Assembly (NCBI RefSeq): GCF_963921235.1
Contig: NC_086108.1
Span: forward strand, 74,030,001 to 74,094,000
Direction: 5' to 3'
Length of the DNA: 64,000 nucleotides
Source of the DNA: Mobula hypostoma
Taxonomy: Eukaryota
Positions 1 through 64,000 of the stretch are shown piece by piece. The notes beneath the pieces are model-generated. The model did no database searches. It was not told where the DNA came from and saw only the letters and a list, made by a program, of their open reading frames with translations. How positions within the stretch are numbered: position 1 is the first letter of the stretch; the number at the start of each line of letters is the position of its first letter. A program made the position numbers and the translations under genes.

Positions 1-63
1 GAGGGTCGGCACAACATTGTGGGCCGAAGGGCCTGTAATGTGCTGTACTATTCTATGTTCTAT
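1..63 (+). mobile_element. 3' terminus of a young CR1 LINE
   Basis: ggcacaacattgtgggccgaagggcctg...ttctatgttctat tail, nearly identical to the 3' ends at about 30000, 37965(-), 53080 and 60470. Confidence 0.8.
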
Positions 64-366
64 TTTGCATTTTGAGTAAAATACACAAGATTCAATGTCA
101 GTGTATCCATTAACGCTATCAGTTCTCAGAGTGCTTCAAATTACAACTCATATGCAACTAAAATGCATTTGCTTAAAAAGTGCTACTTAGCCTGATTTAA
201 AAGACAACAAAGCAATAATCTTAGTTTTTAAGGAATTCTTAAATATTCACTTTTTAGTGATTCTGTATTATGCAATTAAATGGATTTTTTCCCTCCACCT
301 AAATTATTCATGTAAATAAAACTTTCCAGTTAAATATGACTGTTAAACTGACACTCCAATATATTT

Positions 367-567
367 AAAAACGCAAACAACAGGAATTCTGCAGATGCTG
401 GAAATTCAAGCAACACACATAAAAGTTGCTGGTGAAAGTAGCAGGCCAGGCAGCATCTCTAGGAAGAGGTACAGTCGATGAAGGGTCTCGGCCTGAAACA
501 TCGACTGTACCTCTTCCTAGAGATGCTGCCTGGCCTGCTGCGTTCACCAGCAACTTTTATGTGTGTT
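367..567. mobile_element. Palindromic Penelope-like terminal-repeat insertion with 14-bp TSD
   Basis: Inverted arms about 411-479 and 499-567. TSD actccaatatattt at 353-366 and 568-581. Sequence matches the terminus of the GIY-YIG element at 47057-48052. Confidence 0.85.
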
Positions 568-1495
568 ACTCCAATATATTTGTCATGTATCTTTTCTGCC
601 AGCATGCAATGAAAGTGCAGCGAGATTGAAGTTAGCACTTGAACAACAGGCATCAAATCAGTTTCATTTAATTGTACTTATTGGAATACATCCATATTTA
701 TCCTCTTTAATTGTATATAGTTCTTGTGCAGACACAGTCTGAAAAATGTTTATCAAATATTTTCACTGATTTGCATGCACAATTCAATTCCTTTAATTCA
801 AAATCACACCCTCTCAGCCACCCACCTTTCCACATGTTCCATTTTCTCTTTTCTACTTCTCTGTTAGCCCCAAGCTGATCAGGCACAAAAATGTCAGCTA
901 GCAACAAAAAAAAATAACATTTTGTCACAGGCACTGGATTTTCCTGCTTTCACATGCTTGCAACAACAGGACATAATATAATGAAAATACTTATCAACTT
1001 TCAGAAATTATTCTTTTCTAAATAGTTACTTTTGCATTAAAACCTCACTAAATCAGCCTCTGATCAAGAGAATGCAAAATGCACAGACTTCTGACATAAA
1101 TTAGTAGACCAACCCCTCCTGTCTTAAGATGAAGCAAGAATGGCTTGCAATTTGAAATTTACCTAAAATTGCTTCTCAATTATTATAGTATTAATTGAAT
1201 ATACAAGTAGCTGCAGCCATGCTTGTGTTAGTTTTCTGGGTGTGGTCTCACTGGGTATTATTTTGGCCTTATTTAAGGAGGGTTATACTTGAGTTGGAAG
1301 TAGTTCAGAGAAAGTTGACTAGTTTTGCTGAGATGAAAGGATTTAGCAGGTTAAATCCATACCCAAATTAAGTTTAAAGAGTGAAGAGGGGAAGCTGGTT
1401 TCCATAATGTGCTCTGCTATATCCACAACTCTCTGCAGTTACTTGCAGTCATACACAGATCAGTTGCCTTACCAAGCCATGAGGCATTCATACAG

Positions 1496-1716
1496 CAAAC
1501 AGAAGAAAATCTACAGATGCTGGAAATCCAAGCAGCACACACAAAATGCTGAAGGAATTCAGCCAGCTAGGCAGCATCTATGGAAATGAACACAGTCGAC
1601 ATTTCAGGCCAAGACCCTTCAGCGGGACTCATCTTTCTTTCACCAGTCCTGCTGAAGGGTCTCAGCCCGAAACGTCGGCTGTCCTCTTTTCCATAGATAC
1701 TGCCTGGCCTGCTGAG
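1496..1716. mobile_element. Palindromic Penelope-like terminal-repeat fragment (older subfamily)
   Basis: Inverted arms (ctaggcagcatctatggaaa / tttccatagatactgcctgg) around two opposed hammerhead-like cores. Confidence 0.75.
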
Positions 1717-2644
1717 ATGCTTTCTATCATGCGCCCATAAAAACTGCTAAGAATCAACGGGGACATTCATTAGACTCCTGAGAAAGTAAGGGCTCTGGAA
1801 TCAGTACCGAGGACTCGTGGGACTAACTCCTTCCGGCTTGCACACTGATATCACCCCCCTTCAAGTGGATCCATCCTCCTGGAGAAATAAGACATACATA
1901 GGGATTGTTTTAGAATGGCCTAGCTCATTTTACATTGCTCTATCTCAATGCAGTGCAGAGTCATGGAGACACAGGAAAGTACAGCAGAGAAACAGACCCT
2001 TCAGTCCAAATAGTCTGTGCCAAACCATTTAAACTGCCTAGTGCCATCGACTTGCATTCGTATTATCAGATGTAATTATCAGAGCTGTGTGAATAGTATG
2101 CAAGACAAGCATTTCAGTCTCAGTACATGTGCCAATAATAAACCAATTCCAATTTTTGTTGTGATCATTCTGTGAGTATGATTATATCTGCCTATTGATA
2201 GACGAGTGGAACAGTTCTTCCAGTTTAGTCAGCAGTCCACAGATATTCACAAACAGGCTCTAGAAGGTCAATCTGACTAAATAACTTAGTCATGTACAAT
2301 ATCCAAAGCTTCTATCAATGCCAAGTGATTCACTTAATTTTATTATTTTTCTGCTTTAATGCAGTGGTTCTGGCAAAGTTGATTGTCTTGCAAGGCCACA
2401 TCAGAATGATTCAACAACATTGCTGAGGGTCACGTGTTGGCCAAACCAAGGATGGAGGACTTACTTCCCTTAAGTACATTAGGGAATCAGTTGGCTCTGT
2501 ACAACAACATAGTAGTTTTGTTGTCATTATAATCAATTTTCATTAAAGGCAGGGATAGTTTTTCTTTTGTTAGGAGAGTCTAAGATTAGAGGAAACAGCC
2601 AGCAAAATAAAATGAGTCCATTGGCAATACTAGATTATAGAGTA

Positions 2645-4221
2645 CAGTTGTCCCCCGCTTTTCGAATGTTCGCTTTACAAAACCTCACTGTTACGAAGGA
2701 CCTACATTAGTTACCTGTTTTCGCTAACAGAAGCTATTTTCACTGTTACGAAAAAAGGCAGCCGCTCTCCCGCGGATTCGGAACAGGATTCTCGCCAGCA
2801 TTGCTTAAACACATGCCTGTGAGCAGCCGTTAGCAAGATGAGTTCTAAGGTATCGGAAAAGCCTGAAAGAGCTCGTAAGGGTGTTACACTTAGCGTAAAA
2901 CTAGACATAATTAAGCATTTTGATCGTGGTCAACGAAGTAAGGACAAAGTGAGGTTGACTTGTGGAAGTTGACGAAGATGTTGAAGAGGTCTGGCATCCC
3001 ATGACCAAGAACTGATAAATAAAGAGCTGATGCAATTGGAAGAATAACAATTGAAACCGAATGCAGTAGCGAAAGTGAAGTCATCCAGGACCGGAACATG
3101 AAGCAACTGCGTGAGATTTTTGCTGCAATGATAAAGTACGACTTTAATTTTGAAAGGGTACGTCGGTTTAGGGCATATTTGCAGGATGGTTTGAGTCCTT
3201 ACAAAGAACTGTATGATCTAAAAATGCGCGAGGCTAAGCAGTCAAGCAAGCCTTCCACATCAGCCACAGCAAACGACGAACCTCGACCTTCGACATCGAG
3301 GCAGGCAGACATAGAAGAAGATGACCTGCCTGCCCTGATCAACGATGAGGTGATACCCCAGAGTCCCACTACCCTAACCCCCGGGCCCCAGATAGATACC
3401 AATTCGCGGAGAATGCAGCAGTAGCCAGGATGCACCCGTAGCCGGGATGCATCCAGCACATCTTTAAGAAAAAAGCCGAAACAAACATGCTAATTAATTA
3501 GGTGCCACCCAGCACGTAAATGTCAGCCCAGATCAGAGGTGATTGCCGATTGCGTCACCTCTGATCTGGGCCGACGTTTACGTGCCAGGCGGCACCTAAT
3601 TAATTAGCTTGCTTGTTTTGGCTTTTTTCTTAAAGATGTGCTGGGTGCGTCCCGGCTAACGCTGTACCCCTGCATGCTTCGCGGATCAGTATCGGTTCGC
3701 TGCCCGGAGGGTGGGGGCCACTGCACCACCCCGACCTCCGACGACTCAGCCTAACACACCATCATCAGTGTGCTCGATGTCTTCCCGATTCCAGTGAGTG
3801 ATACTACACTGTACATACATTATTTCTTCTTTATATAGGCTATGCATTTTTAGGTGTTATTTGGTATGATTTGGCAGCTCATACCTTGAAGGTTACTGGA
3901 CAGCGCTTGCGCCGTGCTTTTGCCGATGGCGCTTGCGTGAGATTTTCGCTACGGAGAACAGTGCAGGCAATGATTGTGGAAAAGTATTTCTACTTTATAT
4001 AGGCTGTGTATTTATCATATCATCCCTGCTTTTACTATATGTTACTGTTATTTTAGGTTTTATGTTTATTTGGCATGATTTGGTAAGTTATTTTTGGGTC
4101 TGCGAACGCTCACAAATTTTTCCCATGTAAATTAATGGTAATTGTGTCTTCGCTTTACGACATTCCGGCTTACGAACTGTTTCATAGGAACGCTCTACCT
4201 TCGGATGGCAGCGGAAACCTG
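2645..4221 (+). mobile_element. Internally deleted Tigger/pogo-type DNA transposon
   Basis: TA|cagttgtcccccgc...gcggaaacctg|TA imperfect TIRs. N-terminal HTH-like remnant from 2838 (MSSKVSEKPERARKGVTLSVKLDIIKHFDRG) and C-terminal remnant in ORF 3098-3424. DDE core absent. Confidence 0.75.
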
Positions 4222-4489
4222 TACTGGTGTCCCTGTTTAAGGAAGGATGTCAACATTTGGACCTAAAATAGAATAAAGCAACTGAAAACTCAATTTCAAC
4301 AATTTGCAAACATTTAATTGGCATACTTTCCACTGTACATCTGTCAAAGCTTTAGATGATATGCTGAATTTACACAAATTATGAGAAAGTGGAAGCACTG
4401 CTATGCCTTCTTTGCGAAGGCTCCTACATGTTGGTCCCAGGACAGGGGCCTAGTATAGAAACACTCATGCGTAGGAACAGAAAAGACTA

Positions 4490-4897
4490 TAGAGTGTGAA
4501 TACAGCCCTGTCATCATATGTGATGCCCTCCCCACCAATGTGTACATTTATATGGTGTGCTGCAACAAGAAAGCATCATCATCAAAGACCCCCATCATCC
4601 AGCCATACTCTCTTCTCACTATCACCATCGGATAGTAGGCACAGAAGTCTTAGATCACACCCTACCAGGTTCACAATTGTTATTACCCTGCAACCATCGG
4701 GCTCCTGAACCAGCGCAGATAACTTTATTCACTGCTACTCTGAACAGATTCTACAATCTACAGACTCATTTTGTCTCCTTACAACTCATTCTCAGTATTA
4801 TTTTTATTTACACAGTTTGTCTTCTTTTTGCATATTGCACAATGCTGATGATGCTTGTCTCAGCTTTTCCATAAAATCCTATTTTCTCCCCCCTGTA
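4490..4897 (+). mobile_element. Rex1/Babar-type LINE 3' fragment; its tail resumes at 6452-6530 after the Tc1 insertion
   Basis: Decayed IIKDPHHP..LFSLLPSG.RYRS-type C-terminus, with the tail aatctcaaggtaatatatggt also seen in other copies. Confidence 0.6.
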
Positions 4898-6451
4898 CAG
4901 TGGAGCTAGAAAGTTTGTGAACACTGTAGAATTTTCTTTATTTCTGCATAAATACGATCTAAAATGTGATCAGATCTTCTTTCAAGTCCTAAAACTAGAT
5001 AAAGAGAACCCAATTAAATAAAGCAAAAAGTTATTCTTGTTCATTTATTTATTGAAAAAATTATCTAATATTACATCTATTTGTTGGAAAAAAAATGTGA
5101 ACCTCTGGGGTAATGTCTTCTAGAAAAGCTATTTGGGGTCGGGTGTTCCAATCAATGAGATGAAATTTTCTGGTGTGGGTTGTAAAGGTGCCCTGCCCTT
5201 TCAGAAAGACACACAAAGCCAGGTTACTTATCTTGCACTGTCAAGAAAGACCTGCTTCTGTGCACCGTGCCTCAATCAAAACAACTTACAGAGGCCCAAG
5301 AATTGTAGAGATGCATGAAGCTGGAAAAGGCTACTAAAGTATTTCTAAAGACTGAGTGTTCATCAGTCAACAGATAGAGAAATTTTCTACTAATTGAGGA
5401 AACTTAGTACTGTTGCTACTCTCCCTCGGAGTGGGTATCCTGCAAAGATCACACTAACGCACAATATGCAATACCGAAGGAGGTGAAAAAGAACCCAAGG
5501 GTAACATCAAAAGACCTACAGAAATCTCTAGAACTTGCTAAAGTCTCTGTTCAGGTGTCCACTATAAGAAAAACACTAAACAACAAGGACACCATGGAGG
5601 AAACCACCGCTCTCCAAAAAAAAAATTTGCTGCATGTCTCAAATTTGCAGAAGACCACCTGGATGTTCTACAATGCTTCTGGGACAATGTTCTGTGGACG
5701 GATGAGACAAAAATTGAACTTCTTGGCAGAAATACACATTGTTATGTATGGAGGGAAAAGGGCACTGCACACCAACACCAAAACCTCATCCCAACTGTGA
5801 AGCATGGTAGAAGAAGCATCATGGTTTGGGGCTGTTTTGCTGCCTCAGGACCCAGACAGCTTGCAATCGTTGAAGGAAAAGTTGAATTTAAAATTGTAAC
5901 AACACAATTTACAGGAGAATTGTAAGGTCGCAATCCGTCAACTGAAACTGAATAGAAGTTGGATAAAGACAAGAGTAAATCGACAACAGAATGGTTTAAA
6001 ATGAAGAAAATTCCTGCTTTGGAATGGCAAGTCTAAGTCCTGACCTTAATCCTACAGAAATGTTGTAGAAGGAAGTTCAAGCAAGGAAGTTCACCATCAT
6101 CCCAGAGTTAAAGCAGTTTTGTAAGGAGGAATGGCCTAAAATTCCTCCAAGCTAATGTGTAGGACTGATCAAGTTACCAGAAACATTTGGTTGAAGTTAT
6201 TGCTGTACAAGGGGGTCACACCAGTTACTGAAAGCAAAGGTTCACACACCTTTTCCAACAAGTACATGTAATATTGAATCATTTTTCTAAATAAATAAAC
6301 TAACAAGTTTAATGTTTTTTGTGTTATTCATTTAATTGGGTTCTCTTTATCTAGCTTTAGGACTTACATGAAAATCTGATCACATTTTAGGTCATATTTA
6401 TACAGAAATAGAGAAAATTCTACAGGGTTCACAAACTTTCTAGCACCACAG
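4898..6451 (+). mobile_element. Full-length decayed Tc1/mariner transposon
   Basis: TA-flanked long TIRs (cagtggagctagaaagtttgtgaac / gttcacaaactttctagcaccacag). Frameshifted transposase with remnants KKNPRVTSKDLQ, WTDETK, KHG..SIMVWGCF. Confidence 0.9.
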
Positions 6452-6594
6452 TAAATGTCTGCAAGAAAATTAATCTCAAGGTAATATATGGTAACATATA
6501 CATACATTGATAAGAAATTTTAAATACTTAATTTGCATACCTTTCATGTTCAAAGTAAATATATTATGCAAGTACATATACTGTATGTCAGTTT

Positions 6595-7180
6595 CCTGAA
6601 GGTTGTTGTAGCTAGGGGTGGTAATTGGGATAAGCTCCAACTATCTATTAAATGCTCCCAACGTCCTGTGTCTCAAATAGCCTCTGACAACCAAGTGTAG
6701 CTCCTGGCCTTCATGTATGGCTTAGTTACTAAGTCCAACAGAACTGTTTCTACTGACAGGAGAAGGGGCAAAGGCAGGTTACTGGCATCTTAAAACTTGT
6801 CAGTTCGAGCAGATAGGGTTCATCAGCCATGGTTGACAGCTCATCGAAGAAAAGGGAAACTCTGAATCTCAAACCTCAGCTGTCTTTCAGCAAAACCCAC
6901 TGACAGGAAGGCATTAGGAGCAAACCCAGAGGAAAAATCCGGAGCTGGAGTCCCAAAGGTAATCTGAGGTTGAATTTAACGCTGACTGACAACCCTTGCA
7001 ACGCCGCTGGTGCCAAACTCTATTTGTCTCCGCCGTACCCATGGTTACATCAGCTGCATGGAGAGGGTGAGCCTGCTACAAAATTTTAAAAAATAGCCTG
7101 CTCTCCATATCATACTGCCCTGGCTTGCTTGTCACATAGACAGCTGGGAAACAACATCCATGGTCGACCCCCGAGGGCCT
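6595..7180 (+). repeat. Unclassified interspersed repeat, resembles an RTE-clade LINE 5' UTR
   Basis: GC-richer non-coding block that shares motifs (ctggtgccaa, atggagagggg/t, ctccata) with the body of the SINE at 11028-11323. Family assignment is from recollection only. Confidence 0.35.
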
Positions 7181-7329
7181 CAACCTCAACATGTACAACC
7201 TGAGGTTAACTTTCTTGTGGGCATTCATAATAAGTACAAAGAAAAACAAAAGAATCACTGACAAACCACTCCCAAGCCAGATAACAAACTGTGCAAACAC
7301 AAAGAGAAATAAATAAATAAATAAATAGC

Positions 7330-8748
7330 CAACGTTCTTCCACTGTTTAAAAAAAGGCTCTGAACATAAACCAGGAATTTATAGGCCAGCAAGTAGTCAG
7401 TTGTGGGAAAGTTACTGGAAGGTATTTTGAGGGACTGGATATACAAGTATTTAGATAGACATGGGCTAATTTAAGGATAGTCAGCATGGCTTCATGCGTA
7501 ATAGGTCATGTCCAACCCAACTTATAGAGTTTTTCAAGGAAGTTACCAGGAAAGTGGATGAAGACAAGGCAGTTGATTTTGTCTATACAAGACTTCAACA
7601 AGGACTTTGAGAAGGTTCCACATGGGAGGTTGATCAAGAAGATTCACTCTGCATTCAGAATGAGGTGATAAATTGGATTAGGCATTGACTTCTCCCACAA
7701 AGCCAGAGAGTGGTAGTAGATGGATGCCTGTCTGACTGGAGGCCTGTGACTAGTGGTGTGCCACAGGGATTAGTACTGGGTCCTTTGTTGTTCGGCATCT
7801 ATATCAATGATCTGGATGATGATACAGTTAACTGGATCTGCAAATTTGCAGAAGACACCAAGATTGGGAACAGCAAGGAAGGCTATCATGGCTTGTGTGG
7901 GATCTAGACCCCAGCAGGAAAAAGTGGGCTGAAAAATGACAAATGGAATTTAATGAAGACAAATGCAAAGTCTTGCACTTTGGTAGGATAAACTAGGGTA
8001 GGTCTTACATAGTCAACGGTAGGACACTGAGGAGTGCACTAGAGCAAAGGGATCTGGGAACACAGGTCCATAATTCATTGGGTAGATAGGGTCGTAAAGA
8101 AAGCTTTTAGCACATTACCCTTCATAAATCAATGTATAGAGTAAAGGAGATGGGATGTTATGTTTTAGTTGTACAAGACATTGATGAGGCCTAACTTGGA
8201 GTACTGTCAGCAGTTTTGATCACCTACCTACAAGAAAAATGTAAACAAGGTTGAAAGAGTACAGAGAAAATTTACAAGGATATTGCCGGGTCTGTAGGAC
8301 CTGAGTTATAAGGAAAGATTGAACAGGTTAGGACTGTATTCTTTAGAGCATAGAAGATTGAGAGGAGATATGGTAGAGGTATACAAAATTATGAGTGGTA
8401 TAGATAGGCTAAATGCAAGCAGGCTTTTTTCACTGAAATTGGCTGGGACTACAACCAGAGGTCATTGGTTAATAGTGAAAAGGTGAAAAGTTTAACGGAA
8501 ACATGAGGGGAAATTTCTTCACTCAGAGGGTCTTGAGAGTGTGGAATGAGCTGCCAGCACAAATATAAGTGTCAAGTAAACTCAGTTTCAACACTTAAGA
8601 GCAGTTTGGATAGGTACATGGTTAGCAGGGATATGGAGGGCTATGGTCCTGGAGCATGTTGATGGGAGCAGACAGTTTAAAGAGTTTTGGCATTCACTAG
8701 ATGGCGTGAATTGTCTTTTCTATGGTGTACTTCTCTATGATTCTGACT
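7330..8748 (+). mobile_element. 5'-truncated decayed CR1 LINE (RT to 3' tail)
   Basis: ORF 7710-7907 [22 protein letters not shown]...KFAEDTK; CR1-type 3' end. Confidence 0.9.
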
Positions 8749-8749
8749 A

Positions 8750-10120
8750 CTAATAAATAAAGAAGCAATAAATAAATAAATAGAGAAGATGAAAAGTCTT
8801 TGAAAGTGAGTTCATAAATTGTGGGAACAGTTCAGTGATGAGGCAAATGAAGCTTAGTGAGGTTATTCGCTCTGGTTCAAGAGCCTGATGGTTGAAGTGA
8901 AATAACTGTTCCTGAGCCTGGCAGTGTGGGTCCTGAGGCTCCTGTAACTTCTTCCTGACAGCAGCAGCTAGAAAAGAGCATGGTCTGGATAGTGGGAGTC
9001 GCTGATGATGGATGCCACTTTCCTGCAATAGCGCTCCTTATAGGTGTGCTCAATTGGTGGGGGACAGGTGGTTACCCATGATGGACTGTACTGTATTCCT
9101 ACTTTTTGTTGCCTGTTCCATCCAAAGGCACTGTTGTTTCCATACCAGGCTGTGTTCCTACCAGTCAGTACACTCTCCAACACTGATTTATAGAAGTTTA
9201 TCAAAGTTTTAGGTGACATGTCGAATCTTCAAAAACTTTTAATAATTCTCAGAAACTTCTGGCACTGAGGAACTTAGATTTACTGACTCCCTCCACCTCC
9301 GATCCCTTGATGAGGACTGATTATTGGACCTCAGGTTTCCTCCTCCTGTAGGAAATAATCAGCTCCTTGGCTTTGCTGATGTGTGAGAGATTGTTGTTGT
9401 GGCACCATTCTAACAGATTTTCAATCTCCCTCCTATATGCTGAATCGTCACTACCTTTGATTTGGGCTTGAATGCTATCCAGTTGTGCAAGGAGGTATTG
9501 AAGCCTAGGTTTTGGAGCTTATTGATTAGTTTTGAGGGGATGATAGTATTGAATGCAGAGCTGTTGTCAATGAAGAACATCCTGATGTATGCATCTTCAC
9601 TGTCATCATGTCCCGGGGTTGAGTAAAGTGCCAATGAAATGGTATCTGATGTTGAGCTGTTGTGACGGTAGGAAAATTGGAGCAGATAGAAGTCACTCCT
9701 CAGGCAATTGATCTGTTTCATCATCAACTTCTCAAAGCACTTCATTACAGTGGATACAAGTGCTACTGGATGATAGTCATTGAGGCAAGTTACCATATTC
9801 TTCTTGGGCAATGGTATAATTGTAGTCTGCTTGAAGCAGTGGGTACCTCAGATTGCCTAAGAGAGAAGTTAAAGATATCAGAAAATACTCCAGCCAGTTG
9901 ATTAGCACAGGTCTTCGTACTCAGCCAGGTACACTGTCTGGGCCATGTGCTTTCCCTGGGTTCACCCTCCTGAAGGATGCTCCAACATCGGCCTCAGAGA
10001 CTGAAATCACAGGGTCGTTGGGGGCTGTGGAAGTTCATGAAGGTCCCTCCATGTTTTGTCAGTCAAAGTGAGCATTAAAGCCACTGAGCTCAACCGGGAG
10101 TGAAACCTTGTTGTCGTGAC
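8750..10120 (-). mobile_element. Decayed Rex1/Babar-type LINE
   Basis: ORF 9410-9811 LNDYHPVALVSTVMKCFEKL...[16 protein letters not shown] and ORF 8968-9219. Confidence 0.85.
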
Positions 10121-11027
10121 AAATGATCATATCAGAGGAAGATTGAAAATCTGGCAGAATGGTGCCTCAACAATAACTTCTCATTCAACGTCAGCATTCA
10201 AAATCAGCATCTGCAGAACATCTTGTGTGGCTTGGGATTCTACTCCACTGAATAACTTTAATAATTAATCCAAGCTGAAAAATAAAACCCAACCAAAGTC
10301 ATTAATCAAACTCTTGACAGACATAATGTTCCATTAGACAGCAAAAAAAAAAATTGGTTTTCAGTAAGAACAGTCAGCAAGGACCAAATAATACAAAAAG
10401 GGAGAAATATTCCATGGCAATACTGGCCTTTAATTAGTTTATCTATAATCATTACACTTAAGTTTTCACAAACTCGTCCAATAGATAATGACTTAAGTCT
10501 TTAGTTCGCTTTTAAAAGGTATGACAGAAGCCATTCCTGCCACAAATTGTGTTGGTATCCAGAGATGGATACATTGAATCCTGTATCTCTGTCACCAGTC
10601 TGCCAGAAAAAAAGTAATAAGTTTCAGAATCCAATCTGCAGAAAAGGCAATAAAACCACATTAGGAATTGATGTACTTGTATCCAAAACTTCAACTGACA
10701 AGCCTTATTTTCTCAGATTCTTTTCTTTGACAGTGCCTCAGAGTCAAGAATATCCTGATTCTGCTCTAGTTTTGTGGTTTTGATGTAGCCAATGAGGTCA
10801 GTGTTATCTCGAAGGAGATACTTGATGTAGAAGGCAGAAAGTGTACTTCTTTGGCCATTTATGCTGAGCTATTTTGTCCTGATAAATAAATTCAAAATTC
10901 TCAAAACCATCTAAAATGTTCCCTTTGAGATTAGGCATTCCCATGATCAATGGGGACTTTTTTTTCCTAGAACGTTTTGAAAACATCCATTAGTATCATA
11001 TTAACCTGGTAATCTCTTCTTCAGACA

Positions 11028-11323
11028 CGTGGGGACATGGCCAAGTGGTTAAGGCATTGGACTAGCGACCTGAAGGTCGTGAGTTCAAGCCCCAGCCGAG
11101 GCAACTTGAACAAGGCACTTAATCACACGTTGCTCTGCGACGACACTGGTGCCAAGCTGTATGAGCCCTAATGCCCTTCCCTTGGACAACATCGGTGGCA
11201 TGGAGAGGGGAGACTTGCAGCATGGGCAACTGCTGGTCTTCCATACAACCTTGCCCAGGCCTGTGCCCTGGGAGTGAAGACTTTCCAGGCGCAGATCCAT
11301 GGTCTCGCAAGACTAACGGATGC
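11028..11323 (+). mobile_element. Full-length tRNA-derived SINE with 14-bp TSD
   Basis: A box TGGCCAAGTGG, B box GAGTTCAAGCC; TSD ctcttcttcagaca at 11014-11027 and 11324-11337. Confidence 0.85.
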
Positions 11324-12369
11324 CTCTTCTTCAGACAGAATTTGCATGACAGTGCCTGTTTTAGGAGTCTGCGTGTTCAGGCATACGAACAATGCTGTCT
11401 GACAGGAAGAGGTGAGTGAGTGTAATTCACACCTCTGTACTAGGGGAAAAAATGCTACGTAGCTCAACTATTCCTGCCACCCAGCCAGTGAGTTTTCTGA
11501 ATTAACACAGACCGGGCCTGTGGTAGCTTGCCAGTGCTCTGATGGCCTGTAGTAAATCATCTCAGGAGGAAAGGATTATTTCTGTCTAGTTGACCAAAAC
11601 TTTTGTAGCTGGATTAAACAGTTGATCAACAAACTCTCTTCTTTAGATGTCCCAAAGGATGAGTTGCTACATTGTGCCCATCATCAAAGAGAGGTAGCAC
11701 CCAAAATAAGGAAGGTAGCTCATATTTTGCAGAGCCCTGAATGGATCTTATTATTAGAGAACAGTGTTTTACGGTCGGTGCAGGTTGAAAGAGGCTTCTT
11801 TTGTAGAATTCTTAGTCTGATTCTCCTGCATGCTTTAGTGAACAATGACAATGTCAATAATTCTGAACTTGGCCTGGAAACCAAATGCATGTATAGGTGT
11901 CAGCTGCCCAATGCATTTCAATGTAAATGATGGATTTAGTTTTGGAATTTCCAATTCATCCTGTAAATTAGCTGAGACCTGCTCCAAGAATTACAAAATG
12001 GATTTAGTCCATATGGCTGTGCAAGGGCACAACATTCTCATTTGTGTTTTGACCCTATAGTAGCTCTTAACTCCATCAATCAAGGGGACTAAAGTACTTT
12101 GTATGCAAACTTCACTGCTGGCTGTGTTTATGCCCAAAGCATTACGCCATGCAAACCTCAACCTTATTCAATAACTCCACAGATGATCCACCCTCAGCTC
12201 AAATGACATCAAGGAAAGCTGTTATGCCTTCCCAATATTTTCTCAATCTATCAATGCTGTACTTTCCCTCAGACCAACATTTATAAAAGGGGCGAGAAGG
12301 AGGAAAGGAGGCAGGTAACTTATAGCATACTAAATAAGCTATGTCATCATGCTAAAGTAAGAACTACAG

Positions 12370-13430
12370 AAATATTCAACCTCTCACTGCTACGGTCGGA
12401 AGTTCCCACCTGCTTCCAGAAGTCAACAATTATACCGTGCCTTAAAAGAGTAGTGTGAGCTGCCTTAATGACTACTGCCTAGTAGCACTCACATATACAG
12501 TGATGAAATGCTTTGAGAGGTTGGTTATGGCTAGAATGAACTCCTGCCTCAGCAAAGATCTGGACACACTGCAATTTGCCTTTCACCACAATAGGTCTAC
12601 GGCAGATGCAATCTTAATGGCTCTTCGCATGTCCTTAGATCCTCTGGACAATACAAAGACCCATGTCAGGATGCTGTTCACTGACCACAGCTCAACGTTT
12701 AACACCATCATTCCCACAATCCTGATCGATAAGTTATAGAACCTGGGCCTCTGTACCTCCCTCTGCAATTGGATCCTAACTGGAAGACCACAATCTGTGC
12801 AGATTGGTGATAATATTTCCTCCTCACTGACAATCAACACTGACGCACCTCAGGGATCTGTGCTCAGCCCACTGCTCTACTGTCTCTATACTCATGACTG
12901 TGTGGCTAGGCTCAGCTCAAATACTATCCATAAATTTGCTGATGAATCAACCATTGCTGGCAGAATCGCAGATAGAGATGAGAGAGTATACAGGAGTGAA
13001 ACATACCAGTTATTTGAGTGGTGTCGGAGCAACAACTTTGCACTCAATGTCAGAAAGACGAAACAGCAGACTGTGGACTTCAGGAAGGGTAAGACAAGGG
13101 AACATGAACCAATCCTCAGAGGGATCAGAAGTAGAGAGTGAGCAATCTCAAGTTGCTGAGTGTCAACATCTCTGAGGATCTAACCTCGTCCCAACATATC
13201 AGAGCTATAAAGAAGGCAAGACGGCGGCTATATTTCATTAGGAGTTTGAAGAGATTTTGTCAACTACAACACTCAACAACTTCTATAGATATACTGTGGA
13301 GAGCATTCTGACAGGTTGCATCACTGTCTGGTATGGGGGAAGGACAGCCACTGCACAGGACCTAAAGCTACAGAAAGTCATTTAGTTAGTCAACACATGT
13401 TGATGATAATAAACCCGATTCTGATTCTGA
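12370..13430 (+). mobile_element. Decayed Rex1/Babar-type LINE RT
   Basis: ORFs 12455-12739 and 12797-13141 ([18 protein letters not shown]...KFADEST). Confidence 0.88.
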
Positions 13431-13614
13431 ATATCTCCACTCTTTTTAAGATGCTCCTTATATTTCCAGTGACTCAGTGCTCCTATGAATTGCCTTGGAA
13501 TGTTGTCCTATATTAAATATGAAAAATAAATTTTCAAGCAGTTTTTTAATTTTGTAATTGGTAGAAGAGAAAAATCCAAACTAATTATCATAAATTCCGG
13601 TGAAATCTACAAAT

Positions 13615-16129
13615 TATCTAAGCTGATTTGCAGGGGGATGGGAACCAGAATTAGTGTGGCTGGGGTGAAAATAAATGATATTGAAAGTTTAAGCAAATCC
13701 GCTGATAGAAAGGTTGTGAGTGGTGGTAAAAATCTTCTGAGGTGTATATATTTCAATGCTAGGAGTATTGCGGGGAAGGCGGATGAGTTGAGGGCGTGGA
13801 TTGACACGTGGAATTATGATGTTGTAGCAATTAGTGAAACTTGGCTACAGGAGGGGCAGGACTGGCAGCTTAATATTCCAGGGTTCCGATGTTTCAGATG
13901 TGATCGAGGCAGAGGAATGAAAGGTGCGGGAGTAGCATTGCTTGTTAGGGAAAATATTACAGCAGTGCTCAGGCAGGACGGATTAGAGGGCTTGTCTACT
14001 GAGTCCTTATGGGTGGAGCTGAGAAACAGGAAAGGTATGGCCACATTAGTGGGATTGTATTGCAGACCACCCAATAGTCAACGAGACTTGGAAGAGCAAA
14101 TCTGCAGAGAGATAGCAGACAACTGCAGGAAACATAAAGTTGTGGTGGTAGGGGATTTTAATTTTCCATACATTGATTGGGACTCCCATACTGTTAGGGG
14201 TCTAGATGGTTTAGAGTTTGTAAAATGTGTTCAGGAAAGTTTTCTAAATCAGTATATAGAGGGACCAACTAGAGGGGATGCAATATTGGATCTCCTGTTA
14301 GGAAACGAATTAGGGCAAGTGACGGAAGTCTGTGTAGGGGAGCACTTTGGTTCCAGTGATCATAACGCCATTAGTTTCAATTTGATCATGGACAAGGATA
14401 GATCTGGTCCTCGGGTTGAGGTTCTGAACTGGAAGAAGGCCAAATTTTGAAGAAATGAGAAAGGATCTAAAAAGCGTGGATTGGGACAGGTTGTTCTCAG
14501 GCAAAGATGTGATTGGTAGGTGGGAAGCCTTCAAAGGGGAAATTTTGAGAGTGCAGAGTTTTGTATGTTCCTGTCAGGATTAAAGGCAAATTGAATAGGA
14601 ATAAAGAACCTTGGTTCTCAAGGGATATTGCAACTTTGATAAAGAAGAAGAGGGAGTTGTATGAAATGTATAGGAAACAGGGGGTAAATCAGGTGCTTGA
14701 GGAGTATAAGAAGTGCAAGAAAATACTTAAGAAAGAAATCAGGAGGGCAAAAAGAAGACATGAGGTTGCCTTGGCAGTCAAAGTGAAGGAAAACCAAAGA
14801 GCTTTTACAAGTATATTAAGAGCAAGAGGATTGTAAGGGATAAAATTGGTCCTCTTGAAGATCAGAGTGGTCGGCTTTGTGCAGAACCAAAGGAAATGGG
14901 GGAGATCTTAAATAGGTTTTTTGCGTCTGTATTTACTAAGGAAGCTGGCATGAACTCTATGGAATTGAGGGAATCAAGTAGTGAGACCATGGCAACTGTA
15001 CAGATTGAAAAGGAGGAGGTGCTTGCTGTCTTGAGGAAAATTAAAGTGGATAAATCCCCGGGACCTGACAGGGTGTTCCCTCGGACCTTGAAGGAGACTA
15101 GTGTTGAAATTGCGGGGGCCCTGGCAGAAATATTTAAAATGTCGCTGTCTACGGGTGAAGTGCCGGAGGATTGGAGAGTGGCTCATGTTGTTCTGTTGTT
15201 TAAAAAAGGATCGAAAAGTAATCCGGGAAATTATAGGCCGGTGAGTTTAACGTCAGTAGTAGGTAAGTTATTGGAGGGAGTACTAAGAGACAGAATCTAC
15301 AAGCATTTGGATAGACAGGGGCTTATTAGGGAGAGTCAACATGGCTTTGTGCGTGGTAGGTCATGTTTGACCAATCTGTTGGAGGTTTTCGAGGAGGTTA
15401 CCAGGAAAGTGGATGAAGGGAAGGCAGTGGATATTGTCTACATGGACTTCAGTAAGGCCTTTGACAAGGTCCCGCATGGGAGGTTAGTTAGGAAAATTCA
15501 GTTGCTAGGTATACATGGAGAGGTGGTAAATTGGATTGGACATTGGCTTAATGGAAGAAGCCAGAGAGTGGTGGTAGTAAATTGCTTCTCTGAGTGGAGG
15601 CCTGTGACTAGTGGTGTGCCACAGGGATCAGTGCTGGGTCCATTGTTATTTGTCATCTATATCAATGATCTGGAATGATAATGTAGTAAATTGGATCAGC
15701 AAGTTTGCTGATGATACAAAGATTGGAGGTGTAGTAGACAGTAAGGAAGGTTTTCAGAGCCTGCAGAGGAACTTGGACCAGCTGGAAAAATGGGTTGAAA
15801 AATGGCAGATGGAGTTTAATACTGACAAGTGTGAGGTATTGCAAGTTGGAAGGACAAACCAACGTAGAACATACAGGGTTAATGGTAAGGCACTGAGGAG
15901 TGCAGTGGAACAGAGGGATCTGGGAATACAGATACAAAATTCCCTAAAGGTGTCATCACAGGTAGATAGGGTCGTAAAGAGAGCTTTTGGCACATTGGCC
16001 TTTATTAATCGAAGTATTGAGTATAAGAGCTGGAATGTTATGATGAGGTTGTATAAGGCATTGGTGAGGCCGAATCTAGAGTATTGTGTTCAGTTTTGGT
16101 CACCAAATTACAGGAAGGATATAAATAAA
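13615..16129 (+). mobile_element. CR1 LINE ORF2 (APE endonuclease + RT), frameshifted, 3'-truncated
   Basis: APE in ORF 13638-14450 (NARS, ISETW, GDFN, LDL, SDH). RT in 14896-15678 and 15611-16174 ([21 protein letters not shown]). Confidence 0.95.
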
Positions 16130-16239
16130 GCCCTGCCATCAACTCCATGCAAAATTTTCAACAGGAGGACCTGAAGACCTGAAACCAAGCTGGTCACAAC
16201 GTGTCTTGCCCAGGGACTTTTTTGTATCCACCTGTAATG

Positions 16240-17010
16240 CCAGCTCAACACACACAAAATGCTGGACGGACTCAGTAGGTCAGGTTTCATCTGTGGAAAC
16301 AGTCAATGATTCGGGCCAAGAACCTTCATCCAGACTGGAAATGGAGGGTAAGGTGGAGAAGCTACAAGGTGATAGGTGAAACCAGGTGGGTGGGGGAGAG
16401 GGGATGAAGTAAGAAGCTGGGAGGTAATAGGTAGAAAAGGCAAAGGGTTAGTGAAGAAGGAATCAGATTGGAAAGGAGAGTGGATTACGGGAAAAAGGAA
16501 TGAAGGAGGGGATCTAGAGGGAAGTGATAGGCAGCTGAGAAGAGATAAGAGTGGGGAATAGAAGAAAAGGAAAGGGGAAGCAAAAGAAAACAACAAAAAA
16601 ATACCAGGAGAAATTGATGTTCATGCCATCAGTTGAAAGCTACCTGGACAGAATATGAGGTGTTGCTCCTCCACCCTGACAAGTGGCCTCATCGTGGCAG
16701 AAAAGGAGGCCATGAACCAACATGTCAAAATAGGAATGAGGATATAAATTAAAGTGGTTGGCCACCAGAAAATTGTGCTTTTTGCAAATGAAGTGGAAAT
16801 GCTCAACAAAGCAGTCCCCCAATTTACGTCAGGCTTCAGCAATAGATAGGAGGCTGCACCAGGAACACTAGATACAGGAAATAACTCACACAAAATTGCA
16901 GGTGAAGGTTTGCCTCATCCAGAAGGACTGTTTGGGGCCCTGTACAGAGGTGAGGGAGGATGTAAATGGGCAGATGAAGCATTTCTGTCACTTGCAGGGA
17001 TACATGCCAG
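16240..17010 (-). mobile_element. Decayed Penelope-like element 3' end (GIY-YIG remnant + terminal repeat)
   Basis: Homologous to 47057-48052; remnants GDCFVEH, VANHFN, EEQHLIF. Confidence 0.75.
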
Positions 17011-17673
17011 CAGGGAAATTAGTTTATTTATTTTCAAAGTATACAACTTGAAATTATTCTTCTTCAGATAGCCATGAAAACCAAGAAAGAAAAGACAGGC
17101 AAGCATGATCATCAACCCCCCCTCCAAAACCTCCCCCCTCCCCACACAAAAAAATGAACAAAAATAAAACAGACACATGAACCCCCAAATTCCTCCTCCC
17201 GCACAAAAAACAAAAACAATCATGCAAGAAGTACAGAATATAAAGAACTATAAGACAGAAAAAAAAAGTTTATAGTCCAAGTCCACATCCAATATGCAGA
17301 AAACCTGGGCAACATTCACCAGGCCCAGCGGCAGACCTTTCCCTCTTCTAGCAGAGCCATCAAAAAAAAAACAGACAGCCAGCGCTCATCCTTTGCACTT
17401 GCCTCAATACTTCAATCACCCTCACTGCTTTGATCAGCCAACAATGAAACCTTTAATCGGCAAAATGGAATTTTTTAAAATGGTTTGCGTCCCTGTCCCT
17501 CAGCCTTTGCACATGCTGTCTGTCTCCCAGAATCTTCTCAGAGACTGCAGAGCACTGAAACACCTAAACGATCTTCAAGCTTCTGCATTTGCTTGATGTT
17601 TTAATCTCCCTCATCACTTTAACCCAGTGAACAATGGAAGCCTTAATAAGCTAAGTGGAGTCAAACATTGTCA

Positions 17674-18224
17674 AACAACAGGAATTCTGCAGATGCTGGA
17701 AATTCAAGCAACACACATCAAAGTTGCTGGTGAACGCAGCAGGCCAGGCAGCATCTGTAGGAAGAGGTGCAGTCGACGTTTCAGGCCGAGACCCTTCGTC
17801 AGGACTAACTGAAGGAAGAGTGAGTAAGGGGTTTGAAAGTTGGAGGGGGAGGGGGAGATCCAAAATGATAGGAGAAGACAGGAGGGAGAGGGATAGAGCC
17901 AAGAGCTGGACAGGTGATAGGCAAAAGGGGATACGAGAGGATCATGGGACAGGAGGTCCGGGAAGAAGGACAAGGAGGGGGACCCAGAGGATGGGCAAGA
18001 GGTATATTCAGAGGGACAGAGGGAGAAAAAGAGTGAGAAAAAGAATGTGTGCATAAAAATAAGTAACAGATGGGGTACGAGGGGGAGGTGGGGCCTTAGC
18101 GGAAGTTAGAGAAGTTGATGTTCATGCCATCAGGTTGGAGGCTACCCAGGCGGAATATAAGGTCCACGGCCTCCTCTACTGTAAAGATGAAGCCACACTC
18201 AGGTTGGAGGAACAACACCTTATA
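17674..18224 (-). mobile_element. Young Penelope-like element 3' end with 5' inversion
   Basis: Near-identical to 47053-47550. The last ~62 nt are the reverse complement of the expected continuation. Confidence 0.88.
17771..17806 (-). ncRNA. Minimal type I hammerhead ribozyme motif (Penelope-associated)
   Basis: Minus strand AGTC-CTGACGA-AGG gtctcgg CCT-GAAAC-GTC^GACT: complete CUGANGA/GAAA/UH core with stem I AGTC/GACT. Confidence 0.75.
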
Positions 18225-19539
18225 TGTGTCATAAGCTGCAAGTAACATAGACTCATCCATCTCCTGCTCTCGCCATTTAATCAGATACCCAAAACCAAAG
18301 ATGCTACCAGCTATGGCTGTTTTTGCGGGAGAAGAACAATGCAGAAGTCCATGTTATCTTACATTTTTAAACACTTGCAAGTGAGAACTCAGTGTATGAA
18401 GGGACATGACAAACTGCAGATGCAGGCATATGGAGCAAGGAACAAACTGCTGGCAGGATTCTACATATCACGCAACATATGTAGGAGAAAAGGTATAGCC
18501 AATGTTTTAGGTCAAGACCCCACACATTCTGATGCAGTGATTTGACACAGAACTTCAAATATCCTTTTGCAGCTTGACATGCTGAGTTTCGACAGCAGTT
18601 TCGTTTAGTTCTTGGTTTACTAAAGTCTCTCAATTTGACACAGGCATTTATTTTTTCACAAAACAGGAATTCCTTCAGTGTGAAATCTAAAATACAAACC
18701 ACCATATGGAGAAAATAATTCACACTTCAACTATGAATGACACTTGTCCAGGACTCAACAATGGAACTGCCGAAAGCAGAGTTCATATGTGCAAGTTTGA
18801 ACCACATTCTATTAAGTGTCAATGTCAGAAGCACTACTTTCTGTTCACTGGTTTCTCATCCTTGCACTGCAAGACTGCTGCCACGTGCTGAAAACTGTAT
18901 TTTAGAATTAGCCCTGCTTTGGTAATCAGTTGAAAATGTTTGCATATTTTTTTAAAGAAATTATATGCTTTCCCATCATGAGAAATTTAAATTTGTCTGA
19001 GCTTGTTTGGTTAGCACAAAACAAAAACAACCTCTTTTGCCTCAGTTGACGCTCTTTTATGTAAGATTATCATGCAAGTCTGGTCTTGCTTGTGAAAGAG
19101 CACTCAGGCGTATTCTCAGTTACTAAGCCTGGCAACACTACCCCAGTACACCTACAATAAGCTTATCTTCATACAGCTCTCTATAATCTTGACGGTGTCT
19201 CACTTCACAGTGAAAGCCACTTGATGCTTCAAAGCATTCCATACTCATTTGACAAACCTATTAGCATTTAGAAAATAGGATTCTTTGAGCCCTTGTCATT
19301 AAACCACCCCGATATATTTTAAGATTGATAATCTTGTATTCAGGTTTGAAATAGCTATTGCTCATCATTTCTTTACCAGTCCTAAGACAGCAACCTCTGT
19401 TGAAAATTCGGGAAAGCAGCCAAACATGATAAGGCCAAATTTCATAAGCATTTTTCAAATTCTCAATTGCTTCAGGCAATTCAAAATGTCCTATAGAATA
19501 TAACACAACTAATCATTGCCTTTTCTCCCCCCATCATTC

Positions 19540-22500
19540 AGGAGCTCAAAGTTCAAAATAAATGTTATTATCAAAGTACATATATGACACCATACACAAC
19601 CGAGATTAATTTTCCAATGGGCATACACAGCAAATCTATAAAAAAGTAACCATAACAGGATCAATGAGAGATCAACTATAGTACAGAAGACAAAAAATTG
19701 TGCAAATGCAAACAAAAAGACTAATAAGTAATAAGAACATGAAATAACAAGATAAAGAGTCCTTTATGTGAGATCATTAGTTGTGGAAACATCTCACTGG
19801 ATGGGCAAATCAGTGTAGTTAAACACTTTGTTCAAGAGCCTGATGGTTGTGGGCTAGTAATTGCTCTTGAACCTGATGGTGCAAGTCCTCAAGCTTTGCA
19901 TATTCTCCCTGATGGTAGCACTGGGAAAAGAGCATCACCTGAGTGGTGAGGATTTCTGATGGTGGATGCTGCTTTCCTATGACAGCATTTCATGTACATG
20001 TGCTCAATAGTTGGGAAGGCTTTACCCAGGATGTACTGGGCTGAATCCACTAGCTTTTGTAGGATTTTCCATTCCATACCAGGCCATGATGCAGCCAGTC
20101 AATACACTCTCCACTACACATCTACAGAAGTTTGTCAAAGTTTTAGATATCATGCCGAATCCCCAGATTCCTAAGGAAGTGGAAGTGCTGCCGTGTTTTC
20201 TTCATATTGCACTTACTTGGTGGGTCCAGGACAGATTCTCTGAAATAGTAACACCCAGGAATTTAAAGTTGCTAACCCTTTCCACTCTGATACTCCTATA
20301 AGGACTGGGTCATGGACTTCTGGTTTCCCTCTCCTGAAGTCTACAATCAGTTCCTTGGACTTGCTGACACTGAATGAGAAGTGGTGTACCTGTGCTGATA
20401 GAGATGGAGGAGGAGATGTTTTTGCCAATACAACTAACTGGGGTCTACAAGTAAGAAATTCAAGATCCAATTGAACAAGGAGGTATTGAGGCCAAGGTCT
20501 TGGAGTTTATTGATTAGTTCTTAGGGGATGATGGTAACAAATGTTGAGCTGTAATCGATTAAGAGCGTCCTGATGTATGCACCTTTGGTAAAGAGCCAAT
20601 AAGATGGCACCTGCTTTGGACCTGTTGCTCCAGAAGGCAAATTGGAATGGATCTAAGTTGCCTCTCAGGCAGGAGCCGATATGTTTCTTTTCTTTTCAAA
20701 TCTTTTTATTGTTATATACAGGAAAAATATCATGAGTACATCGAAGTAAAGACACTTACAATGCCTCAAAAAAAAACATTATCTTAAAGATTAAGAAAAA
20801 TTTTGTGATAACAAAAAAAACCTACTAAGCAGAAAAGTGAGAAAAAAAAAGAACCCATTAGGTGTACAACCCTGGAGCCATGCGTCACACAAAAAGCTTC
20901 TAAAAATAAACATCAAACCGCCAGCAAGAAAAGAAAATATACTAAAAAAATTTACAATTAGATCGTGGAAAAATTATACCAATAAACTCAAAATGATAAT
21001 AACGAGCAAATGAGACCCATCCTTTTTGAAAATCAAATAAAGGTTCAAAGGTTCGACTTCTAATTTTCTCCAAACTAAGATATAGCATCACTTGAAAGAA
21101 CCATTGTGACAAAGTGGGAGCTGATGTATCCTTAAACTTCAACAAAATGGACCTCATAGCTATCAATGTAACAAATGCAATAACATGTTGGTCAGACACA
21201 GAAATACCATGAATATTTTGAGGAACTATTCCAAAGAGCACAGTTAATTCATTAGGTTGTAAATTAATTTTAAGTGCTTTAGAAAATGTTGAGAAAACCG
21301 ACTTCCAGAACTGTTCCAATATAGAACAAGACCAAAACATATGTGTCAGTGTAGCTATCTCAGTTTTACATCTATCACAATGACTATCAACATTAGGAAA
21401 GATTTTAGAAAGTCTCTCCTTTGTCAAATGATAATGATGTACAATTTTAAATTGAATCAATGAATGGCTAGTACAAATTGAAGAAGAGTTAACCAACTTC
21501 AATATCCGCATCTAATCCTCCGTCATAAAAGTCAAATTAAGTTCCTTTTCCCAATCCTGTTTAATCTTAGATAAAGGACACTTATCCCATTGCAATAATA
21601 AATTATAAATTCTTCCAATAGAACCCTTAAATCAAAGGATTCATACTCATAATATCTAACACGTCAGCCTCCAATATGTAAGGAAAATTACTTAAATATT
21701 TTTGTACAAAATATCTAACTTGAAGGTATTGCAGAAAGTGTGAGTATGAAAGAGAATATTTATCCATTAATTGTTCAAAAGACATCAATCTATCTTTTTT
21801 AAATAAATCCAAAAAAGAATTAATACCTTTATTTTTCCAAAGTAAAAAAATTGGATCACTCAAAGAAGGCTTAAAAAAGGAATTTCGGTAAATTAAACTA
21901 CAAAGTTTAAATTTTTTAAGTTTAAAAAAATTGCGGAACTGGAGCCAAATTTGTCAGGAATACTTAATCACAGGATATAGGTTTAAATTAACAACTTTAC
22001 CTAATTGTATAGGTAAAAGAGCTCCCAATAACGAGGTTAAATAAAACTGTTTTACAAGATATGTTTCATCACCAGCCTCTCAAAACACTTCACTGAAATA
22101 AGTGCAACTAGGCAATTGTCACCGAGGCAGGTCACCACACTCTTCTAGGCCACTGGTATGATTGAACCCTGCTTGGAGCAGGTGGGGACCGCACACTGCC
22201 GAAGCAAGAGGTTAAAGAGCTCAGTGAACACAGTTGGTCAGCAGTACATGGCCAGGTACCCTACCCAGTCCAGATATCTTCCTTCGATTCACACTCTTGA
22301 AGGCTGCCCACATGTCAGCATCAGATACTGAGATCAAAGAATCGTTGGGAGATGTGGGGGTTTATGATAGTTCCTCCATGTTACGATGGTCAAAGCAAGC
22401 ATAAAGGCATTGACCTCATCTGGAAGCAAAGCCGTACTGTCTGCCATGTTGCTTGATTTAACCTCGTAGCCTCCCACAGCTATCAAACACCTCTCATTGA

Positions 22501-22690
22501 TTCGAGTTTGGTCCAGAATCTCCAATTCACCCGTAAGGTGGCTCTCCAGAAATCATACCTACACCTCTTGTAGCTTTCCTAGTCTCCAGACTTGAATGCC
22601 TTTGATCCGGTCCTCAGCAAATTTCAGATCTCATGGTTCATCCAGGGCTTCTGACTGCGGAAGACTGAATGATTTAGTGGGGACACACTC
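19540..22690 (-). mobile_element. Decayed Rex1/Babar-type LINE, interrupted by an L1 at 20688-22057
   Basis: ORFs 19889-20077 and 20213-20470 (KSKELIVDFRR); homology resumes after 22067. Confidence 0.8.
20688..22057 (-). mobile_element. 5'-truncated L1-clade LINE (ORF2 C-terminus + A-rich tail)
   Basis: ORF 20942-21511 with QFKIVH...CDRC...TLTHMFWSC zinc knuckle; TSD gatatgtttc at 20678-20687 and 22058-22067. Confidence 0.88.
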
Positions 22691-25202
22691 ATCACAGCTA
22701 CTTGGTGAACTAGCTTCTTATTTTGTTTTCCAAATCTTAACTCACACAACCAACAGTCAGAAATGCCAGTCAAAACTACTTTTGCTATCTGCTGGAAAGA
22801 ACAATACTTTAAATGAAACAGAAGATCCTGAAAGTCTTGACAAGATGGAGGGGCTGTCTCTGCTTGTGCAGAAAATCTGGAACAAGTGAGCTATGTTTTG
22901 TAACTTCAAAAGATAAAAACTAATTGAAAGGAAAACAAGAGAGCCGGGAGTGCAAGTGTAACTTCATTTTTACTTTTAAGCAAGGCAATTGTACCTATCA
23001 CGTGGTGGCAAACGCGATTTACGTACTTCTACAGATAACCCACATGGCATTATGCAAGTACAATGAATGCTTAATCAAACATAAAATTTACAATATTACT
23101 CACATATTACTAAAATATTAAATACACAGAGTAGTCAATATTTTAGAAATAAATGAGAGGTTGCCCATTTAAGACAGGTGATCATTCCTTTTCCCTCTTA
23201 CAAATTGCTCAAATGTCTTTTGACTGGAAAGTGATACACAAGGGATTGGATGAAATAGCTGAACATTTAATGAACAACTTTATTATTTAAGACACACAAT
23301 TGCTATTAAAAATAATTTTTAAACTGTAAATTATATCAACCAAGATTGATCATGACTTCTGAAGCAAATGGAACTTCGAATAAGCTAAGTTGAACATGAT
23401 GATCCATGCTTAACCATTTCAGAGGAAAGCTGTGCTATTACTAAATTAATTTGAAATACAATTCTCTAAAATAAATTTAACTAAAACAATTTCATTCTAA
23501 CATTTCATAATGAAAATTCACTCTCCAATCACTTTCAGGAATACATACTTCACATAGAAATTCTCCCAAAATATCAAGAGAAACACAGAATTGATACCAG
23601 AAAGATGTTCATTCTTTTTGATAAGAAATTGAACTTGATGGTTTGCAACAAAATCAGACTTCATTCACAATGAAAGGCTTAATGTCATAATCTTAATACA
23701 AATTGGAACATCTATTTAGAGATCAAGTAACATTTTCATTACAAATAATAAAAAGAATGCTTTGAAGGAATTTTGAGAGGAACTCCAAAGGTATTAAATA
23801 GTCAAAGTAACAAGTCCAACAACTTTATTATATAAAATCAGTTTTTCATTATCTTTCAGCATAGCTACTTATAACCACAAGGTGGCAGCTTTATTTCATT
23901 TTTCAATATCTCATGACAAAAATTACATGAAGAACAGAATTGATATGTAAATAACATTTGCTCTTGTGGGGTAAAAACTTGAACTAGAAATATTAGCCAG
24001 TCATTCAGATGGGCTGAAACTTTTTGCCAAAGATTTTTGTCAAGGATTGTTGTTGCTTCATCAGACAACAGCAGAAGCAATGTCTATGAATATATTTTTA
24101 AACAGAGATAGTTACTTGATAAGGGGATGAGGGTTATTACATGAATCTGCTTTGCCATACATTAAACAGCATAGCAGGTATGAAGGGCTGAGCGGCCTAC
24201 TCTTGTTCCTAATTCACACGTAGGAAGCCTATAAGAATTCCTAAAAATGCAGGACCCAAATACAGTTGTTAAGAGGCTCTTTTCAAAGCATACAAAGAGA
24301 ACTCATTATGTTTCAAACATACAGCATGTCTATGGTAAGTCCATTTTCCATTCAGCAAACTTTAGCAGATCTTAAGGCAGGAAGAAATATACTGAATATG
24401 CCACGGCCTTTCAATTCAGTGTTAATGTCACCATTCTCTCTTTGATTTTGGGTCTACTTGTATGACCAAGAGCTAGTCATCAAAATGAAACAACTGCCAC
24501 CACAATCAAGTCAGATATCTTGATTCAGAGTTCTCTAACCTCGGGCAGTTTTACATTTAACTCACCATGATGAAATAATCTGCCAATCTGAAGCAAAGGC
24601 CCAGCAAAAGTTACCAGTACAACTTTCAAAAAAGTGAAAGTATTAACATTTAACAGATGTGCAACTATTTTTAAATAAATCAATATTATAAATACAGTCA
24701 ATGAATTACAACATCAACGAAATTGTAAAATTTCAATTTTTGGTAACTAATGGATCCTGGTCAATTTAGTTATTTACCTGAGCAGTACAAGTTGCTCAGC
24801 AAAGAAACTTGTCTTCATGAACCATATTGCTTTTTCTTCTGCTTTGAAGTCTATTTTTTTTTGTTCATTCAGCTGTGGCTGAATTTTTCAGTTCACAATC
24901 TTTAAATAGCTTTCTCTAAAACAGCTGTGCACACGCTCATGACTTTGGACAACAAAAAATATTATAATAGGCTGTATTAAGTTAAATCATGCAGGTGAAA
25001 ATTTCAAAAAGTTCCAATCTAAATGTTCGAAAATGCACTTAAATTGTTCTGTTGATGAATTTTTTTCTAATACTAGTGGTTAGAAAATAAGATTAAAAGC
25101 GAAGTAGACAACTTGAAGAAAACAATCATTACATACTTAAGAGGTATAACCTAACACAGAAATTATTTTCAATGATGCCCTCAAAATGTATTATTGACCT
25201 AC

Positions 25203-25318
25203 CATGCCAGCAGTTAGAGAAGGAGCTGACTGCCCGAATGCCTGATTCCGCATTCGCACCAAATTGGAGGATTCTGCTGACACTCGACACGTGGATGGCC
25301 CATACAGCAAATGTTTAC
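25203..25318 (-). CDS. MAST: Next coding exon (116 nt, phase 1 to 0) of the same MAST-family kinase
   Basis: Minus strand: acceptor tttttttaaaccAG, donor GTaggt. Translation (G)KHLLYGPSTCRVSAESSNLVRMRNQAFGQSAPSLTAGM contains the MAST signature SNLVRMRxQxxGQSAPSLTA. Phase is compatible with exon 42187-42337 (intron 25319-42186). Confidence 0.92.
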
Positions 25319-26169
25319 CTGGTTTAAAAAAATACAAAACTTAGTGCAAAAGAACAGCAAACATAAGGAGATTAAAGTATTTAATTTCATAGTTAGTTCT
25401 TTGTAGTGTTTAAAACAGACAAAAATGGCTCTACTTTATAATCTTGTCATGAAATGACTTGCGCTTTCTTGTTTCATCTCTTTTTTTGCCAACTCCCATT
25501 TTGTTACGACTGCTTTACTGACTAAACTCCATACATTTGTGGCCAGATTCCACATTTTCCAATCTATTTCCTTGCCGTATACAAATTATTGGTTTTTTCC
25601 CCAATGAACACAATGACACTTAAATCAGCATCTTCTAACTACTTGTTTTATTTTAAATGCTTTTGACATAAACTAGTTGGATGGAAATTTGCATTAGAAA
25701 TATACAGTAGTGATTTTGAAAGCTGTTATTTCATGCAGAAGAGAAGCAAAGTAAAAGAGACACGGTCAGCAGTGGAAAGGAGAACAAGATAAAATTGGAA
25801 ACCAAAAGAATACTGTCACACGAGCTGATCATCATTTCCACTATCTATCCTTAGTTACCAATTTTTTAAAAATTCAACCTAACCTCAGCTTTTTTGACTG
25901 GAAAGACTTAAACATGAGGTAACTGATGTGTCTTTTGTGGCTAGAATCTTACCCTTAATTTTAAAGATAAAGAAACATTCTTCGTAAATTGATAAGAGGA
26001 GAATGAATTACATTCTTCTTTCTTTCTGTATTATACACTCTATATCAAATTTATACCATGTGTGATTCTGATATTGTTTATTTTACCTTCTGTATGTACT
26101 GTTACTGACATATATATTACATACAGAATTACATACAGCCTCCAAATAGTAGCCAGGACGTGGAGTACG

Positions 26170-27400
26170 ATTGAACTGAATTGATTTTATTACTTACATC
26201 CTTCATATACATGAGTAAAAAAAATCTTTATATTACGTCTCCATCTAAATGTGTAATTTATAGCAATTTATAATAAATAGTATGTACAACAGGGTAGTTA
26301 ATATAACATAAAAATACAGTTGTGTCAGCATGAGTTAATCAGTCTGATGGCTGGTGGAAGAAGCTGTCCCAGAGCCTGTTGGTCCTGGCTTTTATGCTGA
26401 GGTACCGTTTCCCAGATGGTAGCAACTATAACAGTTTGTGGTTGAGGTGACTCGGATCCCCAAAGACCCTTCAGGCCCTTTTTACACACCTGTCTTTGTA
26501 AATGTCCTGAATAGTGGGAAGTGCATATCTACAGATATGCTAGGCTGTCCGCATCACTCTCTGTGGAGTCTTGTGATTGAGGGAAGTACAGTTCCCATAC
26601 CAGGCAGTGATGCAGCCAGTCAGGATGCTCTCAACTGTGCCCCTGTAGAAAGTTCTTAGGATCTGGGGGCCCATACCAAACTTCTTCAAACATCTGAGGT
26701 GAAAAAGGCACTGTTATGCCTTTTTCACCAAACAACTGGTATGTACAGACCACGTGAGATCCTCAGTGATATGTATGCCAAGGAATTTAAAGCTGTTCAC
26801 CCTCTCAACCCCAGATCCATTGACATCAATAGGGGCTAGCCTGTCCCCATTCCTCCTGTAGTCCACAACCTGCTCCTTTCTTTTTGGACATTGAGGGAGA
26901 GGTTTTCTTGACACCACTGCCTCAGGGTGGTGACTTCTTCCCTGTAGGCTGCCTCATTACTATTTGAGATTAGGCCAATCAATGTAATGTTGTCAGCAAA
27001 TTTAATTAGCAGATTGGAGCTGTGGGTGGCAACACAGTCATGGCTATACAGAGAGTAAAGGAGGTGGCTTAGGACACAGCCCTGAGGGGCACCTGTGTTG
27101 AGGGTCAGAGAGGCAGAGGTGAGGGAGCCCACTCGTATCACCTGCCGGCAATCTGACAGGAAGTCCAGGATCCAGCTACACAAGACAGGGTGAAGGCCGA
27201 GGTCCCTGAACTTCTTGTCAAGCCTGGATGGAATTATGGTGTTAAATGCTGAACTGTGGTCCAAGAACAGCATTCTTACATAAGCATCCTTCTTCTCCAG
27301 GTGTGTAAGGATGGTGTGTAGAGCTTGTGGCTATTGTGTCATCTGTCGATCGGTTGTGTCGGCAGGCGAACAGTCGGGGGTCCAACGTGGGTAGTAGCAA
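26170..27400 (-). mobile_element. Rex1/Babar-type LINE RT to 3' end
   Basis: ORF 26836-27273 ([23 protein letters not shown]); short tandem tail near 26170. Confidence 0.88.
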
Positions 27401-28583
27401 ATTATAATGGGAGATAAAAAAGAAACACAAGAGGAGCGAGCAATGTTACAGTTTTCATGAGAGTCTTCAACATGTAGTAAACTGGAAAAATCAAGTTGGT
27501 GCTGGATTCCAAAAGATCTTTATAGAATGTCTACAATATGGATTTTCACAGCAACTTGTGATTAAACCCACTAAGGAAAAGTCAATCTGGATTTGTTATG
27601 TAATGAACCAGATTTGGTTCAGGAGCTTAAAGTAAAAGACCATTAAGGAGACAGTGATTATAATATGAAATAACTTACCCTGCAGTCTGAGAGGAAGAAG
27701 CTAAAAGTCAGATGCATTGGCATTACAGTTGAATAAAGGTAACCACAGAGGCATGAGAGGGGAGCTGGCCAAAGCCGATTGGAAAGGGACCCTAGCAGGA
27801 ATGAAGGTAGAGCAGCAATGGCTGAAGCTTCTGGAGTAGATAAGAAGCCATGGGATTGGTTCATCCCAAATAAGGAGCAGCATTCAAAAGGAAAGATGAA
27901 GCAACAAGAGAAGTCAAAGATAGCATAAAAGCAAAAGAGAGGGCATACAATAAATCTAGAGAATTGGGAAGCTTTTAAAAACCAACAGAAGGCAAATAAG
28001 GAAGTAATATGAAAAGAAAAGATGAAATATGAAGGTAAGCTAGCTAATATATACTATATAAACAGTAAAAGAGAGGCAAATGTTGCCACTGGACAGTTGG
28101 GGGAGGGGGAGAAGTGAGTGTAGTCTCTATTGCTGAAGGGAAGTGCTTGGCCGGCTGAAAGGTCTGAAGATGGATAAGTCACCTGGAGTGGACAGACAAC
28201 ACCTGCAGTTTTGAAACAAGTAGCTGAAGAGATTGTAGAGGCATTAGTAGTGATCTTTCAAGAATCACTAGAGTCTGGAATTGTTCCAGAGGACTGGAAA
28301 ATCACTAATGTCACTCAAATCTTTAAGAGAGCAAGGCAAAAGACAGGAAATTTTCAGCTGGTTAGCCTGACTTCAGTGTTTGGGAAGATACTGAAGTTCT
28401 TTAAAGATGAGGTTTTGGGTAATCACATAATAAAATAGACCAAAATGAGCATCATTTCCTTAGGGGGAGATTTGACTGACAGATCTGTTGGAATTCCTTG
28501 AGAAAGTAACAAGCAGGATAGGGAAAGTGTCAGTGGATTGTGTTTACTTAATTTTCAAAAGGCATTGTCCTCGTTGTCCACAG

Positions 28584-30005
28584 GTACCGGAGGATTGGAA
28601 GGATGCGAATGTTGTCCCCTTGTTCAAAAAAGGTACTAGGGATAGTCCGGGTAATTATAAACCAGTGAGCTTTACGTCTGTGGTGGGAAAGCTGTTGGAA
28701 AAGATTCTTAGAGATAGGGTGTATAGGCATTTAGAGAATCGTGGTCTGATCAGGGACAGTCAGCATGGCTTTGTGAAGGGCAGACTGCGTCTAACAAGAC
28801 TGATGGAGCTCTTTGAGGAGGTGACCAAGCATATAGATGAGGGTAGTTCAGTGGATGTGATCTATATGAATTTTAGTAAGGCATTTGACAAGGTTCCACA
28901 TGGTAGGCTTATTCAGAAAGTCAGAAGAAGGCATGGGATCCAGGGACGCTTGGCCAGGTGGATTCAGAATTAGCTTGTCTGCAGAAAGCAGAGGGTCGTG
29001 GTGGAGAGAGTACATTCAGATTGGAGGGTTGTGACTAGTGGTGTCCCACAAGGATCGGTTCTGAGACCTCTACTTTTCGTGATGTTTATTAATGACTCTG
29101 ATGTGGGGGTAGAAGGGTGGGTTGGCAAGTTTACAGATGACACAAAGGTTGGTGGTATTGTAGATAGTGCAGAGGATTGTCGCAGATTGCAGAGAGACAT
29201 TGATAAGATGGGCTGAGAAGTGGCAGATGGAGTTCAACCCGGAGAAGTGTGAGGTGGTACACTTTGGAAGGACAAACTCCAAGGCAGAGTACAAAGTAAA
29301 TGGCAGGGTACTTGGTAGTGTGGAGGAGCAGAGAGATCTGGGGGTACCTGTCCACAGATCCCTGAAAGTTGCCTCACAGGTAGATAGGGTAATTAAGAAA
29401 GCTTATGGATTGTTAGCTTTCATAAGTCGAGGGATAGAGTTTAAGAGTTGCAGGTAATGATGCAGCTCTATAAAACTCTGGTTAGGCCACACTTGGAGTA
29501 CTATATCCAGTTCTGGTCGCCTCACTGTAGGAAGAATGTGGAAGCATTGGAAAGGGTACAGAGGAAATTTACCAGGATGCTGCCTGGTTTAGAGAGTGTG
29601 CATTATGATCAGAGATTAAGGGTGCTAGGGCTTTACTCTTTGGAGAGAAGGAGGATGAGTGGCGACATGATAGATGTGTACAAGATAATAAGAATAGATA
29701 GAGTGGATAGCCAGCGCCTCTTCCCCAGAGCACCACTGCTCAATACAAGAGGACATGGCTTTAAGGTAAGGGGTGGGAAGTTCAAGAGGGATATTAGAGG
29801 AAGGTTTTTTTACTCAGAGAGTGGTTGGTGCGTGGAATGCACTGCCTGAGTCAGTGGTGGAGGCAGATACACTAGTGAAATTTAAGAGACTACTAGACAG
29901 GTATATGGAGGAATTTAAGGTGGGGGGTTATATGGGAGGCAGGGTTTAAGGGTCAGCACATTGTGGGCCGAAGGACCTGTACTGTGCTGTACTGTTCTAT
30001 GTTCG
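28584..30005 (+). mobile_element. Young 5'-truncated CR1 LINE (RT + 3' end)
   Basis: ORFs 28488-29849; near-identical to the reverse complement of 37963-39400. Confidence 0.9.
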
Positions 30006-30599
30006 TTTAACAAGGTGCCACACACGAGGCTACTAAACAAAGCAGAAGCTCATTGTATTACAGGAAAGATTCCAGCATGGATAAAAGATTGGCTGACTGG
30101 CTGAACACAAAGTGCGGAAATAAAGGAAGACTTTTCTGGTTGGCTATTGGTAACCAGTTGTATTCCCCGGAGGACACTATTGGATCTACTAATTTTTAAG
30201 TTTTATGTTTATGATCTTAATGACAGATTTGATGGATTTGTGGCCAAATTCGCAGATGATACAAAGATGGGTGCAGCGGCAATTGGGGAAGCAGGGAGTC
30301 TGCAGAAGAGAATGGATAGATTTGGAGAGTAAGCAAAGAAGTGGTAGATGGAGTACAGCCTACTAAAGCACTTGGGTAGAAAGAATGAAAGCATAGACTA
30401 ATTTCTCAATGAGGAGAGAATTCAAAAATCAGCTTCACAGGGACTTAGAAGTCCTTGTGCAGGATTCGCTAAAGGTTAACTTCCAGGTTGAATCAGTACT
30501 ATGCAAGCCATATGCAATGTTAGCATTCACTTTGAGAGGACAAGAATATAAAAACAGGGATGTAATGCTGAGGCTTTATAAGGCTTTAGTCAGATCACT

Positions 30600-30945
30600 T
30601 CTTCTATTCCTCACTCTAACCCCTTCCCTCCCCAAGTCCCCTCCTCCTTCCTTTTCTCCGATAGTCGACTCTCCTCTCCTATCAGATTCTTTCCTTTCTG
30701 GCCCTTCACTTTTCCCAACCCCTTGGCTTCATCTATCAGCTTCAAGCTATCCTCCTTCCCCTCTCCCCCACCTTTTTCTTCTGTCATCTTGCCCCTTCCT
30801 TTCCAGTCCTGAAGAAGAGTCTCACCCAAAATGTCAACTGATTATTCATTTCCATCAATAGTGCATGACCTGCTGAGTTCCTCCAGCATCTTATTTGTGT
30901 ATTGCTTTAGATTTTCAGCATCTTCAGAATTTTTCATGTTTATTA
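30600..30945 (+). mobile_element. Decayed Penelope-like terminal repeat
   Basis: Pyrimidine-rich body, degenerate core cagtcctgaaga...aaaatgtcaactg, end gacctgctgagttcctccagcat. Confidence 0.65.
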
Positions 30946-31479
30946 CTCAAATCATGTTTGGAGTACAATGAGCAGTTTTGGGGCCCACATCGAAGGAACA
31001 ATGTGCTAGCACTGGAGAAGATTCAGAGGAGGTTTATAAGAATGACCCCAGGGTTAAAAGGGTTACCATATGAGGAACACCTGTTAGCTCTCAGCCTGTA
31101 CTCCCTGGAGTTGAGAAGAATGACGGAGGATTTCATTGAAATTATCAAATATTGAAAGGCCCAGCAAGTAGACATGGAGGGCATGTTTCCTATAATGAGG
31201 GAGTCCAGAACCAGAGGGTACAATCTTAGAATTCAAGGACATCCCTCAAGAACAGGGATGAGGAGGAATTTCCAGAGGGTGGTGAATCTGTGGAATTTAT
31301 TATCAAAGACACAATCAGGGCCAAGCCATTGCGTATATTCAAAATGGAACTGATAGGTTCTTGATTAGTATGGTTGTCAAAAAGGTTATGGGTAAAAGGC
31401 AAGAGAATGTGATTGAGAGGGAATAATAAATCAGGCATGATCAAATGCTGGAGTAGACTCAATGGGCTGAATGACACAC

Positions 31480-32050
31480 ATATACACACACATTAAATAG
31501 TTAAATTAAAAACAATGCAAAAAGAAAAAATAAAAACAGTGAGGTGTAGTGTTCATGGGTTCAATGTCCATTTTGGAATCGGATGGAAGAGGGGAAGAAG
31601 CTGTTCTTGAATCACTGAGTGTGTGCCTTTTTGCTTCTGTACCTCCTTCCTGACAGAAACAATGAGAAGAGGGCATGTCCTAGGTGATGACGATCCTTAA
31701 TAATGGACGCCACTTTTCTGAGGCACTGTTCCTTGAAGATGCCTTGGATACTGCAGAGATGAGTACCTATGATGGAGCTGACTAATTTTACATCTTTCTG
31801 TAGTTTCTTTTGATCCTGTGCAGTAGCCAGCAACCCCCTCCCCCGCCCCACTCCACTCCCATGACAGACAGTGATGTAGCCTGTCAGAATGCTCTCCACG
31901 GTACATCTGTAGAAGTTTGAGTGTTTTGGATAACAAACCAGATCTCTTCAAACACCTAACGAAATATAGCCACGGTCTTGACTTCTTAAAATATACATCG
32001 AGATGTTGGGACCACATTAGATCCTCAGAGATTTTGACACCCAGGAACTT
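31480..32050 (-). mobile_element. Rex1/Babar-type LINE 3' fragment
   Basis: ORF 31612-31899 ESILTGYITV...SIIKDRHHLGHALFSL. Confidence 0.8.
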
Positions 32051-32809
32051 ATGGATTTATACTGATACATTCTATAAATGGAAAAAATTAAATAAAATTG
32101 GTTTAATTATGTAAAAAATGATTTCAGTCATCAATTGTTTCACAATAGATAACAAACAGGGGTTTTTAATACTTGTGAATCAGATGCAACTTCCCCAAAT
32201 TCAATAATAAATTTAATATAGACTACTGGCAAACCGAGCTACAGAAACACACGTTCAGAGCCTGGGCAATGCAAGTTCTTGAAAGTTTGGAAAAGGATAA
32301 CGTGGAAAGGATGATGCCTTTTCTGGGAAAATCAAGAACTTGGGGTCAGACCTTAAGAATAAAAGAGCCACCCATTCAAGACAAAGAAGAGTCTTTATTT
32401 TTTTGCCCTTCACAGGGTCCAGAAGCCTTGAAGGCAGAAAAGATTTATATTCGATAAGCAAAAGCATTAAAAGTTACTAACAGGACACAAGAAAGTGGAA
32501 TTAACATTATAATTAGATCAGATAAGATTATTTTAATGGCAGAGTAGGTTTGAGGGGCTGTGTGGTCAATTCCTGTTTCTAATGTGTTCATCTAACACAA
32601 GCATGACTCGAGAAAACATCCACAATAAAAATACAGTTAATAAAGCTCCAAGATTTAAACCCTAATACCTCTTTGTGCAACTAGATCCCCAATATCCTCA
32701 CTTGCAGACCTCAGTCAATTTGGATTGGCAATCGCATCTCCTCCATCACCATCAACACAGGTGCATCACAAGGCTATGTGCTTAGTCCCCAGCTCTACTC
32801 GTTTTTAAA

Positions 32810-33415
32810 TAGTATTAGTTCCATGGATTTTTGTCAAAAAAGCAGTGATTTTTGTCACTTATAGTTGGCAAGAAATAAACAGCAAGACAATTCAGAACTG
32901 TTCTGCTTACTGCGATTTCAAACATTCATGGTTGGAGATACCGGAAACAGCCAGGAGTGAAAATGAAACAATTTTGCTACTGCAACAAGTTAGAAACTAC
33001 AAAGAATTTGAAGGTATTGACAATCATCTTGAATGTTTACAATGAAAATGAAGATTTGGAGGACGTAATCACTGAAAGCATTGTATGAAGGCAGTCCATT
33101 ATCTGCAGTAGGTGTCTGTGCAGATTTTTTTCCCCCATTTACAATCGAAAGAACATAACAGCATACATTGGATGAATTCCTCTATCAATAACTATATGGA
33201 ACAAATACAGCTTTATAGTACTGTAGAGGTATTGGTAGTTCTCCAATTTGTTCTGCATTCCATTAAAATACATATACTTTTACTTAGCTAAATGGCAACT
33301 TGTCTTTTTTATACCTTTTTAACTATTTCCATTAAACTTGGGCTATTTGGGGCATCCACTAAATTGGACCAAAATGTACTGGTCCCGATGTGTCCCAATT
33401 AACCAGAATCCACTG
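32810..33415 (+). mobile_element. Tigger/pogo-type transposon 3' fragment
   Basis: ORF 32845-33045 SWQEINSKTIQNC resembles the end of a pogo DDE domain; terminus aattaaccagaatccactg|TA. Confidence 0.55.
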
Positions 33416-33544
33416 TATTTTATCGCTCAATATAGATGGCACAGTAGTATGCCTGGTAGAGCAAGGATCCTGATTTTCACTGTTGCCTGAGTGGATTTTG
33501 CATATTGTCCCTTGACCAATTGAGTTTTGTCCAATCTCTTCAAG

Positions 33545-34090
33545 AGCAGATGCTGGAAATCCAAAGCAACGCATATGAAATGCTGGAGGTCAAGCAGCAT
33601 CCACGGAAATAAATAAACAGTTGACATTGTGGGCTGAGACCTTTCCTCAAAACTGAGAAGGAAGGGGAAAGACGCCAGAATAAAAAAGTGGGGGCAGGGG
33701 AAGGAGGTGAGCTGGAAGGGATAGGTGAAGCCAAGAGGGCGGGAAAAGTAAAGGGTTAGAGAGGAAGGAATCTGGTAGGAAAGGAGAGTGGACCATAAGA
33801 GAAATGGAAGGGGGGACCCATGGGGGAGTGATTAGCAGGTGAGAAATGAAAGGGCAAAAGGAATAGAGGAAGGGAGGGGGGAATTTTTTATTTAAACTGG
33901 ATGTAAAAATTGATATTCATGCCATCATGTTGGAGGCTACCCAGATGAAATATAAAGTGTTGCTCCTCCACCCTGAGTGTGGCCTCATCTTGGCACATGT
34001 CGACATGGCTCAACATGTTGGAATGGGAATTGCAATTAAAATGTTTGGCCACTGGGAAGTTCCACTTATGATGGATGGAGTGGAGGTCAG
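33545..34090 (-). mobile_element. Decayed Penelope-like 3' end
   Basis: Homologous to 47060-47680. Confidence 0.7.
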
Positions 34091-34741
34091 GTTGACATTA
34101 TTAATTGCCTTGAGAATGTGGGTCAGTGGAAGAGTCTGGGGGTGGTTGGTAAGAATATGGGAATTACGTTGGATTAATGCAAATATGGGTCTGATAATCA
34201 GCATATCCTCAGGAGGCTGAATAGCCATTTCAATGAAGCAAACAAACTAATGACAAAGAAATCAAAGACATTCTGCTGGATAATGAGACCTGTTTGGTCA
34301 AAACTTCGAACTCTCACCAACTGCACCACTACCAAATCTTTCTAACCCTCTTTATAGTATGACTAGAAACAAATTGGAGTACAAGTAGGATACAGAAAAT
34401 CCAATGAAATGGTGTCATGACAACACTGCGCTTAATGTCAGCAAGTCAAAGGAGCAGATTATTTGGGGGGGGGCGCATACATGTTCCTATTTATATCAAC
34501 AGTGCTAAGGTTTGAGAGATTCACATTCCGAGAAGTGAACATCACTGTTGTGGTCCAACCACGTAAATGTCAACAGCACCTCGACTTCCTCAGGAAGCTA
34601 AATTATTTTTTTTAAATTGCCGTGACCCTTTTGACACTTATCAACTTTTATCAAAGTGCTAGAGAAGCATCTAATCTGGATGCACGACGACTTGGTTTGG
34701 CAACTCATTTCCCCATAAATGCACGAAATGGCAGAGGGTTA

Positions 34742-36203
34742 CAGTAATGCTAGAAAGTTTGTGATCTCTATAGAATTTTCTCTATTTCTGCATAAATATG
34801 ACCCAAAACATATCACATCTTCATACATGCCCTAAAGTTAGATAAATAGAACCAAATTAAATAAATTAACACAAAAAATATTATACTTGGTCATTTATTT
34901 ATTGAGAAAAATGATCCAATATTACATCTATTTGTTGGAAAAAGTATATGAATCTCTGGGGTAATGTCTTCTACAAAAGCTATTTGGAGTCAGGTTTTCC
35001 AACAATGACATGAGATTTGAGGTGTGGTTGTAGAGGTGCCCTGCCCTATAAAAAAGACGCAGAGTCAAGTTACTGACAGAGCCTGCTCTTCTCAAGAAAG
35101 ATCTGTTATGTGCACCATACCTCGATCTGAACAGCTTTCAGAGAACCTTAGAAGAATTGTAGAGATGCATGAAGCTGGAAAATGTCACAAAATCATTTAC
35201 AAAGACCTGAGTGTTCATCAGTCCACGTTAAGAGAAATTGTCTACAAATGGAGGAAACTCAGTACTGTTGCTTTTCTCCCTAGGAATGGGCATCCTGCAA
35301 AGATCTCACCAAGAGCATAGCTTGCAATGCTGAAGGCGATGTAAAAGAACCCAACGGTAACAGCAAAAGATCTGCAGAGATCTCCAGAACTTTATGAAGT
35401 CTCTGTTCGCTATAAGAAAAACATTGAACAAGAGTGGTGTTCATGGAAGGACACCATGGAGGAAACCACTGCTCTCCAAAAAAACATTGCTGCACAGCTC
35501 AAGTTTGCAAAAGACCACTTATACGTTACATAATGCTTCTGAGACAATCTTCTGTGGACAGATGAGACAACAGTTGAACTTTCTGGAAGAAATGCACATT
35601 GCTATGATTGGAGGAAAAAGGGCACTGCACACCAACACCAAAACCTCATCCTAACTGTGAAGCACGTCGGAAGGAGCATCATCGTTTGGGGCTGCTTTGC
35701 AACTGTTGGGGGAACAATGAATTCAAAATTGTATCAAGACATCTTACAGGAGAATGTCAGGGTAGCAATCCATCACCTGAAGCTTAATAGAAGTTGGATA
35801 ATGCAACAAGACAATGATCCGAAAGAGAGTAAAGCAATAACAGAATTAAAATGAAGAAAATTCATGTTTTGGAATGGCCAAGTCCAAGTCCTGACCTTAA
35901 TCCCTATAGAAATGTTGTGGAAAGAAGTTCATGCAAGGAAGCCCAACAGCATCCCTGAGTTGAAGAAGTTTTGTGAGGAGGAATGGCCTAAAATTCCTCC
36001 AAGCCAATGTACAGGACTGATCAAGATACCAGAAACATTTGGTTGAAATATTGCTGTACAAGGTGGTCTCGCCAGTTACTGAAAGCAAAGATTCACATAC
36101 TTTTTCCAAGAAATACTTCACTTTTCTCAATAAACAAACTAAAAAGTATTATGTTTTTTTTCCTGTTATTTATTTAATTGGGATCTCTTTATCTAGTTTT
36201 AGG
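34742..36203 (+). mobile_element. Tc1/mariner transposon, same family as 4898-6451, right TIR truncated
   Basis: TA|cagtaatgctagaaagtttgtga; remnants RRIVEMHEAGK, SIIVWGCF, MQQDNDPK. Confidence 0.88.
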
Positions 36204-36953
36204 ACCAGATGACCTTCAAGTATACTGTGCCCACCTGGGGTGAGCTGCATAAAGACATGCCAGAGATTTCAGGATCTTCTCTCAATCCAAATTCCAGATT
36301 GGGTAACAAATCCATCCTTGAGCACTTGTAATGAGGAATTAACAAAAAGGATGGAGGAAGAACTGATTTCACTACAAAACGACTTCAAGCTGAAGTGGAG
36401 GTTCAAAAAAAATCACCAAGACTTTTGGTTGCAGAAAGAAATCTCTAAATACTATTCTGCACTGTGGATAAAGGTCAAGATATTCTTTATTGCCCTTCCA
36501 ACACCCTATTTTGCGGTGCGCAACTTCAGTAGCGGTCTTCCAACGTCTCTCAAAGCAACAGAACTGTATGTAGGGATCTGAGACTCCTTCTGACTGGCAT
36601 TCAACCTGAAGTTGAGAAGCTGATATCAATGCACCAAGCCTATCCATCACATTGAAAGGTGAGAGAGCAAAGTTGAAGAGTTGCACTCCTAGTGTACGCC
36701 TTAAGATTGTTGAGAAAACTATTTTTACTATAATTAAAGAAACAATTTATTTGCACTTTAAATAGATCTGAATAATTTTTGGATTTATTTGTCACTGCTT
36801 TGATTTTGTAGTTCTGACTTTCTTTCACTATGTATCATAAATCAAAATTCTTTATAGACTTTTAAGTAATGGCCAGAAAGAGAGATGAGTGTGGTGGGGA
36901 TGTGGTCTGGGAGCCAAGGAGTCAGTAACCTAAAAAATGTTTGTGAACTGCTG
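36204..36953 (+). mobile_element. hAT (Charlie/Buster-like) transposon 3' fragment
   Basis: ORF 36240-36581 IPDWVTNP...EELISLQND...DFWLQ...FIALPTPY resembles the hAT C-terminal dimerisation region. Confidence 0.7.
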
Positions 36954-37962
36954 TTTAGAATCTTAACAGTACATAACTGCCTAGCTCAGTTGTTAGAAGC
37001 ACAATTTTTCTCGTCTTGAAGATAACCACAAAGAACCAAAACACCTCCAAGGTCCTATTTGGAAAATATGTAATCAGTTTAAGTTTTTACTCCATTTGTT
37101 GGCAGTACATTTATATAAACACTGCTTTAAAAATGCAGCCTTCAAAATAGTAATACCTGCTCATCACCTCAATCAACCACATACAGTATGGAGATGCTAT
37201 TAAAACTGAGGTCAGCGTTGTAACTTAGCAGTAGGTGGGTGGTGACAATGATGGCTGAAAAGAATGGTAAAGTTGCAGCGGTGAGGGGCAAATTATGCTT
37301 TGCAGATACAATTTTTCGTAATTAACTCTATTAGAGAAATTTTTAAAACTCATACACTTAATTATAATTGAAAACACTCAATTTTGCCAAATAATTGTAA
37401 TATAAAAGTGCATTCAAAAATTCAATTAATCACACCAAATCTATTAAAGGAAACATGCTATTTCTGAAATTACTGCTTCTAGACTAACATGCCTTTGTCA
37501 ATATGCTTATCTCAGATCACTATCATATGTTAAAAACTACTTTTCAGTCAATTTGCAAATCTTTTGCACTTATTTGATTTATACATATTGCAAAATATGG
37601 AATTATGTAAATTTAGCTTGGATGTGGACCTTAGGTGGCAGGGACTGAGTGGGCCACAGTACCTGTTTCCGTGCTGCACAACTACATCTCTAACAAGTAG
37701 TTCCCAATATTAAGTATATCATTACCAGCCAAAATCAAGCACCTCATGAAAAATCGGAGCTTAAAACTTATTGCCTATATTTGCTGTCTCAAGGAACTGG
37801 TAATTACCAAAACATACGTTGTACAGTATTCAGCAGAATACATAACAAATTAGCAGCAGTTGATATCACTCTGAAGCTCAGAGCATTTGTCAATGAAATG
37901 AAATGCTTTTGCACAGTTTAAAAGTTTCATCCATAATGTTGGGAGGCTGGTCAAGAAGGTTC

Positions 37963-40928
37963 ATAGAACATAGAATAGAACAGCACAGTACAGGCCCTTT
38001 GGCCCACAATGTTGTGCCAACCCTCAAACCCTGCCTCCCATATAAGCACCCACCTTAAATTCCTCCATATACCTATCTAGTAGTCTCTTAAACTTCATCA
38101 GTGTATCTGCCTCCACCACTGACTCAGGCAGTGCATTCCATGCACCAACCACTCTCTGAGTAAAAAACCTTCCTCTAATATCCCCCTTGAACTTCCCACC
38201 CCTTACCCTAAAGCCATGTCCTCTTGTATTGAGCAGCGGTGCCCTGGGGAAGAGGCGCTGGCTATCCGCTCTATCTATTCCTCATATAATCTTGTACACC
38301 TCTATCATGTCTCCTCTCATCCTCCTTCTCTCCAAAGAGTAAAGCCCTGTCTCCCTTAATCTTTGATCATAATGCATACTCTCTAAACCAGGCAGCAACC
38401 TGGTAAATCTCCTCTGTACCCTTTCCAATGCTTCCACATCCTTCCTATAGTGAGGCAACCAGAACTGGACACAGTACTCCAAGTGTGGCCTAACCAGAGT
38501 TTTATAGAGCTGCATCATTACATCGCGACTCTTAAACTCTATCCCTCGACTTATGAAAGCTAACACCCCATAAGCTTTCTTAACTACCCTATCCACCTGT
38601 GAGGCAACTTTCAGGGATCTGTGGACATGTACCCCGAGATCCCTCTGCTGCTCCACACTACCAAGTATCCTGCCATTTACTTTGTACTCTGCCTTGGAGT
38701 TTGTCCTTCCAAAGTGTACCACCTCACACTTCTCCGGGTTGAACTCCATCTGCCACTTCTCAGCCCACTTCTGCATCCTATCAATGTCTCTCTGCAATCT
38801 TTGACAATCCTCTACACCATCTACAACACTACCAACCTTTGTGTTGTCTGCAAACTTGCCAACCCACCCTTCTACCCCCACATCCAGGTTGTTAATAACA
38901 ATCACGAAAAGTAGAGGTCCCAGAACAGATCCTTGTGGGACACCACCAGTCACAATCCTCCAATCTGAATGTACTCCCTCCACCACCACCCTCTGCCTTC
39001 TGCAGGCAAGCCAATTCTGAATCCACCTGGCCAAACTTCCCTGGATTCCATGCCTTCTGACTTTCTGAATAAGCCTACCGTGTGCAACCTTGTCAAATGC
39101 CTTATTAAAATCCATACAGATCACATCCACTGCACTACCTTCATCTATATGCCTGGTCACCTCCTCAAAGAACTCTATCAGGCTTGTTAGACACGATCTG
39201 CCCTTCACAAAGCCATGCTGACTGTCCCTGATCAGACCATGATTCTCTAAATGCCCAGAGATCCTATCTCTAAGAATCTTTTCCAACAGCTTTCCCACCA
39301 CAGACGTAAGGCTCACTGGTCTATAATTACCCGGACTATCCCTACTACCTTTTTTGAACAAGGGGACAATATTCGCCTCCCTCCAATCCTCCAGTGCCAT
39401 TCCTGTGGACAACGAGGACATAAAGATCCTAGCCAGAGGCTCAGCAATCTCTTCCCTCGCCTCGTGGAGCAGCCTGGGGAATATTCCGTCAGGACCCAGG
39501 GACTTATCCATCCTAATGTATTTTAACAACTCCAACACCTCCTCTCCCTTAATATCAACATGCTCCAGAACATCAACCTCACTCATATTGTCCTCACCGT
39601 CATCAAGTTCCCTCTCATTGGTGAATACCGAAGAGACGTATTCATTGAGGACTTCGCTCACTTCCACAGCCTCCAGGCACATCTTCCCACCTTTATCTCT
39701 AATCGGTCCTACTTTCACTCCTGTCATCCTTTTTTTCTTCACATAATTGAAGAATGCCTTGGGGTTTTCCTTTACCCTACTCACCAGGGCCTTCTCATGC
39801 CCCATTCTCGCTCTTCTCAGCCCCTTCTTAAGCTCCTTTCATGCTTCCCTATATTCCTCAATAGACCCATCTGATCCTTGCTTTCTAAACCTCATGTATG
39901 CTGGCTTCTTCCACCTGACTATAAACACAAAATAATCTACAGATGCTGGGGTCAAAGCAACACTCACAACACGCTGGAGGAACTCAGCAGGTCGGGCAGC
40001 ATCCGTGGAAAAGATCGGTCGACGTTTCGGGCCGGAACGTCGACCGATCTTTTCCACGGATGCTGCCTGACCTGCTGAGTTCCCCCAGCGTGTTGTGAGT
40101 GTTGCTTCCACCTGACTAGATTTTCCACCTCACTTGTCACCCATGGTTCCTTCAGCCTACCATTCTTTATCTTCCTCACTGGGACAAATTTATCCCTAAC
40201 ATCTGCAAGAGATCGCTAAACATCGACCACATGTCCATAGTACATTTCCCTGCAAAAACATCATCCTAATTCACACTCGCAAGTTCTAGCCTTATAGCCT
40301 CATAATTTGCCCTTCCCCAATTAAAAATTTTCCTGCCCTCTCTGATTCTATCCTTTTCCATGATAATGCTAAAGGCCAGGGAGCGGTGGTCACTGTCCCC
40401 CACTGAGAGATCTGTGACCTGACCCGGTTCATTACCTAGTACTAGATCTAGTATGGCATTCCCCCTAGTCAGCCTGTCCACATACTGTGACAGGAATCCG
40501 TCCTGGACACACTTACCAAACTCTGCCCCATCTAAACCCTTGGAACTAATCAGCTGCCAATCAATATTAGGGAAGTTAAAGTCATCCATGATAACAACCC
40601 TGTTATTTTTGCACCTTTCCAAAATCTGCCTCCCAATCTGCTCCTCTGTATCTCTGCTGCTACCAGGGGGCCTATAGAATACCTCCAATAGAGTAACTGC
40701 TCCCTTCCTGTTCCTGACTTCCACCCATACTGACTCAAAAGAGGATCCTGTTACATTACCCACCCTTTCTGTAGCTGTAATAGTATCCCTGACCAGTAAT
40801 GCCACCCCTCCTCCCCTTTTTCCACCCTCTCTATCCCTTTTAAAGCACTGAAATCCAGGAATATTGAGAATTCATTCCTGCCCTGGTGCCAGCCAAGTCT
40901 CTGTAATGGCCACTACATCATAATTCCA
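37963..40928 (-). mobile_element. Young CR1 LINE (APE to 3' end) inserted in an older plus-strand CR1
   Basis: 507-aa RT ORF 38282-39805 and APE ORF 40266-40805; 3' tail at 37963. Confidence 0.95.
39922..40104. mobile_element. Palindromic Penelope-like terminal-repeat insertion with 14-bp TSD
   Basis: TSD cttccacctgacta at 39908-39921 and 40105-40118; inverted arms about 39957-40028 and 40035-40105. Confidence 0.85.
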
Positions 40929-42018
40929 GTTGCTTGGCATTCAGGATAAGGTAGCAAATTGGATTAGACACTGGCTTTGTGGGCGAAGAGGGTTAGTGGT
41001 AGTACAGCGTTTCCTCTCTGACTCGTGGCCTATGACTTGTGGTGTGCTGCAGGGATCGGTGCTGGGTCCTTTGTTGTCATTTATATCAATGATCTGGATG
41101 ATAATGTGGTTAACTGGATCAGCAAATTTATGGACAACACCAAGATTGGGGATGTAGTGGGCAGTGAGGAAGGCTATCATAGCTTGCAGAGTAATCGGCA
41201 TCAGCTGGAAAAATGGGCTGAAAAATGGCAGATGGAATTTAATGCAGACAAGTGCAAGATTTTGCCCTTTGGTACAACCAACCAGAGTAAGTGTTACAGA
41301 GTGAACGGTAGGGCACTGAGGAAAGAGGGAGGACAAAGGGATCTGGGAGTACAAGTCCATAATTTATTGAAAGTGGTGTCACAGGTAGATAAGGTTGTAA
41401 AGAAAGCTCTTAGCACATTGGCCTTCATAAATCAATGCAGTGAGTACAGGAGATGGGATGTTATGTTGAAGTTGTATAAGATGTTGGTGAGGCCCAACTT
41501 TGAGTATTGTGTACAATTTTGGCCACCTACCTACAGGAAACATGTAAACAAGGTTGAAAGAGTGGAAGAGAAAATTTTCAAGGATGTTACCGGGTCTGGA
41601 GGGCCTGAGTTACAAGGAAAGATTAAATAGGTTCAGACTGTATTCTTTAGAACAAAGATAGAGAAGAGAATGAATACAGGTATACAAAACTATGAGGGGT
41701 ATATATAGAGTAAATGCAAGCAGGCTTTTTCCATTGAGGTTGTGTGGGACTACAACCAGAGGTCATGGGTTAAGTATGAAAGGCAAGAAGTTTCAAGGGA
41801 ACATGAGGGGAAACTTCTTCAGAGGGTTGTCAGTGTATGGAATTAGCAGCCACACACTGTTTAAGAAAAGTTCAGATAGGCACACGAATAGTAGATGTAC
41901 AGAGGGCTATGGTTCCGGAGCAGGTCGATAGGAGTAGGCAGTTTAAATCGTTTTGACATGGACTAGATGGGCCAAAGGGCCTGTTTCTGTGCTGTATGCT
42001 TCTTTGACTATGACTCTA
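40929..42018 (+). mobile_element. Older CR1 LINE 3' part (its 5' piece is at about 37920-37962)
   Basis: ORFs 40930-41157, 41025-41630, 41692-41931; the RLVKKVQ|LLGIQ reading is split by the young CR1. Confidence 0.88.
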
Positions 42019-42186
42019 AAACATTCTTCTCTCATTGGATTTTTCTTTTGCAATGTTCAATCACAACAATTTTTTAGATATAGGATGCTCCAAGATTTTT
42101 TCCCGAGATTATAATTTTCTGTGTCTGTTTGCTTAAATAATTACATCCTAAAGTCTTTTATTGCAAGAATTAAGTCAATTCTTCAC

Positions 42187-42337
42187 CTCCCATTGCAGCA
42201 CCAAAGCTCCCTCTTCGAAGTTTTGCATCATCTTCACTGAACTGGTGTAGGACTTTAGAAACTTTTCCTGATGAACAATCGAGATCAGGATTGCTCAATT
42301 TCCTGAAAAGCCACGGAGAGGTTCCAGAAAGCTCTGC
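42187..42337 (-). CDS. MAST: Internal coding exon (151 nt, phase 0 to 1) of a MAST-family microtubule-associated serine/threonine kinase, N-terminal region
   Basis: Minus strand: acceptor attcttttgacAG, donor GTgaag. Translation AELSGTSPWLFRKLSNPDLDCSSGKVSKVLHQFSEDDAKLRRGSFGAAMG(G) matches the FRKxSNPD...SxD..L.RG N-terminal segment of MAST2/MAST4 long isoforms as recalled. Paralog not determined. Confidence 0.9.
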
Positions 42338-42974
42338 CTGTCAAAAGAATATTTTGTTTTTAGAATCAAGTATGAGTCCAGCATTTTTCAATTCAATTAT
42401 CACAACAAGTAAACTCACACGCCATGGAGCAACAACTCTTTTTAGAAAAAAATGTCAATTCTGATGATGATTAGATTTTGAGAGATCAATTTAAGGGATT
42501 AGAATTGATTGAGAGCAATAAAAGGCAGCAGCAGTTACATCTATACACATAACAGAAATGGACGCAAGTTCATCATGATGTGTTAATTGGAGAAGACACA
42601 CAAATTTCTCCTATGCATATCAGTTTTAGAAAAGACAGTAATAAACCAGAGACATTTTTAATCAAGTGGGATTGTTCCTGGCAGTAAGAGTGAACATGAA
42701 TGTAAAAACAGATGCAGTCACAAATAGAGGCTATTGCACAAGTTACTCACCACAGTACCAGCGGGTGTTGTTAGATTTAAAGGAATGAGTCTGCTGTCCA
42801 TTATCGCAAAAAACAGATAACTGGAGGATGTAACCACTGTGTCCTCATCACAACTTAAATTGGGTATTCGTGCCTCTATTTTCTCTTTAACAATAAACTT
42901 AGAAACTCAGATCTGATGCAAATTACTAAAGGGTTTTATTTATGCACATTAATCTGATAATCAGATTTACTTAC

Positions 42975-45760
42975 TTCAAAGTAAACTTATTATCAAGGTA
43001 CATATGTCACCATATACTGCCCTGAGATTCATTTTCCTATGGGTATTCATGTAAATGCAAAGAAACACAATGAAATCAAGGGAAAAGTGCAAAGACAGAT
43101 AACAACCAACATGCAAAAGACAAACTGAAAATTCAAAGTGGAAAAAAAATAATAATAATAAGGGTGCCACAGGATCACGACGCTATTACAGATAGGGCAG
43201 AGATCAGAATTCAATCTCGGTGTCCTCTGTAAGGAATCTGTATATCCTTCCTGTGGAATACATGGGTTTCTCCCATTTCCTCCCACAGTCCAAAAGCCTA
43301 GGTTAGGGTTAAGTCGGGGTTGTCGATGGTTGCTGGGCGGTGCACCTCGGTGGGTCAGAAGGGCCTATTCCATGATGTATCTCTAAATAGCATAAAATAT
43401 CTATAAGTAAAATAAAAATAAAGATTGAGACTATGAGACGAAGAGTCCTTGAAATTGATTTCATAGGTTGTGGGATAAGTTCAGTATTGGGGTGTGCGAA
43501 CATATGCCCTCTTGTTCAAGAGCCTGATGGTTGAGGGGTAATAACTATTATTGAAACTGGTGGTGTAGGACCTGAGGCTCGTGTACCTGCTTTCTGATGG
43601 CAGCAGTGATAAGACAGCATTGCCTGGATGGTGGGAATCCTTGATAATGGATGATTTCCTGAGACAGCACTCCTTGTAGATGTGCTCAATGATGGGGAGT
43701 GTTTTACTCACGACGGACTGGGCTGTATCCACTACATTTTTCAGGCTTTTCCATTCAATGATGTTTCCATACCAGGACATGATGCAACCAGGCAATATAC
43801 TTTCCATTGCTCATCAATGGAAGTTCATCATAGTTTTAGATATTATGCCAAATCTTCGCAAACCTTCAAGCAGAGGCACTGTTGTAAAGGTGCTTGTGTG
43901 CTGGACCTAGAACACATCCGCTGAAATAATACTGCTGAGAAATTTAAAGTTGCTGATCTTCTCTATCCTGATCCCCTGATGAGGCCAGCTTATGGACATT
44001 TGGTTTCCTCCTTCCAATAATCAGCTCTTTGGTTTTGCTAACTTTCAGTAAGAGGTTATTGCGGTACCTTCTTCCTGATGGCATGAGGGAGAACAGAGCA
44101 TGATCTGGGTGGTGGGAGTCCCTGATGACAGATGCTGCTTTCCTGCGACAATGCTCTGTGTAGATGTGCTCAGTTGTGAGGAGGGCTTTATCCATGATGG
44201 GCTAGGCTGTATCCACTACTTTTTGTAGGATTTTCTATTCGAGGGCATTGGTGTTACCCTATCAGGCTGTGATGCAGCTAGTCAAATATACTCTCCACCA
44301 CAGATCAACAGAAGTTCGTCACAGTTTTAGATGTCATGTCAAACCTTCGCAAACTCCTAAGGAAGTAGAAGCACTGCTGTGCTTTCTTTGTAATTGCACT
44401 TTCATGCCGAGACCAGACAGATCCTCTGAAAACACTGAGGAATTTAAAGTTGCTGACCCTCTCCACCTGTGATCTCCCGATGAGAAATGGCTCAAGGTCC
44501 GCTGGTTTTCTCCTGTTGTAGTTATAATCAGCTCCTTGGTCTTGCTGACTTTGAGTGAGAGGGTGTTGCAGTGACACCACTCAGTCACAGGATCATTAGG
44601 AGCTGTGCGAGCGTGACCTCGTGATGGTCAATGCAACCAGAGAAGGCATTGATTCATCTGGAAGCAAAGCTCATTGTCACCCATGTTGCTTGATTTTACT
44701 TCATTCAGTTGATAGCACTCAAGCCCTGCCACAACTGTCGGGCATCTTTCATTGATTCAAATTTAATCCAGAATTGCCATTTCACCTGTGAGATCATACC
44801 AGGATCTCTTCTAACTTTCTTGAGCCCCAGGCTTGAATACCTCTGATCTGACCCTCAGCATATTGTAGATGTCATGGTTCATCCAGGACTTCTGGTTAGG
44901 GAAGACTGAATGATTCTATACTTGCCTGTAATTGTTTTCATAAAGTCCGTGACAACCACGGTGTACTCATTTGAGTCCTTGAACAATGCCCGGTCCACTG
45001 ATGTGAAACAACTCCATAGCAGCTCCCCTGCCTCCCACGTCCAGCTCTTTGTTCTTTTGCCTCTGCCGGTGGGCAAGTTGGAGAAGTTCAGCCAAATGAT
45101 CAGATTTCCCAAAATGTGCTCCGGGCTTGGAACGGTAAGGGAGCGCTAATATGTTGGAACCTCTGATGGTAACTGGGCAGGGATTTCTTCAAACAAACCT
45201 GAATGAAATCCCCAACTATGATATGAAATGTGTCAGGATAGATTGTTTCTTGTTTGGAGACGGAATCAAGCAGCATCTCAAACGTTTGATTATAGTGAAC
45301 TGCTGGTGATTTATAAACAGCAGTCTAGCTATGGTGGACTTAGAACGAACAGTAATAGAATGGATGGTGTTTAATCGTTAGGTGTTCAAGGTCAGGGGAA
45401 CACGAGTTTGACAAAATAGCCACATCAGAGCACCACAGAGAGTTTATTATGAAACAGACACTTCCACCTTTTGCCTTTTATGAATCAACAGTTGATCCAT
45501 TCTGCACATTGAGAAGCCTTCAGGTCTGATCACCATATCTTGTGTATTCTGAGTAAGCCATGTCTCGGTAAAACACAGAACACAAAACACAACAATTTCT
45601 CAAACCCCTTCCATACACCAATCTTGCCCTCAGGTCCTCAATTTAATTCTCCAGCAAGGGCACATTTGCTAACAAGATACTGGGTATAGGAGTCCTCATT
45701 CCTCTGCATTTCAGCCTTCACCCCCCCCCCCACCCAGCCTCACTTCAGACCATGACAATG
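42975..45760 (-). mobile_element. Cluster of decayed Rex1/Babar-type LINE fragments (3' tail, RT, APE remnants)
   Basis: ORFs 43481-43807, 43944-44195, 44305-44588, 44879-45112. Confidence 0.75.
43165..43390 (+). mobile_element. Decayed V-SINE (HE1-like) with CR1-type tail
   Basis: atgggtttctcc...tttcctcccacagtccaaa central-domain motif, then gaagggcct...tgtatctctaaat. Confidence 0.55.
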
Positions 45761-46139
45761 AACTTCCATCTACTTACTTAAAGGTGCCATACCTGATGGC
45801 TTGAGTGTTAAGTATGGCAAGTCCTTCTGAAGATCCTGAAGTCTGCAATTCATTAAGTTGATTTAAAAGCACACTGCTTAAAGGCAAATTACATACTACA
45901 ACTTGCAGTGAGAGTAATTCAAAAGAGGTCTGTTCAGAACAATTGTATATAGACTGCAGAACATTGCCGTGCTTCACCATCATCTTGCACAATGCCTTAC
46001 ACAATTTTTAATAACGAAGCCTCCAATTACTTACCTCATAGTACTTCTGCTTTAAATCTGACAGGCACTATAGTCCTTGCTGGACTATACTTGGGGGCCT
46101 TGCTTCTAGTAGCAACATAGCATGTACACAACTTTCTGC

Positions 46140-46280
46140 ACCTAACAGACAACCAGACAAGCCAGAAGAAACCCATGCAGGCATGGGGAGAACATACAAA
46201 CTCCTTGCAGACACAATGTGAATTGATCCCTAGTTGCTGACGATGAGAAGTGTTGCACTACCTGTTATGCTACTGTATCA
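46140..46280 (-). mobile_element. Decayed V-SINE fragment
   Basis: gaagaaacccatgca..catggggagaacatacaaactcctt motif (reverse of the V-domain); a similar fragment lies at about 56390-56490. Confidence 0.5.
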
Positions 46281-47056
46281 CGCTCTTGTTCGTTCAAGTG
46301 CCCCTGTTCTTAACTGAAAGGGACCAATATCTTATCGTTATACATGTGCCAGAATTATCAAATGTGAAGATACAGTTATAAATTTTTTGCATTAGCACTG
46401 GAGAAATTAATAACACCTTTCAAATCACAAATTATATAACTGAAAATCATAATTCATACCTTTAAGAGACAAGGTGAGAAGCATTTCTTTTGTGAAAATA
46501 CATTCCAAAACAGAGTTTTATGGAATGGAGAGCATAACAGCAGGAGTTACTTCTAAACAGGGTTAAATGACATGCAAAATGGAGCAATTGTAGATTTTGC
46601 AGCATTTAGGCTCAAGAAGATTAAATGGTATGAAATAGCAACTTCAGAAGAATAAAGAGAATGATAAAATGGACAAAAGGGGCGAATGATAACACAGTGA
46701 TATATTTTGGAAGGCAAAGAAATCCAAAGTAAACTGGATAGTTACATTTCAAAAGGAGGGTACAGCAATTAGGTGATCAGGGTGGTGGTTGGAGATTGCA
46801 TGGTTTATCACCTGTGAGGCAAATTAGGTACTTACTCGTTATTTATATTTTACTTCAAATTTTCCAGCATTCTTTGGCAAAAATCACTCCCTTAACAAGC
46901 CTTTACATCCCCAAATAAATTGAATTTTGCTTTATAAACATAGTATCTTATAAAACAGTATTCTGCAGGAGTTGAACAAAAATAATCGATGCCACATTTC
47001 TTTAGCTTGGCATCTCCTATATTTCAGAAAGCTGGAGCAAACTAATATTCAGAAAC

Positions 47057-48052
47057 AACAGGAATTCTGCAGATGCTGGAAATTCAAGCAACACACATCA
47101 AAGTTGCTGGTGAACGCAGCAGGCCAAGCAGCATCTATAGGAAGAGGCGCAGTCGACGTTTCAGGCCGAGACCCTTCGTCAGGACTAACTGAAGGAAGAG
47201 TGAGTAAGGGATTTGAAAGCTGGAGGGGGAGGGGGAGATGCAAAATGATAGGAGAAGACAGGAGGGGGAGGGATAGAGCCGAGAGCTGGACAGGTGATAG
47301 GCAAAAGGGGATATGAGAGGATCATGGGACAGGAGGTCCGGGAAGAAAGACGGGGGGGGAGGGGTGACCCAGAGGATGGGCAAGAGGTATATTCAGAGGG
47401 ACAGAGGGAGAAAAAGGAGAGTGAGAGAAAGAATGTGTGCATAAAAAAGAGTAACAGATGGGGTACGAGGGGGAGGTGGGGCCTAGCGGAAGTTAGAGAA
47501 GTCAATGTTCATGCCATCAGGTTGGAGGCTACCCGTACGGAATATAAGGTGTTGTTCCTCCAACCTGAGTGTGGCTTCATCTTTACAGTACAGGAGGCCG
47601 TGGATAGACATGTCAGAATGGGAATGGGATGTGGAATTAAAATGTGTAGCCACTGGGAGATCCTGCTTTCTCTGGTGGACAGAGCGTAGATGTTCAGCAA
47701 AGCGGTCTCCCAGTCTGCGTCGGGTCTCACCAATATATAAAAGGCCACATCGGGAGCACCGGACGCAGTATATCACCCCAGTCGACTCACAGGTGAAGTG
47801 ATGCCTCACCTGGAAGGACTGTTTGGGGCCCTGAATGGTGGTAAGGGAGGAAGTGTAAGGGCATGTGTAGCACTTGTTCCGCTTACACGGATAAGTGCCA
47901 GAAGGGAGATCAGTGGGGAGGGATGGGGGGGACGAATGGACAAGGGAGTTGTGTAGGGAGCGATCCCTGTGGAATGCAGAGAGATGGGGGGAGGGAAAGA
48001 TATGCTTAGTGGTGGGATCCCGTTGGAGGTGGCGGAAGTTACGGAGAACTTA
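47057..48052 (-). mobile_element. Young 5'-truncated Penelope-like element: Cys-rich linker + GIY-YIG endonuclease + terminal repeat
   Basis: Uninterrupted frame 48046-47483: ...PCKRNKCYTC...HFTCESTGVIYCVRCSRCGLLYIGETRRRLGDRFAEH...PDGMN. TSD aatattcagaaac at 47044-47056 and 48053-48065. Confidence 0.92.
47151..47186 (-). ncRNA. Minimal type I hammerhead ribozyme motif (Penelope-associated)
   Basis: Same 36-mer as 17771-17806: AGTCCTGACGAAGGGTCTCGGCCTGAAACGTCGACT. Confidence 0.75.
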
Positions 48053-49100
48053 AATATTCAGAAACTGTCTCAATAAAAGGTCCAAATCTGAGAATAAATC
48101 AGCGGTATGAGATACTGCAGTATCATGTGGCTCCCCTTTCATAAGCTTTTTTTCTTACTCCTCAAATACAAACAACTACCACAAAACCTTAACATTTAAT
48201 CTATCCTATTAGCTATACTGCTGTTAAAAATCGATTTTAGTTCTCTTTAGTTCTCTTCTACAGCCCCTTGTGTCTGTATTGTTTTTCCAGACCACCTCAC
48301 TCCTTTTCATCAGGTAATACACACACCACAGCAACCACCATCACCACCTCTCAACCACCATCACCACACTCAGCAACACCCCATGCCAAAGAGCTCCTTC
48401 CACCCACAGAAGTGAATAGATTCCTTTATTACAAACCCTGTATACATCAAAAATAACAAAATTAAAGCAAGAAACAAATCTGACCATGATTCAAAGTTAA
48501 GTTTAAAAGCTGGTTTCCTAGAACCCATCTTCAAACAGTGAAGAGGTAGAAGGCAAGAATGTTGCAATCATGGTTTTTTTTAAAAAATTCAATCTTCTAG
48601 CATCAAAAGAATAATCAAAAGTTGTCATACGGATGTTATCAGGAAGTGCCTTCAGTTGGTCAATCATATGGCTTTACTAGCTAAACATCCAGTGACATGA
48701 AGTCTATTTCCTTAGATCATCTGATTTCAGAATACCACTGTCAACCTAGAATGCAGAATTAAAATGTGCAGCCCTTTCTGCAACTTCCTAAAAGTATCAA
48801 ACTTAAGTGTTCAATTTGATAAGGTGCTAGACTTGTGATGCTAATAGTTTGGCATAAACTGGCCAACTTGCAAAACAAAGCCAGCAGCTCACTGCGGAAA
48901 TTGAATTCTGTGATGTCATACCAGCACCGTCTCCACTCTTCGACGGGCTGGATACAATGGTCTGAATGAGTTGGCTATCTATTACAAAGAGGTCTTTAGC
49001 AAGTAGTAAGTAGTAAGACACAAGCAATTGGCTGCCAGGGGCCCTGAGGCAGATTGCCCTGGTATGTGTGTATGTATTTATCTACTTATTTATTTACTAA

Positions 49101-50043
49101 GATTACGCCGGATAATTTTGAAAACGCCGGTTTCGAGTAAAAACAACAGGCGTCCACACTAAGCGTTTTTCAAAATATCTCCGTCCACATTAGGCAGGTA
49201 TTTGGGCGAATCTCCTCCTACTGGGCATGCGCAGGACACACAGAAAACAAGCGAAGAGGAAACGATATACTTAGTGCGAGTTTGTCCAGTTACAGAGTAG
49301 AAAAACTTCAAAGGAATTGCTCTTGGCTCTCGCGCAGGAGGACTTAAAACTTAAAAAAAACAAATACTGGAGCGTATGGAGGCAACCGACAGGGAGTTCA
49401 CGGACAGTATGACCCAGCTGACGACGAACATTGAAAAACTGACTAACTCTGTTGCATTAATAAAGCACCTTGTTAAATGTACAAAACGTCTGCATCAGCG
49501 TTATCTTGTATTTCCATATAATGTTACATTAGGCTGTTACACATCTATTGTCAGAGAAGTACTTGCATAAATAGGTAAACCACCTTCATACAAGCAAGGA
49601 CAGAAAACAGGGTGAAGTGAGTATAAGTGAGTCAGTAAGCTATGGGTCAAAGTATTTGGTGAGTACATTTCTAACCCTTCTGGCTTCAGTCTCGTCCATC
49701 TGTTCTGAAATTGTTTGGTGGTGGCATTCAAGAAAACAACGAACATCTGCTCCGGCACGTCATGACAGCATTTTTAAATAGTCAAAAAAGCTCACTTTAC
49801 AATTTAACTCTCACGCCGTTCACACCGACTGCATGTTATAACAGCTTGCGCAGTACCAAGCAGAAGCAGAAAAAAGCATTGTTGTTGTGGTGTTGTCATG
49901 ACAATGTTTTTAAATCTCTCCGTTTACCCCGTACACACTACGCCGGATATTAAGCGTTTTCAGATTTATTCACTCTGGAGAGTGTTTTTGAAAATCTCCG
50001 TTTTCGGGGGCTGAAAACACCGGCTCAGTGTGGACGGGAGGGC
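49101..50043. mobile_element. Non-autonomous DNA transposon, probably PIF/Harbinger-type
   Basis: CpG-rich island with recurring cgtccacact / agtgtggacg and tttgaaaa..tccg subterminal motifs at both ends; no ORF. Confidence 0.5.
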
Positions 50044-50166
50044 ATAGTTTTCCACAGTAGGCTGGTCTGGGGATAGAGCGCTATCTCTTGTTAAACCTGT
50101 TTTTTTAAAACAACTTCTAATGTGTCTGATATTGATGGCATTCAAAATTAAGATTTTAATGCCATG

Positions 50167-50684
50167 TGTGACGCCCAGCAGAGGTACCGGACTGATGATG
50201 CTAATGAGAGAGATAAGAAAGATAATGGAGAAACATTCAAAATGCTAATAAGAGAGAAGAGAGGGATTAACGGGAAAGGAACACAATTCAGCTATTGACA
50301 GACCAGTAGCTTTGAACCTGAACTGTTTGAAGTTTGATGGACAGATGATACCCCAGCAGGGGGATAAAAGGAGCAGGTTTGCTAAGGAACACGACACCAC
50401 GAGACCCTGGAAAGAGTAGTGTGCCCCCACAAGCTGGTGAGAGTTTGGAGGTCTGGTTCGCGGGAACTGATCAGAGGCTCACGGGGTGTAAAGGTACGAT
50501 CAGTGGGAACCTGGAGTGTGTGTCTGCCCTTGCCTGGGTGCCAGGTTCACCGCGGAAGAACAATCGTATCTGGAACGGAGGGGTCACAGTCAGTGACCAG
50601 AGCGGGATAGAAGACATCAAAGGGTCTGCCCGAAACCAACTGCGAAGACATCCAAAAGGTCTGCCTGAAACCATATTGCATCTA

Positions 50685-50721
<37 letters not shown>

Positions 50722-51007
50722 AACAGTACGACAACAGCGATTACTGAGAACTGCACTAAACTGAACTGAACTCTGCTTCACTTATCATTTTACCCCTAGA
50801 CTGCAATAGAGCTTGGTTGCTTCCTATTACTCTAGTTCTGTGTATATGTGTGTATTATCATTGCTAACCTGTTACATTTATATCCCTACGATTAGTGTAC
50901 TGTATTACTTATTCCTTTAAATAAAACTTTATTAGTTTCTAGTAATCCAGACTCCAATGAGCATTCCATTTCGCTGGTTTGGCAACCCAGTTACGGGGTA
51001 CGTAACA
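50167..51007 (+). mobile_element. Probable solo LTR (Gypsy-like)
   Basis: TGtgacg...cgtaaCA inverted termini, AATAAA near 50919, internal (TC)n; no TSD found. Confidence 0.6.
50685..50721 (+). repeat. (TC)n microsatellite
   Basis: Direct reading. Confidence 0.9.
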
Positions 51008-52099
51008 TAATTAACTTCTCAATTATACCATCACATTTAACTTACTGGAATTAATTGGAGTGGCTGCTCCTGTGTTGATAAAAGACAGAAAAACATAGAT
51101 TCTCTATCATCTTCAAATCAAATTGCTTTATAATAGCAAGTGGACAGGAAATTCCATATAGAGCTCAGTGGCATCACTCACATGTATAGTTCATAGATTC
51201 TATTGCAATTTCAAGTATTTGGAGCATCTTACCTAAACTGAGCACCAAGGAATATACTATCAGTGGATATGTTCAACCAAAACTGGTCTGCTATCATAAT
51301 TGAACACATTAAGTCCTGGTCTCAAAGCAGGTCCACTTAAATCTATAAAATCAGATACTAGCTGCAATTAAGTTGTAATGTTTTTTTGTTAAAAAGGTGT
51401 GTCTCATCTGTGTCTTGGAAGAAAACTGTACTGCACTGAACAACTGTGCTACCACCTGTGTTTTCTTTCCAAACTTCAATATACCTAGGATTATGAGCAT
51501 TGCCTGCAAAGCCTTACACATTTGTTGCACCACTCAATGTTGCTAATGTTCCAAATCAACCTCAATTTCTATAGTATCCTTAAGTACCTTTTTCTTTCTT
51601 TGTATTCAGAATCACATACCATGGTCCTGGAGGAATGCTGTTTCGTTTTTACTCTGTACTGTACAGCAGCTTATGGTCGAAATGACAATAAAAAGCAACT
51701 CGACTAGACTCGACTTGAAAATAGTCAATTCCTGGGGCATGAATTTCAAAGATTTACCAAGCCTCTTAGAGAAGACTTTTTCTTGAACTTAGATTTGTAT
51801 TCTGGAAGAAAAAAACTCCATGGATTCATCGTCTGATTATTCAGAAATTTTGACAGCTCAGCTATAGGCTCATCAGGTGACCTTTTCATTCTCCTATTAA
51901 ACACCATGAGACGTTGTTCCCATGCTCCTTACAAGCATACTGGGGCCATGATTCCAATCATGGGTGTAGAGACAGTAGAGTAGTGGGTTAAGCATGCATT
52001 CTTGAGGTACACTTGTGCTGACTGTCCACAAGGAGACATTATTTCCCATCCACGGAAAGAAAGCCTGTCAGCATTCACCTTATTGAAATAAGGATCAAA

Positions 52100-52370
52100 A
52101 TAAGCTGCAGAGAGTTGTAAACTCAGTCAGCTCCATCATGGCACGAGTCTCCATAGGATCCTGGACATCTTTATAGAGTGGTGCCTCAAAAAAAAATGTG
52201 GCATCCATCATTAAGGACCCCATCACCCAGGACATGCCCTGTTCTCATTGCTACCATCAGGAAGGAAGTACAAGAGCATCAAGGCACACACTCAATAATT
52301 CAGGAACATCTTTTTCCTCCCTCTGCCATTCAATTTCTAAATGGACATTGAACACAAGATTATCTCAATA
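52100..52370 (+). mobile_element. Rex1/Babar-type 3' fragment
   Basis: gcatccatcattaaggacccc...ccatcaggaaggaagtacaagagc motif shared with other copies. Confidence 0.65.
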
Positions 52371-52950
52371 CATCTAACTTTGCACTACCCTTGGAAGTTT
52401 TCATGTTTTATTGTTTTATAACACTGAATCACAGCAGAGTAAATTTGGCTTTGTTTTTGACACTGATCAACAGAAAAACTCTTTCATGTCAAAATGAAAA
52501 AAGATCTCTACAAAGTGACCTAAATTAGTTACAAAAATAAAACAGAAAATAATTGATTGCATAAGTATTCGCCCCCCTAAGTCAGTATTTAGCAGATCCA
52601 CCTTTTGCAGCAATTAAAGCCTTGAGTCTGTGTGGATAGAGCTCTACCAGCTTTGCACATTTGAACCCTTCAATTTTTCCTCAATATTCTTAACAAAACT
52701 GCTCAAGCTCTGTCAGGTTGCATGGGGATCATGAGTGGACAGCCCTTTACAAGTCCAGCCACAAATTCTCAATTGATTGGAGATCTGGACTCTGACTTGG
52801 CCACTCCAGGACATTTACTTGGCTGTTTTTTAAGCCATTCCTATGTAGCTTTGGCTTTTGCTTGGAGTCATTGTATTGCTGGAAAACAAATCTTCTCCGA
52901 AGTTGCAGTTCTCTTGCCAACGGCATCAGGTTTTCCTCCAGGATTTTCCT

Positions 52951-53083
52951 GAAATTTAAGAGACTACTAGACAGGTATATGGAGGAATTTAAGGTGGGGG
53001 TTATATGGGAGGCAAGGTTTAACGGTCCGCACAACATTGTGGGCTGAAGGGCCTGTACTGTGCTGTACTATTCTATGTTCTAT
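52951..53083 (+). mobile_element. Severely truncated young CR1 3' end inserted in Tc1
   Basis: Matches 29878-30003. Confidence 0.85.
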
Positions 53084-53296
53084 GTATGTTGCTGCATTAA
53101 TTTTACCCTCTACCTTCACAAGCCTTCCAGGGCCTGCTGCAGTGAAGCATCCCCACTGCATGATGAAGCCACCACCAGGCTTCATGGGAAGGATAATGTG
53201 TCTTTGATGATGTGCTGTGTTTGGCTTACACCAAACACAGTGTTTAGTCTGATGGCCAAAAAGCTCAATTTTCATTTCATCAGCACATAAAACAGA

Positions 53297-53806
53297 CAGA
53301 CATCCCACCCTGCAAAAACTCATTTCAGGGAGGTAGCACCATCAATTTGCAGGAGACTCCTGGAACTTCCGGGAGAGGTGGGATGTCTGCAATAGAGTAG
53401 CTCCTAAGCAGTTAGCCAGCTAGTTTAAATAACATTAGCTATACTAATGAACGAATGACACCTGTTAAACTCACCTCAACATGTCTCTTACAGTCTTGAC
53501 CCACCATGGGCAATAGAAAAGTCACTGTTGCAAACAGTGCAGCGAGCAATACTGTCATTATTTTGACCCCTATTAGGCAGGGGTACACTTTAGTGTAGTC
53601 TGGGGTGACATACGTTTTATATTTTCTTTTTTTGGAACACTCTGCCATGGCGCGTTTTCTCTCTTGTTTTTTTTTTCTTTTCTCTCTCTCTCGCTCTCTC
53701 TCGAAAAAATTGATTTCCGGGACATTGTATATAATTTGCGGGCATCAGGGAGCCACTATTAATATGTGGGAGACTCCCAGAACTTCTGGGAGAGGTGGGA
53801 TGTCTG
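53297..53806. mobile_element. MITE (hAT-like termini) inserted in Tc1
   Basis: TIR cagacatcccacc / ggtgggatgtctg; flanking duplication ataaaac at 53287-53293 and 53807-53813. Confidence 0.7.
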
Positions 53807-56800
53807 ATAAAACCTTCTTCCAGCTGATTTCAGAATCTCCACATGCCTACTGGCAAACTCTAGCTGAAATTTCACGTGAATTTTTTCTTTCCCCCTAACA
53901 GTAGCTTTCTCTTTGCCACTCTCCCATAAAACTGCAACTGATGAAGCCCCAGGCAACAGTTGTTATATGTCTAGTCTTTCCCATCTCAGCCGCTGAAACT
54001 TGAAACTCATCCAGAGTTGTCATTGGTCTCTTGGTGGCCTCCCTCGCTAATCCCCTTCTTGCACAGTCACTCATTTTTTGAGGACAGCCTATTCTAGGCA
54101 GATTTACAGCTGTGCCATATTCTTTCCATTTCTTGATGATTGACTTAACTGTACTCCAAGGGATGTTCAGTGACTTGGTAAATTTTCATACTTTCATCTC
54201 CGAACTTGTGCCTTTCAATGACCTTTTCATGGAGTTGCTTGGAGTGTTCCTTTGTCTTCATGATGTAGTTTTTGGCAGGACACTGACTCACCAGCAGTTG
54301 GACCTTCCAGATACAGGTGTATTTTTACAACAATCATTTGAAACATCTTGGCTGCACACAGGTCTCCAAAAACAGATCCCCATTTAACTAATTATGTGAC
54401 TTCTAAAACCAATTGGCTGAACCAGTGATGATCTGGTGTGTTATATTAAAGCGGGGGGGTGAATACGTAACATTGAGTTACCATTTACTCAAAATAATGT
54501 TCAAAAATGTCCAAGTTCATAAGGAAAAGAATAAAATAAAAAGAGTTAACATTAGGAGAATAATAACAAATAATTCTAAATAGGAAGTTCCATATAAACT
54601 GTATACTATAGTTAAAAATGATCTAGTCCTTACACCCTATTGAAGCAAACAGTTAAATGGAATACCCACTTTAAAGGCATGCACAGAGTAAAATCATTGT
54701 TGTTTTAAATGAAAAAGAACTTTAAAACAATTTAAAAGAAACAAAAATGTCATTTGTAAACAAACAATGCAAATTGCTCTAAATTCGAGAATGCTCTGTC
54801 AAGTGCATTACTGGAGATACAGACACCAGATGCTTTCAAACTGTAGCTGATAACGTGACGCTACAAAAATACCAGATTGATCATCAATGCATCAAAGCAG
54901 TTATTTAATGTAATCATGCCTTGTTCTTGAATATAGTTATCCAGTAATTCCCGGGCCATTCCGTTGCAAACAACTGTAAAATATTACTTTCATCGGATAC
55001 AAAATTATATCGATAGGCCTTACAGTGACAAGATTTCATTCCAATCGGCAGGATAAACAATAAGACTTAGATGAGAGATTGACCTCCCACACCAAGACAA
55101 ATATCTTGTTTCCAGGATGATGCATCGGCAAGTTTGCGGCGCTGGAAGCTCATGGCAGGGAGAGTTTTCTTCCTTCTCCCGTCTGCGTGAGATGATGGTA
55201 TTTCCGACAGACTTTGAGACTTTTTTTTAAGAACGTGCCCATGGTCTGTTCTTCATCAAATTACGGTATTGCTTGCACTGTTGTAACTATATGTTACAAT
55301 TATGTGATTTTTGTCAGTTTTTCAGTCTTGGTCTGTCTTGTGTTTCTGTGATATCTCACTGGAGGAACATTGTATCATTTCTTAATGCATGCATTACTAA
55401 ATGACAATAAAGGAGGACTCCGTGTCCTCATAATCTAATCAATTATTCTCCTCTGATCAACTCAATCATACTTTGGATGCTTGTGTCAGAATGATCTCAC
55501 AAATATATTGTGCTTGTCACTGCCTCCAATAACAACCTGTCAAATCATTACACCAAAACAGGCCAATTGGACATTCATTCTGGAATCTTTCTATGCTTGA
55601 AATGCTTCCCCATTTGCTGTGCAATTCATGAATGTAAAGTGCTATGGCACAAAACGAGCCCCTACAACCAGGAATGGTCATAATTTTTTTGCTTTCCTGT
55701 AGAACTGATGAAAAGTAAATATTTGTCCCAAAAAAACCAAAGTTCTCTGCAGGGTTTCAAAGACTATTTTAATTTAACACAAACTGAACTATACATTTAC
55801 TACTGCATTAACATATATCAGCCTAGATCAAGTTTAAGACCTAAAATAGAGCTTTCAGTTAAAGATAGCATCAGAGGGCGACTTCTCTTAGCTCATCAGT
55901 AAAACGGTTAAATTCTTCCTATTCTCTATTTTTTCTAATATCTCTATTTTCCATGGTGGATGATGGGAATGCTGATGCTTTATGCTAGAATAAAGCATGG
56001 TGGGTTGATGTCGTTTGCGTGTGAGAGGGGGCAAGGGACTTTGGGGTTCTTACGTCTTCTTTCTACCATTCATTCTTTGAGGGGTTTCTTCTGTTACGAG
56101 GATGTCTGCGGAGAGTAAGAATTTCAGGCTGTCTATTATATACATTCTCTGATATTAAATGGAACTACTGATCTATGACTGAAAAGTGAAATGCCATAAA
56201 TTTCAAATTCCAAACATGACAGAGGCAAACACTGAAACAGGCCTTTTAGCCCACTTAGGTTGTGCCAATCATCAACCACCCATTTACACTAATAAGACAT
56301 AGAAGCAAAATCCTATATTAATACAATTTGTATTCTCCTCATATTCTCATCAACTCCTCCAGATACTCCCATTCATCGACATATTGAAGGAAAGTTTACA
56401 GAGGCCAATTAACCTACCAACCTCCATGTCCTTAGGATGATGAGAAAACCTATATGACCACAGGGAGAATCTGTAAGTTTTATGTGGATCTTTGTCAGCA
56501 ACATAAACCAAAAGAATAGTCACTGTTTATCAGTAAAGTAGGACCCAGCTCAAAGCCATGATATTAAAATGCTAATTAAATAGCATTGGAACATCAATCA
56601 TAATAGCTTTAACCTTTATCCAGGAAATACTGAAACCGATTAAGCATTTCAGGCAGAGTGATCTTAAGGGACTGCAGATAAAAGCAAACACGGTATGATC
56701 CAACAATTGAATGAAAAGAAACTTGGCATTTTACTCCAGCTTGCTAAATCCTATTACATTCCATTCTTTACGTTATCCTCTTCAGAATTCTGTTCTATGT

Positions 56801-58019
56801 TCTGTACCCAATACTCCATGCAAAATTATTTCCAACAAACTGAAACTCCAAAGTGCTGAATCAAATTAGCCTACCATGACTGTGTTAAATTACAATCAGT
56901 AGATTTAACATTAAACAGATATAATTAATAGTTTTCGCAATGAAACAGAATGAGACCACAATTACAAATTTAACTATGATATGCTGTGAATATCACTACA
57001 AAAAGGCACTTGACTCTACAAGGTTTGACTAGTCATGTATACATTGGAAAAGTCTCTTGCCACCGTCATCTTTCTTGAATTCGGAGCAAATTCCCATCAA
57101 AATATACAAGGAGCTACAAAAGATAATTCCATCTAAGCAAGCTCTATATATAGACTGATGTTGAGAAATATATTTTTCTTCTTTTACTTAGGGAAACACC
57201 AATCTTGTTATAACTCGCCACAAAAAACAGTGCGCACAATGTGTTCTGGAGGAATTTCATTCAACACTGAATGAGTCAAAGCAAATTATTGACCGTGCCC
57301 AATCTCACAACTTTAATCATAACTCTCCATGGAAATCATCACTCAAGGCAAGCTTGCATAATATCCAAACCAGGTAACCAGAACTACCTAGTAAAATTCC
57401 TGTAAAGAAAAACACGTCTAAATGGCTTTGAACTACAACTTCAACTCCTACTCCTGTGGTCAAAGCTTTGCTACTTTTTGGAACTTTGTGCTTTGCTCCA
57501 GATAGAAACCAGACTTCAAAAGTAATTCATTAAAATGTTCCAAAGACATAAAAGCGATTATAATGCAAAGACTGCAAAATGGCATCATTTTCTCCAATTG
57601 GAACATTCTGTAAACATACCCTTGAATATTGCAGCAAATGTCACGTTTTGCTTAGGCAGTGAAACATATCAAGACACGGAGAATGGATATCTCTGAGGTT
57701 CTAAGTGACATGAATTTGGAAAGTACTTGTAGAGATGGCTGGGAATTGCACAAGTAGCATCAGATAATAGATTTAAGATGAGCCAAAGTAAACAAATGCA
57801 AAGGAAAACAGACTACAAATAACTAAAATTATTGAGCTGTGATTATTTATTTTTAAACTTATCGAAATCACCACACCTGATTATTCATAAGATAGAAAGC
57901 TACGGAATTACATATATGCCCAGTTGCGTGCTAATAAAACAACAAGGAAAGAAGCATCTGCCAATTAAGAGGCCTTTACACGTTCAGAATTCAAAGTCTA
58001 CATGTTCCTGCAGGGAAAA

Positions 58020-59505
58020 GAGCGCAGTTGGCAGGCTCAGCAAATCCTTAGTTATGAAAGATAATTTGAGGTTCTGGTTAAGAAAGAGATGCAAGTATAC
58101 ACCCTGTGTGTAAGAAATTAGAAACTAGTACACATCTTGATGACTACAAGTGTGGAAGTATACTTGAAAGACAAAGCAAAAAGAGGATGAGAGGATCTGG
58201 CAGGCAATATGAAGCAAAATCCAAAGGGATTTATGAGTATATCAAGAGTAAAAGGATGTCTAGGAAGAGAAAAGCTCCCCTTAAAGATCAGCATGGCCAC
58301 CTGTATCTGGAACCATAGGAAATGGCGAGATTTTTAATTAATATTTCTCTTGTTTTTATGATGGAAGTTAAGGAAATGGGAGAATCCAGTGGTGTTGTCT
58401 TTGACCTCATACAAGTTACCAAGGAGAAAGTATTAGAGGCCTTAAGTTGGATTGGCAGATGCTGTGGGAAGCTAAAGAAGAAATCATGGAGGCCCTTGCA
58501 GCGATTCTTGTTTTATCTCTTGTCACAGCTGAAGTTTCCAAGGACTAAAGAGTGGCTAATGTGGCATCATTGTTTTAAAAGGGTAGCATAAACTAGCCAG
58601 GAAACCATAAGCCAGTGAGTCTAACATCGCAGTTGGTAAATTGCTAGAGGGGATTCTGAGGGACATGATCTACCAACACAGCAGCAGTCAGCATGGATTT
58701 GTGCTTGGGAGGTCATGTCTGCCAAATCCCTTTTGAGTTGCTAGAGGAGGTAATCAAGAAGGTAGATGAGGGTAAAGCAGTGGATGCTGCCCGCATGAAC
58801 TGTAGCAAGACCTTTGACAAAGTCTCTCATGTCAGGGTAATCGGGAAGGTTTGGACTTTATTCCCTGGAGCGGTGGGATATTTCACTTTTTGCCCTTAAC
58901 CTTCAGTTCTAGTCTCATTTAACCTTGGAAGAAAAAGCCTGCTCATATTTAATCCATCTACTGTATATCAGACATCGCTGAGTTCACACTTGGAGTACTA
59001 TGTATAGTTTTGGTCATGATATTATATTGAAGATATTAGTAAAGAGTGAAAAGATCTACCAGAAAGTTGCCTGAACTTGAAGCCTCAGTTACAAGGAAGG
59101 GTTGCACAGACTAGGAATTTATTCCTTAACATAGGAGATTGAGGGCTGACCCCACAGAAGTGTACCAGGTCACGGAAGGGATAAACAGAAACAAAGCACA
59201 TGATTTTCCCCTCCAGGGAGGAGAGAATAAACCAGGGCATAGGTTTAATATCAAAGGCAATAGATCTGAAAGGGCCATTGGGGCAGATTATTCACACAAA
59301 GTAGGGTAAGTATTTGGAACAGCTGCCAGAAATAGTGGTTGAAGCAGGCACATTAGCAACATTTAAAAGCCATCTAGACAAGTACATGATCACGAATTGT
59401 TTGGTGGACAACGGGCCAAAAACAAACAGAAAGGACTAACTAGTTATTACAAATGAGTTGGGTCAAGGGCCTGATTTCCTGCTAAACGACTCTGATTTTA
59501 CATGA
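58020..59505 (+). mobile_element. Old, heavily decayed CR1 LINE
   Basis: Remnants YIKSKR...PLKDQHG and [14 protein letters not shown]...KTFDKVSH. Confidence 0.75.
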
Positions 59506-59883
59506 CTATCTAATGGATCTCATGATTGAAAAGCCAACATACATCTACTCATGTCTAGAAGAACAGATTACTGACAGGGTTTAACTTTAAGAAAAGTAAA
59601 ACAGATGCCAAATGGATTGAGATTAAACAATAGTTCAACAATAAATCAGGGCTCAACTGCTTACTGTGTAAGACCTGTTGTGGGGTGGATGAAGTCACCG
59701 AAGAGACAGAGTTACTGGTAGATACAAAGCAGCTTCTTTATTCGACACAACAAGGTACAGCAGGCATCATACGGATGGAGACGCTTTAGGTAGCCGAAAG
59801 TGGGCTCGATATTTGTTTGCTAAACACAAAGGGCAATCCCTATTTACGGAGTTAGAGACAATGCATAGACAATAGAGAGGGAT

Positions 59884-60474
59884 AGGGATAGAGTTTAAGA
59901 GTCGCAATGTAATGATGCAGCTCTATAAAACTCTGGTTAGGCCACTCTTGGAGTATTGTGTCCAGTTCTGGTCACCTCGCTATAGGAAGGATGTGGAAGC
60001 ATTGGAAAGGGTACAGAGGAGATTTATCAGGATGCTGCCTGGTTTAGAAAGTATGCATTATGATCAGAGATTAAGGGAGCTAGGGCTTTACTCTTTGGAG
60101 AGAAGGAGGATGAGAGGAGACATGATAGAGGTGTACAAGATAATAAGAGGAATAGATAGAGTGGATAGCCAGCGCCTCTTCCCCAGGGCACCACTGCTCA
60201 ATACAAGAAGACATGGCTTTAAGGTAAGGGGTGGGAAGTTCAAGGGGGATATTAGAGGAAGGTTTTTTTACTCAGAGAGTGGTTGGTGCGTGGAATGCAC
60301 TGGTCAGTGGTCAGAAGTCAGTGGTGGAGGCAGATACACTAGTGAAGTTTAAGAGACTACTAGACAGGTATATGGAGGAATTTAAGGTGGGGGCTTATAT
60401 GGGAGGCAGGGTTTGAGGGTCAGCACAACATTGTGGGCCGAAGGGCCTGTACTGTGCTGTACTATTCTATGTTC
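59884..60474 (+). mobile_element. Young CR1 LINE 3' end
   Basis: ORF 59912-60352; near-identical to 29431-30003. Confidence 0.9.
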
Positions 60475-60924
60475 TTTCTTTTGAAGCAACATACAAAACA
60501 TCACACCTTCTCACTTCATCCTTTCCTCCTGACGCCTGCATGTCTGGGTTGGTACTCACAGCCTTTAGGAATGCAAGTTAAATCCACAATACATTTATTT
60601 GGTATTTTATGTGCTAACATAGAGGACAATTCATATTTATAAAGTACAGATAAGGCTGTCTTCGAAACTAGCTGTAAACTTCACACTTCCATCCGCAGCG
60701 TCTGGGCTAGTATTCCGATATTCATATCTTTTAGGAAATGCATTGTTGTGAACTCAATCTCAAACAGAAGACTGGTGGCCAGAGTCATTTAAGTGTAAAT
60801 GAATCATCTACCCAAAAACTCACTCTAACAAGACCTACCCTGGTTTGTCCGCCCAAAGTGTAACACCTTACACTTGTCTGCATTATTCATCTGCCATTTT
60901 TCAGCCCAATTTTCCCAGTCCTCA

Positions 60925-61097
60925 TCCAACCAGGATGAGGACTAGCCAATCAGGAGAAATGGAATTATGGGGGTATAAATACCACTGGACAAGACATACC
61001 CAGGCATCATCCCTGAAGAAGATAGCAGAGATTATCATCGAAATGTCAGTTATAAGCAATTTCTGTACCCGGCTGGAAGCCCGAGAAGAGTTTATTA
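60925..61097 (+). mobile_element. Terminal-repeat fragment of a second Penelope-like family with a hammerhead-like motif
   Basis: ccaatc, tataaata, then CTGAAGA...GAAATGTC (61013-61047), ending gaagcccgagaagagtttatt. Confidence 0.55.
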
Positions 61098-63089
61098 AGA
61101 ATTATCCTATTAACAATCTAACATATGACAATTAAACTTGATCTTGAACTGGAGCAGTCCAATCTCTCAAACTGCATTTTGCTGTTCTAAGTAGAGAACA
61201 CATAGGGAATACTGAATGCTAAATTGGGTGAAGTGTCAGTAAATTACTGCATGCAAGTTACCTCTTGCACACTACTTCAATGAAGTACAACATACCACAA
61301 GCTCAATGTTTCATCTCGTGCCAAGACACGCAACAAGCCTCAGGGCTCAACATTGTAGTCATTCATTTCATATAATAAGACTTTCCAGTTTGTATCAGAA
61401 GAAATCACCCTGACCATCTAAGAGCAGGAAATGCTAGAGCTGCTTCAGTAAGGAGGGGTGTGGCAACCTGGGATAATAACTGCATCACGCTCAATAGCTG
61501 TTGCCTTGCCTGCTTTGTATTTCCAGGATTTCCTGGTTCTGTTTGATTTTTTTTATTTGTTTATAAATTCCTGACCAGATCTAATGTAATGTGACTCAGT
61601 ATTCTCTCCTCACCTGTGCTGCTTGACCTACAACATTTTCACAGCATTTGCCCTCATTTCAAATTTCCAGCCATTGCTGAAATGTACAGTATATCACACA
61701 AATAGTTTTATCATTCCCTCCCCTCCAGTGTTTCTCTCTTCTCTTTTCTCTTGATTTATAGTCTACTCCAACAGATTAGCTTCAATTAACAAAACTACCC
61801 TCTCTCCTCATTCAACAATAGCCTATGAAATTCATATTTTCTTGGGAACCATGCTATCTCAGTTGTTTCTTTTGTTCTTATCATCTCTGCCTTCTTCTCA
61901 GCAACTTCAAGCATTTTCCCCGTTCGAAAGAAAACCCAGTGAATTGAAACCTACCCGTTTTCTGTAGGTGCCGCCTCATATGCCGAGTTATTTCCTGCAT
62001 TTTCTGATTTTGTTTCCTATTTCTCAAGCATTGATCTATTGAAAGTAGTTGGTCAGATTTATCAATAGCAATTATGTCTCGTATTTATTATGCTCCCATA
62101 ACATAGTAAAAAATCCAAAGGTGATTAATGGGAGAGTTATCAAAATGAAATTGCATTTTATACTATAAGGTAGCCAAAAGATTCTTTCAAAAGGTAGGCT
62201 TTTTAAGAACAGAAAGGAAGAGAGGCAAAGAAGCTAAAAAAGATCATTCCAAAGCTTAGGAAGTAGAAAGGGAAGATGCCAATGTTCAAGAAAGGATGGG
62301 TAAGGCCGGAATCAGCCGAGCATAGTTGTCAAAAGGTTCTATGGCTCAAGAAAGTTACATGTAAAAGATGGGATAAGGCCAATTTGAAAACTGGAATTTA
62401 AATATTTAAAGTTTTGCAGGAGTGGGAGCTAGCATAGGTCAATATAGTAAATGAAATTAGTGCAATGAGAAATGAGAATAAATAATTGAAAATTTTGCAT
62501 AATAAGGGAAGTTAAACTGGGAAATTGGCCAGTACAGCAGTAGTATTTTGTCCTTGAAGGTATTAAATATTTTTTACCTGTATGCAACAGGCTGACAAAA
62601 AGAGCAAATATTCATAGAAAACTATGGCACACTTAAAAGAAACAAAAGTAATCTGAAAATGAAAACATGTTGATGAAATTAAAATAAAATGTCAGGAATT
62701 CATTCAATCAGAAATGGTAAAGAAAACACACAGTTTTTCTTTTATTCCATGGTCTTTCATAACTCTGATCCAGCTTCGGTTCTAATGAAGGCCCTAGCCT
62801 GAACATGAAATAATCTGCTCTCTCCACCAAGTCTGACTTATCTAGTTTGTTTCTGATACTACTGTAATTATTTTACAATTCCCTTAAGTTGTACGTTTCA
62901 AATAAATAGTCAAAAGTATGCACTGAATTTTCATTTGACATTAAAATTTTTTAAAATGGTAACAGAAACATATAATCCTTCCTGTTTGCATAAATCAAAC
63001 TGGTGGAGGAAGTCAGCAGCATCTGTGGGATGAAGGAATTGATAACATTAAAGATCAGGGCCAGGAGTGGAGAGGGAAGACAGCCAGTA

Positions 63090-63990
63090 TAAAGAGGTGA
63101 GGGAGCACATTCCAGGCACCCATCACTCTGTGCAAAATAAACTTGACCCACACATCTCCTTTGAACTTAACCCATTTCACCTTAAGTATATGCCTTCGAG
63201 TATGAAACATTTTGACACTGAGAAAATTATACCAGCAGCCTTTGCTATGCCTCTCATAATCTTATAAGCATCTATCAGTCTCTCCTCAGCCTCTGCCATT
63301 CCTCATCTCTTTTCTAAAGGGACATCTTTGTATTCTGAGGCTGTGCCCTCTGGTTCTCAACTCTCCTACTATTGGAAACATCCTCGTCATGTCCTCTATC
63401 TAGGCCCTTCATTCTTCAGGAGGTTTCAATCAGATTCCCACCCTCATTCTTCTAAACTTCAGTAAGTACAAGCTGAGAGCCATCAAAGGCTCCTCATTTT
63501 AACCCTTTCAATCCTGGGATATTTCTCATAAACCTCCTCTGAACCGTCTCTAATGCAAGCACAGTGTGGAATTCATTGCCACAGACAGCTGTGGAGGCCA
63601 AGTCATTGGGTATACTTAAGGTGGAAATTGAGGGTTCTTGATTAGTTAGGGCATTAAAGGTTATGGGGAGAAGGCAAAAGAATGGGGTTGAGAAGGATAA
63701 GAAGTCACCCATGATGGAATAGCAGAGCAAACTTGACAGGACAAATGGCCTTATTGTGCTCCCCTGCCTTATGGTTCTTTATTAGATATGGGGCCCAGCT
63801 GCTCACAATACTACAAATATGATCTGACCAACAACTTATAAAGCCTCATTACATTCTTGCTTTTATATTCTAGCCCTCTTGAAATAAATGCGAACATTGA
63901 ATTTGCCTTTCTTACTGCCAACTCAACTTACAATTTAATACTTAGGAATACTTAAGGATTCCCGAATCCCTTTGCATCTCTGAATTCTGA
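63090..63990. mobile_element. Decayed CR1 3' fragments, mostly minus strand with a plus-strand segment at about 63562-63780
   Basis: ORF 63494-63730 ends VLALETVQRRFMRNIPGLKGL; CR1-type 3' tail in the opposite orientation inside. Confidence 0.6.
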
Positions 63991-64000
63991 ACTCTTGAAC

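Follow-up and report, generated by a model that had tools for sequence, protein, structure and literature searches.

An intact minimal hammerhead motif in a young, 5'-truncated Penelope-like element on the MAST2 strand of the ray Mobula hypostoma

A hammerhead ribozyme (HHR) in the pLTR is the published norm for Penelope-like elements (PLEs), in which it takes a minimal form (min-HHR): besides the catalytic boxes, its defining features are a short helix I, one base left unpaired between positions 9 and 10.1, a conserved G10.1-C11.1 pair and, where helix III would be, a palindrome (PMC4209133). According to the same source, the partner of G10.1 is C in the >80% consensus and U in several published members (Fig. 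S3), and the PLE-associated rows include motifs with a G·U closure of helix II and with N7=C before CGUC. Min-HHRs are described there as working as dimers; the monomers showed no cleavage and the dimers weak cleavage. For the anole PLE, HHR cleavage was reported only with the element protein, and the HHR was dispensable for insertion in vitro (PMC11167929), while among nine Xenopus retrozyme dimers one cleaved and eight did not (10.64898/2026.07.22.740005). The in vivo role of PLE hammerheads is presented as an open question (PMC8557442; PMC11167929).

The stretch analysed here (the window) is 64 kb of the Mobula hypostoma genome, and at 47 kb it contains a motif of this kind on the minus strand, inside the remnant of a PLE (Table 1). 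Among the rows of Fig. S3 of PMC4209133, the closest are those of Acropora digitifera Neptune, Ixodes scapularis (1), Strongylocentrotus purpuratus (1) and Xenopus tropicalis (2). The ray motif shares with the published ones a U-rich 5' flank, a helix I of 3-5 bp, CUGACGA followed by an unpaired A, a G-started helix II, GAAA, the loopless C-G-U palindrome and the pLTR position downstream of the ORF; most of the published ones, too, are single motifs in copies truncated at the 5' end. It differs in its host, since we saw no entry for cartilaginous fish in Table S1 or Fig. S3 of that work, and in helix II, a short stem of 4 bp with a G·U closing pair where the consensus has G-C.

The element itself resembles the Neptune/Nematis EN+ PLEs described in PMC8557442 in its C-terminal GIY-YIG domain, CX2-5CxxC linker, HHR in the pLTR, 5' truncation, inverted 5'-truncated arms and tail of 30-40 bp; unlike them, the 47-kb copy is without RT and without an upstream pLTR, and it lies in an AT-rich site with a clear target-site duplication (TSD) rather than in a microsatellite, its assignment to Neptune/Nematis coming from the linker and the Cys and His residues of the endonuclease. 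With Anolis Poseidon PAc, as described in PMC11167929, it shares a pLTR HHR upstream of the tail, an AT-rich target and a copy made from RNA uncut at the HHR; however, Poseidon is without the Cys linker, cleavage was assayed for PAc and its site is a prediction in the ray motif, and no ORF start was located in the ray pLTR. Non-LTR retrozymes also have a type I HHR, there derived from PLE pLTRs, and HHR retrozymes were reported in the one chondrichthyan genome sampled, but those are tandem non-coding repeats and the 47-kb element is a single copy with an ORF remnant (10.64898/2026.07.22.740005). A retrozyme identity was rejected for the ray element, which has no tandem non-coding units but one motif flanked by TSDs and fused to the remains of an ORF. 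The intronic HHRs of amniotes at RECK, CTCL and DTNB are likewise type I HHRs at host genes, but they are conserved across species (PMC6155905), unlike the lineage-specific 47-kb motif, whose site is empty in a relative. Our literature search on cartilaginous fish returned no description of this PLE family's motif, although preprint supplements may cover a related family.

Table 1. Coordinates of the element, the hammerhead motifs and the MAST2 exons in the window.
Feature	Position	Strand	Basis
PLE insertion, 5'-truncated, 996 nt from one duplicated target site to the other; RT absent, one pLTR	47057..48052	-	copy comparison, contigs, TSD
3' end of PLE ORF: CX4CxxC linker and GIY-YIG, stop-free, no start codon	47483..48049	-	ORF, Pfam, alignment
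Pyrimidine-rich pLTR segment, stop codon to motif; subfamilies differ	47187..47482	-	sequence, copies, contigs
Conserved segment 3' of motif; last ~35 nt are the optional PLE tail	47053..47150	-	copies, contigs, PMC8557442
TSD, 3' side, 13 bp; the 4 nt adjoining the element also match the element's own end	47044..47056	.	sequence
TSD, 5' side, 13 bp	48053..48065	.	sequence; organism B contig with empty site
Minimal type I hammerhead motif	47151..47186	-	sequence, descriptor, folding, published consensus
Helix I, 4 bp	47186-47183 with 47154-47151	-	motif anatomy
CUGANGA box	47182-47176	-	motif anatomy
Unpaired A	47175	-	register from folding and window copies
Helix II, 4 bp, 4-nt loop	47174-47171 with 47166-47163	-	folding and window copies
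GAAA	47162-47159	-	motif anatomy
Palindromic ACGU	47159-47156	-	motif anatomy
Predicted cut site	between 47155 and 47154	-	hammerhead consensus, predicted
Second intact motif, 36/36 nt identical, in sister insertion 17673-18225	17771..17806	-	descriptor, copy comparison
MAST2 coding exon of 151 nt (phase 0 to 1), homologous to exon 2 of the long isoform	42187..42337	-	homology, phases
Following MAST2 coding exon of 116 nt (phase 1 to 0)	25203..25318	-	homology, phases

Anatomy, searches and predicted folding of the motif

The minus strand from 47186 to 47151 reads AGTC CTGACGA AGG-gtctcgg-CCT GAAAC GTC GACT, letter for letter the 36 nt that the first-pass annotation had taken for an intact minimal hammerhead of a PLE. 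This identification holds: all core nucleotides are present and in order (CUGANGA, GAAA and the NUH triplet, here GUC), helix III is replaced by a loopless palindrome, and each consensus feature of the PLE minimal type I hammerhead given in PMC4209133 is found, apart from the G-C closure of helix II. The stem II register drawn in that annotation, with an A-U closing pair and a 7-nt loop, had to be replaced, being the poorer of two: its pair probability is 0.02, versus 0.86-0.96 for a register that leaves the A after the core bulged, in the role of the customary unpaired base, and gives helix II a G·U closing pair. In the 12 segments compared within the window, 91% of the helix II cells are paired in the bulged-A register versus 77% in the earlier one; older copies have G-C at helix II and would therefore carry an A·C mismatch there under the earlier register. 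Helix I is short and open (type I topology), and 96% of its cells are paired in the window copies.

The closing pair of helix II is G·U in five and G-C in three of nine window segments. At 47 kb the strict G-C form of the G10.1 pair is absent, G10.1 pairing with the pyrimidine U; decay private to this copy was ruled out as the origin of U11.1, which is common to the three closest copies (47163, 17.8-kb and 477). Covariation analysis, as proposed in the first-pass annotation, performed no better than chance in the small and decayed set of 12 window segments: one two-sided change was counted, and 334 of 500 shuffles scored as high.

A descriptor search, also proposed there, was run with CTGANGA-N4-30-GAAACGT over the 64-kb window and 100 shuffles; it recovered the 47-kb motif (47182-47156) and one more at 17802-17776, two matches versus 0.01 expected, a count that none of the 100 shuffles reached. 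Among the 14 matches of a looser CUGANGA...GAAA scan, only the same two run on into CGUC and a complementary stem I. Rfam returned no hammerhead on 44000-51000 even at E<=10, only two chance matches, a silence that probably reflects min-HHRs lying outside its models. More copies were sought by pattern in metagenome, genome and viral contigs, and none was found.

Folding energies, which omit tertiary contacts and proteins, predict that the core of the monomer is paired, G5-G8 with C15.2-C17 (P 0.96-0.98). For the dimer in its active geometry -9.5 kcal/mol was calculated, compared with -20 for a pair of monomers and -28.3 for the most stable dimer fold, tertiary contacts and proteins being ignored here too. 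Within 248 nt of native context, the probability predicted for the motif stems is about 0.001. Scores for a possible conserved hairpin on the 3' side of the motif were inconsistent, with z = -0.68 in the 47-kb copy, -2.3 and -2.9 in two others and -0.4 in a fourth.

The 5' edge of the motif has features of a splice acceptor as well: a pyrimidine tract and AG finish at helix I (47189-47185, minus strand), and the intron of the Drosophila virilis PLE likewise ends at helix I (PMC4209133). A further acceptor lies in the element at 47221. Moreover, a strong-looking acceptor and donor, sense to MAST2, bound a 157-nt pseudo-exon (47966-47810, minus strand) that would shift the frame if spliced in.

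The element, its relatives and its age

The stop-free frame noted upstream of the motif in the first pass was found again as 188 codons from stop to stop (48049-47486), ending 297 nt upstream of the motif, and its GIY-YIG identity was upheld by a Pfam match close to threshold (E=1.2e-4, 22.7 bits versus a cut-off of 22.6). The best homologue of the frame is a Mobula hypostoma protein, 91% identical and with RT sequence upstream; the next six, 65-83% identical, come from Hypanus sabinus and Rhincodon typus. Thirteen homologous proteins were found among 323 candidates, two of which match Pfam PF00078, and three of the 13 are annotated as host-gene isoforms. RT lies upstream of GIY-YIG in the longer relatives (43-91% identity), and the 47-kb copy lost it through 5' truncation.

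The linker cysteines C55, C60 and C63 (CX4CxxC) are invariant in eight of eight aligned proteins, as are C98, C101, H120 and H136, which we read as the CCHH motif of the Neptune/Nematis endonuclease. An invariant linker together with two Cys and two His points to an element of Neptune/Nematis type as described in PMC8557442. Hallmarks of EN+ PLEs other than the GIY-YIG domain C-terminal to RT were found as well: a pLTR with an HHR, an optional tail (present on one arm and missing from the other in fold-back copies), inverted 5'-truncated arms and a TSD.

The age of the insertion was studied by comparing region 46900-48200 with four of 24 sequencing runs, namely contig sets of organism A (possibly the sample of the window itself) and of organism B (a related species) and two raw-read runs, which gave no aligned reads. 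The contigs of organism A contain both insertion junctions and show no differences. A single contig of organism B, 1,938 nt long, connects 46900-47043 with 48053-48200; there 47043 is directly followed by 48053, so that 1,009 nt are absent, corresponding to the element plus one TSD copy. As the site is empty in a related species, on the evidence of this one contig, the insertion is young and not conserved, in agreement with the youth assigned to it in the first pass.

The same contig sets bear on the family as a whole. More than 225,000 contigs aligned to the element in each set, and the summed contig depth, which is not a copy number, was about 1e6-1e7 on the element versus 17-39 on the flanks. 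Both edges of the motif are among the best six loose-end places of each contig set (best 12 of 2,714 overall), supported by 516 and 364 contigs at 47186 and by 480 and 373 at 47150; no loose end at the cut site (47154) was among those best 12 of 2,714. Beyond the edges, the consensus letters are similar to what flanks the motif in the older window copies. Loose ends at both exact edges indicate that diverged subfamilies have the 36 nt in common but not the sequence on either side, a break in similarity which points to selection on the motif within the transposon lineage. Retention of the motif by the family, as the first-pass annotation had supposed, thus appears to be borne out by the edges. 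The lack of differences inside the motif is by itself not significant, since none of the 40 listed differences (183 in total) falls there and only about 1.4 would be expected by length; moreover, the segment 3' of the motif is covered at least as deeply, so that conservation is not confined to the ribozyme.

Other copies in the window and the MAST2 gene

Comparison of copies gave 12 aligned pLTR segments at nine window loci, three fold-backs among them. The sister insertion holding the second intact motif (17673-18225) is 94% identical to the 47-kb copy; 63 nt at its 5' end are inverted (at 18163), and it has a TSD-like word of 5 bp. Older copies with broken motifs, about 70-78% identical where aligned, lie at 16245-17023, 33543-34057, 30740-30944 and 18411-18520, and only two of the seven window segments that span the CUGANGA box retain the full core.

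Two of the fold-backs, 375-570 and 39936-40107, are short pLTR insertions with 14-bp TSDs and the tail on one arm only, and their junctions fall in self-complementary parts of the motif. Both arms of the third (1497-1714) carry an A6-to-C change at hammerhead core position 6; since the change is common to both arms, a core-dead RNA was copied too, or the arms were homogenised later, and this fold-back suggests a core-dead template or subfamily. We considered the fold-back junctions as a record of in vivo cleavage and rejected the idea on inspection of the junctions. At 375-570 the inverted arm seemed to start at the cut site, yet it matches through 480, and the variant of the direct arm at position 16.2 recurs in it as the complement, so that it more likely spans the site. 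Of the other two junctions near the motif, that of 1497-1714 is at helix I and that of 39936-40107 within helix II. Among the best 15 of 847 contig joints the sole opposite-strand joint is 47097/47185, which is the best-supported such joint in both contig sets.

Two MAST2 exons with matching phases lie on the strand of the motif (Table 1), both missed by a strict exon scan and recovered by a looser one. The exon at 42337-42187 matches eight proteins at 68-78%, of which six are named MAST2 or MAST2-like. The sense orientation to MAST claimed in the first pass is therefore correct. Both intact motifs (47 kb and 17.8 kb) are sense to MAST2, 29,380 nt apart, with the two exons between them.

Placement within an intron, the other part of that claim, is less direct for the 47-kb copy: the first exon of the MAST2 long isoform (about 44 residues) had no match in 42.3-64 kb, so that the copy probably lies in a long intron 1. 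It may also lie upstream of a nearer MAST2 start, as two homologues have very short alternative first exons that are undetectable here. The 17.8-kb copy is downstream of both exons and therefore more securely intronic. At 826-897 (minus strand) strong splice sites bound a candidate exon to which no homologue was assigned; it could be an alternative MAST2 exon or a chance feature.

The rest of the window holds long LINE-type frames (endonuclease and RT) with a CR1-like appearance (13530-16171 and 28476-29846, plus strand; 38285-40871, minus; 59876-60349, plus), others that resemble Tc1/mariner transposase fragments (5408-5922, plus; 52970-53341, minus), and short frames at 53755-53475 (minus) whose Cys/His pattern looks to us like the start of a zinc-finger DNA transposase.

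Proposed mechanism, alternatives and meaning

The reading we favor, with a probability of roughly 0.85, is that the 47-kb motif is a standard min-HHR of an EN+ PLE, carried by a dead-on-arrival copy, and that in MAST2 pre-mRNA, if transcribed, it is most likely inert. By analogy with published PLEs, in tandem master elements (pLTR-ORF-pLTR) two motifs would pair through ACGU, building helix III, and the dimer would cut after GUC, probably with help from the element protein, freeing the element RNA from read-through transcripts. The insertion at 47 kb would have started with an RT-GIY-YIG protein nicking the AT-rich site; reverse transcription would have begun at the tail 3' of the motif, and cDNA synthesis would have passed the uncut ribozyme to stop about 900 nt later inside the ORF, steps suggested by the observed structure of the copy.

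As the cDNA extends about 900 nt beyond the cut site, the template RNA was uncut there; this uncut template and the core-dead copy at 1497-1714 agree with the protein-dependent and dispensable HHR reported for the anole element (PMC11167929). From the literature we infer that in tandem masters the motif forms a dimer of weak activity, probably helped by protein, which would process read-through transcripts. Being a lone monomer whose core is predicted to be paired upon folding, the motif at 47 kb is most likely inert; it would decay like the older copies nearby.

Three other explanations were weighed. The motif could be conserved for a non-catalytic reason, as a protein-binding or folding element of the pLTR, the start region of the ORF or a splice acceptor, being catalytically marginal or dead in this subfamily. 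The frequent G·U closure of helix II, the predicted sequestration of the core, the A6-to-C change on both arms of 1497-1714, by which a core-dead RNA was still retrotransposed, and the acceptor-like helix I, comparable with the D. virilis intron (PMC4209133), all fit this explanation. However, the youngest subfamily keeps all catalytic positions, the unpaired base and the palindrome together, published PLE-associated motifs also have G·U closure or N7=C before CGUC (PMC4209133), and the anole motif does cleave when its protein is present (PMC11167929); we consider a non-catalytic role unlikely.

Cleavage of the host transcript is very unlikely in our estimation. Here the two identical sense copies, or copies in trans, would dimerise and cut MAST2 pre-mRNA, lowering or truncating the long isoform, as could be expected from the identity (36/36) and common sense orientation of the two intact window motifs, the abundance of the family as seen in contig depth (not a copy number) and the dimeric action of min-HHRs (PMC4209133). 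Nevertheless, two of two motifs in sense would be expected one time in four, two exons separate the copies, the active dimer is predicted to lie about 19 kcal/mol above the best dimer fold and the stems hardly form in native context, the site is empty in organism B, and eight of the nine Xenopus retrozyme dimers did not cleave (10.64898/2026.07.22.740005). We give the same small credence to its general form, in which the ray PLE family would seed introns with identical, sense, intact-core min-HHRs, and pairing in cis or trans, or the element protein, would lead to cutting of host pre-mRNA. If true, MAST2 would be a natural experiment on PLE ribozyme cleavage in vivo, since it carries a pair of identical motifs 29 kb from one another and a related species has the empty allele.

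A domesticated intronic ribozyme like those of amniote RECK, CTCL and DTNB is close to negligible as an explanation: sense orientation at a kinase gene recalls the cases reviewed in PMC6155905, but the empty orthologous site in organism B contradicts conservation across species, and the motif still sits inside a young transposon with its TSD and is without helix III.

Taken as the standard min-HHR of an EN+ PLE, the motif extends a known pattern, that PLE pLTRs carry min-HHRs, to a ray family. A single copy does not settle the role of PLE hammerheads; the family, abundant and with subfamilies of many ages, is suited to a genome-wide test of it.
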